A stretch of DNA of 64,000 nt. Source: Escherichia phage Delraymugoa. Under the pieces are notes generated by a model, which saw nothing but the letters and a program-made list of their open reading frames with translations, made no database searches and was not told the DNA's origin. Of this stretch, positions 1 through 64,000 are shown one piece after another. The stretch lies in sequence record OR896825.1; one strand, 5' to 3'. How positions within the stretch are numbered: the first letter of the stretch is position 1; every line of letters starts with the position of its first letter. The translations under genes and the position numbers were made by a program.

Positions 1-134
1 CTGTTAGCAACTTCTTCGCTCATGAAAGAGCACTGTTTGCCGATGGTGTAGCGCACACGCTGTAATTTCAGTTTACGGAAGCCTTTAACGTTCAGGTCTT
101 TAGCGATTTTCTTTGCGGTTTCGATGTTAGCCAT
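1..134 (-). CDS. hypothetical early protein, N-terminal part only (gene runs off window start)
   Basis: ATG at 132-134 (minus) with upstream ggagaatcaaa-type leader; frame open to position 1. Confidence 0.4.
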   Translation of the reverse strand, partial: MANIETAKKIAKDLNVKGFRKLKLQRVRYTIGKQCSFMSEEVAN

Positions 135-174
135 TGTTTGATTCTCCTAAGTGGTATCTCGTCTTGATGGTTGT

Positions 175-204
175 ATTGTAGGGGAGTTATCCTCCCCCTG
201 TCAA
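175..204 (-). promoter_or_regulatory. early sigma70-type promoter (TTGACA-N18-TACAAT) with GGGGAGGATAACTCCCC hairpin in spacer (PeSL)
   Basis: revcomp of 199-204 = TTGACA; revcomp of 175-180 = TACAAT; palindromic spacer. Confidence 0.6.
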
Positions 205-218
205 CACTTTTTATAAAA

Positions 219-386
219 TTATTTGTTAATTTCTGGTGCGTTGCTAGGGTAGTAACCTTCTTTAACTCCGAGGTATTTCGCAACCATCCCTACAATCTTC
301 TGTGCTACTACAATGTCAAATTTCAGATAATCTTCGCCGTGGGTTTCAATGATATATGCTTCACATGCTGCTTTAGTCTCGAACAT
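219..386 (-). CDS. small hypothetical protein (55 aa), paralog of 3501..3668
   Basis: hand translation MFETKAACEAYIIETHGEDYLKFDIVVAQKIVGMVAKYLGVKEGYYPSNAPEINK; below ORF-track size cutoff; about 90% identical to second copy. Confidence 0.6.
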   Translation of the reverse strand: MFETKAACEAYIIETHGEDYLKFDIVVAQKIVGMVAKYLGVKEGYYPSNAPEINK

Positions 387-419
387 TTTGATTCTCCTAT
401 TTCGTTTCGGTATGTGTGT

Positions 420-448
420 ATTATAGGGGATCTCCCGATCCCCGTCAA
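420..448 (-). promoter_or_regulatory. early promoter TTGACG-N17-TATAAT with hairpin spacer (PeSL)
   Basis: revcomp 443-448 TTGACG, revcomp 420-425 TATAAT, spacer GGGGATCGGGAGATCCCC palindrome. Confidence 0.6.
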
Positions 449-462
449 CAACTTTTTTAAAA

Positions 463-744
463 TTATTCGTGATTAGTTTCGATGTTGTACATTTTGCACC
501 AGTTCAGCCAATCGCCCAGATCTTGATAGTTGATGCTTTTATCTGCTGCCATCGTTTTTGTCTTGATACCCATATGTGCGTTATGAGTAAGCATTTTTAC
601 AGTGAACTCGATTTTATCGCCTTTAGCTTTAACATCAACCAGTTTTGTCCACTGGCTACCAGCACCGCGAATGTTCATACCAACGATGTTTCCGATGTAT
701 GCTTCTTTGTTTTTCAGGATTTCGGTTGCTTTGATGAATTTCAT
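463..744 (-). CDS. hypothetical protein (93 aa)
   Basis: ORF with RBS tggagaatcaaaa upstream of ATG. Confidence 0.5.
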   Translation of the reverse strand: MKFIKATEILKNKEAYIGNIVGMNIRGAGSQWTKLVDVKAKGDKIEFTVKMLTHNAHMGIKTKTMAADKSINYQDLGDWLNWCKMYNIETNHE

Positions 745-777
745 TTTTGATTCTCCAGTTCGTTTCGGTATGGGTGT

Positions 778-806
778 ATTATGCTATGTTCTTACTTTGG
801 TGTCAA
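778..806 (-). promoter_or_regulatory. early promoter TTGACA-N17-CATAAT
   Basis: revcomp 801-806 TTGACA; revcomp 778-783 CATAAT. Confidence 0.55.
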
Positions 807-814
807 CAACTTTT

Positions 815-1084
815 TTAGATATTTTCAGAAATAAATTTTAAAACTTGACGTAAATGTTTCTCATCTTTGATAGTCGCCGGAAGTTCTTCTTTTACTTCCT
901 GTGCAAGATAGATATTTCCGTTCCAAGTGAAAGATCCGTCTTCGTTTACGCGATAGCTGAACATCCACTCGCAATCATTTTCGATTTCATATACACACAG
1001 AAGGGTGTAATCGTTAAAGCTATTGATTTCAAGGTCGAAGCCGTGACGTTTTGCAAAGTTGGTAGTGGTTTTAGTCAGCGCCAT
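815..1084 (-). CDS. hypothetical protein (89 aa)
   Basis: ORF with conserved early leader/RBS. Confidence 0.5.
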   Translation of the reverse strand: MALTKTTTNFAKRHGFDLEINSFNDYTLLCVYEIENDCEWMFSYRVNEDGSFTWNGNIYLAQEVKEELPATIKDEKHLRQVLKFISENI

Positions 1085-1124
1085 TGTTTGATTCTCCTAA
1101 GTGGTATCTCGTTTCGATGGGTGT

Positions 1125-1153
1125 ATTATGCTATAGGCGTGATCTGGTGTCAA
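1125..1153 (-). promoter_or_regulatory. early promoter TTGACA-N17-CATAAT
   Basis: revcomp 1148-1153 TTGACA; revcomp 1125-1130 CATAAT. Confidence 0.55.
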
Positions 1154-1173
1154 CAACTTTTTTAATTTTTTGG

Positions 1174-1202
1174 AAATAAAAAAGCCGACACTAAGGTCGG
1201 CT
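1174..1202 (-). terminator. rho-independent terminator (hairpin AGCCGAC/GTCGGCT followed by U-run on minus strand)
   Basis: stem 1183-1189/1196-1202, A-run 1174-1183 on plus = U-run on minus transcript. Confidence 0.6.
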
Positions 1203-1209
1203 AATAAAA

Positions 1210-1518
1210 TCATTTAGACAAATAATCATTCAGTGCAATCCGGTCGGCGTATGCTGGTGTTACGTCAATCGCAATCACTTTAACGCGTGCTTTCTTGCGA
1301 CCTGGGTTTTCTCGTAACCAGTGCTCATGACCGTGAACATTTTTATACTTTGATGCTTCTTCAAATGTACGGATCGGACCTGGATAATCTGCGTAAAGGA
1401 TCTCTAGGTCTTCGGTGATGTAAAAATATACATCATAATTACTGTTCTCTAGTTTAAGCAGAGACTTTCGGAACATTGGGAGATTTTCGCGGGTAAATTC
1501 AAAGATATTATCTTTCAT
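1210..1518 (-). CDS. hypothetical protein, HxHW-AVDV paralog family member
   Basis: motifs HGHEHW and VIAIDV shared with five other ORFs in 1.9-4.7 kb. Confidence 0.55.
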   Translation of the reverse strand: MKDNIFEFTRENLPMFRKSLLKLENSNYDVYFYITEDLEILYADYPGPIRTFEEASKYKNVHGHEHWLRENPGRKKARVKVIAIDVTPAYADRIALNDYLSK

Positions 1519-1571
1519 AGTATTATCCTCAATAGTTTGATGAAAAGGGGTGGGGCTTAACGCCCCGTATA

Positions 1572-1859
1572 TTAAAACAGTCCTTCCTGTACACCGTAGT
1601 AGAGTTCATCGCTGATAATTTCATTAATGCGACGGTGTGCATATTCCTGATTTGCGAAGTTATCAGCAAGTTCTACTTTAGTTTCGCCGTCATGAGTCCA
1701 TTTAGTGATAACTTTACCATCTGCAAATTTGAAGTTGAACTCTTTAGCTACTGCATCGCGTACCAGACGTGCGAACTTGTTGTTACGGATTGCATTATCG
1801 GTTTCGTGTGCAGCGTGAGCGAATTTATTAACTTTCAGAGTGATAGTAATGTATGCCAT
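1572..1859 (-). CDS. hypothetical protein (95 aa)
   Basis: ORF with upstream RBS ctaggagaatcaaat. Confidence 0.5.
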   Translation of the reverse strand: MAYITITLKVNKFAHAAHETDNAIRNNKFARLVRDAVAKEFNFKFADGKVITKWTHDGETKVELADNFANQEYAHRRINEIISDELYYGVQEGLF

Positions 1860-1905
1860 AATTTGATTCTCCTAGTTAGAAAGTGTATCTCGTTTCGATG
1901 GGTGT

Positions 1906-1934
1906 ATTATGCTATACACCCGATCTTATGTCAA
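1906..1934 (-). promoter_or_regulatory. early promoter TTGACA-N17-CATAAT
   Basis: revcomp 1929-1934 TTGACA; revcomp 1906-1911 CATAAT. Confidence 0.55.
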
Positions 1935-1940
1935 CACTTT

Positions 1941-2219
1941 TTATAAAATAATTTTTTGATATTTTTCTATGATGTTTGTGTAGGTCACGTCAACAGCTAG
2001 CACCGTTGCTTCGAATCCACCGTTTAACCAATGGCTATGATCATGATCGTGAAAGAAACCTAGACCAGTACGAAGACCTTCTTTATATTCGGCGCGTACA
2101 TTTAGATCATCATCGATAAACAGATAAAACCATGAATTTTTACTAGGATTGATGATACAACCTTTCAGATTAGGGAGAATATCACGACTAAGAATAAACT
2201 TATCACCTACTTTGAGCAT
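1941..2219 (-). CDS. hypothetical protein, HxHW-AVDV family (start trimmed to MLKVGDKF)
   Basis: HDHDHSHW and LAVDV motifs; RBS GAGGAAAA before ATG at 2217-2219; track start lies in promoter. Confidence 0.5.
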   Translation of the reverse strand: MLKVGDKFILSRDILPNLKGCIINPSKNSWFYLFIDDDLNVRAEYKEGLRTGLGFFHDHDHSHWLNGGFEATVLAVDVTYTNIIEKYQKIIL

Positions 2220-2242
2220 AATATTTTCCTCACTTATAAAGT

Positions 2243-2542
2243 TTAACTGTTGTTTTTCTCGTAATGCTGAATGCGTGCTTGATCTGCTTCCGCTGGTGAT
2301 AGATTCCATGCAACCACTACAACTTCTGACGCATCGTCATCCGTTTCTGATACCCAATGATTGTGATTCATACAGTTATTTGCGATCGAGTGAGCAAATG
2401 ATTTCATCACTGGAGACGTATAATCATAGTAACGGATTTTCAGATTTTCATCAACGTACAAATAGATCGTATAAGGTTTATATTCAGTAACCAGTAACAG
2501 ACAGTTACGCAATTCTGGGAAAATCTTTTTAGTTAATTTCAT
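2243..2542 (-). CDS. hypothetical protein, HxHW family (start trimmed to MKLTKK)
   Basis: NHNHW motif; RBS GAGGAT before ATG at 2540-2542. Confidence 0.5.
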   Translation of the reverse strand: MKLTKKIFPELRNCLLLVTEYKPYTIYLYVDENLKIRYYDYTSPVMKSFAHSIANNCMNHNHWVSETDDDASEVVVVAWNLSPAEADQARIQHYEKNNS

Positions 2543-2543
2543 T

Positions 2544-2762
2544 TTATAATCCTCGGTCGCGGCTATAGTACACGGTACGCCATACAATTTCATGTTTCGT
2601 GTCGCTCCAGCACACGATCTCATTTACTCTTAAATCTTTGTTATCAACAAAAGATGAACATTGTGACGCTTCTTTCATCATTTTATCTGCTGTTTTCTCA
2701 TCAAATACAGCACAGATTTCTTTATACACCCGATAATCTTTGAATTGACTCTGAATACCCAT
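2544..2762 (-). CDS. small hypothetical protein, paralog of 2722..2979
   Basis: shared motif K.Y..I..V.....A.KMM..AS.C.SF with neighbour. Confidence 0.4.
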   Translation of the reverse strand: MGIQSQFKDYRVYKEICAVFDEKTADKMMKEASQCSSFVDNKDLRVNEIVCWSDTKHEIVWRTVYYSRDRGL

Positions 2763-2979
2763 AATTAACACCATTCCAACCAATTGTTTTTGAGAAAACG
2801 TTTATCCACTGTTGAGTGTAACATGTTTCTTTCCATGATACAATACGAGTAGAATAATGGTTTTTGTTTCCAGAAAAGGACGGGCATTTTGATGCATCTT
2901 CCATCATCTTTTCGGCGAACTCTGGTGCGTATACTCGCAGGATCTGTTGATATGCTTTGTATTCTTTAAATTTGCTCAT
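2722..2979 (-). CDS. small hypothetical protein, paralog of 2544..2762
   Basis: shared motif; RBS AAGGTAG upstream. Confidence 0.4.
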   Translation of the reverse strand: MSKFKEYKAYQQILRVYAPEFAEKMMEDASKCPSFSGNKNHYSTRIVSWKETCYTQQWINVFSKTIGWNGVNYGYSESIQRLSGV

Positions 2980-3244
2980 AATCATTCACTACCTTATCAG
3001 CTTCTTTTGTTGTTTTTACATCAACTGCGATAACTCGTAAAGGTTCGTCATGGTTCCACCAGTGGTCATGAATATCAGCTTGTGATTTATCACCAAAGGA
3101 ATCACGAATATCATTTTTACATTTATAGCTAATGTGACCTTCATAGTCAACATAAAGGTAATTATCGAAAATCGGCGTTTTTAAGATCATACCGAAAAAT
3201 CTTTCTTTGTGTGTCTTATCCAGCGTTGCAGTAATTCGCATCAT
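2966..3244 (-). CDS. hypothetical protein, HxHW-AVDV family
   Basis: HDHWW and VIAVDV motifs. Confidence 0.5.
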   Translation of the reverse strand: MMRITATLDKTHKERFFGMILKTPIFDNYLYVDYEGHISYKCKNDIRDSFGDKSQADIHDHWWNHDEPLRVIAVDVKTTKEADKVVNDYEQI

Positions 3245-3256
3245 AATATATTCCTC

Positions 3257-3436
3257 TTAGAAAGGGATGGTCATTTCTTGAGCTTGTACGTTCTCGTTAG
3301 GATTAAACTTCATCCAGCCGATATTGTCTACCAGCATATGCACATTTTTATCATATCCTACGTGGGTAGTCAATACTGTATGTGCTTTACCTTCAATGAT
3401 GAGTTCCATGTGCTTCTGAACTTCGATAGCTTTCAT
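3257..3436 (-). CDS. small hypothetical protein (59 aa), not in ORF track
   Basis: hand translation MKAIEVQKHMELIIEGKAHTVLTTHVGYDKNVHMLVDNIGWMKFNPNENVQAQEMTIPF; RBS and promoter upstream. Confidence 0.5.
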   Translation of the reverse strand: MKAIEVQKHMELIIEGKAHTVLTTHVGYDKNVHMLVDNIGWMKFNPNENVQAQEMTIPF

Positions 3437-3468
3437 TTTGATTCTCCGTTTGTTGTCTTGATGGGAGT

Positions 3469-3497
3469 ATCTTACTACTCCCTTTAATCATTGTCAA
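3469..3497 (-). promoter_or_regulatory. early promoter TTGACA-N17-TAAGAT with GGGAGTA...TACTCCC hairpin (PeSL)
   Basis: revcomp 3492-3497 TTGACA; hairpin gggagtatcttactactccc. Confidence 0.5.
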
Positions 3498-3500
3498 CTA

Positions 3501-3668
3501 TTATTTGTTAATTTCCGGTGCGTTGCTCGGATAGTAACCTTCTTTAACACCCAGATATTTTGCGACCATTCCGGTGATCTTCTGTGCTACTACGATATCG
3601 AATTTCAGGTAATCTTCACCGTGGTTTGCTACAATGTATGCTTCGCATTCTGCTTTAGTCTGGAACAT
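3501..3668 (-). CDS. small hypothetical protein (55 aa), paralog of 219..386 (start trimmed)
   Basis: MFQTKAECEAYIVANHGEDYLKFDIVVAQKITGMVAKYLGVKEGYYPSNAPEINK; ATG at 3666-3668 after conserved leader. Confidence 0.6.
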   Translation of the reverse strand: MFQTKAECEAYIVANHGEDYLKFDIVVAQKITGMVAKYLGVKEGYYPSNAPEINK

Positions 3669-3702
3669 TTTTGATTCTCCTATATCTCGTTGGTATGTGT
3701 GC

Positions 3703-3731
3703 ATTATAGGGGATCGGTGATCCCCTGTCAA
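3703..3731 (-). promoter_or_regulatory. early promoter TTGACA-N17-TATAAT with GGGGATCACCGATCCCC hairpin spacer (PeSL)
   Basis: revcomp 3726-3731 TTGACA; revcomp 3703-3708 TATAAT. Confidence 0.65.
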
Positions 3732-3738
3732 CAACTTT

Positions 3739-4047
3739 TTATTCTTCATCTTCATCTTTATCTTGATATGCGTACTTCATAAATTTGTCTGCTACTTTGT
3801 CCGCGTTTTCAGGTTCTACGTCTGACGCTAGGACAACAGCTAGTTCGGTTTTGTCGTTTCCATCATACCAATGATTATGAGTGTCGTTTTCTTCGATATA
3901 AAACGAATCATTTGGAGTTGTGCGACAATATACGTCTAAATTCCCATCGATATAAAAGATCCAATCCGAATACAAAATGATTGTTTTAGCAAGATTTTTA
4001 TTGCCTTCAACGAAAGGTTCGGCTACAAACAAATTAGTATGTTCCAT
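3739..4047 (-). CDS. hypothetical protein, HxHW-AVDV family (start trimmed to MEHTN)
   Basis: THNHW and ASDV motifs; RBS GAGGAAA before ATG 4045-4047. Confidence 0.5.
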   Translation of the reverse strand: MEHTNLFVAEPFVEGNKNLAKTIILYSDWIFYIDGNLDVYCRTTPNDSFYIEENDTHNHWYDGNDKTELAVVLASDVEPENADKVADKFMKYAYQDKDEDEE

Positions 4048-4063
4048 AGTAATTTCCTCAAAA

Positions 4064-4255
4064 TTATACAGCTTCGTAAACTTCCCAATGTCCAACACCA
4101 GCACGCTTAACGAAAAGGTTTTCTTTGATGTTATTCATAAACGTCTGGATGGATTTAATGCGATTTGAAGGTTTCCAGTCTTCGTTGGTATTGCGTCGAT
4201 ACATCATAACATTACCAGTTCGCTTATATTCAGCAACCATTTTAAGACCACACAT
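4064..4255 (-). CDS. small hypothetical protein (63 aa)
   Basis: ORF with RBS GAGGATAA. Confidence 0.4.
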   Translation of the reverse strand: MCGLKMVAEYKRTGNVMMYRRNTNEDWKPSNRIKSIQTFMNNIKENLFVKRAGVGHWEVYEAV

Positions 4256-4312
4256 AATATTATCCTCAATTTGTGGGAGAGTATTACCCCTCCCAATGAT
4301 TGTTATGTTATA

Positions 4313-4633
4313 TCACACAAAATGGCGTGTCAATGCTTCTTTTGCGGTTCCGCTAAGACTTTCGATCTCGCCTGGCATAACATCAACCGCCAGAACTTCT
4401 ACAACATCCTCGGACCCTAACCAGTGAGTATGGCCTTTGTAGAACTTGATAACCAGACTACCTTCCTCATCCCATTTAACGCTATCGCTAGCCCACCACA
4501 CATCACCGTCGATAAAGTTGATGTAAAGCACACTACGCCACATTGAATTAATTACTTTCAATACTGCGCCTTTCATCTCTTCCACGGTGTGGTCTTCCAT
4601 TTTGAAGACCTCGCCTACCTTAACTTTTGCCAT
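4313..4633 (-). CDS. hypothetical protein, HxHW-AVDV family
   Basis: GHTHW and LAVDV motifs. Confidence 0.5.
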   Translation of the reverse strand: MAKVKVGEVFKMEDHTVEEMKGAVLKVINSMWRSVLYINFIDGDVWWASDSVKWDEEGSLVIKFYKGHTHWLGSEDVVEVLAVDVMPGEIESLSGTAKEALTRHFV

Positions 4634-4650
4634 TTAGTCACCTCTCTTTA

Positions 4651-4830
4651 TTACATAACAATCACGCCAGCCGTTGAAAGTTGATGTTTCAACTGAGCAT
4701 TTTCTGCTACCGTCAAATCAATGATTTCTTGTGAAGCTGCAATCATATAGCCATTGGTGATATTGTTTTGCATCAGTTCAATGGTTTCTTCGTTGTAGCG
4801 GATTTTAGCGATGATTTCGTTGAAGTTCAT
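4651..4830 (-). CDS. small hypothetical protein (59 aa, start trimmed to MNFNEII)
   Basis: ATG 4828-4830 after ctaggagaatcaatt leader; track N-terminus reads through promoter. Confidence 0.5.
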   Translation of the reverse strand: MNFNEIIAKIRYNEETIELMQNNITNGYMIAASQEIIDLTVAENAQLKHQLSTAGVIVM

Positions 4831-4864
4831 AATTGATTCTCCTAGTTCGTTTCGGTATGTGTGT

Positions 4865-4893
4865 AGTATAGGGGATCGGTGATCCCCTGTCAA
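4865..4893 (-). promoter_or_regulatory. early promoter TTGACA-N17-TATACT with hairpin spacer (PeSL)
   Basis: revcomp 4888-4893 TTGACA; spacer GGGGATCACCGATCCCC. Confidence 0.6.
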
Positions 4894-4901
4894 CAACTTT
4901 T

Positions 4902-5213
4902 TTAAAGTTTTTCCATGATAACGGTCATAATTATATCTTCTGCGCGAGCGGTCAGATTATCAGCGTCAGCATGTGGGCGGTTGGTTGTTACAGAGATAAC
5001 ACCGTTGCGCACTGGTTTGATGTTGATATCAAGATGATCCGCGAAACGTTCGCCAGTTACAGAATGAATTTTGGTGTTAAATTCTTTTGCCAGTGCCTTG
5101 CGAACTTCACGAATCAGGGTAGCGTTTTTCAGTTGGTTCTCCGCGCTCATGGTCTTCTGGGTGTTCATGGTTCCGTCGAAGTCAATCATTGGCAGCGTTA
5201 CGATGTATTTCAT
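4902..5213 (-). CDS. hypothetical protein (103 aa, start trimmed to MKYIVT)
   Basis: ATG 5211-5213 after conserved leader; track start is GTG inside promoter spacer. Confidence 0.5.
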   Translation of the reverse strand: MKYIVTLPMIDFDGTMNTQKTMSAENQLKNATLIREVRKALAKEFNTKIHSVTGERFADHLDINIKPVRNGVISVTTNRPHADADNLTARAEDIIMTVIMEKL

Positions 5214-5258
5214 TTTTGATTCTCCGTTTAAGAAAGTGTGTTTCGTTTTGATGTGTGT

Positions 5259-5287
5259 AGTATAGGGGATCACCGATCCCCTGTCAA
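5259..5287 (-). promoter_or_regulatory. early promoter TTGACA-N17-TATACT with hairpin spacer (PeSL), near-identical to 4865..4893
   Basis: revcomp 5282-5287 TTGACA; revcomp 5259-5264 TATACT. Confidence 0.6.
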
Positions 5288-5300
5288 CAACTTTTTTGAA

Positions 5301-5645
5301 TTATTTTTTCATGAGCTTAATGGCTTCTTCCATAGCCAGCACATTTCGATAGTTAGGGTATCTTGTTAGATCGTCATACATTCGCTTAAGGGTGGAAACT
5401 TCCTCAAACTCTGGGTTTTCAAGATACAATTGAACGAATTGTTTCTCTACCATCTCTGCTTTTAGCTTGTCTGCTTGTTCCTGTTCATATGATTTAGTTG
5501 GACCCAACACCAACAAAATGATAAAGGTGATCAACGGGCTAATGATCAACGATAGGAGAACATAACCGATAACGCTACGGTTTAAACGGCTTGCGTACAT
5601 GCCTACCAGGAAAACAAAAAGGATATAGATAAACAGAAAGAACAT
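5301..5645 (-). CDS. small membrane protein (two predicted TM helices)
   Basis: N-terminal hydrophobic stretches FLFIYILFVFLVGMY and VIGYVLLSLIISPLITFIILLVLG. Confidence 0.5.
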   Translation of the reverse strand: MFFLFIYILFVFLVGMYASRLNRSVIGYVLLSLIISPLITFIILLVLGPTKSYEQEQADKLKAEMVEKQFVQLYLENPEFEEVSTLKRMYDDLTRYPNYRNVLAMEEAIKLMKK

Positions 5646-5652
5646 ATAATGG

Positions 5653-6126
5653 TTACTCCTTATTTTCGCGCTCGTACTTTTCGAAATAAAATTCTACTGG
5701 CTGGTCGTGGATTGACAGCAAGCCAAAGCGTTTAGCCGCTCGCAACCCCATATTGCGCTGAATGTACTTCTGGAAGTTCTCGCGTATACACTTACGCCAG
5801 TATTCTAAGCCCATACAGCTTTTATAAAGATTGCATTGCACACACGCCGGATTCATGTTATCAAGTATATCATGTTCCGGTTTATGCATTCCTACAACCT
5901 TATACTTCCACGATCCATCATCATTACGGGCAATTCGTCCATTTTCATCATAGACAACCTTTGAGCGTCGTAATACTGGTTTGATATGGTCTGCGTGCCA
6001 GCGATCCCCTAGTTCCTCGCCACAATAGGCACAACGTCCACCGTATTTCATTTTCAGGATCTGGCGTTGCTCTTTCTTTGACAATTTTTTAGGTTTAGGG
6101 GCTTTCGCCCCTTCATTATCACACAT
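5653..6126 (-). CDS. HNH endonuclease (free-standing, homing-endonuclease-like)
   Basis: CAYCGEEL...HADHIKPV...NMNPACVQCN = CxxC / HxDH / N...CxxCN HNH motif. Confidence 0.7.
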   Translation of the reverse strand: MCDNEGAKAPKPKKLSKKEQRQILKMKYGGRCAYCGEELGDRWHADHIKPVLRRSKVVYDENGRIARNDDGSWKYKVVGMHKPEHDILDNMNPACVQCNLYKSCMGLEYWRKCIRENFQKYIQRNMGLRAAKRFGLLSIHDQPVEFYFEKYERENKE

Positions 6127-7621
6127 CGAATACCTCTTTTACTGTATTTGCAGTGGTCTTGTCGTAGCGAATACGTTTGATGATTGGGAGAAATAAAGAG
6201 AACTCCGGTTCATCTTCTTTACGTGATTTGCTGCGGATATACCCGTTGCATGTCATCTCAATAACTTTTCCAATCAGGTTATGACGGTCAGCCCATAACA
6301 TTTCTCGGTCGAGTTCATTTCGACGATCGAACGGAATTACACGTTCAGTACCATCATCACCTTTTTCGGTTGTAGTGTCGGTTAATCCCGATCCGGTGTT
6401 AGTCATCATTCGTCCGCACGCACTACGGACAGTAAAACCGCCTACCTTATTGGGGTCTTTACTATGCGGATATACATCAACAATTTCCGCGTCGAAGTCA
6501 ATCACTTCTTTAAATTTAACCTGATCTTTACTACGGCGATCTTCAAATACACCATGTAAATTTTTAAGGATAATACCTTCTAAGCCCATGTTGACATAAC
6601 GATGATATACTTCGCGAGCTTCATCGATATTGTTAACTACAGTGTTTTCGATGATCTGAACACGAGGATCGTTAAGTTCTTCAACAATCTGTTTTAGTTC
6701 TTCGAATCGATCTTTATATTGCTTCGTTGCTTTCTCGTTTCCGTAATACACATCACGGTCGATAACATCCCAGACAGTGTAAACAATACATTGGGCTTCT
6801 TCTTTTGGAATAGTTCCTTTAAGTGATTTGTTGAGGATACCATTTCCGGTCTGACGATCTGCAACAACGGATTCTTTCACTGCTTCCGCTACTGGCGTTA
6901 ATGGCATTTCCTCTTCTTCAAATATCCATGACAGAGTACCATCATAAACGCTTTCAACGAAGTTCTGCGCTGGTGTTTGCGAAAGGGTAGGCATATATAC
7001 CAATTCGCCATCTAGAACAATTCCACGGCCTCGTAGACGCTCTAAAACCGCAAACAAATCATCAAGCCCTTGATAGGTATTACCTGAGCGGGTATAGATT
7101 GCTAATGTTTCCCCGTCAATATCAGCCATACCACGAGCGCCATCGCTTTTAAGTTGTGCATACGCCGGATACTTGATATTAGCAATAGTCTTATCAGAAC
7201 ATGACGATGCAAGGTGGCACGGCTGCTGGGGGATCAGTTTCTTCCATACCTTGTTTGCAGTGGTAGCGGAACAGCCGCATTCCAGATCACGATTCAGGAC
7301 CATCATTGCAACTTTAGCATCATCCTCTGACAAGCAAGTCAGAGTATCGGTAACTAGTTGTAATGCTGCATTACCAGTTACTTGACGGGTGGCAAGTTTA
7401 TTTTTAAAGACCTGTAATGCACCGGATAAAGACAATACAGACGAATAGCGAGATGGTTTATCGTATTTCTTTACGCCAAACGTAACCTGTTTGCAATATG
7501 CCAGATAAAAGCATTCTTTCAGCGTTTCATTGCTTGCTGATTCTTTCAGAATCTTTTCTTTCAGCGATGTTTTGTCTGTTGCTGCAAGCTGATTAATGAT
7601 ATTAAGAATTGACATTTTCAC
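6119..7621 (-). CDS. 30: ATP-dependent DNA ligase (T4 gene 30 homolog)
   Basis: KxDG adenylation motif (AQLKSDGARG), 500 aa, position upstream of gene 31/cd as in T4. Confidence 0.9.
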   Translation of the reverse strand: MKMSILNIINQLAATDKTSLKEKILKESASNETLKECFYLAYCKQVTFGVKKYDKPSRYSSVLSLSGALQVFKNKLATRQVTGNAALQLVTDTLTCLSEDDAKVAMMVLNRDLECGCSATTANKVWKKLIPQQPCHLASSCSDKTIANIKYPAYAQLKSDGARGMADIDGETLAIYTRSGNTYQGLDDLFAVLERLRGRGIVLDGELVYMPTLSQTPAQNFVESVYDGTLSWIFEEEEMPLTPVAEAVKESVVADRQTGNGILNKSLKGTIPKEEAQCIVYTVWDVIDRDVYYGNEKATKQYKDRFEELKQIVEELNDPRVQIIENTVVNNIDEAREVYHRYVNMGLEGIILKNLHGVFEDRRSKDQVKFKEVIDFDAEIVDVYPHSKDPNKVGGFTVRSACGRMMTNTGSGLTDTTTEKGDDGTERVIPFDRRNELDREMLWADRHNLIGKVIEMTCNGYIRSKSRKEDEPEFSLFLPIIKRIRYDKTTANTVKEVFDV

Positions 7622-8081
7622 CTCGTTTTGTTAAACGTTCACGAATATCATTGAGGATACTACAAAATTCCGATTCAGTCAATATAGTCTTTAACGGATC
7701 AGTTCCACCTATACTATGACGTAATTTCTTATTTCCGGTAGCGAGTAATGCTTTACAAAATTCTGGGTTATTCCGTGCCATCGTAACAAATGCCAGATGC
7801 ACCAGTCTGTAATAATGCTCACTCATTCGATGAATCGGGCGACCCTGAAAATATAACAGGTGATTCTCAATCTTTTCAGTTCTTCCGGTTCTTTTTGCTT
7901 TGCCACCGTGCATCAAAAAGATTTCTCTTTGTCTCTGAGGGTTCTTAAATCTTAGCCCCTGTAAAAATCCTTCTGTGCTGTTAATATCGCAACCAAATAG
8001 ACGGAATGGTCTTTTATTGAAATTACTCAATTCACCCGATGGATAAGGTCCACCCGCATAGATATCAATTTCAGAAGTCAT
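7602..8081 (-). CDS. NADAR/YbiA-like (DUF1768) protein
   Basis: GELSNFNKRPFRLFGCDINSTEGFLQGLRF aligns with E. coli YbiA DFSNFAAWPIKVDGKTWPTSEHYFQAQKF; ALLATG as in YbiA. Confidence 0.6.
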   Translation of the reverse strand: MTSEIDIYAGGPYPSGELSNFNKRPFRLFGCDINSTEGFLQGLRFKNPQRQREIFLMHGGKAKRTGRTEKIENHLLYFQGRPIHRMSEHYYRLVHLAFVTMARNNPEFCKALLATGNKKLRHSIGGTDPLKTILTESEFCSILNDIRERLTKRGENVNS

Positions 8082-8235
8082 TGAAACTAATCTCGCTAAT
8101 CAGAGAGAACGGATCATAATCGTCATTAGGAATATCGATAGTAATCGAATGAGGGTTTACCCATACACCAAACTGGTCTTCTTCGGTGAATACTTCGGTA
8201 TGGATTTCGTGGATGTTTACATTCATAGTTTTCAT
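8071..8235 (-). CDS. small hypothetical protein (54 aa), not in ORF track
   Basis: hand translation MKTMNVNIHEIHTEVFTEEDQFGVWVNPHSITIDIPNDDYDPFSLISEISFNDF; RBS AAGGAAA; stop overlaps start of next gene. Confidence 0.45.
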   Translation of the reverse strand: MKTMNVNIHEIHTEVFTEEDQFGVWVNPHSITIDIPNDDYDPFSLISEISFNDF

Positions 8236-8280
8236 AATAAAATTTCCTTAATAATCAATAACTTACAAAATCATATAGCC

Positions 8281-8307
8281 AAAATATAGGCGGGATTATT
8301 TCCCGCC
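8281..8307 (-). terminator. rho-independent terminator downstream of gene 31
   Basis: hairpin GGCGGGA/TCCCGCC 8289-8307, U-run on minus transcript. Confidence 0.55.
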
Positions 8308-8318
8308 GTTTAAAATCA

Positions 8319-8642
8319 TTAACCGTAAACTACCACAATATTCTGTTTGTGTGTTACAGTCCATTTCAGGTCGATCTCTTCTTCCTTCTTAACGCCGTTA
8401 ATAACGTCTGGATGAGGAACTTTATTCATCTTGCCATGTGGCAGTAAAACAGTTTTACCCAGCAATTCTTTATCTACCGTTTCACCGATATCAATAATCT
8501 TACCTACCAGCGGAATCTCGCCCATAGTGCGCTTTTGCTCAATAATGATCCCCATAGAGCTTTTTACTTCTGTCCCTGCGCTTTCTGCTTTAGCTTCAAT
8601 GATCACATAGTCACCAAGTGCTTTAGGAGTTTTAACGGTCAT
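8319..8642 (-). CDS. 31: co-chaperonin GroES-like (T4 gp31 homolog)
   Basis: size 107 aa, GroES-like beta pattern, position between ligase and cd. Confidence 0.6.
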   Translation of the reverse strand: MTVKTPKALGDYVIIEAKAESAGTEVKSSMGIIIEQKRTMGEIPLVGKIIDIGETVDKELLGKTVLLPHGKMNKVPHPDVINGVKKEEEIDLKWTVTHKQNIVVVYG

Positions 8643-8683
8643 AATTTTATTGCCTCTTCAAATCAATACAGTTTAATGATGAA

Positions 8684-9004
8684 TTATTTATAAATTTCGA
8701 CGATCTGCGCTGGAGTCAGCCCGTCTACATTAATCAGACTATCAAGCCCAAAACTACGGAAACCTTCAACTGCAATTTCATATACTGGCAAAGATGTTTC
8801 TGATTCTTTACGCGGTTTTTCAACATTCGGAACTAACCACTTTTCGTATGTTTCAAACGGCATCAGTGCCGGATCTCGCGTGGCGATCATCTCACGGACA
8901 GTACCATCTTTCTTAGTAAACTGCAAAGAGTGAGTACCGACCGAAAACATTTTCTTTAGTGCTTCACGAAGTGCGATATTATCAACTTGTTCAGTCATTA
9001 TCAA
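8684..9004 (-). CDS. hypothetical protein (106 aa)
   Basis: ORF only. Confidence 0.4.
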   Translation of the reverse strand: MIMTEQVDNIALREALKKMFSVGTHSLQFTKKDGTVREMIATRDPALMPFETYEKWLVPNVEKPRKESETSLPVYEIAVEGFRSFGLDSLINVDGLTPAQIVEIYK

Positions 9005-9497
9005 TACCCTTCAAATCAGTCAATAATGCTTTTGGAATACGCGTGATTGTAATATCTGCATTATTCAGAATATCAGCCCAATCACGCCCACCATTTCGAT
9101 CATATGTGTCGCAATAGTATAGATGTTTAATACCACTGTTTGCAATTGCTTTAGCGCAATCTGGACACGGTGAAGCGGTACACCACATACTAGCGCCTTC
9201 AATCGATACACCGCTACGGGCAGCAAACAAAATAGCATTTAATTCAGCATGGATCTCGTTTTTCTGTGACCATGCACTATGCTCTGGTCGTTTTTCTGGG
9301 ATCATTTTGCCGTCATCATCCAGCCAACCGTTTTTATGTGCATGACAGCTACAATTTACTTGCCCTGCTGGAGTTCCGTTAAATCCAGTAGAAATGATTC
9401 GCCCGTCTTTTTCGATCAGTGCGCCTACCTTCCACGAAACGCATTTAGAGTTCTTTGCGATTAGATAGGCGATCTGCATGTAAGTTTGTGACAACAT
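8991..9497 (-). CDS. cd: dCMP deaminase
   Basis: zinc motifs HAE...(CSCHAHKNG) and PCPDCAKAI typical of deoxycytidylate deaminase. Confidence 0.85.
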   Translation of the reverse strand: MLSQTYMQIAYLIAKNSKCVSWKVGALIEKDGRIISTGFNGTPAGQVNCSCHAHKNGWLDDDGKMIPEKRPEHSAWSQKNEIHAELNAILFAARSGVSIEGASMWCTASPCPDCAKAIANSGIKHLYYCDTYDRNGGRDWADILNNADITITRIPKALLTDLKGIDND

Positions 9498-9518
9498 AAT
9501 ATAATCCTCACATAGTAA

Positions 9519-9722
9519 TTAACCGTATACGCGAAAGTATTCTACTGATCCGTCGCTATACTGTTTTACATTGAATGTATTCACACCATGATTATTTCTC
9601 ATGATGACATATACACTGCGACGTTCATCGCTAAACGGCATAACTGGCGCTGGTTCAATATCAACACTAAAACCACGTTTAGCAAGTGCTTCGCCTAATT
9701 GCTTGAGTTTATCGGTAAACAT
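9519..9722 (-). CDS. hypothetical protein (67 aa)
   Basis: ORF only. Confidence 0.4.
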   Translation of the reverse strand: MFTDKLKQLGEALAKRGFSVDIEPAPVMPFSDERRSVYVIMRNNHGVNTFNVKQYSDGSVEYFRVYG

Positions 9723-10621
9723 TAAAAGTCTCCGTAGTTAACCTGAAAACATTCTACACCAATTGAGCGGTACATGTCAACCACTTGATCACGGTCATCT
9801 ACTGCCAACACAACATGATAACGCGGTGCAATTTCAGAGAAGAAAATCTCTTTCTTCACTTCATGATCAGGACGACGATCATTAGTTTCACGTTGAAAGT
9901 GATCGCTAGGTTCAATACCCTGTTCACGCAGCCATTGCAGAGTATCTTCTTCGCAAACATCCTCACGCCCTGAGCATGTAATGATACGATAACCATTATC
10001 ACGATACAGTTTAAGCATTTCGACCACTTGCGGACGAGGTTTATCTTCTTTGACCTTTGTCCAGTCAAACGGATGACGACCGCCCTTATCCGCTAATGTC
10101 CCATCAATATCAAAGATCACTGCCTTTGGCAGCATGGTATTCGGTTTGTATACTTCTTGACCCATATATTCCTGCATCAGATAAAATTGGTTGCGCAAAT
10201 GAGAAAGTGGAATTGCTTTCTCACCGCGATAGAAATTACGTTTCTTTAGTGTCTCAAATGATTCATTGAACACTTGTTCAGTATACACCGCGTTAAATTC
10301 TTTTGCAAGTTCTTTGTAGAATACACGATGTTTTTCTTTCAGGTTGGTATCGGAGATAATGATACTCAATCCGCGTGATAGAGTCTCACGAGCAATCATT
10401 CTCTGAATAGACTCTACCAGCTTTTCTTTTTCCTTAGTATACTTGTATTTCAAATGTGAGTCAACACCAAACAACATAAGACGAAGATCATCACGATTCA
10501 CATTACGATAATTACTAAACCGTTTACATGTTTCCATCGCCCATGTAGTTTTACCGGACCCAGAACAACCAACGGTTAAAATCACTTCACATTTCGGCAT
10601 TATTTCTCCTTCGGTTTGCAC
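9722..10621 (-). CDS. pseT: polynucleotide 5'-kinase/3'-phosphatase
   Basis: Walker A GCSGSGKTT and HAD motif VIFDIDGTL; 299 aa as T4 Pnk. Confidence 0.85.
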   Translation of the reverse strand: MQTEGEIMPKCEVILTVGCSGSGKTTWAMETCKRFSNYRNVNRDDLRLMLFGVDSHLKYKYTKEKEKLVESIQRMIARETLSRGLSIIISDTNLKEKHRVFYKELAKEFNAVYTEQVFNESFETLKKRNFYRGEKAIPLSHLRNQFYLMQEYMGQEVYKPNTMLPKAVIFDIDGTLADKGGRHPFDWTKVKEDKPRPQVVEMLKLYRDNGYRIITCSGREDVCEEDTLQWLREQGIEPSDHFQRETNDRRPDHEVKKEIFFSEIAPRYHVVLAVDDRDQVVDMYRSIGVECFQVNYGDF

Positions 10622-11052
10622 CGTTCCTCATTAAGTTCTTTTCGATAATAACACATGATCAACTTACTTTCAAGTGTATATCTCTTAATATCCGCAAGCC
10701 AGACTCTGAATTTTTGGGAGTCCTCCCACGACATAGAAACTCTAGGTTTACCGTCTATTGTATCCACTTTCAGGTCAATGTCAACTTTTTCTATTGGTGC
10801 TGGTAGTGGAGGATGTAATTTCGGTTCCTGTGAATAATGGTCCATTGTACACGAAGAAAGCGCAAATACAATAGGCAAAGCGAAGACATGGATTATGGAG
10901 GTCTGAAAATTCTTATGTGCTTTCTTAAACATCCAGTGTATCACGAAAATTGAAAACACCATCAGGATAATAATGCTTGCACCTATCCACAGATAATCAA
11001 CCAGATTAAAATTGCTTATCTGCTCTTGTGTAGGCAATATTTCTATGCTCAT
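10600..11052 (-). CDS. o-spanin-like outer-membrane lipoprotein (likely starts at internal Met ~10932)
   Basis: lipobox FALSSC followed by proline-rich periplasmic segment; position between pseT and rnlA as T4 pseT.2. Confidence 0.45.
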   Translation of the reverse strand: MSIEILPTQEQISNFNLVDYLWIGASIIILMVFSIFVIHWMFKKAHKNFQTSIIHVFALPIVFALSSCTMDHYSQEPKLHPPLPAPIEKVDIDLKVDTIDGKPRVSMSWEDSQKFRVWLADIKRYTLESKLIMCYYRKELNEERCKPKEK

Positions 11053-11372
11053 TTAGTAGCCTCCTTTAATTCTTCGGTAAACTCCTTAAATGAATCATTA
11101 AGCTGTTTCTCTACCAACTTTGGTTTTTGTGCTACTACATAGCCTCGTGTAGCGTCTTTCATTGCTTTGTTTTGTTCTTCTGCAAACTTAGTTCTTATTC
11201 CGTACATCTCCTTTTGTAGTGAGTCTACGACCTTCATCTTTTCATCTGTCTTTTTCTTATACTCTGTAAATTCCTGATTCAGTCGATCTACCTCCTTTTT
11301 ATTTTCCCACCACATATTACCACCTACCCCTAGCAACACAGAGATGATAACAATGTATATCAGCTTTGACAT
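11049..11372 (-). CDS. i-spanin-like protein (N-terminal TM anchor + periplasmic coiled coil)
   Basis: MSKLIYIVIISVLLGVGG TM then charged helical region; stop overlaps next start (ATGA). Confidence 0.45.
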   Translation of the reverse strand: MSKLIYIVIISVLLGVGGNMWWENKKEVDRLNQEFTEYKKKTDEKMKVVDSLQKEMYGIRTKFAEEQNKAMKDATRGYVVAQKPKLVEKQLNDSFKEFTEELKEATK

Positions 11373-11384
11373 ATTACCCCCAAC

Positions 11385-11410
11385 GACAAAAGGCGGGGAA
11401 CTAGCCCCGC
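11385..11410 (-). terminator. rho-independent terminator after rnlA
   Basis: hairpin GCGGGG/CCCCGC with U-run on minus transcript. Confidence 0.5.
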
Positions 11411-11416
11411 TTATTA

Positions 11417-12586
11417 TTACCAATCAATCTTATCAGCCGGAATAAGTTTCTTATAATTCCGTAGATAGTAAGTTTTCATTGAATCCAGAATACGGTCATA
11501 ATCAAGACCATCAAATGCAATCATCAGACACATGAAAATATATGCTTGTGCATCACCATGTTTACGTGATTCGATAGTCGCATTTGATGCATATGTCTTT
11601 CTGTCTTCTCCCGCGTGTGCGTTATAAAATTCTGTTGCTGTCGTGAAGGCATTGCGAAGAATAGACCTGAATGCTTCCTCGAATAGCTCGATTCGTTCCA
11701 GTGCTTCCGGTTCGCCTTCATATGCAGCACGCAAATCATCGGTTTCGCTTTCTACGACATAGTAGATCAGGTTATTAGGAAACATCGATGTGTTTTTAAT
11801 GTTATGCACACCAATATACCATTCACTCTTCACTTTGAACATTTGACCGTCTTTAGTGCGTGCAACAATTCCTTCGATACCTTCTGCGGTCCGAACTTCA
11901 TCAAGAATATTGCTAAAACGCGCTGAATCAACCTGTAACGCATTTACCAGATGAGGACGTAGGATTGCGTCAGCAAATAGCATTTGATGCGGTACGTACT
12001 CTCCTGTGACGTTATGGCGTACATTCAGAAGTGTTAGCGACGGTTCAGAATATTCTACAACAATTCGGTTGCTGGGTGCTGTATATTCAAAGTTGAAAGT
12101 ATAATCAGACCCAATATCAGCAATCTTAGCGCGTAGATCCGCATACTTCTCTGAATACAGAAGACCGTTTGCTCTCTCTGCCTGGCTTGAGTACAAGGCC
12201 GCTTTAGACTTCAACTGAACATAGCCGTTATCAATGTAGGTGCTTACTAGACTACCGTCCATTTTGTCCATGACCATTTCCACATCTTCCGGCTTAAAGC
12301 GAGCGCGATCATTCTCACCCAAATTAAAAAACTTCTCCATAGGACGAGATGCGATGCGGACCGGACGACCTTTATCGTCAATTTCAAACATGATCCCGCG
12401 ACACTCTAACGCATCTGGTTTATTCCACATTTCAGGTTTGCTCAAGTACAGATAGCTAAAAATGCGCATACGGGTTTGCATCGCCGTAATTTCATCTTTG
12501 TAATAGAACGTATCAGATCCGTCACATAGTGCCATCAGATTTTTGAACAATGCTAAAACTTTTTTGTTGTTTTCTTTTGTTGACAT
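11417..12586 (-). CDS. rnlA: RNA ligase 1
   Basis: LECRGIMFE...RIASRPMEKFFNL closely matches T4 Rnl1; 389 aa. Confidence 0.85.
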   Translation of the reverse strand: MSTKENNKKVLALFKNLMALCDGSDTFYYKDEITAMQTRMRIFSYLYLSKPEMWNKPDALECRGIMFEIDDKGRPVRIASRPMEKFFNLGENDRARFKPEDVEMVMDKMDGSLVSTYIDNGYVQLKSKAALYSSQAERANGLLYSEKYADLRAKIADIGSDYTFNFEYTAPSNRIVVEYSEPSLTLLNVRHNVTGEYVPHQMLFADAILRPHLVNALQVDSARFSNILDEVRTAEGIEGIVARTKDGQMFKVKSEWYIGVHNIKNTSMFPNNLIYYVVESETDDLRAAYEGEPEALERIELFEEAFRSILRNAFTTATEFYNAHAGEDRKTYASNATIESRKHGDAQAYIFMCLMIAFDGLDYDRILDSMKTYYLRNYKKLIPADKIDW

Positions 12587-12983
12587 AATTTGTGTTCCAT
12601 TCTGGTTTAAATTTGGTGATCAAAACAGGTTCTTCGATATCGGCAGTGCTTATAATATCTTTACCCGTTGGATTCTCAATATATAACTCAAAGCACTGTC
12701 GGTAATAGAATGTTACTGTCTTACCTTCCTCTAGCGCCTTATGAATATTCTTACTCTTGCGAGTATCCGCTGTTGGTGTTTGTCTGTTAATGCTAGTCCG
12801 GTAATAATTGATCCGCTTTCTGAGATTGACAGTCTGACCAATATATACCAGTTCATCATCAACAACAATAGCGTAAAGAACATTTAAACGGTTCTTCTGA
12901 GGCGGCAGAATCACATCACCATCTTTACACTCTAAACATGAATATTTAACGAATCCATAGTTTTCTATTAGCTCATTAATCAT
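12522..12983 (-). CDS. denA: GIY-YIG endonuclease (T4 endonuclease II-like)
   Basis: LYAIVVDDELVYIGQTVNLRKR GIY-YIG motif; position between rnlA and nrdB. Confidence 0.6.
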   Translation of the reverse strand: MINELIENYGFVKYSCLECKDGDVILPPQKNRLNVLYAIVVDDELVYIGQTVNLRKRINYYRTSINRQTPTADTRKSKNIHKALEEGKTVTFYYRQCFELYIENPTGKDIISTADIEEPVLITKFKPEWNTNYVNKRKQQKSFSIVQKSDGTM

Positions 12984-13000
12984 TATCCTTTCCTCACGTC

Positions 13001-13026
13001 ACAACAAAGGCGGGATTTCTCCCGCC
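13001..13026 (-). terminator. rho-independent terminator
   Basis: hairpin GGCGGGA-tttc-TCCCGCC, U-run on minus. Confidence 0.5.
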
Positions 13027-13033
13027 CACCTTA

Positions 13034-13432
13034 TTAACTTTCCAGAATATCGCGAGCTTCGTTACGATCCTTGATGATTTTCAAGACAAATTCCAGTTTT
13101 TCTTTGTTCAGCGTTCCATTTTCCATTGCTTCTTTGACGGTAAACACTCCGCCACCTTGCCCGTATACAGTGACAGTGATTTCACCTAACATCGTGGTAT
13201 GAAAACCGCCAATTTTCGGTGATTCGAAAGAAACAATTACCTCGCGAACAGTATTACCGTCGTTGATTTCTGAGAGGGTAATGTCGTTTTTGTAGGCGGT
13301 TGCTTTAACCATACGGATCAGCATAGTCTGATCTGGGGAGATGGTCATTTTGTCCATTGCATGTTGCAATGCAGCGTAACCGAAAACTTTAACGAAGTCC
13401 AGAACGTCTTTGCGAGTTTGAAATTTAATCAT
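13034..13432 (-). CDS. hypothetical protein (132 aa)
   Basis: ORF with RBS. Confidence 0.45.
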   Translation of the reverse strand: MIKFQTRKDVLDFVKVFGYAALQHAMDKMTISPDQTMLIRMVKATAYKNDITLSEINDGNTVREVIVSFESPKIGGFHTTMLGEITVTVYGQGGGVFTVKEAMENGTLNKEKLEFVLKIIKDRNEARDILES

Positions 13433-13465
13433 CTTGATACTCCTTAGTTGTTTTGGTATGGGAGT

Positions 13466-13494
13466 ATCTTACTACTCCCGTGATATGCTGTCAA
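13466..13494 (-). promoter_or_regulatory. early promoter TTGACA-N17-TAAGAT with GGGAGTA..TACTCCC hairpin (PeSL)
   Basis: revcomp 13489-13494 TTGACA. Confidence 0.5.
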
Positions 13495-13502
13495 CTGCTT
13501 TT

Positions 13503-13652
13503 TTATGCAACCGCAAACATCAACATTTGAACATTCTTGGCTGTCTGGCTTTCAAAGTTCTGACATTCTTTGATAATGTCCTCTACTTTCTCGCCGGAGA
13601 TCTCCGCGTAAGTTTCGATTGCCATTTTCAGTACCGCGTCAAAGTTGTTCAT
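13503..13652 (-). CDS. small hypothetical protein (49 aa), not in ORF track
   Basis: hand translation MNNFDAVLKMAIETYAEISGEKVEDIIKECQNFESQTAKNVQMLMFAVA; conserved leader. Confidence 0.4.
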   Translation of the reverse strand: MNNFDAVLKMAIETYAEISGEKVEDIIKECQNFESQTAKNVQMLMFAVA

Positions 13653-13690
13653 TTGATTCTCCTTAAAGTGTATTTCGTTTCGATGGGGGT

Positions 13691-13719
13691 ATATTACTAC
13701 CCCCGTTTCATGCTGTCAA
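13691..13719 (-). promoter_or_regulatory. early promoter TTGACA-N17-TAATAT with hairpin (PeSL)
   Basis: revcomp 13714-13719 TTGACA. Confidence 0.5.
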
Positions 13720-13938
13720 CTACTTTTTAATGACAAGTTCGAATTTTGCTACCTTGCGTCCTCGTTTATTGAAAGCAACCCACGGACGGTTTTCAATGTA
13801 GAACAATTCTTCGCCAATAATGAATACTGGCTGATTGTAAAGGCGACCCATCAGGTCACGCTGGCGAATGGTAGTAGATTCGTATACTTCGCCTACTACA
13901 AAGTGCTTGCTGATAGAGTCGGTGCAAGTAAATTTCAT
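13720..13938 (-). CDS. hypothetical protein (72 aa)
   Basis: ORF with conserved leader. Confidence 0.45.
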   Translation of the reverse strand: MKFTCTDSISKHFVVGEVYESTTIRQRDLMGRLYNQPVFIIGEELFYIENRPWVAFNKRGRKVAKFELVIKK

Positions 13939-13971
13939 TTTGATTCTCCTTTGTTTCGTTTCGATGGGGGT

Positions 13972-14000
13972 ATATTACTACCCCCGTTATTCAGTGTCAA
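13972..14000 (-). promoter_or_regulatory. early promoter TTGACA-N17-TAATAT with hairpin (PeSL)
   Basis: revcomp 13995-14000 TTGACA. Confidence 0.5.
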
Positions 14001-14007
14001 CTACTTT

Positions 14008-14226
14008 TTACTTGTTGTATTCATTCCACCATTGGGTTAGCTTATCAATTATTTTTGTGTTTCTATCCAACTTCTCCCACCGTTTTCTAGGGTTTATCAA
14101 CCGGAATAGGTAAGGTGTACTTGTTAAGTGAACTCGGTCAATGTAGTGATTGATGTACTGCTTTTCGATTCTAAGTTTCATCTTTTTACGATGAAAATAT
14201 GCAATGACTTGTTCTTCTGTTTCCAT
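14008..14226 (-). CDS. hypothetical protein (72 aa)
   Basis: ORF. Confidence 0.45.
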   Translation of the reverse strand: METEEQVIAYFHRKKMKLRIEKQYINHYIDRVHLTSTPYLFRLINPRKRWEKLDRNTKIIDKLTQWWNEYNK

Positions 14227-14250
14227 ATGTTCCTCCGTTTCGATGTGCGT

Positions 14251-14279
14251 ATTATGCTATGGCAAGATCAGATTGTCAA
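14251..14279 (-). promoter_or_regulatory. early promoter TTGACA-N17-CATAAT
   Basis: revcomp 14274-14279 TTGACA. Confidence 0.5.
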
Positions 14280-14286
14280 CACCCAA

Positions 14287-14315
14287 TAACAAAAAAGTCG
14301 CCACTATGGGCGACT
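14287..14315 (-). terminator. rho-independent terminator
   Basis: hairpin AGTCGCC/GGCGACT then UUUUUUGUUAUU on minus. Confidence 0.6.
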
Positions 14316-14326
14316 TTGAACAAACA

Positions 14327-14803
14327 TTAATCATGACCGTGATTTGCAATATCCGCTCGCGTCTTATCTTTGTGATTTCCTACGTCAAAGACACGATAAC
14401 CATTTTCACGCAAAACTTTAATCACTTCTGGGTTATCCTCAAAGACTCCGACAACTTCATCTTTATCAAAGGATTTAATTACCTCTAATTTGATGTGATA
14501 GTCTTTACGGGAATCGGTACGGCCTCTCATAAAGATTTTATCAAAACACACCCCGTTAGAAATTAACCAATCAATTGTTTCCATGTAAGCATGTGAACTT
14601 CGTCCGGTGAGGATGTAAATCAAATGCCCGTTGTCGGAAAGAGCATTAATAACACGAATTACATCGTAAATGGGGGAATCACCCCCACATGCCTTGTTAT
14701 ATTCGATCCATGACTCGACTTTATCAAGATTTTCGGTTGGCATCTTTGCTAGTCGATGTGTTGGATCTGTGATCGTAAAATCTAAATCGACAAAATATAT
14801 CAT
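14327..14803 (-). CDS. HAD-superfamily phosphatase (possible nucleotidase)
   Basis: motif I DLDFT (DxDxT), motif II ILTGRS, motif IV FEDN. Confidence 0.55.
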   Translation of the reverse strand: MIYFVDLDFTITDPTHRLAKMPTENLDKVESWIEYNKACGGDSPIYDVIRVINALSDNGHLIYILTGRSSHAYMETIDWLISNGVCFDKIFMRGRTDSRKDYHIKLEVIKSFDKDEVVGVFEDNPEVIKVLRENGYRVFDVGNHKDKTRADIANHGHD

Positions 14804-15960
14804 AGATATTTCCCGAATCGGTTGTAGTCGTCGTCTGTTAAATCGGTATTAACCTGAGATACCAGATACATAATCTCTACTTCCTGCGCTGCATTCTGTA
14901 CTTCGTCAGAGTTCAACCATTTACGCATCCACGGTAACGGATGACGACGAACACTAAACGGGCTTTTCAGTCCGGCAGCACGCATACGGGAATCTGCCAG
15001 GTATTCTACATAGGTTTTCAGAATTTCCGGTGACAGGTTAGGAATTGCCCCCATTGCGAATAGGTGGTCTACCCATTCTTTTTCTTGCTCGACAACATCC
15101 AGAAAGATTTTCGTTGCTTCGCCTTCAAGTTCTTCCGCAATCTGTTTCCACTCATCACCATCAACCCCCGTTTGCCATTGACGAATAATGTATTGTGTGC
15201 CTTTTAAGTGAAGTTGTTCATCACGCGCAATAAATTTCATGATCTTCGCGTTACCTTCCAGTAAACCACGTTCGGCAAAGCTGAAAGTACATGCAAAGGA
15301 CACATAAAAACGAATTGCTTCCAGTGCATTGACGCAGTGTGCACACAGATAAATCGAAGCCATCAGATCTCGTTTTGTATCTTCAAAAAATCTTCTTGCA
15401 TCATCTAATGCTGTCTGGTCGTCTCGTTCTTCCCAATAGCGGAGATCTTCTTTTGCATTCTCATACTTACGAATCCAATAAAGAACATCATCATAATATT
15501 TCCCGATAGATTCCGCTCGCTTCATGATAGCAGGGTTATCGATGATCTGGTCGAACTCACTGGCCGGATCAATGAAACAGTTACGCATAATGTGTGTATA
15601 GCTTCGGCTATGAATCGTTTCGCTGAATGTCCATGTTTGCAACCATGTATCGAGAGTTGGATCAGATACAATTGGTCCAAATGCTGCGGACGGTGCGCGA
15701 CCTTGAATAGAATCAAGTAATGTCTGATACTTCAAGTTTTCAGTAAAGAAACGCTTTTCAACGTCACCCATATTAAGATATTGAATGCGGTCGGTTGCAA
15801 GTGAAATTTCTTCTGGACGCCAGAAAAATGACAATTGCTTTTCGATCAGTTCTTCAAATACTTGATGACGCTGAATATCATAGCGAGCGATACCCAACCC
15901 ACTACCCAGAAACATTGGTTCGTTCATAATATCAACATGTTCGCGGTTAAATACGCTCAT
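14800..15960 (-). CDS. nrdB: ribonucleotide reductase small subunit (uninterrupted, no intron)
   Basis: 386 aa, di-iron ferritin-like motifs, adjacent to nrdA. Confidence 0.9.
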   Translation of the reverse strand: MSVFNREHVDIMNEPMFLGSGLGIARYDIQRHQVFEELIEKQLSFFWRPEEISLATDRIQYLNMGDVEKRFFTENLKYQTLLDSIQGRAPSAAFGPIVSDPTLDTWLQTWTFSETIHSRSYTHIMRNCFIDPASEFDQIIDNPAIMKRAESIGKYYDDVLYWIRKYENAKEDLRYWEERDDQTALDDARRFFEDTKRDLMASIYLCAHCVNALEAIRFYVSFACTFSFAERGLLEGNAKIMKFIARDEQLHLKGTQYIIRQWQTGVDGDEWKQIAEELEGEATKIFLDVVEQEKEWVDHLFAMGAIPNLSPEILKTYVEYLADSRMRAAGLKSPFSVRRHPLPWMRKWLNSDEVQNAAQEVEIMYLVSQVNTDLTDDDYNRFGKYL

Positions 15961-15975
15961 TAATTCACCTCACTA

Positions 15976-16143
15976 TCACTTTTTAACACAAAAGAACTTA
16001 GTATTTCTGTTTATTTCGTTATCCTGTTGCAATTCCTGCACGGCTTCAAAACAGCTTTGATGTGATGAAAACTCCACGCTGGTAACAGTTCCTTTATTAT
16101 ATGAGCCTACACTAACGGAAAGCAATAACCATAATGTAGCCAT
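15976..16143 (-). CDS. small protein with hydrophobic N-terminus (55 aa), tandem paralog
   Basis: hand translation MATLWLLLSVSVGSYNKGTVTSVEFSSHQSCFEAVQELQQDNEINRNTKFFCVKK; start overlaps upstream stop (TAATG). Confidence 0.5.
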   Translation of the reverse strand: MATLWLLLSVSVGSYNKGTVTSVEFSSHQSCFEAVQELQQDNEINRNTKFFCVKK

Positions 16144-16316
16144 TAGTTCACCTTTTGTTTTTCAACGCAATATAGATTCATAAAGCGTTTATTGTCTTCG
16201 CGGATAATCTCGCGAGCTTTAACGCAATCCTGCTTTGTTGCAAATTCAATGCTTGACATATTTCCGTAATTATACATTGAATTGCTGATTGCAATCAATA
16301 ACCATACAGTAGCCAT
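16143..16316 (-). CDS. small protein with hydrophobic N-terminus (57 aa), tandem paralog
   Basis: hand translation MATVWLLIAISNSMYNYGNMSSIEFATKQDCVKAREIIREDNKRFMNLYCVEKQKVN; TAATG overlaps at both ends. Confidence 0.5.
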   Translation of the reverse strand: MATVWLLIAISNSMYNYGNMSSIEFATKQDCVKAREIIREDNKRFMNLYCVEKQKVN

Positions 16317-16483
16317 TATCCGACAACCTCAAAACATTTATCATCAGGAAGAATCGCCCATTCTACACCGTATTCATCCTCAACGTAGTAGCAAATTCCA
16401 TCATGTCGAGCATCATATTCATCACCGACAACAAAGCTATCAGCTAGCTCAAAATCTACAGCAACACATTTTAATTTGGTCAT
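16316..16483 (-). CDS. small acidic protein (55 aa, start trimmed to MTKLKCV)
   Basis: RBS GAGGAT before ATG 16481-16483; track start lies in promoter -35. Confidence 0.45.
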   Translation of the reverse strand: MTKLKCVAVDFELADSFVVGDEYDARHDGICYYVEDEYGVEWAILPDDKCFEVVG

Positions 16484-16514
16484 AATAAAATCCTCACTTG
16501 TTTTTGATGGTTGT

Positions 16515-16543
16515 ATTATAGCGGGGATTTCTCCCCTCGTCAA
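16515..16543 (-). promoter_or_regulatory. early promoter TTGACG-N17-TATAAT with GCGGGGA..TCCCC hairpin; copy 1 of 42-bp direct repeat
   Basis: revcomp 16538-16543 TTGACG, revcomp 16515-16520 TATAAT. Confidence 0.6.
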
Positions 16544-16551
16544 CAGTTATT

Positions 16552-17391
16552 TTACAATCCATCGCAAGCATCAATATAAGCACTTACAAAACTTTCTATA
16601 AAAAGTGCTCCGACTTGAGGAACTATCGCATTGCCATAACCGCGCAATCGTCCCATTGTTGAGGATACCCCATCAGCCAACAAGGGAATCGTGGGTTCAA
16701 CAATTCGTTTTTTCCCGTCTCTGCATAGATACTCTGTTCCACTGTCCCAAAACCGTAATACATCTTCACTTGTTCTGATAAATTTCCCGGTGCTAGTGAT
16801 TTCCTCCCCGTTGCAAGTCTCGCTTCCATTCTCCGTTGCATTGCTTCCGGCGATCTTGCTGATATATTCGTTACAGTAGGTGTTTGCCAACTCGTTAATA
16901 GCCCCGAAGAAAAGTCTGTCCCGCTTGTGCGGCGCACCGACGATATCACATGATAATACCGCAGCCCCGACACTGTAACCTTCTCTTTCCAATTCCTCGT
17001 GAAGATCATCCAACCACCCCGTTTCGATAGCTTTTGCAACCTGTTCCCCAAAGAGCATTGGAGGTTTGCACGCTGACACGAGTTTAAGAAATGTCGGTGC
17101 AAGGTGTCTTTCGTCGAACTTTCCTTTTTGCTTTCCGGCTCTTGAAAATGGTTGACATGGTGGCGATCCAGTCCATAGTCTTGTTGTTTCTGGTACTCCA
17201 GCGAGTTGCAATGCTCTTGACCACCCCCCAATCCCCGCGAAGAAGTGACATTGTGTAAATCCTTCCAGATCTCTAGGGGTGACTTCTGTAATTGATCTTT
17301 CATCGACATACCCATAAGGAATTAATTTGTTTGCTATAAGTTCACGTAACCAATTAGCCGCGCCTTTATCCCACTCATTGTAATAATTCAT
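16552..17391 (-). CDS. C5-cytosine methyltransferase-like protein (compact, 279 aa)
   Basis: motif I FFAGIGG, motif IV GSPPCQPFSRAG, motif VI FGEQV, motif VIII KRDRLFF, motif X GYGNAIV. Confidence 0.65.
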   Translation of the reverse strand: MNYYNEWDKGAANWLRELIANKLIPYGYVDERSITEVTPRDLEGFTQCHFFAGIGGWSRALQLAGVPETTRLWTGSPPCQPFSRAGKQKGKFDERHLAPTFLKLVSACKPPMLFGEQVAKAIETGWLDDLHEELEREGYSVGAAVLSCDIVGAPHKRDRLFFGAINELANTYCNEYISKIAGSNATENGSETCNGEEITSTGKFIRTSEDVLRFWDSGTEYLCRDGKKRIVEPTIPLLADGVSSTMGRLRGYGNAIVPQVGALFIESFVSAYIDACDGL

Positions 17392-17409
17392 TCTTACAAT
17401 TCACCTCAC

Positions 17410-17438
17410 ATTATAGCGGGGATTTCTCCCCGCGTCAA
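17410..17438 (-). promoter_or_regulatory. early promoter TTGACG-N17-TATAAT; copy 2 of 42-bp direct repeat
   Basis: revcomp 17433-17438 TTGACG, revcomp 17410-17415 TATAAT. Confidence 0.6.
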
Positions 17439-17446
17439 CAGTTATT

Positions 17447-19690
17447 TTACAGCTTACAGGATGAACACTCGCTAGCGTCTTCCGTACCATCTGCACCGTC
17501 GCGAACGTTCGCATAATACAGGGTTTTCAGACCGTAATATTGAGCAAACAACATATCATCTAATACATCAGCAATATCGACTTTACCAGTCTTATAAGTG
17601 CTTGGATCGTAGGATGTGTTGGAACTAATCGCCTGATCTACAAACTTCTGCATGATCGCTGCCAGTGTCAGATAAGGCTTGTTACCTTTCTTGATCAGTG
17701 TCCAAAGCAGGTCAATAACATCAGCATTATTCTCTACGTTCGGAATAACCTGATTAAATTGCCCTTCTTTCGATCCTTTAACCGATACAATCCCGCGAGG
17801 CGGTTCAATACCGTTTGTGCTGTTAGATACCTGAGAAGATGACTCGCAAGGCATCAGCGCCGAAAGCGTACTGTTACGAATGCCATATTTTTTCAGGTCT
17901 TCGCGCAGTTCTTCCCAATCCATCTCATACACAGGATCAACCAGTTCATCTACTGTCTTTTTGTACCAGTCGATAGGAAGTTCACCGCGTCCATAACGTG
18001 TTTCATGCATCAGTTCGCAAGCACCCTTCTCTTTAGCCAGTTGCACACTAGCCTTAATCAGAGCATATTGCAAGCGTTCAAACGTTTTATGCGTAAACTC
18101 GTTAGCATCTTCATATGTGAAGAAATTATCTGCTAGATATGATGCAAAGTTAGTAACACCAACACCCAGAGAGCGACGTTTTTTGGCTGTCAGTGCTTGT
18201 TCTACAGGATAATCCTGATAATCTAACAGGTTGTCAAGTGCACGCACCATAACCATAGCAATGCGTTCTACTTCTTCCATATTTTCGATATCGAAATTAC
18301 CTAAAACATATGCTGCCAAAGTACATAGGCTAATTTCTGAATCATCACGACCCATCGGTTTTGTTGGCAGAGCAATTTCACAACACAGGTTAGATTGTTT
18401 AATCGGTGCTACATTACGAATAAACGCCCCGTGATTGTTCATGTTGTCTGTGAACGTTGGGTAGATTCGACCAGTGTTAAAACGTTCAATTGCCACCGCT
18501 AAAAACAGGTCTTCGGCTTTAACACGAGTTTTACGAACACTCGGATCTTTTTCCAGTTTTTCGTAAAGTTGGCGGAAACCTTCCTCATCTCGGAAGTATA
18601 GATCCCACAACAAGCCACCTGCAACATCTGGACTAAACAGAGTAATGTAATCCCGTTTAAGGAATCGCTCTACCATCAGGTTATTAATCTGTACGCCGTA
18701 GTCAAGATGGCGAATGCGGTTATCTTCCACGCCCTTATTGTTCTTTAACACAATCAGACTTTCAAACTCTAAATGCCACATTGGGTAATAGAGTGTCGCT
18801 GCCCCGCCACGAATACCGCCTTGTGAGCATGACTTAACGGCAGTCTGAAAATGTTTCCAGAATGGGATAACTCCAGTATGACGAACTTCACCATGCCCGA
18901 TCTTAGATCCTTCCGCGCGAATCATGCCAGCGTTGATACCGATACCAGCACGCTTGCTAATATACTTGATGATTGCATTTGCGGTTTCATTAATACCCTG
19001 CAATGAGTCATCACTTTCAATCACCACACACGAACTAAATTGGCGTGTTGGGGTACGCACACCTGCCATAATCGGAGTAGGCAGAGAGATTTGCTTATTC
19101 GCAACAGCATTATAAAAATCAATCACATGTTCAAGTCGATTTTCTGTCTCTTCTTGATGCAAGCACATACCGATCAACATATACGCAAATTGCGGTGTTT
19201 CGATGATTTTCTTAGTGCTGCGATCTTGAACAAGATATTTCTCTTTTAACTGCATCGCACCAGCATAGGTCATTTTAAAATCAAGTTTATGGTCGATGAA
19301 TTTCTCCAGATATTCCACTTCTTCACGGGAATACTTTTGCAGAATTTCGCGATCATATTTTCCGGTTGCAATATTACGCTCAATATGGCTGTAAAAATCA
19401 ATCGGTTGGAATTGACCGTATACTGATTTGCGAAGCGCGAACATTGCAAGGTTACTTGCTACATATTGATAATCGGGTGTTTCTACCGTGATGTTATCTG
19501 CGGCGACCTTAATCAATACTTTCTGGATATCATTGGTAGACATACCTTCTGTCAGAAGTGGTTCAACCATATCAAACAATTCATATGGATCAACGTTATG
19601 ACCTTCGGCTGCCGCTTCCAGAATTTTCATTACTTTTTCTTTTTCAAACGGAACAGTCAGACCGGAAGACTTAACAACATTTTTAATCAT
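17447..19690 (-). CDS. nrdA: ribonucleotide reductase large subunit
   Basis: 747 aa, catalytic motifs incl. NLCCEI and C-terminal CxxC tail. Confidence 0.95.
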   Translation of the reverse strand: MIKNVVKSSGLTVPFEKEKVMKILEAAAEGHNVDPYELFDMVEPLLTEGMSTNDIQKVLIKVAADNITVETPDYQYVASNLAMFALRKSVYGQFQPIDFYSHIERNIATGKYDREILQKYSREEVEYLEKFIDHKLDFKMTYAGAMQLKEKYLVQDRSTKKIIETPQFAYMLIGMCLHQEETENRLEHVIDFYNAVANKQISLPTPIMAGVRTPTRQFSSCVVIESDDSLQGINETANAIIKYISKRAGIGINAGMIRAEGSKIGHGEVRHTGVIPFWKHFQTAVKSCSQGGIRGGAATLYYPMWHLEFESLIVLKNNKGVEDNRIRHLDYGVQINNLMVERFLKRDYITLFSPDVAGGLLWDLYFRDEEGFRQLYEKLEKDPSVRKTRVKAEDLFLAVAIERFNTGRIYPTFTDNMNNHGAFIRNVAPIKQSNLCCEIALPTKPMGRDDSEISLCTLAAYVLGNFDIENMEEVERIAMVMVRALDNLLDYQDYPVEQALTAKKRRSLGVGVTNFASYLADNFFTYEDANEFTHKTFERLQYALIKASVQLAKEKGACELMHETRYGRGELPIDWYKKTVDELVDPVYEMDWEELREDLKKYGIRNSTLSALMPCESSSQVSNSTNGIEPPRGIVSVKGSKEGQFNQVIPNVENNADVIDLLWTLIKKGNKPYLTLAAIMQKFVDQAISSNTSYDPSTYKTGKVDIADVLDDMLFAQYYGLKTLYYANVRDGADGTEDASECSSCKL

Positions 19691-19737
19691 ATTACCTCAC
19701 TTTATATTTTAGCAGGAACAAGTTTATCCTCCATATT

Positions 19738-19753
19738 GGGGGCTTTCGCCCCC
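19738..19753. other. GC hairpin GGGGGC-tttc-GCCCCC between td and nrdA
   Basis: perfect 6-bp stem; T-run follows on plus strand only. Confidence 0.4.
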
Positions 19754-19758
19754 TTTGT

Positions 19759-20991
19759 TTATACTGCCATTTGAGCGGTGATTGCTGGATGGCTTTGATA
19801 GTTGTGAATTTTAAAGTCTTTCGGAGTCTTTGTCAATACCTCATCTAAAGATTTAAATTCCGGCAACTCAATCGTTGGTTTATCAAACGGAACACGGCTT
19901 AACTGTTCCATAACTTGATCAAAATGGTTTTTGTAAATGTGAGTATCTCCACCAGAGAAAATCAGTTCTCCTACCTCAAGATCACACATTTTCGCTATGA
20001 TGTGAGTTAACAGCGCATAGCTGGCGACGTTAAAGGGCAAGCCTAAAAAGCTGTCTACGCTTCGCTGAAACCACATACAAGACAGTTTACCTTCATTGAC
20101 GTAGAATTGCACGAAAGGATGACATACACCCAATACAGCATTATGTGTTCCTTGTACGTTCCATGAGTCAATAATGATCCGGCGATCCGTTGGATTGTTT
20201 TTAATTTGTTCAATCACGTTTTGTAACTGGTCTTCCCAAATCTTCGGGCGATAGACATATTCTTCATCGTCTTTAGTGCTCGATGTGTCTACGTCCATAC
20301 TAGCAAAGATCGTGGTATCTGGCGCTAAAATATCCCCGCCCAGATAATCACTATCAAGCAGATAACCGAAATAACCATCATCTACCCATTCCTGGAATCC
20401 CCACAAGCAATATGCATCATTAACAAAATTAGATTGAGTCTTCCAGTGGTCTGCTACTAAGAATTGATTATATTCAGAATCAAACTCTTCATAACGCATA
20501 CCACGCCAGATAGCACATAAACGGTCTTCTGTGTCGTTGGTTGGCGTAAAGTCTTCTACCCACGGGTGTTTAAATGTATGTGTATATTTGCTCTTAACGC
20601 GCTTAATTTTGATTTCACCATGTGGATGAATCGGTTTGCGTCGCCATGCCATACCATACATATTACCGACATTATAACCATTGAATCGCAAAGGATTCTT
20701 TTCTTTCATATCAAGACAGTTGCCGCGCCAAATATCAAAGGCTTCCTCGTCAAACTTGCCACGTGTAATTTCCTGTAAGCGACGACGGTCAAGTGATCCC
20801 TCCATAAACCATAGCAATTCGCCAATTACAGAGGCTGTAGCCATCTTTTTAGTGGTCAGTAAGGGGAAACCCTTGCTTAAGTCAATTCGCATTTCTGCAC
20901 CGAATTTAGAGAGCGTACCTACCCCCGTTCGGTCTTCACGAGGCCAACCATTATCAAGAACATCACGCAACAGTTTCAAATATTCTTTCAT
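19759..20991 (-). CDS. td: thymidylate synthase with ~120-aa internal insertion
   Basis: conserved CHPFVQFYV, LSCMWFQRSVD, FLGLPFN (Asn = dUMP specificity); 410 aa vs 264-286 typical. Confidence 0.9.
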   Translation of the reverse strand: MKEYLKLLRDVLDNGWPREDRTGVGTLSKFGAEMRIDLSKGFPLLTTKKMATASVIGELLWFMEGSLDRRRLQEITRGKFDEEAFDIWRGNCLDMKEKNPLRFNGYNVGNMYGMAWRRKPIHPHGEIKIKRVKSKYTHTFKHPWVEDFTPTNDTEDRLCAIWRGMRYEEFDSEYNQFLVADHWKTQSNFVNDAYCLWGFQEWVDDGYFGYLLDSDYLGGDILAPDTTIFASMDVDTSSTKDDEEYVYRPKIWEDQLQNVIEQIKNNPTDRRIIIDSWNVQGTHNAVLGVCHPFVQFYVNEGKLSCMWFQRSVDSFLGLPFNVASYALLTHIIAKMCDLEVGELIFSGGDTHIYKNHFDQVMEQLSRVPFDKPTIELPEFKSLDEVLTKTPKDFKIHNYQSHPAITAQMAV

Positions 20992-21232
20992 CCCACATCA
21001 CCTTTTTCTTATTGATTGCTTTCTTACGCAGTTTTGCTACTGTCTCGTCAATATCGATAAAGACAACTCCACGGTCGAATATAGTAGCAGGTCTTGAGAT
21101 ATCGCTATTTTCCTGTACTGGAAGCCATGATGCGCTCGCTTCATCATAGATATATTGTAAACCGTAATAATCTACGGCTACTGCGTAGTTTTCACTGGTA
21201 GCCGTCCATAATTGAATAATACCGACTTTCAT
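20963..21232 (-). CDS. hypothetical protein (89 aa from MKVGIIQ)
   Basis: ORF; start overlaps stop of upstream mini-ORF (TAATG). Confidence 0.4.
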   Translation of the reverse strand: MKVGIIQLWTATSENYAVAVDYYGLQYIYDEASASWLPVQENSDISRPATIFDRGVVFIDIDETVAKLRKKAINKKKVMWDERIFETVA

Positions 21233-21324
21233 TATTGTTCCCGTCCGCAATGTAAGCACCGACTACCAGCAAACATCAAAGATTCACCACAATGTTTGCA
21301 CTCATAATCTGTCAGAATTTTCAT
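21232..21324 (-). CDS. mini zinc-ribbon peptide (30 aa), not in ORF track
   Basis: hand translation MKILTDYECKHCGESLMFAGSRCLHCGREQ (CxxC-N10-CxxC); RBS AAGAAGG. Confidence 0.35.
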   Translation of the reverse strand: MKILTDYECKHCGESLMFAGSRCLHCGREQ

Positions 21325-21325
21325 G

Positions 21326-21895
21326 TTACGCCTTCTTACGTTCTAAAATTTGTTCGCTGATCAGGTAATTATCAAGGAAGTAATTATGTTCTTCTTTGGT
21401 TACAAAGTCAAAATATAATTCCTGAATCATTTCCTTAGAGATACCAACATCATATTCAAATGGATCGTTGATCCCTGAACGTTGAACATACGTTAACACA
21501 ATACGGTCCGCAAAGTCAACCGCTTTTTCAATCAGGGAAGGTCCGCCGATAACACTTACCAAACCTTGCGTTTTCTCTAGGACTTTTAACAGATCCTTTA
21601 ATTCAATTCCAGTATACACATTAGGCTGGTCGCCGTTTTTGGCTTTAGGTGTCGGCTTGCTGGCATCGGTACTAATAACCACATTAAGACGACCTTCCAG
21701 TGCTTTAGGCAGACTTTCAAAGGTATTACGTCCCATTACAACCGCAGCAAGTTCAACATCTCCCATAGTGCGCATTTTAAAGTTTTCCATGTCCTTTTTG
21801 ATTGGACGACCCCACGGTAAACCGCCTTTAAAACCAAAAGCCCAATTTTCATCTGACATTTTAGTGTCACCAATCGCAAATACACATTGAATCAT
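21326..21895 (-). CDS. frd: dihydrofolate reductase
   Basis: FGFKGGLPWGRP motif as T4 Frd; 189 aa; adjacent to td. Confidence 0.8.
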   Translation of the reverse strand: MIQCVFAIGDTKMSDENWAFGFKGGLPWGRPIKKDMENFKMRTMGDVELAAVVMGRNTFESLPKALEGRLNVVISTDASKPTPKAKNGDQPNVYTGIELKDLLKVLEKTQGLVSVIGGPSLIEKAVDFADRIVLTYVQRSGINDPFEYDVGISKEMIQELYFDFVTKEEHNYFLDNYLISEQILERKKA

Positions 21896-21910
21896 AATAT
21901 AAATCTCCCA

Positions 21911-22240
21911 TCAAATCAGTTTGAAATAGTTTTCGTTTACATTTTCTTCTGTGATTGCTGTCTTAAATTCTTGACCGTTATCCGGTGTGATGAAATAACG
22001 GTCAGAATAATCACGAAAACGTTTTAAGTGAGATACCCCAACATTAACACCATTTTCCCAAAAACGAAAGGTAATCATTTTTGGTTCATATCGATAGTCG
22101 CTGGTTAACACAGTACCATCCCCGCGACGGGCTTCATAAACCGTAATACATTCACGATTAGCGGCTTTAAGGCATTCTTCAATAGTGCCGCACGAGATAA
22201 TACTTACTTTTTCATCTACGATTTGTTCTACAGTCCACAT
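21911..22240 (-). CDS. hypothetical protein (109 aa, start trimmed to MWTVEQ)
   Basis: RBS GAGAGGA before ATG 22238-22240; track start lies in promoter -10. Confidence 0.45.
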   Translation of the reverse strand: MWTVEQIVDEKVSIISCGTIEECLKAANRECITVYEARRGDGTVLTSDYRYEPKMITFRFWENGVNVGVSHLKRFRDYSDRYFITPDNGQEFKTAITEENVNENYFKLI

Positions 22241-22271
22241 AATATAATCCTCTCTTTGTTTCGATATGTGC

Positions 22272-22299
22272 ATTATACACTATTGCGTTACGCTGTCAA
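22272..22299 (-). promoter_or_regulatory. early promoter TTGACA-N16-TATAAT
   Basis: revcomp 22294-22299 TTGACA; revcomp 22272-22277 TATAAT. Confidence 0.55.
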
Positions 22300-23916
22300 C
22301 TCTTTTTCAAAAGATTTTACGATATACATGATAGTGCTCAATTCAGACGGCGCTACTGTTTCTGTGTAGCCGTCCGGCATATCTTCTTTCGAGATATAGG
22401 AAGTTTTACCTTTCATTGCTTCCTTGATCTTGTTCTCTAATTCTAGGATCTTTTGACCGTCTTGTAAAGTCAATTCATAAAAGATCTCGTGGTCGAATTT
22501 GGAAAGGCGAGATTGACCTCCAATTCGTTCTTTTGTTGTTCTATTGGTTATTCCAAATTTAACGCCTACAAATATTTTTTCTTTTATTAGTTTTTGAATA
22601 TACAATACTCCTTTTTTTAAGGTATTATATCCATATTGTGCGCATTTAGGACAACGAGTTCCTTTCTGAAAGTTTGTTATTGTCGGTGTAAATTCATGGC
22701 CTTCACTACACACCAAATTTAACTTTGTAGACACACCGTTCCATTCTCCAATAAATCCATTAAATACGATATTTTCTTTTTCGAAAATTGGTTTAAGTCT
22801 TTCAAGATATTCTTCTTTTGATAATGCATAATTATTTGCACATTTAGGACAACGAGTTCCATTCTGAAAACTGGATATGATAGGAGTGAAATTGTGGCCT
22901 TCACAACACACCAAATCCAATTTTGTTACGTTACCTTTCCACTCACCAACGATTCCATTACAGGTTATATTTTCTTTAATAAATATCGGTGCTAATTTTT
23001 CGAAATATTCTTCCTTTGGAATCAATTTACGTTCTCTTAATTTAAGAGCTTTACATTTCGGACAGCGGCGACCTTGTTGAAAAACTGCTATGCTCGGGGT
23101 GTAATTGTGTTTTTCATTACACACTAAATTCAGCCTAGTTCTGCTACCTTTCCACTCACCAACGATTCCATTACAGGTTATATTTTCTTCAACGAAGATT
23201 GGTTTTAATCTTTTAAAATATTCTTCTTTTGATATTTTTCTACTGTTTCTCCAGTTGATAATACCGCAGGTCGAACACCTATTACCGGATTGAAAACCGT
23301 TTACAGTCGGTGTAAATTCATGGCCTTCACTACACAATAAATTCATTTTTGTTGTGCTTCCGTTCCATTCTCCAATAAATCCATTAAATACGATATTTTC
23401 TTTTTCGAAAATTGGTTTAAGTCTTTCAAGATATTCTTCTTTTGATAGTAATTTCAATTCTCTTAATTTAAGAGTTTTACATTTAGGACAACGACTTCCG
23501 ACCTGAAATGCTGTTATCGTCGGAGTAAATTCATGATCCTCACAACATGTTAAGTTTAGTTTTGTGTGCACGCCTTTCCATTCTCCGACGAATCCATTAA
23601 ACTTTATATTTTCCTCAATAAAGATTGGTTTAAGTTTTTCATAATATTCTTCTTTTGATAGGGCATAATTATTTGCGCATCTAGAGCATCGTTTACCTTT
23701 TTGAAAATCTGATATTCTTGGTGTAAATTCATGTCCTTCACAACAAACCAAACCCAATTTTGTTACGTTACCTTTCCACTCACCAACAAATCCATTAAAT
23801 ACGATATTTTCTTTTTCGAAAATTGGTTTAAGTCTTTCGTAATATTCCAATGGGCTAATCGAGTTATAATTTTTCTTAACCCATTCAATCTCATGCGCCT
23901 TACGTACCAACATCAT
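22288..23916 (-). CDS. tandem Cys/His (zinc-ribbon-like) repeat protein with possible GIY-YIG/T5orf172-like C-terminal domain (542 aa)
   Basis: six ~67-aa repeats KEEY.E.LKPIF.EENI.FNGFVGEWKG..TKL.L.C.EGHEFTP.I..FQ.G.RCPKC; C-terminus GVLYIQKL...FVGVKFGITNRTTKER; RBS GGAGGA before ATG 23914-23916. Confidence 0.6.
   Translation of the reverse strand: MMLVRKAHEIEWVKKNYNSISPLEYYERLKPIFEKENIVFNGFVGEWKGNVTKLGLVCCEGHEFTPRISDFQKGKRCSRCANNYALSKEEYYEKLKPIFIEENIKFNGFVGEWKGVHTKLNLTCCEDHEFTPTITAFQVGSRCPKCKTLKLRELKLLSKEEYLERLKPIFEKENIVFNGFIGEWNGSTTKMNLLCSEGHEFTPTVNGFQSGNRCSTCGIINWRNSRKISKEEYFKRLKPIFVEENITCNGIVGEWKGSRTRLNLVCNEKHNYTPSIAVFQQGRRCPKCKALKLRERKLIPKEEYFEKLAPIFIKENITCNGIVGEWKGNVTKLDLVCCEGHNFTPIISSFQNGTRCPKCANNYALSKEEYLERLKPIFEKENIVFNGFIGEWNGVSTKLNLVCSEGHEFTPTITNFQKGTRCPKCAQYGYNTLKKGVLYIQKLIKEKIFVGVKFGITNRTTKERIGGQSRLSKFDHEIFYELTLQDGQKILELENKIKEAMKGKTSYISKEDMPDGYTETVAPSELSTIMYIVKSFEKELTA
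22629..23862. repeat. six tandem ~200-bp coding repeats within 22288..23916
   Basis: near-identical DNA repeats (antisense track ORFs 22877..23080 and 23105..23293 share LPFHSPTIPLQVIFS). Confidence 0.7.
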
Positions 23917-23943
23917 TTTATCCTCCGTTGTTTCGATGTGTGC

Positions 23944-23971
23944 ATTATACATTACCACATAAGCATGTCAA
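23944..23971 (-). promoter_or_regulatory. early promoter TTGACA-N16-TATAAT driving the repeat-protein gene
   Basis: revcomp 23966-23971 TTGACA; revcomp 23944-23949 TATAAT. Confidence 0.55.
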
Positions 23972-23995
23972 CACCTTTTTCATAAAATTTTATGC

Positions 23996-24022
23996 AATAA
24001 AAAAGCCTCCCCGAAGGGAGGC
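23996..24022 (-). terminator. rho-independent terminator after gene 32
   Basis: hairpin GCCTCCC-cgaa-GGGAGGC then UUUUUUAUU on minus. Confidence 0.7.
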
Positions 24023-24033
24023 TGTAAAATTCA

Positions 24034-25008
24034 TTACATCGCTAACAGAGAGTCCAGGTCATCCAGATCAGAAGCGGAGGAAGTACCGCCACCCAGATCC
24101 AGCGATGCCATCAGGTCATCAGCGGAAGAATCTAACGCCGTGCTAGCTGCGTTAATACCAACTACAGTGCTAGCTGCGGTAGTACCAGCATCGAATGCAT
24201 TCATCTGTGCGTCAAAATCGTCAAGCTGGCTGTTAATCGCTGCCGCAGCACTGGAAGCCGCAGCACCAGCTACCATAGACACACCCATAGTTTTCTTAAA
24301 TTTGGTTTCCAGTTCATCGAACGGTTTAAACTGGCTAGGCGCTACAATCTCACCCAGATCAACCATGTTTTCCATCAGATATTTCTGATATGCTTCGTCT
24401 TCAATTTTCGGAAGCTGTGATTGCTGCATGAAACGAGAATCATCATAGTTCTGGTGTTTATCAACCTTCTTAGCTTTCAGGAGGAAGTTAGCACCGGAGA
24501 ACACACAAGTTACATCTACCGGAACTTCGCCCATGTCGGTATTCACGTTCACCATCGCAACAATCTTATCGTAAATTTTCTGACCGAAGCGGAATTTGAA
24601 TACCTTACCTTCATTTTCTGGTGCTTGAGGATCTTTCAGTACCAGAATGTTTGCGTAGTAAGACGCTTTACGCTTAATCAGTTGCCATTCGGTTTTATCG
24701 GTATTGTACAGGTCTTTTTCGTTAATATATTTGCACACAGGGCAAGAATCAAAATCACCGTGGGTGCTGGAGCAGTTTTCCCAATACCATTTGCCATTAA
24801 CTTTGAAGGAATGGTTTACCAGTTTCACAATCGGCAGACCGTCTTCTGTCTTAGACGGCAGGAAGCGAATCAGGGCTTCACCGTTACCTGCTGCATCAGT
24901 CTTAATCTTCCACTCTTTCGGATCTTCTTTGGAGAAACCGTTGCCACCTTTCAGTGCGGCCAGTTGAGCTTGCAGTTTGGAAGAATCTTGGCGTTTAAAC
25001 ATATTCAC
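24034..25008 (-). CDS. 32: single-stranded DNA-binding protein (gp32)
   Basis: [29 protein letters not shown] zinc site, acidic C-terminus; strong match to T4 gp32. Confidence 0.9.
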
Positions 25009-25062
25009 TATTCCTTCTTTTGATTGATTTACTAGACTATTATACAGATTTAAATTTACTTG

Positions 25063-25743
25063 TCAACTATTTGTTTCGGCTTTTAATTGAGATATTTCTT
25101 TACACTCTTTAACTACTTTAACAAATAATGCTCTTGCTTTTGCGGCGTCAATAACAAGTAGTTTCTTGTACGCCTTCATTTTAACACTATAAGTTTGCCA
25201 AATCAAGTCTTTGGCTACCTTGTCGTGTTCGTCGATTATATTTAGAAAGCTATCTAACAACATAAACGACTCAAACGATATAATCCGATTTTGCAGTAGT
25301 TTAAAAATACCGCTTGTTTCGGTTGCGGGATTGTATGTAATTAGATCTTTAAGAGTAACCCCGCGTTTCTCGGAGAAGTATACCAGACTTTTAATGTCAT
25401 CGTCAAATCGTGTTGCTGCATCAGTGATTTTACCGATGTACTCCATGTAAAACCCGTATGCGTCAACATCGGTGATTTCACCTACCCATGCATCGGTATT
25501 AGCTACCAGATTGCTTAGGAATAGGAAGTATAATTCTCTTAGATTGTACTTTTCCGCTAATTTTGCGAAATAATACTTATCTCTGCGTTTATTGAATGCG
25601 GCATCAGACAACCGCATCCTCCAATTGTATTTTACGCAATCATAACGCCCGTTCATGTGAGCTTTCATCATGCAATATAACATATACACAGATTTAGCAT
25701 TAATTCGCATATCTGGATCTGGAGGAAGACGGTTTCTGATCAT
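25063..25743 (-). CDS. 59: helicase loader gp59
   Basis: KSVYMLYCMMKAHMNGRYDCVKYNW and FKLLQNRIISFESFMLLDSFLNIIDEHD match T4 gp59. Confidence 0.85.
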   Translation of the reverse strand: MIRNRLPPDPDMRINAKSVYMLYCMMKAHMNGRYDCVKYNWRMRLSDAAFNKRRDKYYFAKLAEKYNLRELYFLFLSNLVANTDAWVGEITDVDAYGFYMEYIGKITDAATRFDDDIKSLVYFSEKRGVTLKDLITYNPATETSGIFKLLQNRIISFESFMLLDSFLNIIDEHDKVAKDLIWQTYSVKMKAYKKLLVIDAAKARALFVKVVKECKEISQLKAETNS

Positions 25744-25752
25744 ACATACCCC

Positions 25753-26022
25753 TTAAATATCGAGAGTGTTGGTCGGTTCGTCGATCACTCCCTTCCTGAG
25801 CGTTCTATTTACTATACATTCTTGTGTGATCTTGTCAATAATGGACACCGGAATATACTTCTGATAGTGACCATATTCGATAGAGTTTTCCTCTACAAAC
25901 TGCGTTGTCGCTTCAAGATAAGTCAATCCCTCTTCAACAACCAGTTTTTCGATTGCAAGACCGTTTGCTGTTTTATTCGCGGCTTTTACCGCATGTTCAT
26001 TAAGCATTGAACACCCGATCAT
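25753..26022 (-). CDS. 33: late transcription co-activator gp33
   Basis: LTYLEATTQFVEENSI matches T4 gp33 core. Confidence 0.7.
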   Translation of the reverse strand: MIGCSMLNEHAVKAANKTANGLAIEKLVVEEGLTYLEATTQFVEENSIEYGHYQKYIPVSIIDKITQECIVNRTLRKGVIDEPTNTLDI

Positions 26023-26275
26023 AGAGTTCTACCGCTTCGTCGCGTTCTGCTTCGAAGGTTTCGCGCTGTTGCTGGTGATACAGTTTAAACAGAATGCCCC
26101 ACATTTTACCATCTACGCCTAATTCTTCTTTAGCACGCTGTTTGATCTCTTTGATCTTATCGCCATATGCTTCTTGAATGGTTTTCTGATCGCTGGCTTC
26201 TTTAATCAGTTGTGCCAGGGTATTTCCGTGTACATTTTCATCGAATACTACTTTTTCTTTTTTCTGTTCAGTCAT
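26000..26275 (-). CDS. dsbA: dsDNA-binding protein DsbA
   Basis: RAKEELGVDGKM and ELYDRVF match T4 DsbA. Confidence 0.75.
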   Translation of the reverse strand: MTEQKKEKVVFDENVHGNTLAQLIKEASDQKTIQEAYGDKIKEIKQRAKEELGVDGKMWGILFKLYHQQQRETFEAERDEAVELYDRVFNA

Positions 26276-26280
26276 AATAT

Positions 26281-26880
26281 TTAACCCTCTTTCGTCATTA
26301 ATTGAAAACCACGTTCAGCTTTTGAAATTTCGCTAGGACTTAAATCGTCACCAACATATTCTAGCATCATTTCTCGGATAATGTCAAGTGCTTTTTCATC
26401 ACCTGATTTTAACTCGAACTCAAGTTCATAATGAGCAGTGTTTCCCAATCCTTCGCCTACTTTGCCATAATAGAAAGTGTCTTTGCACATTTCCACTATA
26501 CCACAACCCATATCTAGAGTCAATGACTTGCGATATGTCATTACTTGCATTATTGCAGTGATATAGTCGGAGTTTACCCCTAGACTATCAATAAAATGGA
26601 CGAACTCATCCCAATTTGAAAATGTCATTTCCTCGCGGTTGAATAGTCCAGATTCATTATCACCCATTTTGACCATGATCTCTGATTTTCTACAGTCAAG
26701 TCGTGCATAAATTCCTTTTTGACGTAGCGCATGATCTTCGGTATCATAATAAAATTCGTGTTTTAATATGTTATCTCGGTCTAAGAGATTGTACCCGTCA
26801 TACATTGCCACCCACAAATCACAGATGGTTTCGACGCCAATTTGTGAGTGTGCATAGTATTTTAATTCAAGTTCTTTCAT
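26281..26880 (-). CDS. CYTH-domain (triphosphate tunnel metalloenzyme / class IV adenylate cyclase-like) protein
   Basis: N-terminal ExExK (MKELELKY), YYDT, LRQKGIYARLD, C-terminal acidic YELEFELK. Confidence 0.5.
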   Translation of the reverse strand: MKELELKYYAHSQIGVETICDLWVAMYDGYNLLDRDNILKHEFYYDTEDHALRQKGIYARLDCRKSEIMVKMGDNESGLFNREEMTFSNWDEFVHFIDSLGVNSDYITAIMQVMTYRKSLTLDMGCGIVEMCKDTFYYGKVGEGLGNTAHYELEFELKSGDEKALDIIREMMLEYVGDDLSPSEISKAERGFQLMTKEG

Positions 26881-26890
26881 GTGTCAACCC

Positions 26891-27838
26891 TTAGAACTCA
26901 CCAATTTTCTGTAACATTTTAACTAACGCATTTGTTACAAAATAGTTATAAATTTTACCGCGTGGTGCTGGTTTAGATTTTTCCCATGCTAACAAAATTT
27001 CATATTCGATGTTATCAGGAATAAATTCAAAATCAATAAGTTCGCGGTTTTCGTCAAAGCGTCGTGCTTCTTCCTCTGTCATCAAAGACTTTGGATCTTC
27101 GGCATCGAAAATTTGCTCTAACCATTTGGTTGCAATTGGTTTAGCTCGTTCTCCTTCCAGTCGTGAGATAATGAAATCACTACGGCACTTGATAGAAGCT
27201 ACACCGTCTTTTGCGTCACCCTTAACACATTTTACCATAAGGTCTTTGTAAGGGCTACCATATTTGCATTTCTTCCACGCTTTCTGTACTGGCGACCACT
27301 GTTTCACGTTTTTGTATTTGTGCAACTGTGTGTAGTCACCATCGCCTGAGTTGATCAGCACCTGGCGACCTTCGACAGAAAACTTTTTAGTTAACACAGC
27401 GATTATATCATCCGCTTCAACTTTGTCAACCTTAATAACGTGATAAGGCATGTTCTCTTTAAACTCTTCGGTGATCTTATTGATCGCAGCAAAGATCATC
27501 TCCCAATCACGCGGATCTGCGTCTCGTTTTTCCTTACGGTTGCGTTTATAGTAAGGGGCGATATCACGTCGCCAGTAACCTTTACTTGAATCAAAGGCAA
27601 GTACCGTAATTGGGTATTGCTCTTTGAATTTTGTCATATTATAACGCATGGTGTCAAGAATAAGATGACGAATCATGCCTTCATTAATAGGATCTTCCGG
27701 TTTAAAGGTATGCGAGATAGTAGCAATCATAAGCTGCGACATATCAATCAAATGCACACCTTCCGGCAGTTTATCTTCTGGATCATCGAAGAAATCATTA
27801 AGTGTAGCGGTAGTTTTTGTAAACGGGTTATACGTCAT
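26891..27838 (-). CDS. rnh: RNase H / 5'-3' flap exonuclease
   Basis: GYWRRD, KVDKVEADDIIAVL, SGDGDYTQLHKY match T4 RNase H. Confidence 0.85.
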   Translation of the reverse strand: MTYNPFTKTTATLNDFFDDPEDKLPEGVHLIDMSQLMIATISHTFKPEDPINEGMIRHLILDTMRYNMTKFKEQYPITVLAFDSSKGYWRRDIAPYYKRNRKEKRDADPRDWEMIFAAINKITEEFKENMPYHVIKVDKVEADDIIAVLTKKFSVEGRQVLINSGDGDYTQLHKYKNVKQWSPVQKAWKKCKYGSPYKDLMVKCVKGDAKDGVASIKCRSDFIISRLEGERAKPIATKWLEQIFDAEDPKSLMTEEEARRFDENRELIDFEFIPDNIEYEILLAWEKSKPAPRGKIYNYFVTNALVKMLQKIGEF

Positions 27839-27840
27839 AA

Positions 27841-28026
27841 TTAAGTTCTCTCCACTCTCACAACAACATATTCGCCAAACGAGTTAGATACTTCACGATC
27901 ATACCCGTATTTCTCCATAACTCGCAGAATTGCATTGTTTAATTCGGCACGGAAATAATTGTAATCCTTATCAGGGATTCTGTCAACTACCCATTTTGCA
28001 CCTTCTGACAAATCAACTTTAACCAT
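27841..28026 (-). CDS. hypothetical protein (61 aa)
   Basis: ORF. Confidence 0.4.
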   Translation of the reverse strand: MVKVDLSEGAKWVVDRIPDKDYNYFRAELNNAILRVMEKYGYDREVSNSFGEYVVVRVERT

Positions 28027-28064
28027 AATATATCATCCTCTTTTGTTTCTATCAAGCCTTATTT

Positions 28065-28072
28065 TATAAATA
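28065..28072 (+). promoter_or_regulatory. T4-type late promoter TATAAATA upstream of gene 34
   Basis: exact TATAAATA 29 nt before ATG 28101. Confidence 0.65.
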
Positions 28073-28100
28073 TGAACATACTATAAAAGGAGACCCAATA

Positions 28101-31100
28101 ATGGCAGATTTTTCTCAACATTTCAAGGCCACATTTGGCTTTGACGCTGGTAATGAAAAGGTCGTCAATGTAGCATTGGCTGATAAGAATGTCAACACCG
28201 ATGCGGTCAACGTTGAATTTTTCAATTACCATAATGGTATTACTCAGTATGACACAACTCGCGGTTATGATCAATACGGAACTACAATCTATCAAAACCG
28301 TCCGTATTATGCAAAAGAAGATATCACAAAGCCAGCAGGTGATTTTGACCCGACTAAATGGCAAGCACTGCGCACGGACCCACGTTGGGATTATATTGCA
28401 GCAACTTCCGGTGATACTCCTTTAAAGTCTGGTGATTATATCGCAGCAGATGGTCAATTTGCAAACTTGACTTTCTCTATGCCAACTAAACCAGCAGAGG
28501 GAGACACTATAACAGTAAAAGATATCGGTGGCAAGTGTGGTGTTAACGAATTATCGTTCTTGAGTACAGGACATGAGTTTTACCATAACGGTAATGTGTA
28601 TAACAGAAAATGGTATTGCACTACCCCGTATGCAATGAACTATTTCATCTTTGTTCGGAATCGTTGGCATGTTTATCAGACAGGAACAGAGCCACGCGGT
28701 GTGTACGCACAGCCAGCGATTGATGCTATTCAAATGCAGAATGGTGATCAGGTATTTCGTCGTAGTTCGTTGGGTAATATTACCTTAGTGCTTCCTAAGT
28801 TTGCCAACAATGGCGACATGATCCAGACTACAGACCTTGACGGATTAACCGCAACCAACCACGTTACGGTTAAAGTTCATGAGCACGCAGAAGAACAATC
28901 AATTGGCACGTCCGGTCTAAAAGAGATTATCGGTAAGCGTAGCGGTCATGGTGTATTCATCTTTGACAAGACGGAAAACTTATGGCGTTTGTGGGATGGT
29001 GATCAGTCTGTTCGTCTTAAACCGATCATCAATGACACTCGCTTGCAACCTAATAGCTATGTTGCTGTATTTGGTGGTCGTGATGTTACTCTGACGCTGC
29101 CGACCAATGTCGAGCCGGGTGATCGTATTCAAGTTTCTATGCAGTATATGCACGGAAACCAGACTTGCCGAATCATTACCTCAGAAGAGGATACAAAAAT
29201 CCTTATGCAGAAAAACATGGTTCAGTTTCCTAAGCGTAGCGAGTACCCATTCAATGGGACCGATACATGGACTGGAGTGTCTGAATTGTCTTTCAACGCT
29301 GCAAATGATTATGTACCTTATCTGGAGTTCTCTTATTCAGAAGGTGATGATGGTAAGAAATACTGGTTGGTGGCACATGCTCACCCGATTGTAGAACGAG
29401 TAGATCCGACTCGTAAAGATCGTGTTGGTGTAATTGCACTGGCTACCCAGACTGAAACGAATAAAAACCATGAAGAGAATCCTAGCGACGAAGTTGCTGT
29501 AACACCAAAAATGCTGGCTAATAAAACAGCCAACGAAACTCGACGCGGTATTGCTCGCATTGCGACTCAAGCGGAAACGCATCAAGATACTGGTTCCAAC
29601 TTCCTGGATGATGTTATCGTTACACCCAAAAAGTTAAATGACTGTGTTGCTACCGAAGCCCGTCGTGGTGTGATGGAAATTGCAACCCAGCACGAAACCA
29701 ATGAAGGTTTAGACGATACCCGCGCTATTACTCCTAAGAAATTAGAAGAACGTCGCGCTTCCGAAGATCTAGCTGGTATTGCTGAAATTGTTCAGGCTGG
29801 CGGTAGTGCTGCCGCTCGACGTGGCGAAGCTGGTACAGGGATCTATAACATCAACGACCATGCTAAAATTGTTACGCCACAAAACATCAACGAAGTCAAG
29901 GCGACCGAAACTTCCCGTGGTGTTGGCTATCTGGCAACTGACGCGGAAGTGCAAGGGGCTACAGAATCAACCCCGCAAGATGCTTTACTAATCACGACTC
30001 GCACGCTAACGAAACGTACTGCTACCGAATCGCGCACTGGTATCGCTGAAATTGCAACTCAGGAAGAAACAAACTTAGGTCAAAGTGATAACCATATCAT
30101 CACGCCTAAAAAGCTGCATACTCGCCGCGCAACTGAAACTTTACATGGTTTAGCAGAAATTGCAACTCAACCGGAGTTTGACGCAGGTCGTGACGATTCT
30201 CGCATTTCTACCCCATTGAAGATTAAAACCTTCTTTGAGAATGCACAGCGTTTGAAAGTAGATCCGACTCAGGGGCTTAACCTTACTGGTGATTTGTGGC
30301 AAGGTATCATGATCAGCGGTCTGGATGCAACCGAAGACACAAAAGGTGTCGCTAAAGTTGCTACTACTCAGCTTACTGACGCTGGTCAAGATGATACTAC
30401 AATCATCACGCCTAAAAAGCTGCAAGGCAAAAAGGCCACCGAAGGTAAAGAAGGTATTATCCGGGTTGGTACTCAAGCCGAAACCGTTGCTGGTATTATG
30501 GACAATGTAGCAATTTCTCCGAAGAACTTCAAATATGTTGTTCAGACAGAGGATACATGGAAAGCAACCGAAGCGCGTCGTGGATTCTTGAAAGTTGCTA
30601 CTCAGGAAAACTGTTTTGTTGGTGACAATCTGCAAGGTTCTACTCAAGAACTAGGAAACTACCAGCATGACGGAATTGCTGTTACCCCGAAAGGATTAAA
30701 CTACGCACTTGCTAATTTCTTACCTAAGATGGCAACCGCTCAGAATAGTTTGAAATTGGGTAACGTAGAGGCCGCTAAATGGGCGCGTAGAGACATTGAC
30801 CAGACCATAGAGAGCAATTACACGTTTAATAAAAAAGTTAACGTGAAGGGCGATTTAGAGTGCTTAAAATCAGGTTCCTTTGAAACTCTGTCTGTGACTA
30901 AGAACTCGACCGATGTTCCGAGTAATGGTCATCTGGTGTTGGGTGAGCGTGGAGTTGACGGTCACACCGGAATTACTCTGCATGGCACAACCGCATCGGA
31001 AGGCATGAAAAACTCTTGGTCTATTATCGTTGGTGGTACGGGAACAGCGCAAGTTGTTGATAGTGATGCTATCGCTTTCGGTAAAATCAATGATGGTGGA

Positions 31101-31841
31101 GTCGTTGAGCATTACGCCTTTGCTATGAAACACAATGGCGACGCGACAGCATATAGAGACTTTATTGCAGGTCGTAACCTGTATGCGAAACAAGGCGGTT
31201 TATACATTGTTGACCAGTCTAATCCGGCAATGACTCGTTCCCCAGATGGTATGCTGAATATCGGCCACGGTGGAAGTGTTAACATCAAGGCAGGTCATCA
31301 AACGTTAACTACAGAGATCGCCGGACAGAAATATCAGATCGTACACGCAGGAAACGCTGACGAAGTTCTTAACCGTCAGTTTGTTAAGAATGCTGGCGAT
31401 ACAATGGTCGGTAAGCTGACTATGGATAATGCGCCTATTGTTTCTGTTAAGCATGAAGCTAGCGCGGCAACCGCTCCGGCAATCGGTAACATCGGTTTCT
31501 GGAATATGCGAGTTACTACCCAGAACATCAAAGAAACTTATCCAGAGAAGAAAAACGGTACTCTGATGCAATGGGGTACTGACGCGGACGGGCTTACCCA
31601 GCTTTGGTCCCCTGATGGTACTCATAAACATTATATCCGTTCCGGTACTGGTGGTCAATGGACCGCATGGGGTGAAATTTACACCAAACAGAACAAGCCT
31701 ACCGCTCAGGAAATTGGGGCAGTGGTTGCCGAAGGTGGTTTGATGAACTCTATGACGGTTCGTGATTGGATCAAAGTTGGTAATGTTAAAATCATCGCCA
31801 ATAATCTGACTCGTACCGTAGACTTTATCTGGGAAGACTAA
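28101..31841 (+). CDS. 34: long tail fibre proximal subunit (gp34-like)
   Basis: 1246 aa, repeated GIAEIATQ.ET...ITPKKL motifs, followed by 35-36-37. Confidence 0.8.
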   Translation: MADFSQHFKATFGFDAGNEKVVNVALADKNVNTDAVNVEFFNYHNGITQYDTTRGYDQYGTTIYQNRPYYAKEDITKPAGDFDPTKWQALRTDPRWDYIAATSGDTPLKSGDYIAADGQFANLTFSMPTKPAEGDTITVKDIGGKCGVNELSFLSTGHEFYHNGNVYNRKWYCTTPYAMNYFIFVRNRWHVYQTGTEPRGVYAQPAIDAIQMQNGDQVFRRSSLGNITLVLPKFANNGDMIQTTDLDGLTATNHVTVKVHEHAEEQSIGTSGLKEIIGKRSGHGVFIFDKTENLWRLWDGDQSVRLKPIINDTRLQPNSYVAVFGGRDVTLTLPTNVEPGDRIQVSMQYMHGNQTCRIITSEEDTKILMQKNMVQFPKRSEYPFNGTDTWTGVSELSFNAANDYVPYLEFSYSEGDDGKKYWLVAHAHPIVERVDPTRKDRVGVIALATQTETNKNHEENPSDEVAVTPKMLANKTANETRRGIARIATQAETHQDTGSNFLDDVIVTPKKLNDCVATEARRGVMEIATQHETNEGLDDTRAITPKKLEERRASEDLAGIAEIVQAGGSAAARRGEAGTGIYNINDHAKIVTPQNINEVKATETSRGVGYLATDAEVQGATESTPQDALLITTRTLTKRTATESRTGIAEIATQEETNLGQSDNHIITPKKLHTRRATETLHGLAEIATQPEFDAGRDDSRISTPLKIKTFFENAQRLKVDPTQGLNLTGDLWQGIMISGLDATEDTKGVAKVATTQLTDAGQDDTTIITPKKLQGKKATEGKEGIIRVGTQAETVAGIMDNVAISPKNFKYVVQTEDTWKATEARRGFLKVATQENCFVGDNLQGSTQELGNYQHDGIAVTPKGLNYALANFLPKMATAQNSLKLGNVEAAKWARRDIDQTIESNYTFNKKVNVKGDLECLKSGSFETLSVTKNSTDVPSNGHLVLGERGVDGHTGITLHGTTASEGMKNSWSIIVGGTGTAQVVDSDAIAFGKINDGGVVEHYAFAMKHNGDATAYRDFIAGRNLYAKQGGLYIVDQSNPAMTRSPDGMLNIGHGGSVNIKAGHQTLTTEIAGQKYQIVHAGNADEVLNRQFVKNAGDTMVGKLTMDNAPIVSVKHEASAATAPAIGNIGFWNMRVTTQNIKETYPEKKNGTLMQWGTDADGLTQLWSPDGTHKHYIRSGTGGQWTAWGEIYTKQNKPTAQEIGAVVAEGGLMNSMTVRDWIKVGNVKIIANNLTRTVDFIWED

Positions 31842-31874
31842 TTAAAGGGGGCGAAAGCCCCCTATGGGGTTATT

Positions 31875-33014
31875 ATGACACAAGATATAGAATTACGCAA
31901 TACTGGAATTAGGTTTGCGCATTTCGACGAAGACTCTGCGACATTTACCAGCATTTCAGAAAATAACTCTGTGATGTATAAGCTGGAAGTGCGCGGATCT
32001 AATGCGGATTCTACCAAACCAGCAAGGATTAGATTTAATGGAGTGGAGATCGTTGGCACTGGCTATGAAAATGGCCTAAATTTTAAAGTTCTTACTCCAA
32101 CTGGACAGCTACACGAAGAAAAGGTATTCTATGGTCGCGGTGCTGTTTTGGCAATGCGTGATTATCTTTCTTTGCTGAAAGGTGACTATATCATTGCGAT
32201 GGCAACGCATGGAGAATTGTTTGCAGATCCGATAAGTGATGTTGTATTTTCTAAGATGGGATCTGTATCATTCCCGAATCACATTTTGTTACAGCAAATG
32301 CCTCGTGTATCCTATGCAGCAATTTATTCTACTAAAATGGGTAAAATTGTGTGCGAAGGGATGCAAGCGACCAACGGGGAAGGACAAGATTCATCTATAC
32401 AAATTGAGAAAGTCTATGATACTATAGATGATCTTGCTATAACAGGAACACCACAACGATTTTTAGATTATCCGGTTGAGTATGTTAGCGAAGATGCCGA
32501 ACATTTCGAGCTAATACAATGGCCTCATGATGAGATCAGCGCACCACTTGAAGATTTTAACATAAAAGCAGGTGACAAACTATCAATATCTTTTGAATTG
32601 TTCCGTGATAGTGCCGCAGCCGCAGCCAACGTAACAGCGCGTTTCTATCACAACTACTTCACCGATGGACAATATAAAACTGGTGTTCGATACAATGCCA
32701 GCAAAAAAGATCAATGGGAAAAGTTTGAAGCCGTCTATACCGTACCGGAAGGAGTTGATAGTGTTACCACTGGTTGCGTTAGATATCCAACCAACTCAAA
32801 TGAAGGTATTGTTAAAGTTAGAAACATACTAATAACGCCGATCAGTGGAGTTGTCAAAACGACTGGTCCTACTTCCTTTGGTGTTAACGGTGTTAGAACA
32901 ACTCACATTCAGGATAACGGTGATTTTACTAACCCTGTAATGAGTCTTCTTAAACTACCCAGAGACAATAAACATATCACATCCAACAACTTTAAAGAGT
33001 TCGATGTTGATTAA
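31875..33014 (+). CDS. 35: long tail fibre hinge connector (gp35-like)
   Basis: 379 aa, position between 34 and 36. Confidence 0.6.
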   Translation: MTQDIELRNTGIRFAHFDEDSATFTSISENNSVMYKLEVRGSNADSTKPARIRFNGVEIVGTGYENGLNFKVLTPTGQLHEEKVFYGRGAVLAMRDYLSLLKGDYIIAMATHGELFADPISDVVFSKMGSVSFPNHILLQQMPRVSYAAIYSTKMGKIVCEGMQATNGEGQDSSIQIEKVYDTIDDLAITGTPQRFLDYPVEYVSEDAEHFELIQWPHDEISAPLEDFNIKAGDKLSISFELFRDSAAAAANVTARFYHNYFTDGQYKTGVRYNASKKDQWEKFEAVYTVPEGVDSVTTGCVRYPTNSNEGIVKVRNILITPISGVVKTTGPTSFGVNGVRTTHIQDNGDFTNPVMSLLKLPRDNKHITSNNFKEFDVD

Positions 33015-33025
33015 CATTTTTAACA

Positions 33026-33055
33026 AGCCGATCCATGTGGTCGGCTTTATTTTTA
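33026..33055 (+). terminator. rho-independent terminator after gene 35
   Basis: hairpin AGCCGA..TCGGCT followed by TTTATTTTTAT. Confidence 0.6.
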
Positions 33056-33174
33056 TATAGTTGGTTAAAATGTAACCAAAACGAAGAAAGATCTTTAGAA
33101 TATAGAAAATTTGTTTCGGTTAAAAATTAGTCAGTGCCTCCGGCACGTCGCGAAGCGATATTTTGTTAACATTC

Positions 33175-33182
33175 TATAAATA
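33175..33182 (+). promoter_or_regulatory. T4-type late promoter TATAAATA upstream of gene 36
   Basis: exact TATAAATA 34 nt before ATG 33216. Confidence 0.65.
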
Positions 33183-33215
33183 CTCGGAACTATAACTAAT
33201 TTTTGAGGTTACTTT

Positions 33216-34706
33216 ATGGCAGATTTGAAACATGGATCTACTGTAGGCGGATCTCCCATTTGGACGCAAGGAAACTTGACGATCCAGCCAGCGGGGGATC
33301 AGCTTTTCTACAAAGGTCATAAAATCTATACCGCTTTTGATAGACCTTCGGCTACCGATTTTGATGCTGTTAGCGCATCCGAAGGTGGAACATTTCAAAA
33401 GCAAGTTCATTTCGAGGAAGGTTTAAGCGTAGGTAGCGCATCGGCGGGTGAAACCAAAAAGAATGGTATCTTTAAAGGCCAGAGTGATGCTGCTAATTTT
33501 GACGGTGTAAGCTGGGGTTTGCATTCATGGAAGTCAATCGGCTTTGTTAATGCCCGTGATGGCGTTATCATGGCGTATATTGACACCACAACGGGCGAAT
33601 TTAAGTCTAAAGGGACTATCGAAGGGACAACCATTAAAGACACTGGTCAACGCGTCTATAGCCCTGTTAATAAACCAACGAATAATGATTTAGATTTGGT
33701 GTCTCGTCGCGGTGATACTCTCACAGGAACATATAATTTAAACACTGTCACTGTTAAACTATCGGTTGATTCGAAATTAATTGCAAGGGAACGTGATTTA
33801 ATTAATTTTGATGCGACTAAGATCTATTATGGTAACGTTCTTGACACGTTGGTCTTCCGAAGTAAAGATGAGCCTACCATTTTTGTTAATGGCAGAGAAG
33901 GTCGTTTTTATCACACCAACAATAAACCAACTAAAGCCGATGTTGGGCTAGGCAATGTCACCAATGATGCACAGGTTAAACGTGCTGGTGATATTATGGA
34001 AGGTAACTTGCAAGCGCCTAGAATGTTGGCGACAAACGATCCTGCTGGTCCTAATGAATTGGTTCGTTTGAGCTACTTTGAGAGAAAATCAATGGTAGCA
34101 AATCCAACCATCATTGGAAACGTTGATTGGAACACTCTTATTAATCGCGGTATCTATCGTGTGGAAAATGCTGGATCCGGTACTAATAAACCGTCTGATA
34201 GCTATTATAACGGCGTTTTGATGGTATATCGCCCAGAAGATGCGGTCGGTACTCGTCGAATTGTTCAAGTGTATTATCCTGAATCTATTGACCATCCGAT
34301 GTGCTGGCGTTCGTGTTCTAATGAATCATGGACTGCATGGAACTATGTAGATCACCGTAAATTAGCCGATATTCGCTATGTTAACGTCACTGGCGATACA
34401 ATGACAGGACCGTTAACTGTTCCGGCTGCAAACGGTGTTAGAACAGCTAAAACTAACTATAACGGGGATAACTGTTATGCGGCGTTAAGCGGTGCTGATG
34501 GTACTGCTATGATTCACCGCATTAGTGATATTAAAGGGACCGAAAAGCTGGGGATCACCCACGACTCAAAGGTCGTGTTTTTCCGTTCTAGAAACAATAC
34601 TCAAACCGTGGACCGCTATCAGCTTTATCATGAAGGTAATAAACCTACTCCGGCTGATGTTGGCGCGGTTCCACTTAATGCGGTGATTGATTTTGGTACT
34701 TTCTAA
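33216..34706 (+). CDS. 36: long tail fibre distal subunit, proximal part (gp36-like)
   Basis: 496 aa, repeated YH.GNKPT.ADVG motifs shared with gp37. Confidence 0.6.
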   Translation: MADLKHGSTVGGSPIWTQGNLTIQPAGDQLFYKGHKIYTAFDRPSATDFDAVSASEGGTFQKQVHFEEGLSVGSASAGETKKNGIFKGQSDAANFDGVSWGLHSWKSIGFVNARDGVIMAYIDTTTGEFKSKGTIEGTTIKDTGQRVYSPVNKPTNNDLDLVSRRGDTLTGTYNLNTVTVKLSVDSKLIARERDLINFDATKIYYGNVLDTLVFRSKDEPTIFVNGREGRFYHTNNKPTKADVGLGNVTNDAQVKRAGDIMEGNLQAPRMLATNDPAGPNELVRLSYFERKSMVANPTIIGNVDWNTLINRGIYRVENAGSGTNKPSDSYYNGVLMVYRPEDAVGTRRIVQVYYPESIDHPMCWRSCSNESWTAWNYVDHRKLADIRYVNVTGDTMTGPLTVPAANGVRTAKTNYNGDNCYAALSGADGTAMIHRISDIKGTEKLGITHDSKVVFFRSRNNTQTVDRYQLYHEGNKPTPADVGAVPLNAVIDFGTF

Positions 34707-34710
34707 TTTT

Positions 34711-34736
34711 AGCGGGGATTATCTCCCCGCTTTTCT
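34711..34736 (+). terminator. hairpin/terminator after gene 36
   Basis: AGCGGGGA-ttatc-TCCCCGCT then TTTTCT. Confidence 0.5.
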
Positions 34737-34776
34737 AAATAATATTATTCTAATAACCGTTTAAGGATTTTATAAA

Positions 34777-37683
34777 ATGGCAGATTTAAGCAGAATCCAA
34801 TTTAAACGTACTAGCACTAAAGGCCGTCGACCTGATGCTGGTACGATGAATCCGGGGGAATTGGCAATCAACCTTGCGGATCAATATCTTCTTACTAAAA
34901 ATGATTCCGGTGCTATTATCAATTTAAGTTGTCCTCCGGTTTATGACAGCGATGTTACAATGGCGGGTAAGGTTAAAGGAAATAATTATATTTTAAGTAA
35001 AACCGCTAATTATTTTGAAGACCAAACCGCGCGAGATCTTAATTATTTTGGTGCGTTTCGACCGAATAATGCTGATGGTTGGTCTAACTTGATTCTGAAC
35101 ATTCCTCATCCCAGCGGTAAAGCACACGGTCGCGGGTTTGAATTTGAATATGGTTCTAGTTCCTCTCAGGTTAAAACCTATGGCTTTGATAAGGATGGTA
35201 ACAAGAGATTCAGCTTTCGCATGTATCACGAAGGTGATAAACCTACCCCATCGGAATTGAACGTTTATAGCAAACAAGAAGTTGACCGCATGTTTGTTAA
35301 AAACGTTAAAATGTCAACTCCTGCTGATGTAAGTAGAGGATATTTCAAAATTGCTACCGCTATGATCCCACAGCAAGGAAGAATGGCATTTATTCGTATC
35401 TATGGTGGTAATGGATATAACGTAAACTATATGGATCAAGTTGACTTTGTAGAAATCGTGATTCGTGGTGGGAATGGAAATCCTAAAGGTGTTAGTATTG
35501 CCGCATATCGACGAAATGCTTTAAATCAGCTTGAAGTATTTGCTATTAATACATCTGGTGATAACTATGATATCTATGTAAAATATGGTCGATACACCGA
35601 TAACGTTATTGTAGAATTTGGAAAAACGGTCGATGTTAATTTAACGGTTCATGATGTTCCGGCTTTTTCGGAAGCAAAACCTGCTGGTACTACCTTTGAA
35701 GGTCGTATTATTACCATGTTCAACACCGAAAACAAAGCAGGAACGTTGATGTTTGATAATAACTCACAAGCAACCTATGATATTGTGAGTCTTAGCAATG
35801 CACCTGATAATAGCCGAAATTATCTGCGTAAATTCCGTAGCAAAGCGAATGAAACAATATGGCATGAAACTGTTCAAGGTGATGTGTATCGTTTGGCTAC
35901 TGGTTCCACCGACCAAAAAGAAGTATTAAAAATTGTTGGTAGTGATGGTTTATTTGTCAATAGACTTCATCTGCAAGGCAATAACGCGATTCGTATGTGG
36001 CGTCCTACTGGTTGTAGTAACTATTTTGAATATATGGATCAGCGAGACGGGGCTAATAAACGTCAAGGGTGGTTTGGTTTTGGTTCTATAGAAACCAACG
36101 ATTTTCAATGGTATAGTGACGAAGGTAAAAACTTTGTTAAGCTAGAAGCAAGTGGTCAAGTATCTTTAAGCGCAGGTGCAACCAAAATTGTATACACTAA
36201 TGGTCAATATGTAGCTGCCAATTCTGATGCATACCGTATGATCTTTGGTAATTATGGTGCATTCTGGCGTAATGACGGCATTAAAGTTTATCTTCTGTCT
36301 ACTGCCGAAAATGATAGATTTGGTGGCTGGAACGGCAACCGACCATTCATTTACGATTTAACAACTGGTAAAGTTACTTTAGGTGGCGACGGTAACGAAG
36401 GCGCATTAGTTCTCGAAAGAGATAGCCGTGCTGCCCGTTTTGTGGGTGACATTTATGTCGGTAACGGAATGTTAACCTTTGATGCCGGACGATTAAATTC
36501 TCGCGATTACTTCCGGTTTAATCATTGGGGTGATAGCAATAACGCGCGTGATAACATCTTACAGCTTGACGATAGCATGGGTGCACACTTCACCACTGAA
36601 CGTACTTTAGCAACTGGTGCGATTAAAACTAAATTCTTCGGTGATTTGGAATCTGCTGGTCAAATTAAATGGGGTAAAGGGACCGCCGCATCTACGTTTA
36701 CTCTACGTGTATGGGGTAACGATAGTCGTAAACAAATATTTGAATGCGGCGATGAAAGCGGGTGGCATTGGTATACCCAACGCGCGGGCGGTCCGGATAC
36801 TTCTGCAATTGAGTTTGCCATCAACGGTACTGTTAAGCCTCAAGCAATTCACACTGGCGGTAATATCACGCTTAACGGTGCTGATATTGAATTTAAACGA
36901 AGCGGTAACAAGCATTTATGGTTTAGAGATCCGAACGGCTTAGAGTTGGGTCTGTTGTACTGCGATGATGCTGGTGTTATGCGTATTCGTGGGGAGAAAT
37001 CGACCGAAGTATGGAAATTCTCAGCAAAACAGATTCATCTGGAAACTGGTACTGCCGGAAATGGTGTAGGCTTGCTTCGTGGTGCTGTAGGTGGTGGCGC
37101 ATGGACTCAATGGCGAGATCGTGGCACTGGCTTGCAGGTTGATTGTCAGCAATCTGAAAACTCAGCGCATAACGTATGGAGAGCTACGCATCAAGGAAAA
37201 TACCACATCGCGGCAATGGGTGTACACGTTCCTGGTGGTACTATCGGAAATGCTATGGTGCGTATTCATGTACACGATGCAACTTTTGACTTTAGCGCAA
37301 CTGGTGATTTCCAAGCAGGTCGTAACGGTAATTTTAACGATGTGTACATTCGTTCTGATGCTCGCCTGAAAATCAATAAGGAAGAGTATAAAGAGAATGC
37401 CACCGATAAAGTTAATCGCTTGACGGTATACACCTATGACAAGGTTAAATCTTTAACCGACCGTACTGTCATTGCTCATGAAGTTGGTATTATTGCTCAG
37501 GATCTTGAGAAAGAATTGCCAGAAGCAGTAACAACCTCGAAGATCGGCGACGGTGATACACCAGAAGAGATCTTAACAATTTCTAACTCTGCTGTCAACG
37601 CTCTTTTAATTAAGGCGTTTCAGGAAATGAGCGAAGAATTGAAAGCCGTTAAAGCTGAACTAGCGGAACTTAAAAAGAATTAA
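34777..37683 (+). CDS. 37: long tail fibre distal subunit / receptor-recognising fibre (gp37-like) with C-terminal intramolecular chaperone domain
   Basis: 968 aa; C-terminus SDARLKINK...VIAHEVGIIAQDLEKELPEAV resembles peptidase S74 / endosialidase chaperone domain. Confidence 0.8.
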   Translation: MADLSRIQFKRTSTKGRRPDAGTMNPGELAINLADQYLLTKNDSGAIINLSCPPVYDSDVTMAGKVKGNNYILSKTANYFEDQTARDLNYFGAFRPNNADGWSNLILNIPHPSGKAHGRGFEFEYGSSSSQVKTYGFDKDGNKRFSFRMYHEGDKPTPSELNVYSKQEVDRMFVKNVKMSTPADVSRGYFKIATAMIPQQGRMAFIRIYGGNGYNVNYMDQVDFVEIVIRGGNGNPKGVSIAAYRRNALNQLEVFAINTSGDNYDIYVKYGRYTDNVIVEFGKTVDVNLTVHDVPAFSEAKPAGTTFEGRIITMFNTENKAGTLMFDNNSQATYDIVSLSNAPDNSRNYLRKFRSKANETIWHETVQGDVYRLATGSTDQKEVLKIVGSDGLFVNRLHLQGNNAIRMWRPTGCSNYFEYMDQRDGANKRQGWFGFGSIETNDFQWYSDEGKNFVKLEASGQVSLSAGATKIVYTNGQYVAANSDAYRMIFGNYGAFWRNDGIKVYLLSTAENDRFGGWNGNRPFIYDLTTGKVTLGGDGNEGALVLERDSRAARFVGDIYVGNGMLTFDAGRLNSRDYFRFNHWGDSNNARDNILQLDDSMGAHFTTERTLATGAIKTKFFGDLESAGQIKWGKGTAASTFTLRVWGNDSRKQIFECGDESGWHWYTQRAGGPDTSAIEFAINGTVKPQAIHTGGNITLNGADIEFKRSGNKHLWFRDPNGLELGLLYCDDAGVMRIRGEKSTEVWKFSAKQIHLETGTAGNGVGLLRGAVGGGAWTQWRDRGTGLQVDCQQSENSAHNVWRATHQGKYHIAAMGVHVPGGTIGNAMVRIHVHDATFDFSATGDFQAGRNGNFNDVYIRSDARLKINKEEYKENATDKVNRLTVYTYDKVKSLTDRTVIAHEVGIIAQDLEKELPEAVTTSKIGDGDTPEEILTISNSAVNALLIKAFQEMSEELKAVKAELAELKKN

Positions 37684-37725
37684 GGAAAAATCCCAGGGAA
37701 GGGAAACTACTAAGGAGAAACGGCT

Positions 37726-37965
37726 ATGGTCTATAATATCGTCATTGGTGCTTTGTCTAATTTCGGAATGAAATTATTGTCAAAGTTAATTAGTGAAAAG
37801 ATGCTCACTAAAATTTTCTTCTATTGCGCTCGTCGTCTTGCGGCTTATACCAATACGCCAATTGATGATCGTTTTGTGGAAGAACTTTATAAGGAGTTTA
37901 ATAAAGATCAGTCAGAAGATAGTAACGAGCAAGATAAACCTAGTGATAGTCAACTACCTAAATAA
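37726..37965 (+). CDS. small hypothetical protein (79 aa) between fibre gene and holin
   Basis: strong RBS TAAGGAGA; hydrophobic N-terminus. Confidence 0.5.
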   Translation: MVYNIVIGALSNFGMKLLSKLISEKMLTKIFFYCARRLAAYTNTPIDDRFVEELYKEFNKDQSEDSNEQDKPSDSQLPK

Positions 37966-37998
37966 GAGTACACTGTCATAGTTATCTTAGGGCATTAT

Positions 37999-38655
37999 AT
38001 GCAAGTTTCTGAAAAAGGGAAAGACTTTGCTATCTCAAATGTCCTGCGCGCTATTTTCACAACTAAAAGCACGGAGTTGCTCGTACTTCGTGTTTTTGCT
38101 GCCGTCGTGTTGTCCATATTAGCATTTGTCGTTTATAGTAAAAACGAGTTATTTGCGCTTTATAAAGAGACTCGTTATGAGACTTATGCTCACATTCTCC
38201 AGGTAGAGAAAGACCGCAATTTTGATAATGCAGCACAGGAGCAGTTACAGATAGTTCATGTGTCGGCTGATGCCGATTTTTCTGCTGTTTTTAGTTTTCG
38301 TCCGAAAAACCTAAACTATTTTGTTGATTTGGTGGCATATGAAGGAAAGCTACCTCACACAATCGATGAAAAAAATTTAGGCGGATTCCCTATCAATAAA
38401 ACGAGTGAAGAATATCGTAGGCATCTTTTAGGTAAATCATATTTTACCGATAAAGATTTCCAGTATATTCCATCAAGAGAAAAGAAATTAGAGAATATCG
38501 ATATAGGTTTCATGTATTCTTGTCCTATATTCAATCTCGATAATGTCTATTCTGGTAGTATCGCCATTTCATGGAAGAATAAACCGGATATTGACATTGA
38601 GAATTTAGATACTCTTTGCAATCAATCTGCCAGAATCCTCGGAAGGATTAGATAA
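37999..38655 (+). CDS. t: holin T
   Basis: 218 aa; LQIVHVSADADFSAVFSFRPKNLNYFVDLVAYEGKLP and CNQSARILGR match T4 holin. Confidence 0.85.
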   Translation: MQVSEKGKDFAISNVLRAIFTTKSTELLVLRVFAAVVLSILAFVVYSKNELFALYKETRYETYAHILQVEKDRNFDNAAQEQLQIVHVSADADFSAVFSFRPKNLNYFVDLVAYEGKLPHTIDEKNLGGFPINKTSEEYRRHLLGKSYFTDKDFQYIPSREKKLENIDIGFMYSCPIFNLDNVYSGSIAISWKNKPDIDIENLDTLCNQSARILGRIR

Positions 38656-38660
38656 CTTAA

Positions 38661-38692
38661 AGGGGAAGCCTTTCGGCCTCCCCTTCTTTTTA
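38661..38692 (+). terminator. rho-independent terminator after t
   Basis: hairpin AGGGGAAGCC..GGCCTCCCCT then TCTTTTTATT. Confidence 0.6.
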
Positions 38693-38938
38693 TTGGCGCA
38701 TAGAAGCCCCTGAATCGCATTTTGACGCTGTATGATGAAAACAGGTAGCGTACCAGTCATCGGCTTGTTTGTCTTCGTCAGAAAACTCATAATTTCGTTG
38801 TATGCCGTTTTCTACTTTGACCAGTTCAATAGCTGTTTCTGGAAGATCAATCAGTCGGACAAAATCACCATCTTCCCACTCTACACGAGCAATATCATAT
38901 CCCATCTCAAAGTATACAATCGCTTGTTCTAATTTCAT
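38690..38938 (-). CDS. hypothetical protein (82 aa)
   Basis: ORF. Confidence 0.4.
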   Translation of the reverse strand: MKLEQAIVYFEMGYDIARVEWEDGDFVRLIDLPETAIELVKVENGIQRNYEFSDEDKQADDWYATCFHHTASKCDSGASMRQ

Positions 38939-39264
38939 TCTGGAAACTTCCCGTAAACATTCTCTGCCAGCTTACGTGCATCTTTTACAATATCTTTCAT
39001 GTAATGACTATAATTTTTAGCTAGATCAATGATGCAATCAACAAAGAAGTAATAGCGTCGCAGTGCTACCAGCTCAACATCTTCAAGATGACCATTTTCT
39101 CCAATCGCTGAAATATGTTTAAATTCCTTTCGGATCGCGTCCATCGCTACATTAACTTCTTTTATAATATCTTTCGTATTATATGCACCTCGACTAATCA
39201 AAATTTTGGTTAGGTCTTCTGCTTTTTCGTGAAAGTTGTCAATTTCAAACTCGATCATAATCAC
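38935..39264 (-). CDS. hypothetical protein, paralog of 39373..39705
   Basis: shared C-terminus ENVYGKF / ENIFGKF and helical pattern. Confidence 0.45.
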   Translation of the reverse strand: MIMIEFEIDNFHEKAEDLTKILISRGAYNTKDIIKEVNVAMDAIRKEFKHISAIGENGHLEDVELVALRRYYFFVDCIIDLAKNYSHYMKDIVKDARKLAENVYGKFPE

Positions 39265-39372
39265 CTCTCATAATTTCACTCTGTTGTGTCAACATTTTTT
39301 CGTGGTTTGCTAATTCTATACCTTGTAATAGCATAACCAGTGCAATTTTCAATGATTCATCATCTTTCATAA

Positions 39373-39705
39373 TCAAAATTTACCGAAAATATTCTCTGTC
39401 ATAATTCTTGCTTCGTCGATTATTTTCGTCATGTTCATGGTGTAGTTATGATCATTTAGTGCCTTAATGACAACGAGCAAGGAATCTAAAAACACTCGAT
39501 ACCGGGTATATTCTACGCTATTTGTGAATACCGATGTTTTCTCTACTTTATCGATCAGATAGCCTAAAACCGATAGCGCCTCGTTTACTTCCCTTGTTAC
39601 TTTATCTGCGCTAAACAACACCGGATAAAGACGCGGTGTGATTAACCGCGCTGCCTCTTTCAATTCGGTCGCTTTCCATGATTCATATTTGTCATAGTTA
39701 AACAT
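39373..39705 (-). CDS. hypothetical protein, paralog of 38935..39264
   Basis: see above. Confidence 0.45.
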   Translation of the reverse strand: MFNYDKYESWKATELKEAARLITPRLYPVLFSADKVTREVNEALSVLGYLIDKVEKTSVFTNSVEYTRYRVFLDSLLVVIKALNDHNYTMNMTKIIDEARIMTENIFGKF

Positions 39706-39717
39706 TGTATAATCTCC

Positions 39718-40050
39718 TTACAGATGAAAACCTGTTACGATCACCGCATCGATCTTACCGCTAGGAATAAACGGTTCGCCCTCTTTTATTTCAACTTTGA
39801 ATTGATGCCATTTCGCTAATACTTCTTCCGGTACACCCAGCGATTCGGCGTCTGCTTTAGTTTCATCCATAATCCAACTAGGCTGCATGAGAGCATAGTT
39901 TACATAGTCCATTTCTGGGGTCATGTCATCAATGTTAATATATTTGCAGTTGACGCGTTTCAGAATTTCAAATTCTTTATTGTCAACCTGTACCATGTAT
40001 AATTCAGTAGTTTCTGGAATCAGTTCCCACACAATCAGTACATTTTTCAT
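39718..40050 (-). CDS. hypothetical protein (110 aa)
   Basis: ORF. Confidence 0.45.
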   Translation of the reverse strand: MKNVLIVWELIPETTELYMVQVDNKEFEILKRVNCKYINIDDMTPEMDYVNYALMQPSWIMDETKADAESLGVPEEVLAKWHQFKVEIKEGEPFIPSGKIDAVIVTGFHL

Positions 40051-40058
40051 AGTTCACC

Positions 40059-40427
40059 TCACTTAACAAAGATTTTCTTTAATGCTTTCAGGATCGTTGC
40101 TTCCGGCGCTTCTTCCGGTGGAGGAAGCAATTCTACCACTTCCTCTTCCAACTCGATATAGTCTACCAGATATTCTACATAGAATGCAAGTGCTTCCATG
40201 AAATTAGATGCTACATCCGATTCACCACAAGCGCCTACATGCATTGTATAAACATCACTGCGATCAAGTTTGTGGATGCTTCCCAGATAGTTTCGGTTAT
40301 ACCAGACTTCCCACACTTTCAGCTTTCCGGTTTTGGTTGCTGTTTTATAATCGGTTTCGTAATGATGCAATTGACGTTGCAGATCATTGATAATAACACA
40401 TTTTTCGTAATTATTTTGAATTTCCAT
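40059..40427 (-). CDS. hypothetical protein (122 aa)
   Basis: ORF. Confidence 0.45.
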   Translation of the reverse strand: MEIQNNYEKCVIINDLQRQLHHYETDYKTATKTGKLKVWEVWYNRNYLGSIHKLDRSDVYTMHVGACGESDVASNFMEALAFYVEYLVDYIELEEEVVELLPPPEEAPEATILKALKKIFVK

Positions 40428-40437
40428 GATGTAATCC

Positions 40438-40629
40438 TCACTTATCGTTAAGAAGTTCTAAAACTTTCTGTCGTACTTTGTCAATATTAGTTGATTCAAA
40501 AACTGTACGGTATCCCCAGCTTTGACCGTATGAGCGGTTGCAATCTCCATATCCCCATTGTTCAACCTGATAGTATTCAAGGAATGGGTGCTGCCGAACT
40601 ATGATACCATCGCGATTAAAAATTACCAT
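40438..40629 (-). CDS. hypothetical protein (63 aa)
   Basis: ORF. Confidence 0.35.
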   Translation of the reverse strand: MVIFNRDGIIVRQHPFLEYYQVEQWGYGDCNRSYGQSWGYRTVFESTNIDKVRQKVLELLNDK

Positions 40630-40652
40630 AATATAATCCTCACGTCAACAAC

Positions 40653-40940
40653 TTATTTTCTGTTGTGGTCACGATATGTTTTAAAATATCCCTCGTACCA
40701 CGGTAAAATATCTGGATTTTTACCACTATACAGACCTTTAACCATCATGTCAATAAGGCCATCTGGTGTTTGATAGTTTCCAGCTTTTATAAGCTCTCTG
40801 ATTAAAATCTCTCTGTATATGTCTTTCGGATCTTCGTAATCAACTTGTATTGTGGTTGTGGTCTCATTCAATTTGGTTTCTGGATTATCTCGCATCGCAT
40901 CCCACCAATCTTTTGTGCTCTTCATGTTATTGAATTGCAT
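40653..40940 (-). CDS. hypothetical protein (95 aa)
   Basis: ORF. Confidence 0.4.
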   Translation of the reverse strand: MQFNNMKSTKDWWDAMRDNPETKLNETTTTIQVDYEDPKDIYREILIRELIKAGNYQTPDGLIDMMVKGLYSGKNPDILPWYEGYFKTYRDHNRK

Positions 40941-40951
40941 AATTTAACCTC

Positions 40952-41710
40952 TTACTTGCAAACGTATTGATCTACATCAATTGCGCCACCGAATGTAGGA
41001 TGACGTTTTTCAAATCTAATAGTTCCGTCGTTTGGTTCGAAAACGGAGTATTCATATAGATCTTTCTTGCCAACATTCTTATAAAACCCGCCTTTAGTCA
41101 TAACGGTTTCTTGTACGTTTGCTTTGTGTACGTTGTATTCGTCAATGTATACAAAATCAACCATCTTCCCATTTTTAATGGTTACTTTAAGATCTCCTGG
41201 TTGATTTCCATATTTGGCATACAGTGGCGCTTCTTTAATTTTTGTGGAAATTCCATCTTTCATACTCCACTCATAACGAACGGTGCATTGATAGGTAAAA
41301 GTTTCGACCTTCGGTTCTTCGACCACTTTTGCTTCCTGTTTCGGTTGTTCTTCTTCAACCTTCGCAGAAGTCTCTGAATCGCTTTCTGACGCGGTTTCTT
41401 CTTTAGGTAATACATTCATCAAGTTTTGGATTTGAGCGTTATATACAGCCTCCAGTGGCTGAATCTGCCCGATATTGATCATTGTATCACGAACAGTTTT
41501 ATTCCAGTTTCGTTGCTCTTGTTTCAGAGACGGATCAATCTTAACAGCCTTAACATACACCTCATGAAGTTTAGAGTCCAGTGCGGAGATAGACTCATTA
41601 GCACAAATAAACTTCTCTGATTTGGTAGTAGCTTTAGCGCAATCAAAGGACGCAGCGTTAGCACCGAAAGCAGTAGCAGAAAGAACGATAGCAGCGATAA
41701 TGTTTTTCAT
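40952..41710 (-). CDS. secreted protein with DUF1311 (LprI-like) N-terminal domain
   Basis: signal peptide MKNIIAAIVLSATAFGANA; motif C.KATTKSEKFICANESISALDSKLHEVY...QRNW; acidic linker; Cys-containing C-terminal domain. Confidence 0.55.
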   Translation of the reverse strand: MKNIIAAIVLSATAFGANAASFDCAKATTKSEKFICANESISALDSKLHEVYVKAVKIDPSLKQEQRNWNKTVRDTMINIGQIQPLEAVYNAQIQNLMNVLPKEETASESDSETSAKVEEEQPKQEAKVVEEPKVETFTYQCTVRYEWSMKDGISTKIKEAPLYAKYGNQPGDLKVTIKNGKMVDFVYIDEYNVHKANVQETVMTKGGFYKNVGKKDLYEYSVFEPNDGTIRFEKRHPTFGGAIDVDQYVCK

Positions 41711-41744
41711 AATATATTCCTCACTGTTTTGTCTTGATGGGAGT

Positions 41745-41773
41745 ATCTTACTACTCCCTTAATCCGGTGTCAA
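41745..41773 (-). promoter_or_regulatory. early promoter TTGACA-N17-TAAGAT with hairpin (PeSL)
   Basis: revcomp 41768-41773 TTGACA; hairpin gggagtatcttactactccc. Confidence 0.5.
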
Positions 41774-41784
41774 CTACTTTTAAA

Positions 41785-42105
41785 TTATTTTCGCCATTCA
41801 CCGGAAACAATAAAGTTTGTAAAGTGATCGTGGTCCATGATAACGTCATTAAGTACCATATGTGGATACACTTTAGTGATAATTTTACTAAGTACCATAT
41901 GCGGATATGCTTTAGTGTAATCACGTTTACGATCAGTCATCCAGCCAACGAAAGTTGGTGCAAAGTACGGTACACCGTCAGACGATGCCATATTAAACCC
42001 TTTATCAACCATAAATGCAGCCGCCCTAAGATTTTTAATTGAAGTAGTGCGACTAATTTCAAAAACTTTATCGGTAAAATTCATTTTAAGCCCCCGCTCG
42101 TGCAT
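41785..42105 (-). CDS. hypothetical protein (106 aa)
   Basis: ORF. Confidence 0.4.
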   Translation of the reverse strand: MHERGLKMNFTDKVFEISRTTSIKNLRAAAFMVDKGFNMASSDGVPYFAPTFVGWMTDRKRDYTKAYPHMVLSKIITKVYPHMVLNDVIMDHDHFTNFIVSGEWRK

Positions 42106-42295
42106 TAATACGCATTTTCTGTATAGCCATGATCTGGTTTACTGCTTCTTCTTTACGTTCTTGCGTGATAATGTGACCAGATTCCGCAAACTCTCCAGCA
42201 ACTTCTTCTACGATCTCGCGAACTTGAGAACGTCCAAAGATGCGGTTTCCTTCGTAGCTCATAAACTCTGTTACTACTTGCTCGATAGATTTCAT
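42086..42295 (-). CDS. hypothetical protein (69 aa)
   Basis: ORF. Confidence 0.4.
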   Translation of the reverse strand: MKSIEQVVTEFMSYEGNRIFGRSQVREIVEEVAGEFAESGHIITQERKEEAVNQIMAIQKMRINARAGA

Positions 42296-42360
42296 GTGAT
42301 TCTCCTTTCGTTTGGTATGGGAGTATGTTACTACTCCCTTATCTTTACGTCAACTAGTTT

Positions 42361-42603
42361 TTAGAAATTTTTCGCTTCTTCTTCGGTCATCATCACCGCG
42401 CATTCGTGCATAACTTTGAAAACCGGGTCAATCATATCGAATGCTTCGCTGGACAGTTTACGAGAAGCGATTTTGATTGCTTCAACGTCTTCTACTACAG
42501 GAACAAAAACAGTTTTCAGTTCGTCGAGCACGGCAGCTTCTTTTTCATTCAGGAAGATCCCAGCGTCGTACAGTGCAACTTCGATAACATTAACTTTAAC
42601 CAT
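42361..42603 (-). CDS. hypothetical protein (80 aa, start trimmed to MVKVNVIE)
   Basis: ATG 42601-42603 after conserved leader. Confidence 0.45.
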   Translation of the reverse strand: MVKVNVIEVALYDAGIFLNEKEAAVLDELKTVFVPVVEDVEAIKIASRKLSSEAFDMIDPVFKVMHECAVMMTEEEAKNF

Positions 42604-42637
42604 TTTTATTTCCTCCAGTTCGTTTCGGTATGGGAGT

Positions 42638-42666
42638 ATAATACTACCGATGACCTTTGGCGTCAA
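42638..42666 (-). promoter_or_regulatory. early promoter TTGACG-N17-TATTAT
   Basis: revcomp 42661-42666 TTGACG. Confidence 0.45.
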
Positions 42667-42868
42667 CTGCTTTTTTATTATTTTCGTGAAAATTTTTCGT
42701 CGCCTCATGTGCTTTTCGCTGGGCTTCTTGTTGTGCTTGCTGGCGTGCTGCCTCTTGTGAAGCCATAACGGAAGCATTTGCAGCAGTTACAGCCGCTACC
42801 ATCGCTGCGGTATTAGCATTTACAGTACATGCACTAGCCAGCAAAGCAATTGCAATCATTTTCTTCAT
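42644..42868 (-). CDS. small lipoprotein (74 aa)
   Basis: signal peptide with lipobox LLASAC, Ala/Gln-rich mature part. Confidence 0.5.
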   Translation of the reverse strand: MKKMIAIALLASACTVNANTAAMVAAVTAANASVMASQEAARQQAQQEAQRKAHEATKNFHENNKKAVDAKGHR

Positions 42869-43104
42869 AGTTTCCCCTTTAGGTTATCTTCGACCTTCAC
42901 CCATTCCGCGTATTCTTGCGCGGCTACTTTCGGATTTAGTCCGTCTTCGTACATTGCTTCAAGTAATTCTTCGTCGGTGGGCTTATACCCTAGATAAGCC
43001 TCCACCTGATTTTTCCAAATTTTATACCAGTTCATATTATCACCAGTCAAGAGCGCGTGTCTCTGCGTCTTCCCATGCTTGATCCATAACAGCCTTGAAA
43101 ACAT
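42865..43104 (-). CDS. hypothetical protein (79 aa)
   Basis: ORF; ATGA overlap with upstream gene. Confidence 0.4.
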   Translation of the reverse strand: MFSRLLWIKHGKTQRHALLTGDNMNWYKIWKNQVEAYLGYKPTDEELLEAMYEDGLNPKVAAQEYAEWVKVEDNLKGKL

Positions 43105-43312
43105 ATTCTAAAGTATCATCTTTAGAGAATCCGAAGACCTTAGACGGAATATCTTCAATTGCTACTCCCGCGACTTCTGCATTACGCGCTTGGCAATAAT
43201 GCAACTCTAAGTTATCGAGATAGCGACCGCCTAATTTCTCCATATCATCCCAGCATTTCCAGTAACCTACTTTATTTGCAATCGCTAACACCTTGCTGTT
43301 TTCGTTGTTCAT
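43040..43312 (-). CDS. hypothetical protein (90 aa, start trimmed to MNNENSK)
   Basis: ATG 43310-43312 after conserved leader. Confidence 0.45.
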   Translation of the reverse strand: MNNENSKVLAIANKVGYWKCWDDMEKLGGRYLDNLELHYCQARNAEVAGVAIEDIPSKVFGFSKDDTLEYVFKAVMDQAWEDAETRALDW

Positions 43313-43343
43313 CTTTGATTCTCCTTTTGTTTGGTATGTGTGT

Positions 43344-43372
43344 ATTATGCAATGATGGATTTGTGAAGTCAA
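43344..43372 (-). promoter_or_regulatory. early promoter TTGACT-N17-CATAAT
   Basis: revcomp 43367-43372 TTGACT. Confidence 0.45.
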
Positions 43373-43380
43373 CAACTTTT

Positions 43381-43412
43381 TAAAATAAAAAAGCCGACCA
43401 CACGGATCGGCT
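43381..43412 (-). terminator. rho-independent terminator
   Basis: hairpin AGCCGACC..GGATCGGCT, UUUUUAUUUUA on minus. Confidence 0.6.
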
Positions 43413-43422
43413 TAATAATCAG

Positions 43423-43818
43423 TTACTTACTAAATTTCTTTTTGGCTTCGTCTACCGCATGAGATGCCAGTACCGCAGCCGCATGTGCACTTTTATCTGT
43501 GTTGCAGAGAACGCCCAGATAAACATCACGCCAAAGTTTAATCATCTCGTAGATCATATCAATATCATTTTCTTGTTTGTTGGCGATGCTATTCGTCGTT
43601 ATCTGGTAAGGTAACGGCTTGATCTGTACTGGTTCCGCCATCGGGCTAATCGGTTTCGGATCAGTCATAATAGGTGCTGTTGTGGGTGGTGTTTTCCATA
43701 CGTCATTATTCCACGGTTTAATCGTTGTATCGTAAAGTTTATAAGGATTTTTGTCTGGATTAACCATCCAGGCATGATGAGTACCCAAACCATTTGAAGT
43801 GATGCGTCGTTCAGTCAT
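43423..43818 (-). CDS. hypothetical protein (131 aa)
   Basis: ORF. Confidence 0.45.
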   Translation of the reverse strand: MTERRITSNGLGTHHAWMVNPDKNPYKLYDTTIKPWNNDVWKTPPTTAPIMTDPKPISPMAEPVQIKPLPYQITTNSIANKQENDIDMIYEMIKLWRDVYLGVLCNTDKSAHAAAVLASHAVDEAKKKFSK

Positions 43819-44020
43819 ACTTTCCCTCCAAAAATTCTTTCATCAAATAGTCTATCGTTGCTCTGTGTTCTGGTGTGTTTGTTATCTCTGCTAACTTAGT
43901 CAGAGATTCAATAGTGATCCGGTTGGCTTCTTCCATAGTCTCAACGACCATTGGCACAATCTTTTTATTGTTGTACACAAATGCAATATAACCGCCTTCT
44001 GGATATTCTTTCATAATCAA
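43811..44020 (-). CDS. hypothetical protein (69 aa)
   Basis: ORF. Confidence 0.4.
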   Translation of the reverse strand: MIMKEYPEGGYIAFVYNNKKIVPMVVETMEEANRITIESLTKLAEITNTPEHRATIDYLMKEFLEGKYD

Positions 44021-45378
44021 CCCTTCTTAAGTTCTTTAAGATCTTTCTTATATTCCTTCATTGCGGTCGTCTTTGTCCAATACTCATATTCACTATGATG
44101 TTTATCGGCATCTTTGACCAGTCGATCATACTCTTCTTGAGTAACGCTATACAATGGCATAGAAACTAGCTTATCGGCGTATGGACGCAGTTTTTCATGT
44201 CCATTGATGGATTGCATTACCTCGGCCTTTTTCTTGCCCTGTAGCTCGATTTCGCCCTTAATTACGCGGTCGATAAATTCAGCTTTAGCCATTGCATAAT
44301 TGTATGCTTCCAGTGTTTCCGCTTGCATCAATTCAATGCGTTTATCGACATACCCTAATCGGATTTCGACGAATCGACGGATCAGATCGCTCGCTTTCTC
44401 GAATACTTCAACTAAACCACGTTCATTAACCACTACGATATTCTGGGCTACTAACTGCGTTAGTTTAAAATCCTTCATGATTTGCTCATGTCGAGCGGAT
44501 TCATCTTCGCTTTTGAAATAATCGCGTTTCAGTGTTACTTCAAATCTGAATCCGTCCTTAGAGCAACGGTCATTATACGATACAATCAGATCTTTTTCTT
44601 CCAGTGCATCAAGTACCGCTACATATTCTTCACGGTCGAACTTATAAGGAACTTCTGATATTGTCAGCTTAGTCTTGCCGTTTAGTTCATATGTACCCTC
44701 AAGAATCACACCATCGCGATCATCTCGCGGGATAACTTTACCCGTGAATTTCGGGAATTGAACACTAGGTTCTTTATCCAGTTTTCCGGCAAGTGCTAGC
44801 TCTGTGCATTCAATGAGGCTTTCCAGTGAATGCGGTAAAATGTCAGTTTTATACCCTGTAGCAATACCACTAATACCATTAGCCAATACCATTGGCACAA
44901 CTGGCAAGTAGAACGCTGGCGGGATGTGTTCCAGATCTTCGTGCTTGGGTGCGCAATTCATATCTTTATAGATTTTAAAGAAGTTTTCATGCACGCGAGC
45001 AAAGATATAACGTGCCGCACCTGCTTTCTGGACTAAACGCGATCCGAAGTTACCTTGACCGTCAAGCAGTGGAGTATTATTGCTCCATGTATTCGCCATA
45101 AGTGATCCGGCTTCTACGGCATTAGTTTCCCCGTGGTGATAACCCAACTCGGCAACACCAGATCCAATATCTGCCATCTTACGGAATTTCTTACGGTCGC
45201 CTTTACTCTTTTGCAAAGCACATTCCATAACAAAGCGTTGCACTGGTTTAAGCCCATCTACTAATTGAGGAATCCCGCGTTCCTCGGCAGAATAGATCGC
45301 ATATTCCTTAGCTTCATTATGTACAATGCTTTCAAGGCTGCGGTAAGTAACTGATTTATTCATCTTCACCTCATACAC
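44017..45378 (-). CDS. 52: DNA topoisomerase II medium subunit (gp52, GyrA-like)
   Basis: 453 aa; catalytic Tyr region (FARVHENFFKIYKD), placement before rIIB. Confidence 0.8.
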   Translation of the reverse strand: MYEVKMNKSVTYRSLESIVHNEAKEYAIYSAEERGIPQLVDGLKPVQRFVMECALQKSKGDRKKFRKMADIGSGVAELGYHHGETNAVEAGSLMANTWSNNTPLLDGQGNFGSRLVQKAGAARYIFARVHENFFKIYKDMNCAPKHEDLEHIPPAFYLPVVPMVLANGISGIATGYKTDILPHSLESLIECTELALAGKLDKEPSVQFPKFTGKVIPRDDRDGVILEGTYELNGKTKLTISEVPYKFDREEYVAVLDALEEKDLIVSYNDRCSKDGFRFEVTLKRDYFKSEDESARHEQIMKDFKLTQLVAQNIVVVNERGLVEVFEKASDLIRRFVEIRLGYVDKRIELMQAETLEAYNYAMAKAEFIDRVIKGEIELQGKKKAEVMQSINGHEKLRPYADKLVSMPLYSVTQEEYDRLVKDADKHHSEYEYWTKTTAMKEYKKDLKELKKG

Positions 45379-45733
45379 GCTTACAAATCACATTCTTTAC
45401 TTTATCAGATTTATCAGCCCAATCCAATAGCCATTTTAACGGAAGGATTGACACAATAAACGGGGCAGCAATCAAAGCAAACATGATACACCTGATAATC
45501 AGGAAAACGCAAGTGACAAAACTAGCGATAGTGATCCCGACAAAACAAAATACCATAGAAAACAGAGTAATGATATAGAAAGGCCAGAATACCCACTCCC
45601 GCATCTTAACGCCTTTGTATTCTCTGAATTGCTTAAAATCTACAAACAACTCTCGGATAGACGCGTACAGGACAGAAAAATCATCTTTCATTGCTCTGAA
45701 TGAGCAATCTTCTATTTTAGAATGACCTAGCAT
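45371..45733 (-). CDS. membrane protein (120 aa)
   Basis: two long hydrophobic segments. Confidence 0.45.
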   Translation of the reverse strand: MLGHSKIEDCSFRAMKDDFSVLYASIRELFVDFKQFREYKGVKMREWVFWPFYIITLFSMVFCFVGITIASFVTCVFLIIRCIMFALIAAPFIVSILPLKWLLDWADKSDKVKNVICKRV

Positions 45734-45735
45734 TA

Positions 45736-46029
45736 TTAACCGCCTTTAACCATTGATACAGGAATTGTTTTCTGATTTGTGTATAAGTGGCCTACTTCAA
45801 TTTTTTCTTGAATCACCACGACGTTACAATATCCACTGTCTTTAAGTTTTCTGATAATGACTCGCTTTTGTTCGTCGGTGATAGGATTGACTGTTCTCAC
45901 CAATTCACCGCAAATAATAGCACCATCTTTACAATTACCAGTAACTTTCATGCTACGACCGTGAACAACAACCACGTCACCGTAAATCACATTTTCGTCG
46001 TCGTATTTGGTAATAACCGTGACCGTCAT
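45736..46029 (-). CDS. hypothetical protein (97 aa)
   Basis: ORF. Confidence 0.4.
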   Translation of the reverse strand: MTVTVITKYDDENVIYGDVVVVHGRSMKVTGNCKDGAIICGELVRTVNPITDEQKRVIIRKLKDSGYCNVVVIQEKIEVGHLYTNQKTIPVSMVKGG

Positions 46030-46074
46030 AATGTATTCCCTCTAAGAAAGGCCGCGCAAAGCGGCCTATGTTGA

Positions 46075-46407
46075 TTATTGTTCTACAGTATAACCGTTGT
46101 TTTCAAGCCATGCAATAACAATCTTTTCGCCAATTTCATCGAGCATTTCATCAGCGCCATATTCTTTAATGAAAGTCGATGGATCATTATTGCTTACTAC
46201 GTGCTGGATCACAACATGTTCAGGAATTGCGTCTAGTAGTTCGCTATGATCATACTCATTAACGATATCTTCAACACTAACATTATTAACCAAATCAACA
46301 TCATCCATAGTCACAGTAACGCGACCGGACGGACGCAATGAATATTGGCTACTTTCAACTTCAACATGTGCACTTTCGCAAGTAACTTTCATATCAACCA
46401 TAATCAA
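46075..46407 (-). CDS. acidic hypothetical protein (110 aa)
   Basis: ORF. Confidence 0.4.
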   Translation of the reverse strand: MIMVDMKVTCESAHVEVESSQYSLRPSGRVTVTMDDVDLVNNVSVEDIVNEYDHSELLDAIPEHVVIQHVVSNNDPSTFIKEYGADEMLDEIGEKIVIAWLENNGYTVEQ

Positions 46408-46415
46408 TTCCTCTG

Positions 46416-47417
46416 TTAGTAATGGCTAAAACCTTCGGTCACATCTTCAACCACATAGTAACGATGACAGCGCATTTTGGCATTTGCATAATCTTTCGGG
46501 ATACTTACAACGTGACGCGGATCAACTTTGCATTTAATGATTCGGCCTCGTCCACCGCCATAGTGCGGAATATAGTGTTTCGCTGCAACGTGGAGGCCAT
46601 TAGAGCAAGTGCGATCATCATCTGGGTCCACGTCTTTACGCTTCATTTTAACCGTGCGACCTGGGCTATTATCAAACGTATGCGTAAAGAAATCTTTATA
46701 ATCAACATCAACACGTTTCCATGCATAGAAACAACCATCTTCCACGATCTCAATGTCGTTGTGCTCTAAGAAGTCAAATAGACGATCTACGGCCTTACGG
46801 CTAGGGTTTTTCTTGCACTTCTCAAAGAAGTTCAGATAGTGCGTATATGGCTTATTCTCTTTAATCGACTCCACAACTCGACGAGTCAGATTATTATCAA
46901 GAACAATATTATGATAATACACAATACCATTTTCGATACGGAAAGCACCGTGATAATATACTTCAACCGCTTTCTTAATGTCAATCAGCGTAATAGCTTT
47001 GATGAAATCATTATGTTTAATCGCTTCCAGTGCTTCATTAAAGTTAACATGTGATGGATCAGCAGTATAAACAATGTCACCACATGTAATAGTAATAAAC
47101 TTAGTTGAGGCTATGGCTACGATTTTTGAGGAAGTAGTCACGGGCTTTTTTGCGCGTTCACCGCCTTTTCCTTTACTGGTTTTACGGCGTGCTTTACGTT
47201 TTTCTAGTGCCTTACGACCTTCCGCTACTGCGTCTTTCTGAATCAGTAATACGCGGGAAGCAGTACGACGAGATACACCAAATGCTGCCGCAAGTGCTTC
47301 GCGGGTAGTAAACTTACCTTCACCCCACTGTTTAGCCAGTTTGATTTGTTTCGCAGAATCCAGGCATTGAACGTTACGGTCAGAGACGGTGATTTTTGCT
47401 TTAGTCATAGTATTCAT
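46416..47417 (-). CDS. rIIB: rIIB protein
   Basis: SRKAVDRLFDFLEHNDIEIVEDGCFYAWK and VSIPKDYANAKMRCHRYYVVEDVTE match T4 rIIB. Confidence 0.8.
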   Translation of the reverse strand: MNTMTKAKITVSDRNVQCLDSAKQIKLAKQWGEGKFTTREALAAAFGVSRRTASRVLLIQKDAVAEGRKALEKRKARRKTSKGKGGERAKKPVTTSSKIVAIASTKFITITCGDIVYTADPSHVNFNEALEAIKHNDFIKAITLIDIKKAVEVYYHGAFRIENGIVYYHNIVLDNNLTRRVVESIKENKPYTHYLNFFEKCKKNPSRKAVDRLFDFLEHNDIEIVEDGCFYAWKRVDVDYKDFFTHTFDNSPGRTVKMKRKDVDPDDDRTCSNGLHVAAKHYIPHYGGGRGRIIKCKVDPRHVVSIPKDYANAKMRCHRYYVVEDVTEGFSHY

Positions 47418-47469
47418 TCCTCTATTAGTTGGGCGACTATCGCCGCCCGATTCACATCATTATACCAGA

Positions 47470-47601
47470 ATTACTTTGCTTCGACAACCTTGCGGATTGT
47501 GCGGTCTGATACATTATAGATTCGTGCCAGTTCGCCTTTAGTCAAGCCGCGAGCGTATTGTTTACGGATGGTTTCTTTCTGGATAGCGGTCAGTTTAGTC
47601 A
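47470..47601 (-). CDS. small HTH protein (43 aa), not in ORF track
   Basis: hand translation MTKLTAIQKETIRKQYARGLTKGELARIYNVSDRTIRKVVEAK; helix-turn-helix pattern similar to rIIB N-terminus. Confidence 0.4.
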
Positions 47602-47613
47602 TAATATCACCTC

Positions 47614-49722
47614 TTAAAATTTAACATTCTTAACCAGTTTCATAAAGTCTTGTGCGCGTTTGTCGTTATGCAGAATACGATACCAGTTATCTACAATATC
47701 ATACAGTAACGGGCTATTCTCTTTAAACTTCTCACAAACTGCTTTAATTCGTTCGTTTGCTGCCGTGAATTTTTCATCACAGATCTTTTTAGTTTCTTCG
47801 TCCATAATCCAACGAGTATGAAGGAGTAACTTGGAAACCTCTTTATTATAATGACGACCGTACAGTCTGTCAATAAATTCTGGAATACAGCGTTCTAGTT
47901 CATCGTCATGAAACAACATAGTGATCACACCCAGATATTCGCCATACCCCAGATGATTGGTCTTAACCTTCTTAGCCAGACCAGCCAGCTTACCGCGAAC
48001 AAATTCTAGCGCACATTCCAATTGTTCGTCAACGAGATATTTTTGTGTCTCGTTTCGAGTAATAATATACTTTGTTACCCCGAAGTAGTCAAGCGCCGTG
48101 TGTAATGTATTTTCACTATGGATCGATTTACGACTACGGCTTTCGAATGCATCACCTACGCGGAACATGTGCAAGCCTGATAACTCGCGAATCTCTGCCG
48201 CTTTCATGTGATGGCTGGTTTTATGCCAACTGTCACCAATCTTTTCCATGATATACACGTTAGGCAGCTTAGGAGTCGCTTCACGTTGTGTACGCTCGGT
48301 CTTTTCCGGCTTAACTGCTTTAGCACGCAGATCATCGGCCTCGGACACTTTAATCACGGTCATTTCAGAATCATCATAATACTGTTTGATGTACTCGAAA
48401 GTCTCCATATGTTTTTCGTTGCGCTGACGGAACACAAGTACCTTTTTATTGATGCCGTATTCCTGGACCATACCGTTAAGAGTCAGTGCACGCAGTTTCG
48501 GTTTATCGGTATCATCAATAAGACACGTAATATCTTCTTTATGCATCCATACAAAATGCGTAATGTTGTATTGACTGCTAACGAAAGCAGGGCGCAATTT
48601 ACTGATTGTGTGACGAGTACGATACAGAGTATACACCTGACCTTCTACGTCATTAGGCGAATCTTTACCCGCATTCACAAACTTATTATAGATTGCTACC
48701 GGATCATCCCACTGCCCGATCTTACCCATCTTGCTAATAATATTGCGTTGAGTCGATGAATACTCGCTCATAAATTGCGCAAGTTTACGCTCTGTTTTAA
48801 TGTTGGCGATCTTCTCTTTAACCTTTTCCAACATCATTTCATTGATTTCTGCAATGCGTTTTTCGATGTTCGCTTTAGTCTCAATTGACAAGTGAACTTC
48901 TTCACGCGATGGCATCAGGTCCAGATCACCCAACTCAAAATTAATGTAAATGGTCTGGTGCTGGCGGTTTACAGCTTCTAACCATGTTCCGCGAACATAT
49001 TCATACGGGATCGGGTACTGGATCTTACCCATGATTGCATATACCACATAGGAATCGTTATCACGCCCATTACAAACATAATAATTATCAAAGCTAGGGA
49101 AATAATTAATTTCGATTGCATTGATATTAGGTTTGTGTTCCCCAAAATGACGCAGTACAAACTGTGCTTCTCGATGCCATGTCTGAATATCTTTCTCTTT
49201 CACCGGAATAGTGATTTTCAGACCATTGTCTTCATATGTCGGTTCGTCGAAAATCTGCACCATTTTCGGCATCGAGTTTTGCACAAATGCCGTAAAGCCA
49301 TAAGCGCGACCATTGTAATAGTTTACGATTGTAAAGGTGTCGGTATAGCTATAAGCAGACTTCGCACCCAAACCAAAAGACCCGATATAGTCATTAGTCT
49401 GGTCTTTTGTTGATTCAAAGTAAACCGTAAACAGTTGTTCTAATTCTTTCTTAGACGGAATACCAGTACCATAATCACGCACAGAAAAATACGGTTCGAT
49501 TGCAGTCGGTAAATGAATATCAAACGGACGATCTAAGGTTCCGGCTTCTTTGTGAGTGTCGGTAGCATTGCACGAATACTCACGGACGCAAGCACGCTCA
49601 CAATATTGATAAGTGTTCTTAGAAAGCACCATAAAAGCCTTGCTACTTGCTTTCAGTGAAAAATCAACCGCACCGCTCAAGTCACTGCCAAATACTTCTT
49701 CATTATCAATATGCATTTTCAT
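47614..49722 (-). CDS. rIIA: rIIA protein
   Basis: 702 aa, position after rIIB, GHKL-ATPase-like N-terminal region. Confidence 0.8.
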   Translation of the reverse strand: MKMHIDNEEVFGSDLSGAVDFSLKASSKAFMVLSKNTYQYCERACVREYSCNATDTHKEAGTLDRPFDIHLPTAIEPYFSVRDYGTGIPSKKELEQLFTVYFESTKDQTNDYIGSFGLGAKSAYSYTDTFTIVNYYNGRAYGFTAFVQNSMPKMVQIFDEPTYEDNGLKITIPVKEKDIQTWHREAQFVLRHFGEHKPNINAIEINYFPSFDNYYVCNGRDNDSYVVYAIMGKIQYPIPYEYVRGTWLEAVNRQHQTIYINFELGDLDLMPSREEVHLSIETKANIEKRIAEINEMMLEKVKEKIANIKTERKLAQFMSEYSSTQRNIISKMGKIGQWDDPVAIYNKFVNAGKDSPNDVEGQVYTLYRTRHTISKLRPAFVSSQYNITHFVWMHKEDITCLIDDTDKPKLRALTLNGMVQEYGINKKVLVFRQRNEKHMETFEYIKQYYDDSEMTVIKVSEADDLRAKAVKPEKTERTQREATPKLPNVYIMEKIGDSWHKTSHHMKAAEIRELSGLHMFRVGDAFESRSRKSIHSENTLHTALDYFGVTKYIITRNETQKYLVDEQLECALEFVRGKLAGLAKKVKTNHLGYGEYLGVITMLFHDDELERCIPEFIDRLYGRHYNKEVSKLLLHTRWIMDEETKKICDEKFTAANERIKAVCEKFKENSPLLYDIVDNWYRILHNDKRAQDFMKLVKNVKF

Positions 49723-49736
49723 AATATAATCCTCAC

Positions 49737-49994
49737 TTAATTAAAATCTTCTTTGTCCATCTCTGCGTAGATTACATCCCACGCCCATAAATCAATAAAC
49801 GCATTATATGTCACGGTGCAATCGTTGTCAATCACTTCTTTCGCATATTTCTTGATGTTTTCGTAGGAAACTTGCGGGTCAATTTTGTGTTTACGAAGGT
49901 GCGCATATTCATATCTCAGACATTTCATAAACAGGTCCATCGATTTCTTTTCTCGATGACACTTGGCGATCATAAAATCAAAACTTCGACTCAT
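49737..49994 (-). CDS. hypothetical protein (85 aa)
   Basis: ORF. Confidence 0.4.
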   Translation of the reverse strand: MSRSFDFMIAKCHREKKSMDLFMKCLRYEYAHLRKHKIDPQVSYENIKKYAKEVIDNDCTVTYNAFIDLWAWDVIYAEMDKEDFN

Positions 49995-50005
49995 TTTTCT
50001 ACTCC

Positions 50006-50200
50006 TTATACATTTTCAATTACCCATTGCAGATGGGCTTCTGCGTCAACCAGTTCAGCGCGGCTTTTCTCTAAGCACTTGCTGTATTCTTTACGTTCCC
50101 ACTCGGTAATTTCGTTTTTCAGGACTTCTTCATAGTAAGCAATTACGCCTTTCAGGTCTGAAACTTTACGGCTTGCCAATTCGATGTAATGGTTACGCAT
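50006..50200 (-). CDS. hypothetical protein (64 aa)
   Basis: ORF. Confidence 0.4.
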   Translation of the reverse strand: MRNHYIELASRKVSDLKGVIAYYEEVLKNEITEWERKEYSKCLEKSRAELVDAEAHLQWVIENV

Positions 50201-50396
50201 TTTGATTCTCCTTTGTTACTAGATAACGAATTTGGTCTTGCATTGCGATCAGTTCCCAGCGTGCTACTTTCATCATGGAAACTGACTCTTTGAACATAAT
50301 ATTAGCTTTTTCCTTCTCCCCTGTCAAGTAGATTTCTGCAATTTTTTCACAAAATTTTTGAGTTTCTTCATTCTTAAACGGTTTCATATAAGTCAA
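50193..50396 (-). CDS. hypothetical protein (67 aa)
   Basis: ORF. Confidence 0.4.
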   Translation of the reverse strand: MTYMKPFKNEETQKFCEKIAEIYLTGEKEKANIMFKESVSMMKVARWELIAMQDQIRYLVTKENQNA

Positions 50397-50453
50397 CCTT
50401 TTGTTTTCGATGGGGACATTATGATATATCCCCGATCCAGTGTCAACAGATTT

Positions 50454-50753
50454 TTAATCTTTTTTCAGTGCATCCATTACTCGCTCTGCGATCAGTTCTC
50501 GTAAGCACTGATAACCATGATATTTGATGGCAATGTCACGCAGATCATTAACCAGTTCCCGTACTTCATGGTCTTTCAGATCGTCTCTGTATTTCGATTT
50601 AACCGTGTCTTTAGGTGGATTGCGGATAACCTGAAAACCTTGTTCTGCAATCACTGCGGCTTCGCGCTGGCGTTCATGTTGTACTGTATTTTTGATCAGG
50701 TCTGCTTCCATGAACTTTGCCATACTCATCATCATGTTATTCTTTTTGCTCAT
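50454..50753 (-). CDS. hypothetical protein (99 aa, start trimmed to MSKKNN)
   Basis: RBS GAGGA before ATG 50751-50753; track N-terminus runs through promoter. Confidence 0.45.
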   Translation of the reverse strand: MSKKNNMMMSMAKFMEADLIKNTVQHERQREAAVIAEQGFQVIRNPPKDTVKSKYRDDLKDHEVRELVNDLRDIAIKYHGYQCLRELIAERVMDALKKD

Positions 50754-50787
50754 TATTAAATCCTCATAAAAGAAAAGGGAGACTCCC

Positions 50788-50815
50788 ATTATAGAGAATC
50801 TCCCTTGTATGTCAA
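50788..50815 (-). promoter_or_regulatory. early promoter TTGACA-N16-TATAAT with GGGAGA..TCTCCC hairpin
   Basis: revcomp 50810-50815 TTGACA; revcomp 50788-50793 TATAAT. Confidence 0.55.
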
Positions 50816-50818
50816 GTG

Positions 50819-52642
50819 TTATGATTGCATCCAAATTTTGCGCTGATCTGCATCTTCACTATAGAGCAAATCGAATAGCTCTTTATAGTTTTCCGGTAAC
50901 GTGATGATCTCCATGACAGGATCGTTGATCACGCGATGATAGTCTGATTCTGTGAGCGATGCTAAACCTTTGATATATCGAATGCTATAACCTTTGATAT
51001 TATCTCGGTCGTTCTCGAAATCTTCTAGGTCATAATACCATCGAACATCATCACCTTTCTTTGGTTCCGCAATGATAATAGGTGTTTTGATAAACCGGAT
51101 TCGTCCATCTTCGAACAATTCAGGCCAACGTGCAAAGAAAGAGATCAGACTAGGTTTAATAGACCCGATCCCGTCAGTATCAGCGTCGGTCATAATCGCA
51201 ATATTTTTGTATTGCATAACTTCCAATGCATCAACACCAAATTGCAAGCCAGTGATCGCCATGATGTTAAAAATTTCGGCGTTCTTAACGATCTTTGCCT
51301 CCGGTTGTTCCCACGTTGTAAGAGTTTTGCCTCGCAACGGGAAACCTCCATGTAAATCTTGATCGCGTACAGAGATCAGATAGTTGATCGCGGAATCACC
51401 TTCCGTCAAAAACAGGGTAGTTTCTGCGTCAGTTCCAATAAGGTTAGCTTTAACGTGTTTTGCCACCTTAGCCCGTTTCGCTGCCTTTGCTGCCTTAGTC
51501 GCTGCCGCTTTATCTGCTGCCTCTTTGCGTGCCAGGACTACAGCAATAATAGGCATGATAATGTTTTCTTTCTTAGCAATGGCTTTAGCCAGCTTTTTAA
51601 AATCAAGATCAATATGACGCTTGATATCACCAGTTGGATTAGTCAATCGTTCTTTTGTCTGTGAATCAAAACGAAGGTTAGGCAATTCACGAACAATAAG
51701 AATACAGGTCAATCCAGACTTAACCGCAGCTTTAGTAACATCAACCTTATATTCTTTCTTGATTCGTTTTACAATCTCTTCACAAAGATCATCTGTCACA
51801 TAATCAACGTGTGTTCCCCCGTTTTTGGTAAACAGACCATTAGCAAAGGATACTGATTTAAAACCTTCTCCCTCGACCGCAGGAACTAGGGCAAGTGAAA
51901 AGTTTTTATCTTCAATGACAAACGGATCATCATTGTATAGTTTAGCATAATCCTTGAACTTACTAACAATACGTTTACCATTAAACTTAAACGTGATCTT
52001 AGGAAAGATTACGCTCAATGATTGCAGACGATCATGAACAATATCTAAAACAGAGTTGTCCATCATATAACCTTCGAAGTGGTCGAAGTCTGGACAAAAT
52101 GTAACCTTCGTTCCCTTCAATTTTGATGGTTTTGATGACCATGTGATATTTTCAGCACCGTTTGTGCACTGTACGGTCATTTCTGTTTCGCCGTCACAGG
52201 TCACACCAGTAAACCAATCGCTAAAGAAATTTGACAACGACGACCCCACACCGTTCATCCCTTGCGTTAATCGATTGGTATCATCAAAGTTAGACCCTGC
52301 TTTTGTTCGTGTCCATGCGGCTACAGGTTGCGGAATCTGCGTGCCCTCTGGGGTAGTAACCATATGTTGAGGAATACCGCGACCATTGTCTGTTACCGTA
52401 ACAATATTGTTTTGGATATCGACGCTAATCACATTGGCAAATTCAAAATTAGTGCGGATCGCCTCGTCTACAGAGTTGTCGATAATCTCATCAATGATTT
52501 TAACCAGCCCAGGAACATATGAAATTTTTGTCCATTTACCGAACAGGAAACGTTGATGTTCTTCGTAAGTTGTTGATCCTATATACATTCCTGCACGCTT
52601 AAGGACATGTTCACGATCAGATAAAATGCGGAACTCACTCAT
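50819..52642 (-). CDS. 39: DNA topoisomerase II large (ATPase, GyrB-like) subunit, unsplit 39/60 form
   Basis: 607 aa; GHKL ATPase and TOPRIM motifs in one ORF. Confidence 0.85.
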   Translation of the reverse strand: MSEFRILSDREHVLKRAGMYIGSTTYEEHQRFLFGKWTKISYVPGLVKIIDEIIDNSVDEAIRTNFEFANVISVDIQNNIVTVTDNGRGIPQHMVTTPEGTQIPQPVAAWTRTKAGSNFDDTNRLTQGMNGVGSSLSNFFSDWFTGVTCDGETEMTVQCTNGAENITWSSKPSKLKGTKVTFCPDFDHFEGYMMDNSVLDIVHDRLQSLSVIFPKITFKFNGKRIVSKFKDYAKLYNDDPFVIEDKNFSLALVPAVEGEGFKSVSFANGLFTKNGGTHVDYVTDDLCEEIVKRIKKEYKVDVTKAAVKSGLTCILIVRELPNLRFDSQTKERLTNPTGDIKRHIDLDFKKLAKAIAKKENIIMPIIAVVLARKEAADKAAATKAAKAAKRAKVAKHVKANLIGTDAETTLFLTEGDSAINYLISVRDQDLHGGFPLRGKTLTTWEQPEAKIVKNAEIFNIMAITGLQFGVDALEVMQYKNIAIMTDADTDGIGSIKPSLISFFARWPELFEDGRIRFIKTPIIIAEPKKGDDVRWYYDLEDFENDRDNIKGYSIRYIKGLASLTESDYHRVINDPVMEIITLPENYKELFDLLYSEDADQRKIWMQS

Positions 52643-52741
52643 TATTAAACCTCTTCATAACATAACCATAACTTACTGCAACCGCCACAAAGACGGCTGC
52701 AACAATCATATTAAAAATTGAGTGATTGTCAAGTATATGAC

Positions 52742-52915
52742 TCATGACACGCGCACATTTTTATCATAGTACCCGCCATTAATCCCGCGCGGGGCAGTTA
52801 ATCCCTGTTTGCATTCTTTACCACATTCAGGGCATTCTGCCTTTTCACGTTCGGAAATTTTGCGGATTTTCTGAAATTGACCGTGTTCTTCACAAGAATA
52901 ATCATATAATGGCAT
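52742..52915 (-). CDS. FmdB-like zinc-ribbon protein (57 aa from MPLYDYSC)
   Basis: YDYSCEEHGQF ... AECPECGK. Confidence 0.45.
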   Translation of the reverse strand: MPLYDYSCEEHGQFQKIRKISEREKAECPECGKECKQGLTAPRGINGGYYDKNVRVS

Positions 52916-52916
52916 A

Positions 52917-53585
52917 TTATCCCCTTTGTTTCTTAACTGAATTTGGATCTGGATTTTCTGGTAGGTCTTCCAGACCCATAGCATAACGTTGTGCATAGAT
53001 TAGCATAAGAATATCGCGAGCGCAATCATGAATTGCATCATGTGCGATAAAACCATCTAGCGTACCCATTGGTAACGGACACTCACACATCCCGCGATGC
53101 ATCAATGTACGCTCAATGGCGGTGCGAACATCTCGGATATTCCAGAATCGCACAGGTTCAAGGCTGAACGTCTCTCGTGTATTGTGTGCACGTCGAATCA
53201 TATCAACTAGTAATGGAATATCAAACGCATTACCGCGTGACCACATTACGGATTTAACCGGATCTACCCCTACGGATTCACAGAATGCGTTAAAACGCGC
53301 TAAACCTTCTTTAGTTGATACTTCCGTACCATTTGTGATTAATTGCTTTCTCATGCCTTCTGAGGCGGTATTCTTCCACCATTCAACCACACCATGATCA
53401 AACACCCTTACACCTTTCTGGGAAGGAATATCAAATTTTACCAGAAAGGAATTGTCAACCAGTTCTTTAAATGTAGGTGGATTGTGCGGATCTTCTTTAA
53501 ATCCGATTGCCGCCATATTGATAACCGCCCCATCAGGCGGATAACCTAAACTTTCAAAGTCAATCATTAAATCCACTGGAAGCAT
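52917..53585 (-). CDS. dexA: exonuclease A (DnaQ-like 3'-5' exonuclease)
   Basis: MIDFESLG DEDD motif; 222 aa from MLPVDL; RBS GGAGGA. Confidence 0.7.
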   Translation of the reverse strand: MLPVDLMIDFESLGYPPDGAVINMAAIGFKEDPHNPPTFKELVDNSFLVKFDIPSQKGVRVFDHGVVEWWKNTASEGMRKQLITNGTEVSTKEGLARFNAFCESVGVDPVKSVMWSRGNAFDIPLLVDMIRRAHNTRETFSLEPVRFWNIRDVRTAIERTLMHRGMCECPLPMGTLDGFIAHDAIHDCARDILMLIYAQRYAMGLEDLPENPDPNSVKKQRG

Positions 53586-53586
53586 G

Positions 53587-53829
53587 TTAAATATCCTCCG
53601 CGATATGCCGGAACAACTCCAGATCGTTTTTATCCAGAATGAAACCGCTACAATCAATAATCCCGTTACCGTAATTATCGGTTAACAGTCGTTCCGTTGC
53701 CATGTATGCGCGTACTTTGTTGTTAAAATTCATTACATGTTGTGCATAGTCACAATGAATCTTTTGACGGTTCCACGCGACAATTGATTGTAGATGTATT
53801 ACATTAGCCACATTATTAATAACAACCAT
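53587..53829 (-). CDS. hypothetical protein (80 aa from MVVINN)
   Basis: RBS GAGGGT; track start is GTG inside upstream ORF. Confidence 0.4.
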   Translation of the reverse strand: MVVINNVANVIHLQSIVAWNRQKIHCDYAQHVMNFNNKVRAYMATERLLTDNYGNGIIDCSGFILDKNDLELFRHIAEDI

Positions 53830-53830
53830 A

Positions 53831-54007
53831 TCAAAACCCTCGCTTAGTGGAATGTTCTGGCATTTTATTGATACATTCAGCTTGGTAGTCACGAGATTTT
53901 TTTGACGAATTAAGAGCTACAGCCAAAAAATCCTGTAACTGTTCGTTTGTCATTTTTGGCTTACACCGCGTATCTAAACCCTTCGTTCTTCTAGCTTCAT
54001 TAGCCAT
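53831..54007 (-). CDS. small hypothetical protein (58 aa), not in ORF track
   Basis: hand translation ends ...YQAECINKMPEHSTKRGF; paralogous C-terminus with 54009..54170. Confidence 0.4.
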   Translation of the reverse strand: MANEARRTKGLDTRCKPKMTNEQLQDFLAVALNSSKKSRDYQAECINKMPEHSTKRGF

Positions 54008-54008
54008 A

Positions 54009-54170
54009 TCAAAAACCTCGCTTAGTGAAATGCTCGATCATTTTATTGATACATGCAGCTTCACTATCGCCGGACACGTTCCAGCCGTATAGACCCCATC
54101 TAAAGCACATGGTAACAGTTCCATTGTGACGGCTTACCGTCACATCATTAAATTCTGGGATACTTCGCAT
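54009..54170 (-). CDS. small hypothetical protein (53 aa), not in ORF track
   Basis: hand translation ends ...SEAACINKMIEHFTKRGF; RBS GAGGAAA. Confidence 0.4.
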   Translation of the reverse strand: MRSIPEFNDVTVSRHNGTVTMCFRWGLYGWNVSGDSEAACINKMIEHFTKRGF

Positions 54171-54186
54171 AATCATAATAATTTCC

Positions 54187-55578
54187 TCAAATATAGTCTA
54201 CTCGATACCTCGCACGGGTAACACCCACATATAATAACTGCATTGCCAATTCAAAGTCAACATTGTCTGTACACATGCAAGGAGTATACAGGAACACGCG
54301 GTCTACGCTGATCCCTTGTGACTTATGAATGGTGCAAGCTGGTAATGCTTTTACATTCAAGAACATACGCTTCATCGTCCAGAAGGAATCCCAATCTGGT
54401 TTAAATTTTGGATTCTCTTTCTTCATTTCGCGATATTGTCCGGCGACCGTATTCAGATAGATAGAGAAAATGTTCTTCTGACGTTGTTCTGTCAGAATGT
54501 TGATTTCTACTAAATCTGGTTTATCTGTAGTGATTCCGACTGCATCTAAACCGACTTTCTGATTTAGGATTTCTTTGTCTTCGTCATCATCGACGCTTTC
54601 CACTTTCAGAGTATATCCTAAAACTGGTTGCGGATCTACCCCCGTGCAACGTAATGTAAATTCACGCGGGATGACCTCTTTAACTCGGATCATCTCACCA
54701 TTGTTAAAAATAACATTGGGAATCTTCTTCCCGCGTTCATCTCGCAGATATTCGATCAATGGTTCCTGAGTAACCAGAATTTCATCTACAATCACTGGTT
54801 CATCGGTGTTATAAACGCGCTTACGTACAATTTCATTGAGTTTTTCGACGCTCTTGTTAGTGTAGGCCAGAATACGGTTTTCTAGAAGGTCTTCCGGCGT
54901 TTTAACGGTTTCGAAATAATGCTTCATAAACTCCGGCAGAGTTGAGCTATGGAATACACCCTCGTTACCGCACTGCTTTTCGAATACCCATTTACCATTA
55001 CGGACAGCGGTCGCCACATCAATTATTGGAGCATTAGATCGTTTAATCTCTGTAAGTTCTACATTCTGAAACCTTTCATCGGTGAAGAAAGGAGAGATCG
55101 ACGTTGCACCGCTCGGATCAACTGGTCGTAACTGGTTCAGATCACCCACGGCAATAATAACAATTCGACCGTTGATACTCTTCATGAGAATATCAAATAG
55201 TTTCTTATCGACCATACTCGCTTCATCAACAATGATGATCTGAACATCATCTAGCTTAGGAGTATCTTTTTGCTCAAATACTTGAGTATCTTCATAGTTG
55301 GTCGGGTTTAGTCGCAGTAGTGCATGTAAAGTAAATGCTTGACGACCTACCGCTTTACTCAAAACTTTTTTAGCCTGGTGGGTAGGCGTTGCCAAAACCA
55401 CACCAGTTACCCCACGACGGACCATTTCCTGAACAATGAATTTCATCATTGCGGTTTTACCAGTACCCGCCGCACCACGGACAGTTGTATGCTTCTTTTG
55501 TTCAATACGTTTCATTAGAACATCAAAAGCATGTTTTTGCCCGTCTGTTAACATATCGAAAGTTAATACTCTGCTCAT
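54187..55578 (-). CDS. dda: Dda-like SF1 DNA helicase
   Basis: Walker A RGAAGTGKT, Walker B IIVDEASM, 463 aa. Confidence 0.85.
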   Translation of the reverse strand: MSRVLTFDMLTDGQKHAFDVLMKRIEQKKHTTVRGAAGTGKTAMMKFIVQEMVRRGVTGVVLATPTHQAKKVLSKAVGRQAFTLHALLRLNPTNYEDTQVFEQKDTPKLDDVQIIIVDEASMVDKKLFDILMKSINGRIVIIAVGDLNQLRPVDPSGATSISPFFTDERFQNVELTEIKRSNAPIIDVATAVRNGKWVFEKQCGNEGVFHSSTLPEFMKHYFETVKTPEDLLENRILAYTNKSVEKLNEIVRKRVYNTDEPVIVDEILVTQEPLIEYLRDERGKKIPNVIFNNGEMIRVKEVIPREFTLRCTGVDPQPVLGYTLKVESVDDDEDKEILNQKVGLDAVGITTDKPDLVEINILTEQRQKNIFSIYLNTVAGQYREMKKENPKFKPDWDSFWTMKRMFLNVKALPACTIHKSQGISVDRVFLYTPCMCTDNVDFELAMQLLYVGVTRARYRVDYI

Positions 55579-55892
55579 TATCCTAAAATCCTCACCTTGC
55601 GAACACAGATAGTATTGAGTTCTCGCCGTACCCGTTCTTTTTCATATTCAGGAATTTTATATTCGATACCATCCCGAACAATTTCAGAAGACCGGATTAT
55701 GCCAAATTTTCGTTTAGGTACAACCTTGTATTTCGGTTCACCCGCCAATAGACTCTCACAATAATCTATCTGATCACACATTGACGCTAACGCAGCATCA
55801 TGTGTTTCGCAAGTTAGGACGCGACCCTTCGCGTCCACTGAGTATTGAAAGAATCCGTCTTTATCACGATAACATACAGCAAATACATGCAT
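55578..55892 (-). CDS. hypothetical protein (104 aa)
   Basis: ORF. Confidence 0.4.
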   Translation of the reverse strand: MHVFAVCYRDKDGFFQYSVDAKGRVLTCETHDAALASMCDQIDYCESLLAGEPKYKVVPKRKFGIIRSSEIVRDGIEYKIPEYEKERVRRELNTICVRKVRILG

Positions 55893-56647
55893 TATAAACC
55901 TACCTTCGCTTTCATCAATTCAATCCACGACGCATCAATCGGAAGCCCGTATTTCACGCGTTCTTTTTGTGCTGGCGTTAAGTTCTCGTACTTAGAAAGA
56001 GATTCAATCAAAACGCTGGTATATTTTAGCACGATTTCGGTATTGTTTGCAATAGCCTTAAGTTTTTCTTCTTTCTTGTTGATTTCGCTAAGTGCTTGCT
56101 TGAGATCTGCAATTTTCTGATAACGTTCTTCCATACGGAAGAGAGTATTTTTAATCGCTCGCTCGGCTGCCTCTGCTTTCTCCGGTTCGTTGTGCTTTTT
56201 ATGGCGCTCGATTGCTAATTTCTTTTCTTCGATTGCCATTTCCTGATTTTTGATGCGATTCTCGTTAAGTTCGATCCACTCGATGTACTTCGCACGTAGG
56301 GCAATTTCATCATCAGAAAGTTTACCGTTAGTTCCTAGTTCCTGGATCTCTTTAAGAGATTCGATAGTGTGATTGCCACGGAAAGAATTGTATTTCAGTT
56401 TAACCGGAATTACATTGCCATCAACATATCCCAGATTGCAATCAATGCGCTCTAAGGAGAGTCCGTCATCACCTTCACCGAAAGCCTCACCTGAATAGGC
56501 ACAATGAGTCTGACGGTAAATGTTACGAACAGTGACTAAGCTCATAGAGAAGTCTTTGTTGCGACGTGAAGCACCAGCCATGATAGAGTTCAGCCGGAAA
56601 ACAACCAGCGCCAATTCTTCGTTAGATTTAAAAGCAAACAGTTTCAT
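55892..56647 (-). CDS. hypothetical protein with C-terminal coiled coil (251 aa)
   Basis: ORF; heptad-rich C-terminal half. Confidence 0.45.
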   Translation of the reverse strand: MKLFAFKSNEELALVVFRLNSIMAGASRRNKDFSMSLVTVRNIYRQTHCAYSGEAFGEGDDGLSLERIDCNLGYVDGNVIPVKLKYNSFRGNHTIESLKEIQELGTNGKLSDDEIALRAKYIEWIELNENRIKNQEMAIEEKKLAIERHKKHNEPEKAEAAERAIKNTLFRMEERYQKIADLKQALSEINKKEEKLKAIANNTEIVLKYTSVLIESLSKYENLTPAQKERVKYGLPIDASWIELMKAKVGL

Positions 56648-56708
56648 AATTGATTCTCCTTAGTTGGTATGTGTGTATTATTGTCTATCTGGTTTGTGCT
56701 GTCAACAC

Positions 56709-57212
56709 TTAAATTAAAGAAAATTTGTAAATCTCTATCAGATCGCCATTACACGCGTAAACTTCCTCGATCTCATCAAGGATCATGGTCGTCCCTGTCT
56801 TGTATATGCACTCGCGCTCATCTGCCAACATAGCATACAAAGACAGTCGAGTAGTCGGATTGTCATACTCTTTAGACACCACTCGGTCAATAGCATGTTC
56901 GTAATAATTCATGCAAGGCTTGGTAGGTTTTATTGCAATAATCTTTCCTGTTGCATAAACATCGGTCGCAAAGTCCTCTGCTGTTGATTGCAGTGGCGTA
57001 AAGCTCATAGGACGCTCTACAACGAAAGAATCGCCTACAATTAAGGTATCCAGCTTACGACCTTCTCTTTTGCTCACACCGCGATACAAGGCTTCATGAT
57101 GCACTAACCGCTCAGTCTTTTCGATCAATCCATTAAGGATCGACATATCGATATTTTCTTTAGAGTTCATCACTTCATCAATGATGTTAAGTTCTTCTGG
57201 TGTAAATTGCAT
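56709..57212 (-). CDS. possible ADP-ribosyltransferase-like protein (ModA/ModB position)
   Basis: candidate R-S-E elements (LYRG, QSTAED, ERE); placement between dda and 56 as T4 modA/modB. Confidence 0.3.
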   Translation of the reverse strand: MQFTPEELNIIDEVMNSKENIDMSILNGLIEKTERLVHHEALYRGVSKREGRKLDTLIVGDSFVVERPMSFTPLQSTAEDFATDVYATGKIIAIKPTKPCMNYYEHAIDRVVSKEYDNPTTRLSLYAMLADERECIYKTGTTMILDEIEEVYACNGDLIEIYKFSLI

Positions 57213-57245
57213 AATAAAAAAGCCTCCAATCTTTCGACGGGAGGC
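57211..57245 (-). terminator. rho-independent terminator after gene 56; hairpin overlaps RBS of downstream gene
   Basis: stem GCCTCC/GGAGGC, UUUUUUAUUAU on minus. Confidence 0.5.
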
Positions 57246-57274
57246 ATAATAAAACCATTATAGAGTAGTGTCAA
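57246..57274 (-). promoter_or_regulatory. early promoter TTGACA-N17-TATTAT
   Basis: revcomp 57269-57274 TTGACA. Confidence 0.45.
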
Positions 57275-57282
57275 CTAATTTT

Positions 57283-57807
57283 TTAGTAGCCGCGTTCTTG
57301 ACGGGCGAAGTTTTCAGCATTTTTCAGATAGTACAGAATAAAGAGTTCTTGAGCGTCAATACCCAGCGGGATCATCTTTGACAGAATGAAGTGGATCGCG
57401 TCCACAAATTCAAATTTCACTTCAAGCTGATCTTCCGGTGACAGTTCAGAGAATTTACGCGCTCGCGCTTCTCCGTGGTTCTTTTTCCACATTTTCCAGA
57501 TTGCACTTGCATCTTTACCATTGGACATTCCACCCAGCGATGTGTAAAGCTCTCGTGTTTCGTCTGCGATAGCGTCATCCATCCGTTGCATCCAATCCAG
57601 CATTTCACCGCAAGTCTCTAGCTTAGTTGGATTTGGGACCCAATCAAATTTTTCGGATAATGCAACCTGCAAACCAGTTTGCATTTCGAGCATCACCTGA
57701 AACGGATCTTTACCTTCTGCAATAGCGTGATGATATGCGGCGATAGCCGCGTTAATATCTTTTTCGTTAACCAGACCAGCACAAGAATTAAATTCTGACA
57801 TATTCAC
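57283..57807 (-). CDS. 56: dCTP pyrophosphatase (MazG-like, gp56)
   Basis: 174 aa, MazG-like helical pattern, position adjacent to gene 61. Confidence 0.55.
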   Translation of the reverse strand: MNMSEFNSCAGLVNEKDINAAIAAYHHAIAEGKDPFQVMLEMQTGLQVALSEKFDWVPNPTKLETCGEMLDWMQRMDDAIADETRELYTSLGGMSNGKDASAIWKMWKKNHGEARARKFSELSPEDQLEVKFEFVDAIHFILSKMIPLGIDAQELFILYYLKNAENFARQERGY

Positions 57808-57815
57808 CTCATTAA

Positions 57816-58844
57816 TTAAAATTTACAATATTTCATAAACCGCATTTTAGCCATCAGACCTTGTACGGTGTTCTCTTTGATGTATTCCATGATCTGGTCG
57901 CGTGTAGCGCCCTCGTCCTGAATCATGGCGTTAACGTCTTTAGAATGCCACGGGCAACGATCCCACAATACAATCTTTTCCCCTGCATTGATAAACTTTT
58001 CCAGTCGGTGCATTGTATCGGCAGACCGTGGTTCCGCATCAAGTACAAACACTCGCTGGTCTGGGAAAGGGATTTCATCTAATCCCAAAGTACCGCCAGT
58101 AATTGCACACCCGTTATCAATAAACAATGAATCGATCGGACCTTCTAAGAAATACACTGGTTTACTCGGATCGGCGCGTTCAAGACCATAGACCTTACTC
58201 GCTAACTCGTGAGTTTTAATCGTCATATATTTGGTCTTTCCGTAATCCTTTCTCAATGCTCGCCCCTGAATGGATTCTATCTTGTTCTCGCGGTTAAAGA
58301 TAGGAATCACTAAACGCGGTTCAGGTTGTGGATTCTTGAAAGTATCAGCCTTAATGTGATTTGCTACCTTTTGCCATTCTCTCGTGAAATACAGAAGATC
58401 CCATTTATCGTGAGGAATACAGCGATCACTGACATACTTTATTATAGGATGATTAGCCGGAAGAGTATCTAATCTCTCGCAGAAAGGCAATGTTTGCACT
58501 TTCTTAATCTCCGGCTTTTCTACCTTTTTCAGTGGCTTGAACGTGGTGTTCTTGTGGTCGCCTTGTTCCTTCCGTCGTTCCATAAGCCATTCCCTGAATA
58601 GGTCCGGCTTATACTGTTTGAGAAATTCACCTAACGGCTGATTGTAGTTACAGTTGAAACAGCCGCAACGCAAACTATCCTTATAGGTATAGATACGGAA
58701 TCGCGCTTGAGTATGATTTTTCTTTGAGTCACCGCAGATCGGACAACTACAGACCAGCGTAAATGAGCTAGTATGCAACCGTTTAAAATTTCGTTCGCCG
58801 TATATGGCTTTTTCCGCTATTTCATAATCTGCGTAGTAAATCAT
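57816..58844 (-). CDS. 61: DNA primase (gp61)
   Basis: N-terminal zinc ribbon CPICGDSKK...CFNCNY, TOPRIM region, 342 aa as T4 gp61. Confidence 0.8.
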   Translation of the reverse strand: MIYYADYEIAEKAIYGERNFKRLHTSSFTLVCSCPICGDSKKNHTQARFRIYTYKDSLRCGCFNCNYNQPLGEFLKQYKPDLFREWLMERRKEQGDHKNTTFKPLKKVEKPEIKKVQTLPFCERLDTLPANHPIIKYVSDRCIPHDKWDLLYFTREWQKVANHIKADTFKNPQPEPRLVIPIFNRENKIESIQGRALRKDYGKTKYMTIKTHELASKVYGLERADPSKPVYFLEGPIDSLFIDNGCAITGGTLGLDEIPFPDQRVFVLDAEPRSADTMHRLEKFINAGEKIVLWDRCPWHSKDVNAMIQDEGATRDQIMEYIKENTVQGLMAKMRFMKYCKF

Positions 58845-58853
58845 ATTAACCTC

Positions 58854-59057
58854 TTATAGCTCAAATTTCATGAAAGTTCCCACACTTTCATTTTCATTCT
58901 CTCCGTTCTCATCTAAGCCAAATTTGTAGACACTACCATCTGGCGATGTGTAAGAGAATACACGAAAACGGCCTACCGAATCAAGTTCTGTAAATTCATA
59001 TTCTTTTCCGGCTTCAAAAAGTGCATATGTGCTTTTAAGACATTTCATCGTAATCAT
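58854..59057 (-). CDS. hypothetical protein (67 aa)
   Basis: ORF. Confidence 0.4.
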   Translation of the reverse strand: MITMKCLKSTYALFEAGKEYEFTELDSVGRFRVFSYTSPDGSVYKFGLDENGENENESVGTFMKFEL

Positions 59058-59245
59058 TTAAGCGCCACCGACAACAGAATGAGAACTACACCAACATACA
59101 TTGTGATCTCGGATAACTTTTCTGTTTTTGTTTTGTGTCCAGATAATCCGAAAACAACAACACCGACAATAGCGGACAGCAAGCCAACGATAAACATGAT
59201 GATACTAAGCACCGTCTTTCTCCTTTTTGCGTTTTTCTTTACCAA
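59054..59245 (-). CDS. small membrane protein (63 aa)
   Basis: TM helix VLSIIMFIVGLLSAIVGVVVFGL. Confidence 0.45.
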   Translation of the reverse strand: MVKKNAKRRKTVLSIIMFIVGLLSAIVGVVVFGLSGHKTKTEKLSEITMYVGVVLILLSVALK

Positions 59246-59377
59246 CTACACTAGGTCCACGATTGGTAATAGATCCGCTCGTTTCCCCTGCTGCGATCTT
59301 CTCAGGATTGCCGCCAGCATCGCCAGCGGTCATATCTTCTTTGAGTTTATTTTCTTCAACAAACTGTTTAAATCCAA

Positions 59378-59755
59378 TCATAGAATAATCTCTTTCAGTA
59401 AGTCAACAATCTGGTCTTTCGTCAGTTTATCCTGATTCTCTACAATCTTGATAACACAAGCATTAACATCTTTTCGAGTCACGCGGGAGATCGTTTTAAT
59501 ACGATGAAACGGTTCGTAGAAATATACTGCTTCATTATAGAGCGCAGCAATTTTTCGACGCATTTGATCTTTATCTGACAAGAAAACAAGTGCTGTTTTA
59601 TGACCTTCTACACCCGCCACGTTATATAGTTCAGCAACACCCCAGCGACCTTCCGGTTCAATCATTCCGGCGTGTTTACCGTCGATAAAAATAAGAATAT
59701 CTCCGTTGAATGCGGTTTTGAATGCTACATCTTCCGGCGTAATCATATTTTTCAT
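59378..59755 (-). CDS. hypothetical protein (125 aa)
   Basis: ORF. Confidence 0.45.
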   Translation of the reverse strand: MKNMITPEDVAFKTAFNGDILIFIDGKHAGMIEPEGRWGVAELYNVAGVEGHKTALVFLSDKDQMRRKIAALYNEAVYFYEPFHRIKTISRVTRKDVNACVIKIVENQDKLTKDQIVDLLKEIIL

Positions 59756-59785
59756 AATATAGTCTCCTTAGAGTTTCATTATAGA

Positions 59786-60421
59786 TCAATCGAATGTAGA
59801 AAGCAAATGTTTTGTTTCTTTCAGTTGTCGTTCAAGATTTTTGCGTTTCTCTTTAAGTTGCATTTTAGCATTATTTCGCTCTCTTGTAACCTCTTTATCA
59901 ATACTCTTATTCCAGTTATCAATATCAGAATAAGTTGGCATACCCAATTCTAGACCTAATGCGGTTGGATACAAGGTAACAGTCCATAAACCGCTAATCT
60001 TCTTAAATAGGTCGGGGTGTAGTGTACTACCTACATCTTCCGGTGTCAACTCTTTTTCTTCTTTCAGTGGTGGGATCTCGTCATATGGTTCCAGTGCATT
60101 TACTTTAATATCAGATACCTCATCAAAGAATCCGCGTACATCCGCAGGAAATACACAAGCAATTTCCCAACCGTGATCACGCAGAGAAGTAATATTTTTC
60201 ACTCCCCCACCATGTGTGATGATTGATGTGACATTGCCATCAAGGTCCACCGAATTTACGAGAAATGGCTTATCGTCTGTCAGATCATTATAAAACTGTG
60301 CTTCGGCTGTAGTCATCTCCAGAAACAGATCTCGGATCGGACGACCATCAGGTGCGTTACCTTCCTTGAGAGTATAAAAGCGACTTACGATCCATTTTGG
60401 CGGTAAAGCATTAGCGATCAT
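59786..60421 (-). CDS. hypothetical protein (211 aa)
   Basis: ORF. Confidence 0.45.
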   Translation of the reverse strand: MIANALPPKWIVSRFYTLKEGNAPDGRPIRDLFLEMTTAEAQFYNDLTDDKPFLVNSVDLDGNVTSIITHGGGVKNITSLRDHGWEIACVFPADVRGFFDEVSDIKVNALEPYDEIPPLKEEKELTPEDVGSTLHPDLFKKISGLWTVTLYPTALGLELGMPTYSDIDNWNKSIDKEVTRERNNAKMQLKEKRKNLERQLKETKHLLSTFD

Positions 60422-60449
60422 GTTATATCTCCTATCAAATCATTCACCA

Positions 60450-60465
60450 GCGCCCCGTAGGGCGC
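60450..60465. other. GC hairpin GCGCCC-cgta-GGGCGC between gene 41 and downstream gene
   Basis: perfect stem; T-run follows on plus strand only. Confidence 0.35.
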
Positions 60466-60471
60466 ATTTTA

Positions 60472-61884
60472 TTAGAAAGTCATGTTATTTGCTAGCTCGT
60501 CGAGTTTTTCTCGTTTCTCGGCTTGCTGTGCGCTTTGTGGTTTAACTTGTGCATTCTCCTGATCTGCGATCTGGTTTGGGACTTCATACCAACGCTGATT
60601 GCCTTTTTTCACACCAACGTTAAACCGTGAATAATAGTTCTTATCACCGTAACGAGACTTGATCTGCTTCATGAGTTGGACGCCCATTTTAGCCAGGTCT
60701 TCGGTTTCGATAACACCCAACATAAAGTCGGCAGTAGCCGGAAGACCTGCTGATTCAGCGGTATCACTCATGTTAAGGTCGGAAGCATCCCAACCAGCAC
60801 GGGTAGTTTGTGCCGCAGTCCAACCAACAACATCCCACTTAACAAAAAATCCGCGAAGTTCTTCCGCAATCGCTTTAACGAGAGTGTAGCTATTCTCAGA
60901 GTATACACGCAAGCGAGACGATGCGCAAATCCCCAGATAGTCAACAATCACAACATCAGGTTTAAACTGTTTCTTGAGTCGCAATTCATTCATTAACGCC
61001 TCAAAGTGATTGGAGTTCGCGCCACCAGTCGGATACTGCTTGATCATCAATTTTCCAACCGGACGATCTCCGATCTTCTTATTCTTAACACGCTTCATAC
61101 GTGCGGAATATTCCGCAAAAGAAACATTACCATTATCCAATTCATCTAATGTAATGTCAAGCAAGTTTGCGTCGATACGTTTGGCTACGACATGCTCTGC
61201 CATCTCCATTGAGATATACAATACATCATAACCACATTCCATATAATCCGCAGCAAGAGAACATAATCCAAGCGATTTACCAACATTTACACCAGCAAGC
61301 AACACATTTAGCGTTTTTCTTTCCGCGCCTCCTTTCGTGATTTTATTCAACATCGGCAGCTTAAACGGGATCTTATTCGCCTTAGTCTGATATAGCAAGA
61401 ATCGTTTTTCAAAGTCATTAAACCAGTCATGACCTACATCAGAATCAAACGTAATGGATAGTGCTTCCTGCATAATCTCAGGAATAGCGCCCTCACTCGG
61501 CAATTTCTTATTCTGTTTCTCTTTTGGTAGTTGTGCGTTCGCCTGAATCTCTAGCGCCCGTGACATTGCATTATACATGGCACGGTCACGAATAAATTTT
61601 TCTGTTTCCTTCATTAACCAATCAAGGTCTTCCGGTGTATTCTCCAGCGAATCGAGAAGAGTTTTAGCCCCTTCATATGTTGTCTGATTGCCTCTCTCCT
61701 TGTCTAAAGCAATCTGTAATGCAGTTGGCGTAGGAATGTTGGAATATTCGTCTACGTGCTTTTTAATCAGTTTATAAATCAGTTTTTCTTCGTCTTCGGT
61801 GAAGTAGTCCGCTTTAAGGTGAGGCCATACATTCGTAAAGAATGCGCCATTGTAAATCAACTGTGAAAAGATAGTTTTAATCAT
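60472..61884 (-). CDS. 41: replicative DNA helicase (gp41, DnaB-like)
   Basis: Walker A GVNVGKS, 470 aa. Confidence 0.9.
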   Translation of the reverse strand: MIKTIFSQLIYNGAFFTNVWPHLKADYFTEDEEKLIYKLIKKHVDEYSNIPTPTALQIALDKERGNQTTYEGAKTLLDSLENTPEDLDWLMKETEKFIRDRAMYNAMSRALEIQANAQLPKEKQNKKLPSEGAIPEIMQEALSITFDSDVGHDWFNDFEKRFLLYQTKANKIPFKLPMLNKITKGGAERKTLNVLLAGVNVGKSLGLCSLAADYMECGYDVLYISMEMAEHVVAKRIDANLLDITLDELDNGNVSFAEYSARMKRVKNKKIGDRPVGKLMIKQYPTGGANSNHFEALMNELRLKKQFKPDVVIVDYLGICASSRLRVYSENSYTLVKAIAEELRGFFVKWDVVGWTAAQTTRAGWDASDLNMSDTAESAGLPATADFMLGVIETEDLAKMGVQLMKQIKSRYGDKNYYSRFNVGVKKGNQRWYEVPNQIADQENAQVKPQSAQQAEKREKLDELANNMTF

Positions 61885-62198
61885 ACATAGCCCCCAACTA
61901 CACGCATAACAAAGGTCTTGAGTTTATACCAGAAAGTTTCTTTTTTCAACTTTTCTTCTGCTTCTTTGATCTGCGCGGTTAACGCCTTAATGACGTGTGG
62001 ATATACCACATCACGATCTGACGGCGTGGAGTAGTCGACCACAATACCTTTAGTGTCTGGATCGTATTCAACATTATGAATATAGACAATATGATGTTCT
62101 CCCTCTTCATCAACAATTATCAGTTCCTGAATAACTGTCTTCATTGCTTCTTGAATCAAGCCGTGTGCTTCTTCTAAACTTGTTGGTTTCTTATCCAT
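61881..62198 (-). CDS. small protein with C-terminal hydrophobic tail (gp40 position)
   Basis: 105 aa, between 41 and uvsX as T4 gene 40. Confidence 0.35.
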   Translation of the reverse strand: MDKKPTSLEEAHGLIQEAMKTVIQELIIVDEEGEHHIVYIHNVEYDPDTKGIVVDYSTPSDRDVVYPHVIKALTAQIKEAEEKLKKETFWYKLKTFVMRVVGGYV

Positions 62199-62215
62199 AA
62201 TATAATCCTCTCTAG

Positions 62216-62240
62216 ATATGAAAAAGGGGCACGTAGCCCC
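62216..62240 (-). terminator. rho-independent terminator after uvsX
   Basis: hairpin GGGGC-acgta-GCCCC then UUUUUCAUAU on minus. Confidence 0.55.
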
Positions 62241-62253
62241 TTTACTACCATTG

Positions 62254-63324
62254 TTATGCTAACATATCTTCGATTTCTTTGTCAACTGCTTCGTCGCTGA
62301 TCACTTGCCCCAGCTTATAATGATCGTTGATTGCTTCGTTAAACTTATCGTTTGTCAGAAGTGGTTTCCAGAACTCAATGCTATTGGTTTCTTTAGCACG
62401 GAACTTGCGTTCTTCGGTTTCCATCTCTCCGGTCTCGGTATTTAGGATTGAACGAGAATACCAGCCGTTTGACGGTTTCACTACCCAGCCTAACTCTACA
62501 GCCAATTCCAGCAACCCGGAATAAGGATCGATACCACCGCTAAATGTTACGCTAATCGGGAACTTAGATTTTTCTTTAACGGTTCGTGATTTTTCCGCAT
62601 TCAGGATAAAATCATAACCAGTAATTTCGGTTCCTTCTTTCTGCTGACGACGACCAATAATGAAAACTTCATTGGCTGAATACATCGCGCCCGTACCGCC
62701 GGACATAACGGTCTTACTAAACATTTCTTGCGTTTCGTAAGTGTGGTTAATAGCGATGCACGGGATATCATTCATAGTCAGATACGGCGTAACCATACGG
62801 AACAAGCCTTTAAGTGCTTTAGCTCGCGTCATATCCTGCGCTGATTTCTCATTAATCGCGTCTTCAACTTCTTTTTTGCTTGCTAAGTTACCGATTGAGT
62901 CAATAAAGATGATCACTTTATCTTCACGGGTAATTTGCTCAAGCTGGTTCATGATTTCAAATTTCAGTTCTTCGATGTTCTTGATTGGAACATGCACCAC
63001 GCGATCAGGATCTACACCCATAGATTCAAGATAAGCGGACGTAATACCAAACTCAGAATCAAAGAACAAGCACGCCGCATCAGGATTCTGTTTCATGTAT
63101 GCACTAACGCAAGTTAATCCCATGTTTGATTTAAAGTGCTTAGACGGACCAGCAAAGAAAATCAGACCAGATTGAAAGCCTTTTTTAAGATCACCTGAAA
63201 ACGCAATATTCAGCATCGGGATCTTAGTGCGAGTATTTGTTTTTTCGTTAAAGAAGCTGGATTTAGACAGTACCGCAGTAGTTTTCAGGGTAGAGTTCTT
63301 TTTCAGTTTTTCCAGTACAGACAT
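62254..63324 (-). CDS. uvsX: RecA-like recombinase UvsX
   Basis: Walker A GPSKHFKS, RecA fold, 356 aa. Confidence 0.85.
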   Translation of the reverse strand: MSVLEKLKKNSTLKTTAVLSKSSFFNEKTNTRTKIPMLNIAFSGDLKKGFQSGLIFFAGPSKHFKSNMGLTCVSAYMKQNPDAACLFFDSEFGITSAYLESMGVDPDRVVHVPIKNIEELKFEIMNQLEQITREDKVIIFIDSIGNLASKKEVEDAINEKSAQDMTRAKALKGLFRMVTPYLTMNDIPCIAINHTYETQEMFSKTVMSGGTGAMYSANEVFIIGRRQQKEGTEITGYDFILNAEKSRTVKEKSKFPISVTFSGGIDPYSGLLELAVELGWVVKPSNGWYSRSILNTETGEMETEERKFRAKETNSIEFWKPLLTNDKFNEAINDHYKLGQVISDEAVDKEIEDMLA

Positions 63325-63335
63325 TATTAATACCT

Positions 63336-63563
63336 CTATTCAGTTAATCCGTAATACTTTAATTGCTTCATTGTTATTCGATCTTTGTAGTGCTCTTGAA
63401 TTAACTTTTTCATCGCATCAACATCGATCGTCACAAATACTTCGTTGCTGTGATTTCCGTGAACTTTCTTGAAATGCTCTATGCCTTCCTCACGTTCACG
63501 TTTAATCTTTTCAATGTCTCTCATCGTATATTTCTCACGTTGGCGGGTATCGTCACCCAACAC
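63336..63563 (-). CDS. hypothetical protein (75 aa)
   Basis: ORF. Confidence 0.4.
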   Translation of the reverse strand: MLGDDTRQREKYTMRDIEKIKREREEGIEHFKKVHGNHSNEVFVTIDVDAMKKLIQEHYKDRITMKQLKYYGLTE

Positions 63564-63585
63564 CCGCCATTATACACACTTTATC

Positions 63586-64000
63586 TTAAATGTCAAACAG
63601 GTCAGTCAGAGAAGCAACTTTCTCATATTGCAGCTTTGCAGCCGTGGTAATGTTCTCCAGTGGTTTGACGAAAGTCTTATTAAACAACAAAGGCCAGTCT
63701 AACCACTTTAACACCTCTGATTCAATTTCTGGAGGAATACGAGTACCGGACAACCAACCAAAACAGATTTCTCCAAACGGATTTCGATCTTTCAGCGGTA
63801 CAATCATAACCTTCTCGCCCTCACGAATTGGATCTAGTCCGAATTTTCGAGCATTACGATTATAACACAATACACTCTTAACCGCATACGGACAACCCTT
63901 AATCGGATACCCGTTTGAATCGCTGTATTTCTGTAGGTTGTTTGCAGATGATACCGCAGCAACCTCAAGATAATCAAGTTTTCTAAATTCTTGCTCAAAA
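63586..64000 (-). CDS. hypothetical protein, C-terminal part only (frame open to window end)
   Basis: minus-strand frame has no stop between 63586 and 64000; track start is TTG. Confidence 0.4.
   Translation of the reverse strand, partial: FEQEFRKLDYLEVAAVSSANNLQKYSDSNGYPIKGCPYAVKSVLCYNRNARKFGLDPIREGEKVMIVPLKDRNPFGEICFGWLSGTRIPPEIESEVLKWLDWPLLFNKTFVKPLENITTAAKLQYEKVASLTDLFDI

Follow-up and report, generated by a model that had tools for sequence, protein, structure and literature searches.

T4 Seg proteins and I-TevI are known to home and to cause marker exclusion in the neighborhood of essential genes, and SegG adjoins gene 32 in T4. Tandem CapR-type zinc fingers combined with a T5orf172 domain make up a common class of phage homing endonucleases, six-repeat examples included (Barth et al. 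2023, PMC10448857); this class has until now been studied mainly in vibriophages, and RB49-like phages are not mentioned in the main text of that paper. The T5orf172 protein Odn of ICP1 cuts DNA in vitro with the help of an essential conserved Glu (E180A is inactive), and it provides experimental proof that a T5orf172 domain cuts beside the sequence that its fused DNA-binding domain occupies (Barth et al. 2021, PMC8263062). For CapR of PLE, EMSA and Cys-to-Ser mutants revealed that the conserved cysteines are needed for DNA binding (Netter et al. 2021, PMC8096241). In RB49 and phi1, gene gain and loss have been explained by recombination between PeSL (promoter-early stem-loop) cassettes (Arbiol et al. 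2010, PMC2839356; Comeau et al. 2014, PMC4122927); the gene 32-frd locus is not discussed in the former paper.

Here we describe a gene from Escherichia phage Delraymugoa, an RB49-like (Krischvirus) T4-type coliphage, found in a 64,000-nt window (the whole stretch of DNA analyzed; sequence record OR896825.1). It is probably a free-standing homing endonuclease gene (HEG) of the T5orf172 class within the GIY-YIG superfamily.

The gene and its zinc-finger array

The coding sequence lies at 22288..23916 on the minus strand, as do all of its parts given below, and encodes 542 aa plus a stop, with a GGAGGA Shine-Dalgarno sequence 5-8 nt upstream. The open frame in the ORF listing (22288..23958) begins at a GTG further upstream, but the GGAGG Shine-Dalgarno belongs to ATG 23916 or to its neighbor, ATG 23913; the latter start gives 541 aa, is annotated in phage JEP8, and is used by JEP8 and relatives. 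As a sequence-only reading of this DNA had proposed, the gene sits between frd (21326-21895) and gene 32 (24034-25008), an interval that also holds a small frd.1-like ORF (21911-22240) between the gene and frd.

The gene begins with an N-terminal leader (MMLVRKAHEIEWVKKNYNS; 23860..23916), whose first 9-12 codons are common to most relatives' alleles, RB49 being the exception. Repeat alignment divides the following sequence into six units: unit 1 (aa 20-85, 23662..23859), of CapR homology/treble-clef type with ligands Cx3H...CxxC; unit 2 (aa 86-156, 23449..23661); unit 3 (aa 157-227, 23236..23448), which has an 88-nt exact tract in common with unit 6; unit 4 (aa 228-298, 23023..23235); unit 5 (aa 299-364, 22825..23022); and unit 6 (aa 365-427, 22636..22824), which lies next to the C-terminal domain and is the closest match for most of the other five. 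The six tandem repeats reported earlier are thus seen at both the DNA and protein levels, as units of 63-71 aa; they are, however, not the near-identical copies first described, since pairwise identity is only 51-79% for the protein and 63-81% for the DNA. A repeat search returned one DNA family (D1) of 6 copies spaced by 198/213/213/213/198 nt, TRF gave periods of 198 and 213, and a motif scan of the protein placed GEW[KN]G at aa 45/111/182/253/324/390 and CxxC at aa 77/143/214/285/356/422. The conserved skeleton of a unit reads EY..L.PIF..ENI..NG..GEW.G..T...L.C.E.H..TP....FQ.G.RC..C. No paralogue of the repeat or of the C-terminal domain occurs elsewhere in the 64-kb window.

Because tandem repeats can be mis-assembled and alleles with a single repeat, 196 aa long, are known, the six-copy array could in principle be an assembly artefact of a gene with one to three repeats. 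This explanation is ruled out by the divergence of the units, which differ by 19-37% in nucleotides and whose longest exact repeat within the gene is 88 nt, and by the genome of JEP8 (MT764208), an independent isolate with an identical six-unit structure and 16 point differences.

The protein matches the Pfam CapR model (PF21817) in six stretches with 107.7 bits (cut-off, 24.2) and the DUF4379 "treble clef" model with 55.2 bits (cut-off, 24.5), and it matches PHROG 681, labeled "endonuclease," at an E value of 4.9e-113. The predicted zinc ligands, C-x3-H and C-x2-C, are invariant in 6/6 units, the first knuckle in relatives being CxxC or CxxH. These matches support the view that the repeats form an array of putative nucleic-acid-binding zinc modules, in which each finger would contribute to specificity.

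The C-terminal domain

We assign the C-terminal 115 aa (aa 428-542; 22291..22635) to the GIY-YIG superfamily as a T5orf172/MUG113-like nuclease domain on the basis of family profile and fold. The assignment is transitive and structural because this C-terminus itself has no Pfam or NCBIfam match, even at E≤10, and produced only chance matches to PDB sequences in phmmer and profile searches; a Foldseek search of the PDB likewise gave nothing significant (best E, 1.2). An exhaustive profile search with the domain recovered 576 representative proteins (E≤0.001), and in 150/150 matches listed of these 576 the domain ends at, or no more than about 20 residues from, the protein C-terminus. Among 47 diverse members of the family, 28 match MUG113 (PF13455; best E, 1.8e-6), 18 match T5orf172 (PF10544; best, 7.4e-7), and 4 match GIY-YIG; the homologue in phage J-01 passes the T5orf172 cut-off (20.5 bits versus 20) over profile positions 10-97. 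An AlphaFold model of the domain (pLDDT 97.3) has the order beta-beta-alpha-beta-alpha-alpha, which agrees with the beta-beta-alpha-beta-alpha(-alpha) order of the GIY-YIG superfamily and is similar to solved GIY-YIG domains. In BFVD, 88 matches at E≤0.001 carry the labels CapR homology, GIY-YIG, homing endonuclease, or T5 Orf172. An earlier model of unit 6 plus the C-terminus, built from a 9-sequence alignment, had a pLDDT of only 41-59 in the nuclease part and was left out of the fold search.

The family-invariant residues of the domain are Y439, K453, G455, R464, E494, G516, E519, and T520; the first five of these are invariant in 147 homologues, and all are kept in this protein. The catalytic-type residues fall in strand 1 (Y439), helix 1 (R464), and helix 2 (E494), with equivalence to solved GIY-YIG enzymes drawn from topology, and the strand-2 motif is K453-F-G455 in place of Y-I-G, so that Lys replaces the canonical second Tyr. 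In the profile checks suggested by the sequence-only reading, a single repeat unit scored 31.3 bits for the CapR homology/DUF4379 domain, and the C-terminus was negative when searched directly and positive via its homologous family. Its description of the C-terminus as T5orf172/GIY-YIG-like is borne out by this family, which overlaps MUG113, T5orf172, and GIY-YIG and has the GIY-YIG fold.

Polymorphism at the gene 32-frd slot

Both early promoters noted previously are present and match TTGACA-16-TATAAT at 12/12 positions. The first, of sigma-70 type, belongs to the gene itself (23944..23971, minus strand) and has an annotated counterpart at this position in GEC-3S; the second (22272..22299, minus strand) overlaps the 3' end and stop of the gene and drives the frd.1-like ORF, frd, and td. 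Upstream, a stem-loop terminator after gene 32 (24004..24023, minus strand) forms with the first promoter a PeSL-like cassette (Arbiol et al. 2010, PMC2839356). Repeat search and empty-site comparison identified a direct repeat of promoter plus 5' UTR that bounds the insert, with an upstream copy at 23928..23990 and a downstream copy at 22256..22318; the two are 73% identical over 63 nt, and the motif occurs only these two times in the 64 kb. The upstream copy comes with both terminator and promoter, whereas the downstream promoter copy lacks the stem-loop.

The slot is empty in phage PHB13; in MIZ6 it is occupied by an unrelated ORF. The direct repeat is present only once at the PHB13 empty site, where 46 bp of this copy match both insert flanks; the boundaries are precise, with flanks 96.8% identical up to this 46-bp segment, which is duplicated at the ends of the insert. 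Where the gene is present, the number of fingers differs: 1 in P0001, 3 in W115, 4 in GEC-3S, Skers, and Cognac, 5 in RB49, and 6 in JEP8 and Delraymugoa. RefSeq labels the slot genes of RB49, GEC-3S, and Phi1 "endonuclease." The C-terminal domain is at least 80% identical in about 22/64 matching records, and the 3' segment of the gene (22291..22500) has 93-100% nucleotide identity among alleles with quite different arrays; judging from these alignments, the segment may act as a recombination anchor. Presence/absence and allelic polymorphism in the frd-32 interval support a homing-type reading. PeSL/promoter-mediated recombination could also account for the spread of the insert by itself, with no nuclease involved.

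Degeneration is common in HEGs that have become fixed, and the gene might be an inactive, decaying HEG remnant whose repeat expansion reflects neutral slippage or unequal crossing-over and has no function. The protein's own sequence falls under all Pfam nuclease thresholds and truncated relatives of 115-141 aa are found in metagenomes, both of which would fit such decay. We nevertheless consider it quite improbable: the 542-codon frame is open with every family-invariant residue kept, the C, H, C, C ligands persist throughout the array, the 3' half is near-identical between alleles, and the JEP8 orthologue is intact. Over 1626 nt, the JEP8 and Delraymugoa genes differ by substitutions only, with no indel, and these comprise 9 synonymous and 7 non-synonymous changes, for a dN/dS of roughly 0.25 on small counts.

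It is also possible, if unlikely, that the gene is a domesticated HEG derivative useful to the phage, acting either as a sequence-specific nuclease against competitor, satellite, or host DNA, as Odn does, or as a regulator that binds DNA in the manner of CapR or of the autorepressor I-TevI, with the six fingers tuned to its target. T5orf172 and CapR domains have likewise been co-opted in ICP1 and PLE (PMC8263062, PMC8096241), and the strong early promoter, the intact gene in two independent isolates, and mild purifying selection are compatible with domestication, as is the flanking duplicated promoter/5' UTR motif, which could be a binding site. Against this, the gene is dispensable, since PHB13 and MIZ6 lack it, and even very close relatives differ in it, a pattern typical of selfish HEGs. 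In Odn-type chimeras, moreover, the binding domain matches a satellite gene, whereas the gene has no DNA homology in 5,426 complete E. coli genomes; the same search, which would cover satellites in those genomes, gave no DNA match for the array that might point to an Odn-like origin. A pure repressor role is unlikely because the nuclease residues are kept. The anti-defence function offered as an alternative by the sequence-only reading found no supporting evidence; the gene is without DNA homology to E. coli genomes.

Proposed mechanism and comparison with known systems

The repeat match, the family and fold of the C-terminus, and the locus polymorphism together uphold the earlier proposal that an array of zinc modules fused to a nuclease-like domain constitutes a homing-type enzyme. 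As a homing endonuclease gene, it would use its own consensus promoter for early transcription, and its six CapR-type modules, in a beads-on-a-string layout, would jointly bind an extended DNA site. Nearby DNA of co-infecting relatives without this allele would then be cut by the C-terminal GIY-YIG-type domain, and the cut genome would gain the gene and flanking markers through recombinational repair. The array itself may evolve by unequal crossing-over and gene conversion among units, and also by cassette exchange between alleles, for which the 5' promoter/leader and the conserved nuclease 3' half would serve as anchors.

A bolder reading, which we regard as speculative and rather doubtful, is that the Krischvirus locus is a natural recombination-driven "programmable nuclease," in which a constant half-nuclease and promoter/leader dock exchangeable CapR-type arrays of 1-7 fingers. 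If this is true, each finger would recognize its own short sub-site in register, much like the fingers of engineered zinc-finger nucleases, the length and identity of the target would be set by the length and order of the array, and the variable positions of the units would amount to a readable recognition code.

The enzyme is not of a new kind; the gene is a good, if rather ordinary, example, because a design of six fingers plus a GIY-YIG-type domain has already been described in other phages, and it adds a T4-type (Krischvirus) member to the recently recognized T5orf172 homing endonucleases with repeated CapR fingers. Because the slot is empty or occupied by genes with 1, 3, 4, 5, or 6 fingers in easily grown E. 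coli phages, it offers a convenient system for relating finger number and order to target specificity. The allelic series is also useful for learning how such genes mark recombination boundaries beside gene 32.

The architecture, which the sequence-only reading did not recognize, is that of published proteins with tandem CapR-type fingers and T5orf172 (PMC10448857, PMC8096241). PLE CapR (PMC8096241) has a homologous zinc-finger domain (PF21817) but is a single domain with no nuclease and acts as a transcriptional repressor of ICP1 capsid genes, whereas here six such domains are joined to a nuclease domain. Odn (Gp88), the origin-directed nuclease of ICP1 (PMC8263062), has a nuclease domain that likewise falls in the T5orf172 branch of the GIY-YIG superfamily and conserves Arg and Glu; its binding domain is a RepA_N copied from its satellite target, in contrast to the present gene, for which no target-derived homology was found. 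The Seg proteins of T4 and I-TevI are likewise GIY-YIG nucleases of T4-type phages, free-standing or intron-borne, and resemble the gene product in their beads-on-a-string layout and early or own promoter. As in the PeSL cassettes of RB49 and phi1 (PMC2839356, PMC4122927), an upstream stem-loop terminator plus strong early promoter and a second promoter downstream bracket a variable gene; here, however, the downstream copy has no stem-loop and reaches into the end of the coding sequence, and the bracketed gene could promote its own spread through the putative nuclease that it encodes.

The closest likeness is to ICP1 gp174/gp165 and the six-repeat genes of Vibrio phage Helene (PMC10448857), which have the same N-terminal tandem fingers (CapR, DUF723, or DUF4379) and a C-terminal T5orf172/GIY-YIG-superfamily domain. 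Both that class and the present gene are free-standing beside essential genes and have degenerate nucleotide repeats, inter-unit recombination, and domain swapping between alleles. The Delraymugoa gene differs in its setting, the gene 32-frd slot of a T4-type Krischvirus, in a nuclease domain too divergent for Pfam models on its own sequence, in a first zinc knuckle of Cx3H rather than CxxC, and in that a single genus presents an allelic series in which the finger number runs from 1 to 6 while the nuclease 3' half hardly varies.

Genome setting and reading frame

The region 21300-25100 matches RB49-like T4-type coliphages of the genus Krischvirus (64 matching phage records), the closest match being Escherichia phage JEP8, which is 97.8% identical across the whole query. 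On the minus strand, gene 59 (25063-25743; Pfam T4_Gp59_N/C) is followed in turn by gene 32 (24034-25008), the gene under study (22288-23916), a small frd.1-like ORF (21911-22240), frd (21326-21895), and td (19759-20991). A mechanical ORF call for the gene under study reaches an upstream GTG at 23958; a GGAGGA ribosome-binding site marks ATG 23916 as the start, or else its neighbor ATG 23913, which JEP8 and relatives use. The ORF proposed in the sequence-only reading is real, and the two promoters that it placed at 23944-23971 and 22272-22299 were found at exactly these coordinates, each matching TTGACA-16-TATAAT at 12 of 12 positions. A stem-loop terminator (24023-24004) lies 3' of gene 32.

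Several features of the neighboring genes were also recorded. The mechanical ORF of the frd.1-like gene (21911-22273, minus strand) has its start within the downstream promoter's -10 box; per annotation in relatives, its real start is ATG 22240 (MWTVEQ...), and the protein has no match in Pfam. The thymidylate synthase gene, td, encodes 410 aa, as annotated with equal length in RB49, JEP8, and MIZ6, and matches Pfam Thymidylat_synt in two stretches (best, 254-410 to profile positions 110-266), so that an insertion of about 125 aa, in frame, is implied. In gene 32, the Ala/Ser-rich C-terminal tail holds a 21-nt direct repeat (24140-24160 and 24167-24187; 90% identity, 27 nt apart).

Six finger units and a divergent nuclease domain

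The 542-aa protein contains six tandem units (unit 1 N-terminal, unit 6 adjoining the nuclease domain), as seen in GEW[KN]G at aa 45, 111, 182, 253, 324, and 390, in CxxC at aa 77, 143, 214, 285, 356, and 422, and in six in-register DNA copies spaced 198, 213, 213, 213, and 198 nt apart (TRF periods, 198 and 213). The six repeats were thus correctly noticed from the sequence; they had been called near-identical, yet the related units share only 51 to 79% of amino acids and 63 to 81% of nucleotides. Copy number, flagged at the same time for checking, holds in an independent genome: JEP8_086 (541 aa, independently sequenced) has the same six units and differs from the window gene by 16 substitutions (9 synonymous, 7 nonsynonymous) and zero indels. 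The longest exact repeat within the array is 88 nt (units 3 and 6) and the next longest is at most 51 nt; on these two grounds, an assembly artifact is excluded.

The invariant skeleton of the units, EY..L.PIF..ENI..NG..GEW.G..T...L.C.E.H..TP....FQ.G.RC..C, gives the ligand set Cx3H...CxxC. In Pfam, six stretches match the CapR homology domain (PF21817; 107.7 bits with a cutoff of 24.2, E = 3.3e-31), and DUF4379, a "probable treble clef zinc finger," also matches the repeats (55.2 bits against 24.5). CapR is a repressor from the PLE satellite whose DNA binding needs its conserved cysteines, and it is homologous to the N-terminal domains of putative ICP1 homing endonucleases (PMC8096241). The protein also matches PHROG 681, "endonuclease" (E = 4.9e-113). 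Unit 6 was modeled fairly confidently in the first structure model (pLDDT 82 to 87) as a helix, two strands, and a short helix, with both ligand pairs flanking the segment after the second strand.

Searched alone, the 115-aa C terminus matches no Pfam or NCBIfam model at a threshold as loose as E ≤ 10, and no PDB sequence. When 1.84 billion representative proteins were searched exhaustively with a profile of the domain, 576 were matched at E ≤ 0.001; in each of the 150 that were listed (proteins of 96 to 621 aa), the match reaches the C terminus or stops no more than about 20 residues before it. Searched against Pfam, 47 diverse family members matched MUG113 (28/47; best E, 1.8e-6), T5orf172 (18/47; best, 7.4e-7), and GIY-YIG (4/47), and the phage J-01 homologue passed the T5orf172 gathering score; T5orf172 is part of the GIY-YIG endonuclease superfamily (PMC8263062). 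An AlphaFold2 model built on the 47-sequence alignment (pLDDT 97.3) has the order strand-strand-helix-strand-helix-helix. Foldseek found no significant match to it in the PDB and 88 matches at E ≤ 0.001 among viral models, labeled CapR homology, GIY-YIG, homing endonuclease, or T5 Orf172. From the family matches and the predicted fold, we conclude that the domain belongs to the GIY-YIG superfamily as a divergent member of T5orf172/MUG113 type. Judged by topology, its Tyr, Arg, and Glu would occupy the expected structural elements, the second Tyr position being Lys. Residues invariant across 147 homologues (Y439, K453, G455, R464, E494, G516, E519, and T520) are all kept; because these, the reading frame, and the predicted zinc ligands are intact, it is unlikely that the gene is an inactive, decayed relic.

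Allelic variation between gene 32 and frd

Relatives differ in what lies between gene 32 and the frd.1-like ORF. This slot is empty in PHB13 and holds an unrelated 109-aa ORF without a Pfam match in MIZ6 (1497-1826 of that locus); the same ORF in Cognac (1297-1626) lies beside a 405-aa allele with 4 fingers. Other alleles have 4 fingers (GEC-3S and Skers, 392 aa), 5 divergent fingers (RB49, 485 aa), 3 fingers (W115, 338 aa), or 6 fingers (JEP8 and the window, 541 to 542 aa); P0001 and similar proteins from genome and metagenome collections (196 aa, 1 finger) are putative further alleles of the slot. The C-terminal domain is at least 80% identical in 22 records; Sf20 (50%) and Whisky (42%) carry more distant relatives in the same slot, and the MIZ4 and MIZ5 genomes have relatives similar to these. 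Across gene 32 from this slot, Skers has an annotated HNH homing endonuclease gene (3622-3860 of its locus) at the position held by gene 59 in the other relatives examined; some relatives may have nuclease genes on both sides of gene 32.

Compared with the empty PHB13 site, homology breaks at 22282 and 23909. A 46-bp stretch of PHB13 that begins at the -10 box and ends at the Shine-Dalgarno sequence matches the left flank as well as the right, so the insert is bounded by a promoter/5' untranslated region direct repeat (63 nt, 73% identity), whose core 24-mer occurs at only two sites in the window, both at the insert ends. The arrangement is reminiscent of PeSL cassettes, through which modules are shuffled in RB49 and phi1 (PMC2839356).

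The final ~210 nt of the gene (22291-22500) are 93 to 100% identical to those of RB49, W115, GEC-3S, Skers, and Cognac despite quite different arrays. Within the nuclease domain the identity drops abruptly, and the sequence upstream diverges strongly; the promoter, leader, and first 9 to 12 codons are common to the alleles, RB49 excepted. The array, together with the first half of the nuclease domain, therefore behaves like a cassette that can be exchanged, with a conserved anchor on either side. Most window units are closest to a sister unit within their own array, unit 6 being the hub. An 88-nt exact tract (22736-22823 in unit 6 and 23360-23447 in unit 3), set against 63 to 81% identity between units overall, suggests recent gene conversion, and units 1 and 2 are 77% identical to units 5 and 6 as a block. 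Together, these sequence relationships suggest that intragenic unequal crossing-over and gene conversion have shaped the array.

Putative function and relation to known systems

The evidence best supports a free-standing homing endonuclease gene, for which we infer cleavage, target, and homing. The gene would be expressed early, its product would bind DNA through the six-unit array and cut with the GIY-YIG-type domain, and the gene would spread through recombinational repair. Odn, a T5orf172 protein, cuts DNA in vitro and needs its conserved Glu (PMC8263062). Less probably, the protein has a domesticated role, as an Odn-like weapon or a CapR/I-TevI-like regulator; homology to E. coli genomes gives such a role no support, and close relatives can do without the gene. 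The initial suggestion of a homing-type nuclease was essentially right. The gene is of modest interest, chiefly for its well-ordered set of alleles at a single site in coliphages that are easy to work with.

Among 156 proteins with the C-terminal domain (150 listed of the 576 profile matches, plus six from another search), 9, 32, 32, 43, 22, 11, 5, and 2 have zero to seven fingers, respectively; six fingers is in the upper tail of this distribution but is not unique. The architecture, not recognized in the sequence-only reading, belongs to a class already known: Barth et al. (2023) described T5orf172 homing endonucleases in which CapR, DUF723, or DUF4379 fingers are repeated, their "beads on a string" logic, degenerate-repeat recombination, domain swapping, and six-repeat genes (PMC10448857). 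The gene is a new, uncharacterized member of this T5orf172/CapR homing endonuclease class.

What the first reader, a model, noticed from the sequence alone, without database searches (positions are those of the whole stretch)
26281..26880. CYTH-like (triphosphate tunnel / class IV adenylate cyclase-like) protein inserted between dsbA and rnh
In T4 dsbA and rnh are adjacent as I recall; here a 199-aa ORF lies between them with an N-terminal ExExK (ELELK), a central YYDT...LRQKGIYARLD and a C-terminal acidic E.E.E (YELEFELK), the hallmark layout of CYTH enzymes. These act on triphosphate substrates (cyclase, triphosphatase), so a phage copy could alter host nucleotide second-messenger pools or nucleotide-based defence signalling. 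Function is inferred, not shown.
Basis: partly seen in the sequence, partly recalled or inferred. Interest (0 to 1): 0.6.

Follow-up and report, generated by a model that had tools for sequence, protein, structure and literature searches.

The report
Phage YgiF-like triphosphate tunnel hydrolase
The 199-aa gene between rnh and dsbA in this RB49-like (Krischvirus) coliphage is a genuine CYTH/triphosphate-tunnel enzyme, already annotated as such in databases; it looks like a triphosphate-cleaving hydrolase rather than an adenylate cyclase, and its substrate and role in infection are unknown.

Summary
ORF 26281-26880 (-) encodes 199 aa with ELELK (3-7), YYDT...YARLD (44-62) and YELEFELK (151-158), between rnh and dsbA; those two genes are adjacent in T4. 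The window is a Krischvirus, 100% identical here to phage GoldenSnicker.

The CYTH assignment holds:
- Pfam PF01928 scores above its gathering cut-off.
- The family profile matches the E. coli YgiF tunnel domain (E = 3.6e-12).
- Every catalytic residue tested by mutation in YgiF is invariant.

The published class IV cyclase determinants all fail, so it is most likely a two-metal triphosphate hydrolase. It has no CHAD domain.

It is not new. RB49's RefSeq note says "similar to ygiF", Nolan et al. 2006 listed the CYTH hit, and UniProt names it.

Two points appear undescribed:
- The phage clade has a remodelled tunnel. It has D62 where 144 of 149 relatives have Arg, Y58 at the thiamine-stacking position of thiamine triphosphatase (aromatic in 0 of 149), and K40/E42.
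- Codons 1-150 form a divergence island (about 55-85% nucleotide identity between alleles) inside a 92-100% identical backbone, while the active site stays conserved.

The substrate is unresolved. Interest is modest.

The parts
26281..26880 (-). CYTH / triphosphate tunnel metalloenzyme (TTM) gene, 199 aa. It is the orthologue of RB49p245 (listed as RB49ORF244c by Nolan et al. 2006).
26860..26874 (-). N-terminal ExExK motif (E3, E5, K7). The two Glu residues are ligands of metal 2. Only M1 and K2 precede the motif, so there is no room for the cyclase-specific HF motif.
   Evidence: Invariant in A1 and A2. They align to YgiF E4/E6/K8. The role of these residues is from PMC4641920. The HF rule is from PMC8233210.
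26695..26709 (-). Strand beta3, Y58-A-R60-L-D62. R60 is the catalytic Arg (YgiF R56). D62 replaces the second Arg of the RxR motif. Y58 occupies the position of ThTPase W53.
   Evidence: R60 is invariant. Position 62 is Arg in 144 of 149 relatives but Asp in the phage clade. An aromatic residue at position 58 occurs in 0 of 149 relatives. The register against ThTPase and CyaB comes from the coordinate ranges and the motif description.
26407..26427 (-). Strand beta8, E152-L-E154-F-E156-L-K158. E154 is the metal-1 ligand (YgiF E160) and E156 is a metal-2 ligand (YgiF E162). The ExE motif is intact.
   Evidence: Invariant. Alignment to YgiF. Roles.
26290..26325 (-). C-terminal 'plug' helix, S186-K187-A-E-R190-G191...K197. 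The protein ends straight after it, so there is no CHAD domain.
   Evidence: DSSP helix at 187-197. K187 and R190 are invariant or near-invariant. It aligns to YgiF SKAARGY, which lies just before the linker to CHAD.
26431..26880 (-). Divergence island, codons 1-150. There are at least five allele classes at 42-63% amino-acid identity between classes, sitting in otherwise near-identical Krischvirus backbones.
   Evidence: Nucleotide identity to the window is 0.85 (RB49 and P0012 types) and 0.55-0.56 (Skers/P0035 and P0042 types), against 0.92-1.00 in the flanks. pS is 0.74 here against 0.00-0.16 in the flanks.
26281..26430 (-). The 3' quarter of the gene (codons 151-199), conserved at backbone level. 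It contains a sigma70-like TTGACA-18-TAGAAT site (26387-26358) about 80 nt upstream of the dsbA start.
   Evidence: 0.96-1.00 nucleotide identity among Krischvirus alleles. Promoter-like site, which is a consensus match only.
26891..27838 (-). rnh (RNase H / 5'-3' exonuclease), the upstream neighbour, separated from the CYTH gene by 10 bp.
   Evidence: Pfam RNaseH_C and 5_3_exonuc_N.
26000..26275 (-). dsbA (late-transcription dsDNA-binding protein), the downstream neighbour, separated from the CYTH gene by 5 bp.
   Evidence: Pfam Phage_DsbA.

Best explanation
The gene encodes a stand-alone triphosphate tunnel metalloenzyme. It is the phage counterpart of the N-terminal catalytic domain of E. 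coli YgiF (an inorganic triphosphatase) without YgiF's polyphosphate-binding CHAD domain. [quoted passage not shown] It is held by basic residues (R60, K71, R82, R117, K158, K187, R190) and by E154, which binds metal 1. A second metal, bound by E3, E5 and E156, activates a water molecule that attacks the terminal phosphate and releases orthophosphate. The protein is a hydrolase, not a cyclase. It sits in the same orientation as rnh, dsbA, 33 and 59, with gaps of only 5-10 bp, so it is probably co-transcribed with these pre-replicative replication and late-transcription accessory genes. The default expectation for an in vitro substrate is inorganic triphosphate or short polyphosphate, as for YgiF. 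However, a clade-specific and co-ordinated remodelling of one end of the tunnel (K40, E42, Y58, D62, F80, T115) makes an altered substrate preference likely. Shown here: family, fold, retention of catalytic residues, failure of the cyclase determinants, conservation and purifying selection. Inferred: catalytic activity, substrate, expression timing and biological role.
Against: No enzymology exists for any member of this phage clade. D62 replaces an Arg present in 144 of 149 relatives. In ThTPase, this Arg and its neighbour R55 contact the beta and gamma phosphates, so activity or specificity could differ substantially from YgiF. YgiF's own physiological role is doubtful: about 20 copies per cell and a marginal contribution to cellular PPPase activity. 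A simple PPPi-scavenging role therefore gives no obvious benefit to a phage. One isolate, vB_EcoM_G2494, carries a frameshift near codon 59, so the gene may be dispensable in the laboratory, or that record may contain a sequencing error. I could not inspect the coordinates of the model, so tunnel closure and residue contacts are inferred from strand alternation only.
Confidence: 0.72

Rival explanations
1. The fold and two-metal hydrolysis are the same, but the physiological substrate is an organic triphosphate rather than PPPi. Candidates are an NTP or dNTP (pool sanitising, as Iyer et al. proposed for phage CYTH and MazG enzymes), thiamine or adenosine-thiamine triphosphate, or the 5'-triphosphate end of RNA (host mRNA or primase-made primers, the latter suggested by adjacency to rnh).
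For: Y58 sits at the position of ThTPase W53, which stacks on the thiazole ring. It is aromatic in 0 of 149 YgiF-like relatives but in 95% of the aligned phage-family sequences (18 of 19), though not in the outlying relatives P0045 (Val) and P0055 (Ile). R62 to D, together with K40 and E42, alters the charge at one end of the tunnel. PMC7824862 suggests an NTP-degrading role for phage CYTH proteins. RB49 lacks the NudE/NUDIX hydrolases of other T4-like phages. The rnh-CYTH or CYTH-dsbA linkage is kept down to about 35% identity.
Confidence: 0.3
2. It is a class IV adenylate (nucleotidyl) cyclase that makes cAMP or another cyclic nucleotide to reprogramme the host. Several GenBank records annotate it this way.
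For: It belongs to the same superfamily as CyaB. Records AV108, KMB43 and PHB13 annotate it as 'adenylate cyclase'. Some plant TTMs show weak cyclase side-activities (titles listed).
Confidence: 0.03
3. Its main role is as an arms-race protein. Either it is an anti-defence enzyme or sponge acting on a triphosphorylated host immune signal or alarmone, or it is a phage protein sensed by host immunity. The allelic hypervariability would then reflect diversifying or frequency-dependent selection.
For: Codons 1-150 form a divergence island with at least five allele classes in backbones that are 92-100% identical, while the active site is invariant. Between the window and RB49 alleles dN/dS is 0.34, against 0.09-0.13 in the flanks.
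Against: dN/dS stays well below 1, and synonymous sites are saturated between allele classes. The pattern is therefore equally explained by recombinational import of old alleles with no special selection. PADLOC gives no hit. I found no literature linking CYTH to defence or counter-defence. No known bacterial immune signal is documented as a TTM substrate, as far as I know.
Confidence: 0.1

Closest known systems
E. coli YgiF (PDB 5a60/5a61), inorganic triphosphatase, CYTH-CHAD, COG3025
   Different: The phage protein has no CHAD domain; it ends after the plug helix. YgiF R58 is D62 in the phage protein. Further clade-specific changes are K40, E42, Y58, F80 and T115. It is phage-encoded and lies in a replication and late-transcription gene block.
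Stand-alone bacterial TTMs of about 200 aa (e.g. P0044, P0046; also NeuTTM and CthTTM)
   Same: Single-domain architecture, the ExExK and ExE motifs, and Arg/Lys tunnel residues. The search found 372 representatives at E <= 1e-10.
   Different: The cellular proteins keep L40, N/S42, a small residue at 58, R62, H80 and F115. P0044 lies next to phosphate-transport genes (PHO4, PhoU), not phage genes. Only 3 representatives reach E <= 1e-30, so the phage clade is isolated.
Mammalian 25-kDa thiamine triphosphatase (3bhd, 5a64)
   Different: The second Arg of W/YxRxR is Asp. Sequence identity is only about 15%. ThTPase is a poorer structural match than YgiF.
Class IV adenylate cyclase CyaB / YpAC-IV (2fjt, 3n0y)
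   Same: CYTH superfamily fold and the ExExK motif.
Other phage and viral CYTH proteins (Aeh1ORF004c, Aeromonas phage 65.2 and D3 CYTH proteins, giant-virus Cet1-type capping triphosphatases)
   Same: They are virus-encoded TTM-fold proteins. Iyer et al. 2021 note CYTH triphosphatases scattered across jumbo phages.
   Different: They are only remote structural matches (TM 0.3-0.55, 10-16% identity) and belong to a different subfamily. tblastn at E <= 1e-3 finds this family in Krischvirus records only.

Membership tests
CYTH / triphosphate tunnel metalloenzyme (Pfam PF01928) | Match to the family HMM above the curated cut-off | tested here: met
   29.5 bits against a gathering cut-off of 23.2, E = 8e-7, covering model positions 22-178 of 179.
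CYTH / triphosphate tunnel metalloenzyme (Pfam PF01928) | N-terminal ExExK motif | tested here: met
   E3-L-E5-L-K7, invariant in all phage alleles and relatives.
CYTH / triphosphate tunnel metalloenzyme (Pfam PF01928) | Eight-stranded beta-barrel tunnel fold with a C-terminal plug helix | tested here: met
CYTH / triphosphate tunnel metalloenzyme (Pfam PF01928) | Acidic ExE motif on beta8 (metal 1 and metal 2 ligands) | tested here: met
   E154 and E156 are invariant and align to YgiF E160/E162.
CYTH / triphosphate tunnel metalloenzyme (Pfam PF01928) | Basic tunnel residues, including the RxR pair on beta3 | tested here: inconclusive
   R60, K71, R82, R117, K158, K187 and R190 are present. The second Arg of RxR is D62, whereas it is Arg in 144 of 149 relatives. 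In AtTTM3 the R54A change at the equivalent position had little effect on activity.
CYTH / triphosphate tunnel metalloenzyme (Pfam PF01928) | Metal-dependent triphosphate hydrolysis | not testable with these tools
   Requires an enzyme assay.
YgiF-type CYTH-CHAD inorganic triphosphatase (COG3025) | C-terminal CHAD (polyphosphate-binding) domain | tested here: not met
   The protein is 199 aa, it stops after the plug helix, Pfam finds no CHAD, and dsbA starts 5 bp downstream.
YgiF-type CYTH-CHAD inorganic triphosphatase (COG3025) | Tunnel domain closest to YgiF among solved structures | tested here: met
Class IV adenylate cyclase (CyaB-like) | HFxxxxExExK extension of the N-terminal motif | tested here: not met
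   Only M1-K2 precede E3. Rule from PMC8233210.
Class IV adenylate cyclase (CyaB-like) | First Arg of the beta3 RxR motif replaced by a small residue (V61 in YpCyaB) | tested here: not met
   R60 is invariant. The register is supported by the coordinates.
Class IV adenylate cyclase (CyaB-like) | ExA instead of ExE on beta8 | tested here: not met
   E154-F-E156.
Thiamine triphosphatase | W/YxRxR motif (an aromatic residue that stacks on the thiazole, plus two Arg) | tested here: not met
   The strand reads Y58-A-R60-L-D62. The aromatic residue and first Arg are present, but the second Arg is Asp.
Cet1-like RNA triphosphatase (PF02940) | Match to the mRNA_triPase family, or closest structural neighbours of Cet1 type | tested here: not met
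Known anti-phage defence proteins (PADLOC-DB) | Match to any PADLOC model | tested here: not met
   0 families at E <= 1. PADLOC models defence proteins, not phage counter-defence proteins.

The most novel reading that the evidence does not exclude
The phage clade is not a PPPi scavenger but a re-specialised TTM. Its remodelled tunnel end (Y58 at the thiamine-stacking position, the R62-to-D change, and K40/E42) would adapt it to an organic triphosphorylated target in the infected cell. Candidate targets are a host alarmone or immune signal, a starvation signal such as thiamine or adenosine-thiamine triphosphate, or 5'-ppp RNA ends. Under this reading, its extreme allelic diversity within near-identical genomes would reflect host-driven diversifying selection on the enzyme's surface.
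Probability: 0.12. Interest if true: 0.7.

Novelty: already known. Interest (0 to 1): 0.3.

Why it matters
As submitted, the finding repeats existing annotation. The YgiF similarity is in RB49's RefSeq note, the CYTH hit is in Nolan et al. 2006, and UniProt and IMG both name the protein. What this analysis adds is practical. The 'adenylate cyclase' labels in several GenBank records are very probably wrong. The protein is a catalytically intact, CHAD-less relative of YgiF with a clade-specific tunnel signature. No phage CYTH enzyme has a known substrate, and even the biological role of bacterial YgiF is unclear. A small, soluble phage version that is well predicted and maintained in every Krischvirus would be a convenient entry point. 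The divergence island suggests that something about this protein, beyond its active site, is under unusual evolutionary dynamics.

Tried and rejected
- NCBIfam gave only a sub-threshold HAD hit (E = 0.14). PADLOC gave nothing.
- A single-sequence search of PDB gave a weak hit to the TriTu immunity protein (E = 0.072). I reject it as chance, because the profile search replaces it with YgiF.
The scan with P0045 found nothing.
- The HIDEN-SEQ essentiality preprint does not mention Krischvirus, RB49 or this gene.
- Literature searches for CYTH/TTM in phage defence or counter-defence, and for RB49 escape mutants, found nothing relevant.
- I first thought the near-identical C-terminal 49 residues reflected special constraint. 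The DNA comparison showed they are simply at backbone identity, and the N-terminal three-quarters is the anomaly.
- I considered a dCTP-exclusion role, by analogy with T4 gp56. It is disfavoured because Krischviruses lack hmC and 5-hydroxy-dCMP synthases, and the CYTH protein is identical in SAP (modified DNA) and TB34 (unmodified DNA).
- The sigma70-like site overlapping the start codon (26887-26859) is probably a by-product of the conserved MKELELKY coding sequence.

Full report
**What is in the sequence.** The ORF listing reports an ATG-initiated ORF at 26281..26880 on the minus strand, 199 aa. Pfam identifies the genes around it as gp32 (24034-25008), gp59 (25063-25743), gp33 (25753-26022), dsbA (26000-26275) and rnh (26891-27838). 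A 61-aa ORF of unknown function follows (27841-28026, phrog_3594), then the divergently oriented gene 34. The CYTH ORF is 10 bp from rnh and 5 bp from dsbA.

**Which genome.** A 2.4-kb stretch around the gene is 100% identical to Escherichia phage GoldenSnicker and 96-99.9% identical to 56 other records. All are RB49-like phages of the genus Krischvirus, family Straboviridae. tblastn with the protein finds the same number of records, 57, with the same organism breakdown. Every sequenced phage that shares this backbone therefore carries the gene.

**Family assignment.**
- Pfam's CYTH model (PF01928) matches at 29.5 bits, above the gathering cut-off of 23.2, with E = 8e-7.
- PHROGs places the protein in phrog_14893, of unknown function.
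- A profile built from 20 members of the phage family matches E. coli YgiF (PDB 5a60/5a61, inorganic triphosphatase) over the entire tunnel domain at E = 3.6e-12.
- AlphaFold2 on that alignment gives a confident model: mean pLDDT 93.4 and pTM 0.86, with long beta-strands and a C-terminal helix at 187-197.
- The best Foldseek match among solved structures is YgiF (TM 0.79), followed only by other triphosphate tunnel metalloenzymes.

**Catalytic residues.** From the HMMER alignment to YgiF and the mutational and structural work of Martinez et al. 2015 (PMC4641920), the residues correspond as follows:

| Phage residue | YgiF residue | Role |
|---|---|---|
| E3, E5 | E4, E6 | metal 2 ligands |
| R60 | R56 | catalytic Arg |
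| K71 | K69 | substrate binding |
| E154 | E160 | metal 1 ligand, invariant in all TTMs |
| E156 | E162 | metal 2 ligand |

These residues, together with K7, Y44, D46, R82, E84, R117, E152, K187 and R190, are invariant in phage alleles down to 35-47% identity and in 41 aligned relatives. I therefore expect an active enzyme that uses the two-metal mechanism described for YgiF and AtTTM3.

**Hydrolase or cyclase.** Vogt et al. 2021 (PMC8233210) give three sequence determinants that separate true class IV adenylate cyclases from TTM and ThTPase hydrolases.
- Cyclases have an HF motif four residues before ExExK. Here only M-K precede E3.
- Cyclases replace the first Arg of the beta3 RxR motif with a small residue. 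Here it is the invariant R60.
- Cyclases have ExA on beta8 in place of ExE. Here it is E154-F-E156.

All three tests fail for this protein. The register of the beta3 motif is supported by the ungapped coordinate range that a broader profile reports for human ThTPase (profile 34-62 to chain 32-60) and by the range for YpCyaB. Kohn et al. 2012 found no cyclase activity in YgiF. The 'adenylate cyclase' product names in a few GenBank records (AV108, KMB43, PHB13) are therefore very probably wrong. 'Inorganic triphosphatase' (the Makalu phages, and IMG) is closer, but untested.

**How it differs from YgiF and other cellular relatives.** The protein stops right after the plug helix, so it lacks YgiF's CHAD domain, which binds polyphosphate.

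An exhaustive profile search of 1.84 billion representatives found 3136 relatives at E <= 1e-3 and 372 at E <= 1e-10, but only 3 at E <= 1e-30. The phage clade is therefore isolated.

I aligned the 149 best relatives to the phage profile. This showed a co-ordinated, clade-specific set of substitutions at otherwise conserved positions:

| Position | Phage clade | Cellular relatives |
|---|---|---|
| 62 | Asp | Arg in 144 of 149 (second Arg of RxR; YgiF R58, ThTPase R57) |
| 58 | Tyr | never aromatic (0 of 149); this is the position of ThTPase W53, which stacks on the thiazole ring |
| 40 | Lys | Leu |
| 42 | Glu | Asn or Ser |
| 80 | Phe | His |
| 115 | Thr | Phe |

The K40 + E/D42 + D/N62 combination occurs only in the phage family and its two nearest outliers, P0045 and P0055. 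P0045 is itself encoded immediately upstream of dsbA and gene 33 on a T4-like contig. P0043, at 47% identity, lies between rnh and dsbA in a more distant T4-like phage whose flanks are only about 75% identical. By contrast P0044, at 30% identity and with R62, is bacterial and lies next to PHO4 and PhoU phosphate-transport genes.

The locus-resident phage lineage is therefore old and has its own tunnel signature. I could not inspect model coordinates. Whether K40 compensates for the lost Arg through a cross-strand salt bridge, or whether E42 and D62 create an extra metal site, is an inference I cannot resolve. In AtTTM3 the alanine mutant of the equivalent second Arg retained activity, so D62 need not abolish catalysis.

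**An unexpected evolutionary pattern.** The C-terminal 49 residues looked suspiciously invariant in the protein alignment. At the DNA level the picture inverts.
- The small ORF, rnh, CYTH codons 151-199, dsbA and gene 33 are 92-100% identical among Krischvirus genomes.
- CYTH codons 1-150 drop to 0.85 nucleotide identity (RB49 and P0012 types) and to 0.55-0.56 (Skers/P0035 type and P0042 type).
- Between the window and Skers, synonymous differences are saturated in the N-terminal part (pS 0.74), against 0.00-0.16 in the C-terminal part and flanks. dN/dS is 0.15-0.34.
- At the protein level the N-terminal parts of at least five allele classes are only 42-63% identical, while the C-terminal parts are mostly 96-100% identical (86-88% for the P0034 allele). 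Only 31 of the first 150 residues are invariant, and they are mostly the tunnel residues.

This is a recombinational allele cassette with a junction inside the gene near the ELEFELKSGD motif. Old alleles are kept functional and shuffled among nearly identical genomes. It could reflect diversifying or frequency-dependent selection, but it is equally compatible with neutral import of diverged alleles. dN/dS is below 1 throughout.

**Expression.** RB49's RefSeq record annotates no promoter directly upstream of the gene. The gene is packed in the same orientation as rnh, dsbA, 33 and 59. The consensus scan finds many sigma70-like sites on this strand: 21 against 8.4 +/- 2.3 expected. These include sites upstream of the small ORF, and one inside the 3' end of the CYTH gene upstream of dsbA (26387-26358). 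Co-transcription with the pre-replicative block is an inference.

**Biological role.** No member of this phage clade has been characterised; four literature searches found nothing. YgiF is a specific PPPase in vitro (Km about 270 uM). It is present at only about 20 copies per cell and contributes marginally to cellular PPPase activity, and its authors doubt that PPPi hydrolysis is its physiological role. Iyer et al. 2021 suggested that phage CYTH and MazG triphosphatases might degrade NTPs with unmodified bases. Krischviruses, however, lack hmC and 5-hydroxy-dCMP synthases. In addition, the CYTH protein is 100% identical in SAP (reported to have modified cytosines) and TB34 (unmodified), so it cannot explain that difference. 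RB49 lacks the NudE/NUDIX hydrolases found in other T4-like phages, which leaves room for a substitute nucleotide-polyphosphate hydrolase; this is speculation. One isolate, G2494, has a frameshift near codon 59, so either the gene is dispensable in culture or that record contains an error.

**Prior knowledge.** Nolan et al. 2006 list 'RB49ORF244c, CYTH domain, E = 0.0026' in their table of Pfam hits for novel ORFs. UniProt names the kvi and Sf20 proteins 'CYTH domain-containing protein', and IMG names one member 'inorganic triphosphatase YgiF'. The finding as stated is therefore already known as an annotation.

**Verdict.** The CYTH interpretation is supported, the cyclase alternative is rejected, and the second-messenger or defence idea is unsupported. 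I commit to the following: a CHAD-less, YgiF-like, two-metal triphosphate phosphohydrolase (confidence about 0.7). PPPi or short polyphosphate is the default substrate. There is a substantial chance, about 0.3, that the remodelled tunnel reflects an organic triphosphate substrate. The finding is ordinary in kind and already annotated. It carries two modestly interesting and, to my knowledge, undescribed features: the tunnel signature and the divergence island. Interest is 0.3.

Noticed in passing
window 26431-26880 (CYTH codons 1-150), compared with L002, L006, L010-L013: This is a divergence island. Nucleotide identity between Krischvirus genomes falls to 0.55-0.85 here, while the flanking genes and the last 49 codons are 0.92-1.00 identical. 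Synonymous sites are saturated (pS 0.74), dN/dS is 0.15-0.34, and there are at least five allele classes. The recombination junction lies inside the gene near ELEFELKSGD.
   Followed up: yes
window ~26980-27066 (3' part of rnh): A second, short divergent patch. Nucleotide identity is 0.64-0.75 to Skers, RB49 and P0035, but 0.96-0.99 to the P0042 and P0012 backbones. The rest of rnh is otherwise 95-100% identical, so this is another small mosaic segment.
   Followed up: partly
window 27841-28026 (-): A conserved 61-aa ORF (phrog_3594, unknown function, no Pfam hit) lies between rnh and the divergent gene 34. T4 has no gene at this position. It is present in all Krischvirus loci examined, and an 85-aa ORF sits at the same position in the distant P0043 contig.
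   Followed up: no
window 25700-28300, e.g. 27429-27402, 26387-26358, 28195-28167 (-): There is an excess of sigma70-like promoter matches on the gene strand: 21 found against 8.4 +/- 2.3 in shuffles. They include a perfect TTGACA-16-TATAAT inside rnh and a TTGACA-18-TAGAAT (with TG) inside the conserved 3' end of the CYTH gene, about 80 nt upstream of dsbA. Function was not tested.
   Followed up: partly
window 28065-28072 (+): A T4-type late promoter box, TATAAATA, lies 29 nt upstream of the gene 34 start (28101). Only 3 such boxes occur in the whole 64-kb window, which is no more than chance expects.
   Followed up: no
window 25009-25062, compared with L002 4802-5398 and L012 4805-5401: The gap between gene 59 and gene 32 is empty in the window, in RB49 and in the P0042 and P0012 backbones. 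It holds an HNH homing endonuclease in Skers and in the P0035 genome, and SegG in T4. This is a mobile-element insertion polymorphism about 1.3 kb from the CYTH gene. The HNH-carrying genomes are also the ones with the Skers-type CYTH allele.
   Followed up: no
L014 (Escherichia phage vB_EcoM_G2494) 601-1196: In this isolate the CYTH gene is split into 66-aa and 130-aa ORFs by a frameshift near codon 59. Either the gene is dispensable in culture or the record contains a sequencing error. The 130-aa fragment appears separately in protein databases (P0041, BFVD A0A482GBZ4).
   Followed up: partly
whole window; literature PMC13390438: Over this locus the window is 99.8-99.9% identical to Krischviruses SAP and TB34. 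A 2026 paper reports that these two phages differ completely in cytosine modification despite 99.96% genome identity, and that no known modification genes are present. The CYTH protein is identical in both, so it cannot be the cause. SAP's modification profile matches that of co-isolated Tequatrovirus phages.
   Followed up: no
window 26000-26022: dsbA and gene 33 overlap by 23 nt, the same overlap length as in T4 (149509-149531). In Skers and P0035 the annotated overlap is 8 nt with a shorter gene 33 call, which is probably a difference in start-site annotation.
   Followed up: no

Follow-up and report, generated by a model that had tools for sequence, protein, structure and literature searches.

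The distal long tail fibre subunit of Escherichia phage Delraymugoa: a C-terminal S74-type chaperone and a tip probably capped by a distantly encoded gp38

The DNA stretch of Escherichia phage Delraymugoa that was analyzed (64,000 nt of record OR896825.1, called the window in the following) very probably encodes a long tail fibre tip of the T2/S16 type, as is standard for RB49-like phages (Krischvirus), with the adhesin gp38 encoded elsewhere in the genome. Three gp37 chains would fold and trimerise with the aid of their own Peptidase_S74-type chaperone, which would then remove itself by a cut between R859 and S860 in which S860 and K865 act. Subsequently, gp38 would cap the fibre, and its glycine-rich C-terminal domain would bind the receptor (OmpA or certain O antigens in the case of RB49). 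For Delraymugoa, we infer both that the cleavage takes place and that the fibre is capped by gp38. The arrangement has already been described and is ordinary for RB49-like coliphages. The features of the region are summarized in Table 1.

Table 1. Features of the fibre and holin region of the window.
Feature	Position (nt)	Strand	Basis
T4-type late-promoter consensus TATAAATA, upstream of gene 36	33175..33182	+	pattern match
Gene 37, long tail fibre distal subunit precursor, 968 aa	34777..37683	+	ORF list; PHROG 1699; megablast
gp34-like trimerisation domain within gp37, aa 417-526	36025..36354	+	Pfam Gp34_trimer, E 2.8e-28
Most variable gp37 segment, aa 681-840, distal shaft before the conserved tip	36817..37296	+	allele alignment
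Conserved mature C-terminal tip, aa 841-859, ending ...GRNGNFNDVYIR	37297..37353	+	comparison with fFiEco06 and S16
Intramolecular chaperone, Peptidase_S74 type, aa 860-968 (109 aa, including C-terminal helix)	37354..37680	+	PF13884; 6F45_A
Shine-Dalgarno sequence AAGGAG of the 79-aa ORF, 8 nt ahead of its ATG	37712..37717	+	read from the sequence
79-aa ORF, homologue of RB49 Dc5 / RB49p252	37726..37965	+	PHROG 402, E 5e-20
Holin t	37999..38655	+	Pfam Phage_holin_T, E 4.5e-61; PHROG 860, E 5e-88

The gp37 precursor and its chaperone

The assignment of the fibre gene was based on a match of its product to PHROG 1699, "long tail fiber protein distal subunit" (E 5e-175), and on its megablast relatives, which were genes 37 of Krischvirus; the NCBIfam search yielded no family for gp37. 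Judged by sequence, the window belongs to a Krischvirus, i.e., an RB49-like phage. The gene order 34-35-36-37-Dc5-t is common to RB49 and the window, and the RB49 gp37 (RB49p251) contains the same two Pfam domains, Gp34_trimer and Peptidase_S74. The identity between the two phages is 77% for gp37 overall, about 96% for the chaperone, and 97.5% for Dc5 (RB49p252/253). The trimerisation domain also matched the solved T4 gp34 structures 4uxe and 5nxf. The closest overall DNA match of gene 37 had only about 89% identity, with 92% of the query covered. In contrast to RB49, the allele is a mosaic, in which residues 1-470 resemble GoldenSnicker (88-100%, depending on the region) and residues 471-968 resemble W115 and FL37 (92-99%). 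It is only a new recombinant of already known alleles.

The initial annotation had proposed a self-cleaving chaperone domain at the C-terminus of the fibre and had suggested a profile search as a check. The Pfam profile Peptidase_S74 (PF13884) indeed matched gp37 at residues 860-919, covering profile positions 1-58 of 58, with an E-value of 1.4e-11 and a score of 44.9 bits, above the curated gathering score of 22. The match is far beyond chance. In addition, a search of solved structures with the last 129 residues of gp37 had the S16 gp37 (6F45_A) as top match, with an E-value of 7.9e-5, and both results support the proposed domain. A single-sequence AlphaFold2 model of the same 129 residues had a mean pLDDT of 48.5, too poor for a fold search. 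The domain occupies the extreme C-terminus, where it had been placed originally, but the figures given at that time (about 115 residues, starting at about nucleotide 37340) have to be revised: the profile match starts precisely at S860 of SDARLKINK, nucleotide 37354, and the domain comprises the last 109 residues. The chaperone is 95-96% identical between pairs of Krischvirus alleles.

The residues S860-D-A-R-L-K865 contain the Ser-x4-Lys pair typical of S74 chaperones and align with SDRRIK of S16 and SDGRLK of fFiEco06. The identity of the Ser/Lys catalytic dyad reportedly goes back to the work of Schulz 2010 on endosialidase chaperones (cited in PMC7917993), and S860 and K865 are predicted to be the catalytic residues of gp37. 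The motif at the start of the domain is DVYIR^SDARLK (^ denotes the cleaved or predicted bond). The cleavage site of S16 is DLNVS^SDRRIKK, and by alignment to S16 the site DVYIR^SDGRLKI has been assigned to T2-like phages (PMC7917993). The gp37 sequence DVYIR^SDARLKI nearly matches the latter, and self-cleavage at this position is predicted to release the chaperone.

Within the long tail fibre, the T4 gp37 is located at the same position, and its N-terminal shaft is homologous. In contrast, its tip is a receptor-binding needle without an S74 domain, and a separate lambda Tfa-like gp38 chaperone is needed, none of which applies here. Neither Pfam nor PHROG gave a match to a T4-type needle tip or to an adjacent Tfa-like chaperone gene, and the next gene is Dc5 (PHROG 402).

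The mature tip and the position of gene 38

It had been proposed originally that the receptor-binding tip is probably in the fibre itself. An exposed gp37 tip would then bind the receptor without gp38, as in the T5 protein pb1 or the K1F endosialidase. These proteins share the PF13884 chaperone family and the logic of self-cleavage with gp37. Three observations fit such a fibre: the S74 domain at the C-terminus, the lack of a gp38 match in the window, and the hypervariability of residues 681-840 among the alleles, which is often seen in receptor-binding regions. However, in the K1F endosialidase and pb1 the region preceding the chaperone is a receptor-binding or enzymatic domain, and there is no cap protein, while in the fibre studied here this region is a shaft of the gp37 type whose docking end is conserved. 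Such a fibre would have no separate adhesin and a pre-chaperone region that sets the specificity, a combination that is contradicted by the gp38 genes of the relatives and by the invariant final 19 residues of the mature gp37.

The co-occurrence of S74 and gp38 also argues against this proposal. In the Tequatrovirus fFiEco06, gp37 has an S74 domain (E 5.3e-11) and the gp38 adhesin is encoded directly after it. In the Krischvirus kvi, the order is gp37 with S74 (E 1.4e-11), gp38, Dc5, and holin. Chaperone and adhesin normally co-occur across the Straboviridae, and they are partners rather than alternatives. In S16 and in Tequatrovirus of the T2/T6 type, the C-terminal chaperone is cut at a Ser followed by D-x-R-x-K, as predicted here. 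The S16 chaperone cleaves itself off and thereby exposes the docking surface for gp38 (PMC7917993); gp37 of this phage was crystallised together with gp38 (6F45), and the chaperone is cut before gp38 docks (PMC7917993, PMC6851490). For RB49, the removal of the gp37 chaperone and the attachment of gp38 are covered by Efimov 2022 (PMC9569957).

Next, the part of gp37 that precedes the chaperone was compared with other phages. Residues 661-859 (199 residues) show homology to the distal part of gp37 from phages of the T2, T6 and RB43 type that carry gp38, with 33-43% identity to RB3, RB6, RB32, RB43, and others, and E-values down to 1e-29. The assumption that this region is conserved as a whole had to be rejected, because the alignment revealed the opposite: conservation is limited to the last 19 or so residues. 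These final 19 residues of the mature protein are invariant among the Krischvirus alleles, and NGNFNDVYIR is the same in Krischvirus and in the T2-type fFiEco06; there, the whole stretch NGNFNDVYIR^SD.RLKINK is almost the same as here. The invariance suits a docking surface better than a specificity determinant, and residues 841-859 are likely to be the new C-terminus after cleavage and the end to which gp38 docks. In S16 and the T2/T6 type the mature tip of gp37 docks the N-terminal domain of gp38, and the same is proposed here. In the RB49-type gp38, a Tyr replaces the third docking Trp of the T2 type.

In S16 and the T2/T6 type gene 38 directly follows gene 37, in contrast to RB49 and the window. 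The statement of the initial annotation that no gp38-like gene follows the fibre gene was literally correct within the 64 kb: a tblastn search of the window with a gp38 adhesin detected none (best E-value 5.2). As a sign that gp38 is absent it failed, because the syntenic locus is located outside of the window, and the negative result is thus uninformative. By synteny, the right end of the window corresponds to RB49 positions 12207-16207, while RB49 gene 38 (RB49p079) is at 45367-46143, and the expected locus is about 29 kb past the right end of the window, between the homologues of rI and dam. The gene 38 of this lineage lies in an early-gene region, roughly 55 kb onward from gene 37 on the circular map. 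It had been reported that gene 38 of RB49 is displaced and that a short ORF with no known function is found in its usual place (Trojet 2011, PMC3157838). The RB49 gp38 encoded at the distant locus is a complete adhesin (Pfam GP38, E 7e-72; Gp38_N, E 6e-18), and a displaced gene 38 is present in all 30 of the closest gp37 relatives listed. From this synteny, the Delraymugoa genome is inferred to carry gene 38.

An alignment of gp38 from six such phages revealed that the first 113 or so residues, i.e., the attachment domain and an adjoining conserved region, are almost invariant. This matches the invariant gp37 tip and was counted in favour of the proposed capping by gp38. In RB49, the host-range mutations fall in gp38 rather than in gp37, and it has been shown experimentally for this phage, by the gp38 E230K/Y231S mutants and the dependence on OmpA, that gp38 sets the receptor specificity (Efimov 2022, PMC9569957). 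Together with the co-occurrence of S74 and gp38 and the presence of gp38 elsewhere in the genomes of the 30 listed close relatives, this speaks against a receptor-binding tip in the fibre itself, which is extremely improbable.

Dc5 and the transcription signals

As had been noted originally, the gene after the fibre gene is a 79-aa ORF with a strong ribosome-binding site, followed by holin t, and all three elements were located. No significant Pfam match and no NCBIfam family were found for the 79-aa ORF. A label as holin or antiholin was dropped, because a hydropathy scan did not clearly reveal a transmembrane segment (the maximum was 1.4 over 15 residues).

It was considered that Dc5 replaces gp38 functionally, either as a new small adhesin or as a dedicated fibre chaperone. 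It has the usual position of gene 38 and a strong ribosome-binding site, and in Felix O1-like phages, Kolesnikvirus, and LAh_8 phages homologues are found right behind genes for tail fibres or tail tips. Furthermore, a role as adhesin or chaperone was raised for small ORFs downstream of gene 37 of phage Aeh1 (Trojet 2011, PMC3157838). However, Dc5 does not behave like an adhesin: it is at least 95% identical (95-100%) in 55 Krischvirus phage records, whereas gp37 and gp38 diversify. In phage kvi it is present alongside an adjacent gp38, and it resembles neither gp38 nor the Tfa-type chaperones. One homologue follows a lysozyme gene, in a Vibrio phage, and another overlaps the start of a holin gene, in Felix O1-like phages, which suggests a link to lysis. 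A replacement of gp38 by Dc5 is thus very unlikely. Between the fibre module and holin t, Dc5 appears to be a permanent occupant and no substitute for gp38; this small late gene ahead of holin t is unrelated and highly conserved.

The late-promoter consensus TATAAATA occurs three times in the window, compared to 5.3 expected occurrences; this number is not above chance, and the only hint comes from the positions, ahead of gene 34 and gene 36. Based on its position, the copy upstream of gene 36 may drive a 36-37-Dc5(-t) transcript, and no terminator-like site was found between gene 37 and t on the plus strand. The displaced gene 38 of RB49 has no copy of the consensus immediately upstream and is preceded only by a terminator-like hairpin and then a ribosome-binding site.

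The variable distal shaft and host range

The last question concerned residues 681-840. Among seven Krischvirus gp37 alleles the mean pairwise identity was 0.50-0.66 in this segment, compared to 0.92-0.96 for residues 841-968. Its variation is independent of the gp38 attachment domain, and hence gp37 itself may contribute directly to binding. In such a dual recognition, gp38 would be the main adhesin, and the variable segment would also contact a surface polysaccharide and affect the host range. The segment is the most variable one of gp37 and is swapped between Krischvirus phages independently of gp38. For example, W115, FL37, and MIZ6 share an identical gp38; over residues 661-849 the window allele is 99% identical to W115, but only 19% identical to MIZ6. 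In addition, the recognition of several O antigens and OmpA via the small gp38 was called "counter-intuitive" (Efimov 2022, PMC9569957). On the other hand, RB49 mutants that had gained growth on strain F17 were changed only in gp38 (PMC9569957), and the variability could simply result from recombination between fibre modules. Dual recognition is unlikely, but if true, it would help to explain the use of several O antigens besides OmpA by RB49-like phages.

Taken together, the fibre of Delraymugoa with its probable gp38 cap exemplifies two cautions for annotation. A C-terminal S74 domain on a T-even-type gp37 does not make the fibre its own adhesin, and a gene 38 that is missing beside gene 37 is not necessarily missing from the genome. 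When host ranges of RB49-like therapeutic phages are to be predicted, the gene to inspect is the displaced gene 38.

Gene 37 and its C-terminal chaperone domain

The T4-type long-tail-fibre module of the window was assigned on the basis of PHROG and Pfam scans, and its genes are listed in the table. A gp38 adhesin query found no gp38 in the 64-kb window. The 79-aa ORF that follows gene 37, named Dc5 in the RB49 annotation, has a Shine-Dalgarno-like AAGGAG 8 nt 5' of its ATG. As stated in the initial annotation, gene 37 is thus followed not by a gp38 gene but by a 79-aa ORF with a strong ribosome-binding site and then by holin t, as verified by the ORF calls, the AAGGAG and the gp38 query.

Features of the window and of comparison loci (L005 to L009 and L014 are loci from other phages with their own local coordinates)
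Feature	Position	Strand	Remarks
Gene 34	28101-31841	+	T4-type long-tail-fibre module
Gene 35	31875-33014	+	T4-type long-tail-fibre module
Gene 36	33216-34706	+	T4-type long-tail-fibre module
Gene 37	34777-37683	+	968 aa; PHROG 1699 'long tail fiber protein distal subunit', E 5e-175
79-aa ORF (Dc5)	37726-37965	+	PHROG 402
Holin t	37999-38655	+	Pfam Phage_holin_T, E 4.5e-61
252-aa ORF	40952-41710	-	Downstream of holin t, in a group of small early genes; N-terminus signal-peptide-like (MKNIIAAIVLSATAFGANAAS...); RB49 counterpart RB49p262 (hypothetical protein)
PHROG 402 family, L005	3992-4189		
PHROG 402 family, L006	4004-4213		
PHROG 402 family, L007	3492-3701		
PHROG 402 family, L008	3501-3683		
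PHROG 402 family, L009	3492-3692		
RB49 gene 38 (RB49p079)	RB49 45367-46143		258 aa; GP38 E 7.3e-72, Gp38_N E 6e-18
kvi gp38	L014 4799-5578		Adjoins gene 37
Zyzzx homologue	MW749004.1 84949-85533		Annotated as 'putative nitrite extrusion protein'

The Pfam search revealed two domains in gp37, a gp34-like trimerisation domain (aa 417-526, E 2.8e-28) and Peptidase_S74, the 'chaperone of endosialidase' (aa 860-919, E 1.4e-11). The S74 match spans the full 58-position profile and reached 44.9 bits at a curated cut-off of 22 bits, which verified the predicted C-terminal chaperone; every factual detail of the initial annotation was therefore confirmed. The first residue of the domain is S860 of SDARLKINK (nt 37354), which forms a Ser-x4-Lys pair with K865. 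For the last 129 aa of gp37 the top solved-structure match was 6F45 chain A (E 7.9e-5), a fragment of S16 gp37 that was crystallised with gp38. In S16 the last 113 residues of gp37 are auto-cleaved once the protein has trimerised, and the docking surface for gp38 is thereby exposed; the cut is DLNVS^SDRRIKK, and the aligned T2-like site is DVYIR^SDGRLKI (PMC7917993). The window gp37 reads DVYIR SDARLKI at the matching position. Around this site NGNFNDVYIR-SD.RLKINK is nearly identical in gp37 of the T2-type Tequatrovirus fFiEco06, although the overall identity of the two proteins is only 38%. The 199 residues before the cut are homologous to the distal gp37 of RB3, RB6, RB32, RB43 and many further phages that carry gp38.

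Two further likenesses were observed. The stretch at 36472-36660 (gp37 aa 566-628, LTFDAGRLNSRDYFRFNHWGDSNNARDNILQLDDS.GAHFTTERTLATGAIKTKFFGDLESAG) is almost identical in fFiEco06 gp37; its role could be that of a conserved joint in the structure or of a linker for recombination. The 86-kb, Felix O1-like Hafnia phage Zyzzx encodes a homologue that is 46.5% identical to the pre-chaperone region of gp37; this is probably a tail fibre under a wrong annotation and an indication of tip-module exchange across families.

Displaced gene 38 and the fibre tip

The initial annotation had regarded the chaperone as a replacement for gp38 and had placed the receptor-binding tip in the fibre itself. However, the two co-occur. 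In fFiEco06 a gp37 with S74 (aa 882-940, E 5.3e-11) has as its immediate downstream neighbour a gp38 adhesin that bears GP38 and Gp38_N domains, and in Krischvirus kvi the order is gp37 with S74 (E 1.4e-11), gp38 (GP38 E 1.5e-69), Dc5 and holin. Together with the match to the S16 structure this shows that the S74 chaperone and gp38 are partners, not alternatives. The kvi gp38 has a Tequatrovirus-type N-terminal attachment domain, but its C-terminal domain matches RB49 gp38 in parts; thus, the kvi fibre tip and adhesin N-domain appear to have been acquired from a T2-like phage, with Dc5 retained.

A tblastn search with the gp38 N-terminal query yielded matches in RB49 (45799-46128) and JSE (47533-47862), far from gene 37. 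The RB49 gene is located between rI and dam in an early-gene region, and this displacement has already been published (Trojet et al., PMC3157838). An RB49-type gene 38 is carried by 30 of the 30 phages listed as best hits for gene 37 of the window, including its closest relatives GoldenSnicker, W115, FL37, Whisky, PHB13 and MIZ6. By synteny, gene 38 of the window's phage would lie about 29 kb past the right end of the window, whose RB49 equivalent is 12207-16207; therefore, the absence of the gene from the window is uninformative. RB49 mutants with a new host differed from their parent solely by gp38 E230K or E230K plus Y231S, and resistance to RB49 was found in an ompA knock-out (Efimov et al. 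2022, PMC9569957). A fibre acting as its own adhesin is thus not supported.

RB49 gene 38 encodes a late structural protein in an early-gene region. A terminator-like hairpin (GCCCCTTAATTGGGGCTTTTCTT) is present directly before its ribosome-binding site (5940-5990 of the RB49 locus L004), and no TATAAATA late promoter was found near the gene.

What was observed is the S74 domain, the cleavage motif, a homologous tip and a gp38 in every close relative; the likely mechanism built on these is as follows. Three gp37 chains would trimerise with the aid of their own S74 domains, each domain would cleave itself between R859 and S860, one gp38 would dock with its N-terminal domain on the conserved gp37 end, and the receptor would be bound by the glycine-rich C-terminal domain of gp38. 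Among six RB49-type phages the first ~113 residues of the gp38 alignment, comprising the attachment domain and the conserved region next to it, hardly vary, and the C-terminal loops form three allelic types; gp37 aa 841-968 are 92-96% conserved among Krischvirus alleles. As judged from these alignments, the pattern fits cleavage followed by docking.

The 79-aa ORF

The 79-aa ORF lacks a Pfam or NCBIfam family match as well as any clear transmembrane segment. Its identity is 95-100% across 55 records, in contrast to the diversifying gp37 and gp38, and in kvi it is present together with an adjacent gp38; therefore, it is neither an adhesin nor a replacement of gp38. Distant homologues were found in the Felix O1-like phage mistaenkt (between tail-fibre gene and holin, overlapping the holin start), in an Erwinia Kolesnikvirus (behind a tail-associated gene), in a Vibrio phage (behind a lysozyme gene), and within the structural modules of GAP52 and LAh_8. 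The family pattern is F..KLL...SE...FF.LA...T.T..DD, which includes the conserved motif T-x-T-x-x-D-D. These small proteins are spread over unrelated phages, after tail-fibre or tail-tip genes and/or beside lysis genes, and their role may relate either to lysis or to the fibre.

A mosaic gp37 allele with a variable distal shaft

Megablast assigned the window to the genus Krischvirus, the RB49-like coliphages. The order 36-37-(79-aa ORF)-t is common to RB49, FL37, GoldenSnicker, W115, MIZ6 and PHB13, and the flanking regions share 96-99.8% identity with many phages of the genus. For the stretch of gene 37 and the 79-aa ORF the best match was only about 89% identical over 92% of the length, because the gene 37 allele is, by sequence comparison, a mosaic: taken by region, aa 1-470 share 88-100% identity with GoldenSnicker, and aa 471-968 share 92-99% with W115 and FL37, with the switch point near the gp34-like trimerisation domain. 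The closest allele to the C-terminal half is that of FL37. In the accessible text of Lutz et al. 2025 (PMC12032242) no receptor is named for the two phages discussed there.

Among seven Krischvirus alleles the most variable part of gp37 was aa 681-840 (mean pairwise identity 0.50-0.66), immediately before the invariant tip. Over aa 661-849 the window allele is 99% identical to W115 and only 19% to MIZ6, and the MIZ6 protein is also radically unlike that of W115 and FL37 (gp37 loci L011, L012, L002). Yet gp38 is 100% identical among W115, FL37 and MIZ6 (L015, L017, L019), and thus gp37 and gp38, whose genes are about 55 kb from each other, reassort independently.

The arrangement is that published for RB49 and is therefore already known; the only new element is the recombinant gp37 allele. 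The variability of aa 681-840 may be plain module shuffling, or the distal shaft of gp37 may contribute to surface recognition.
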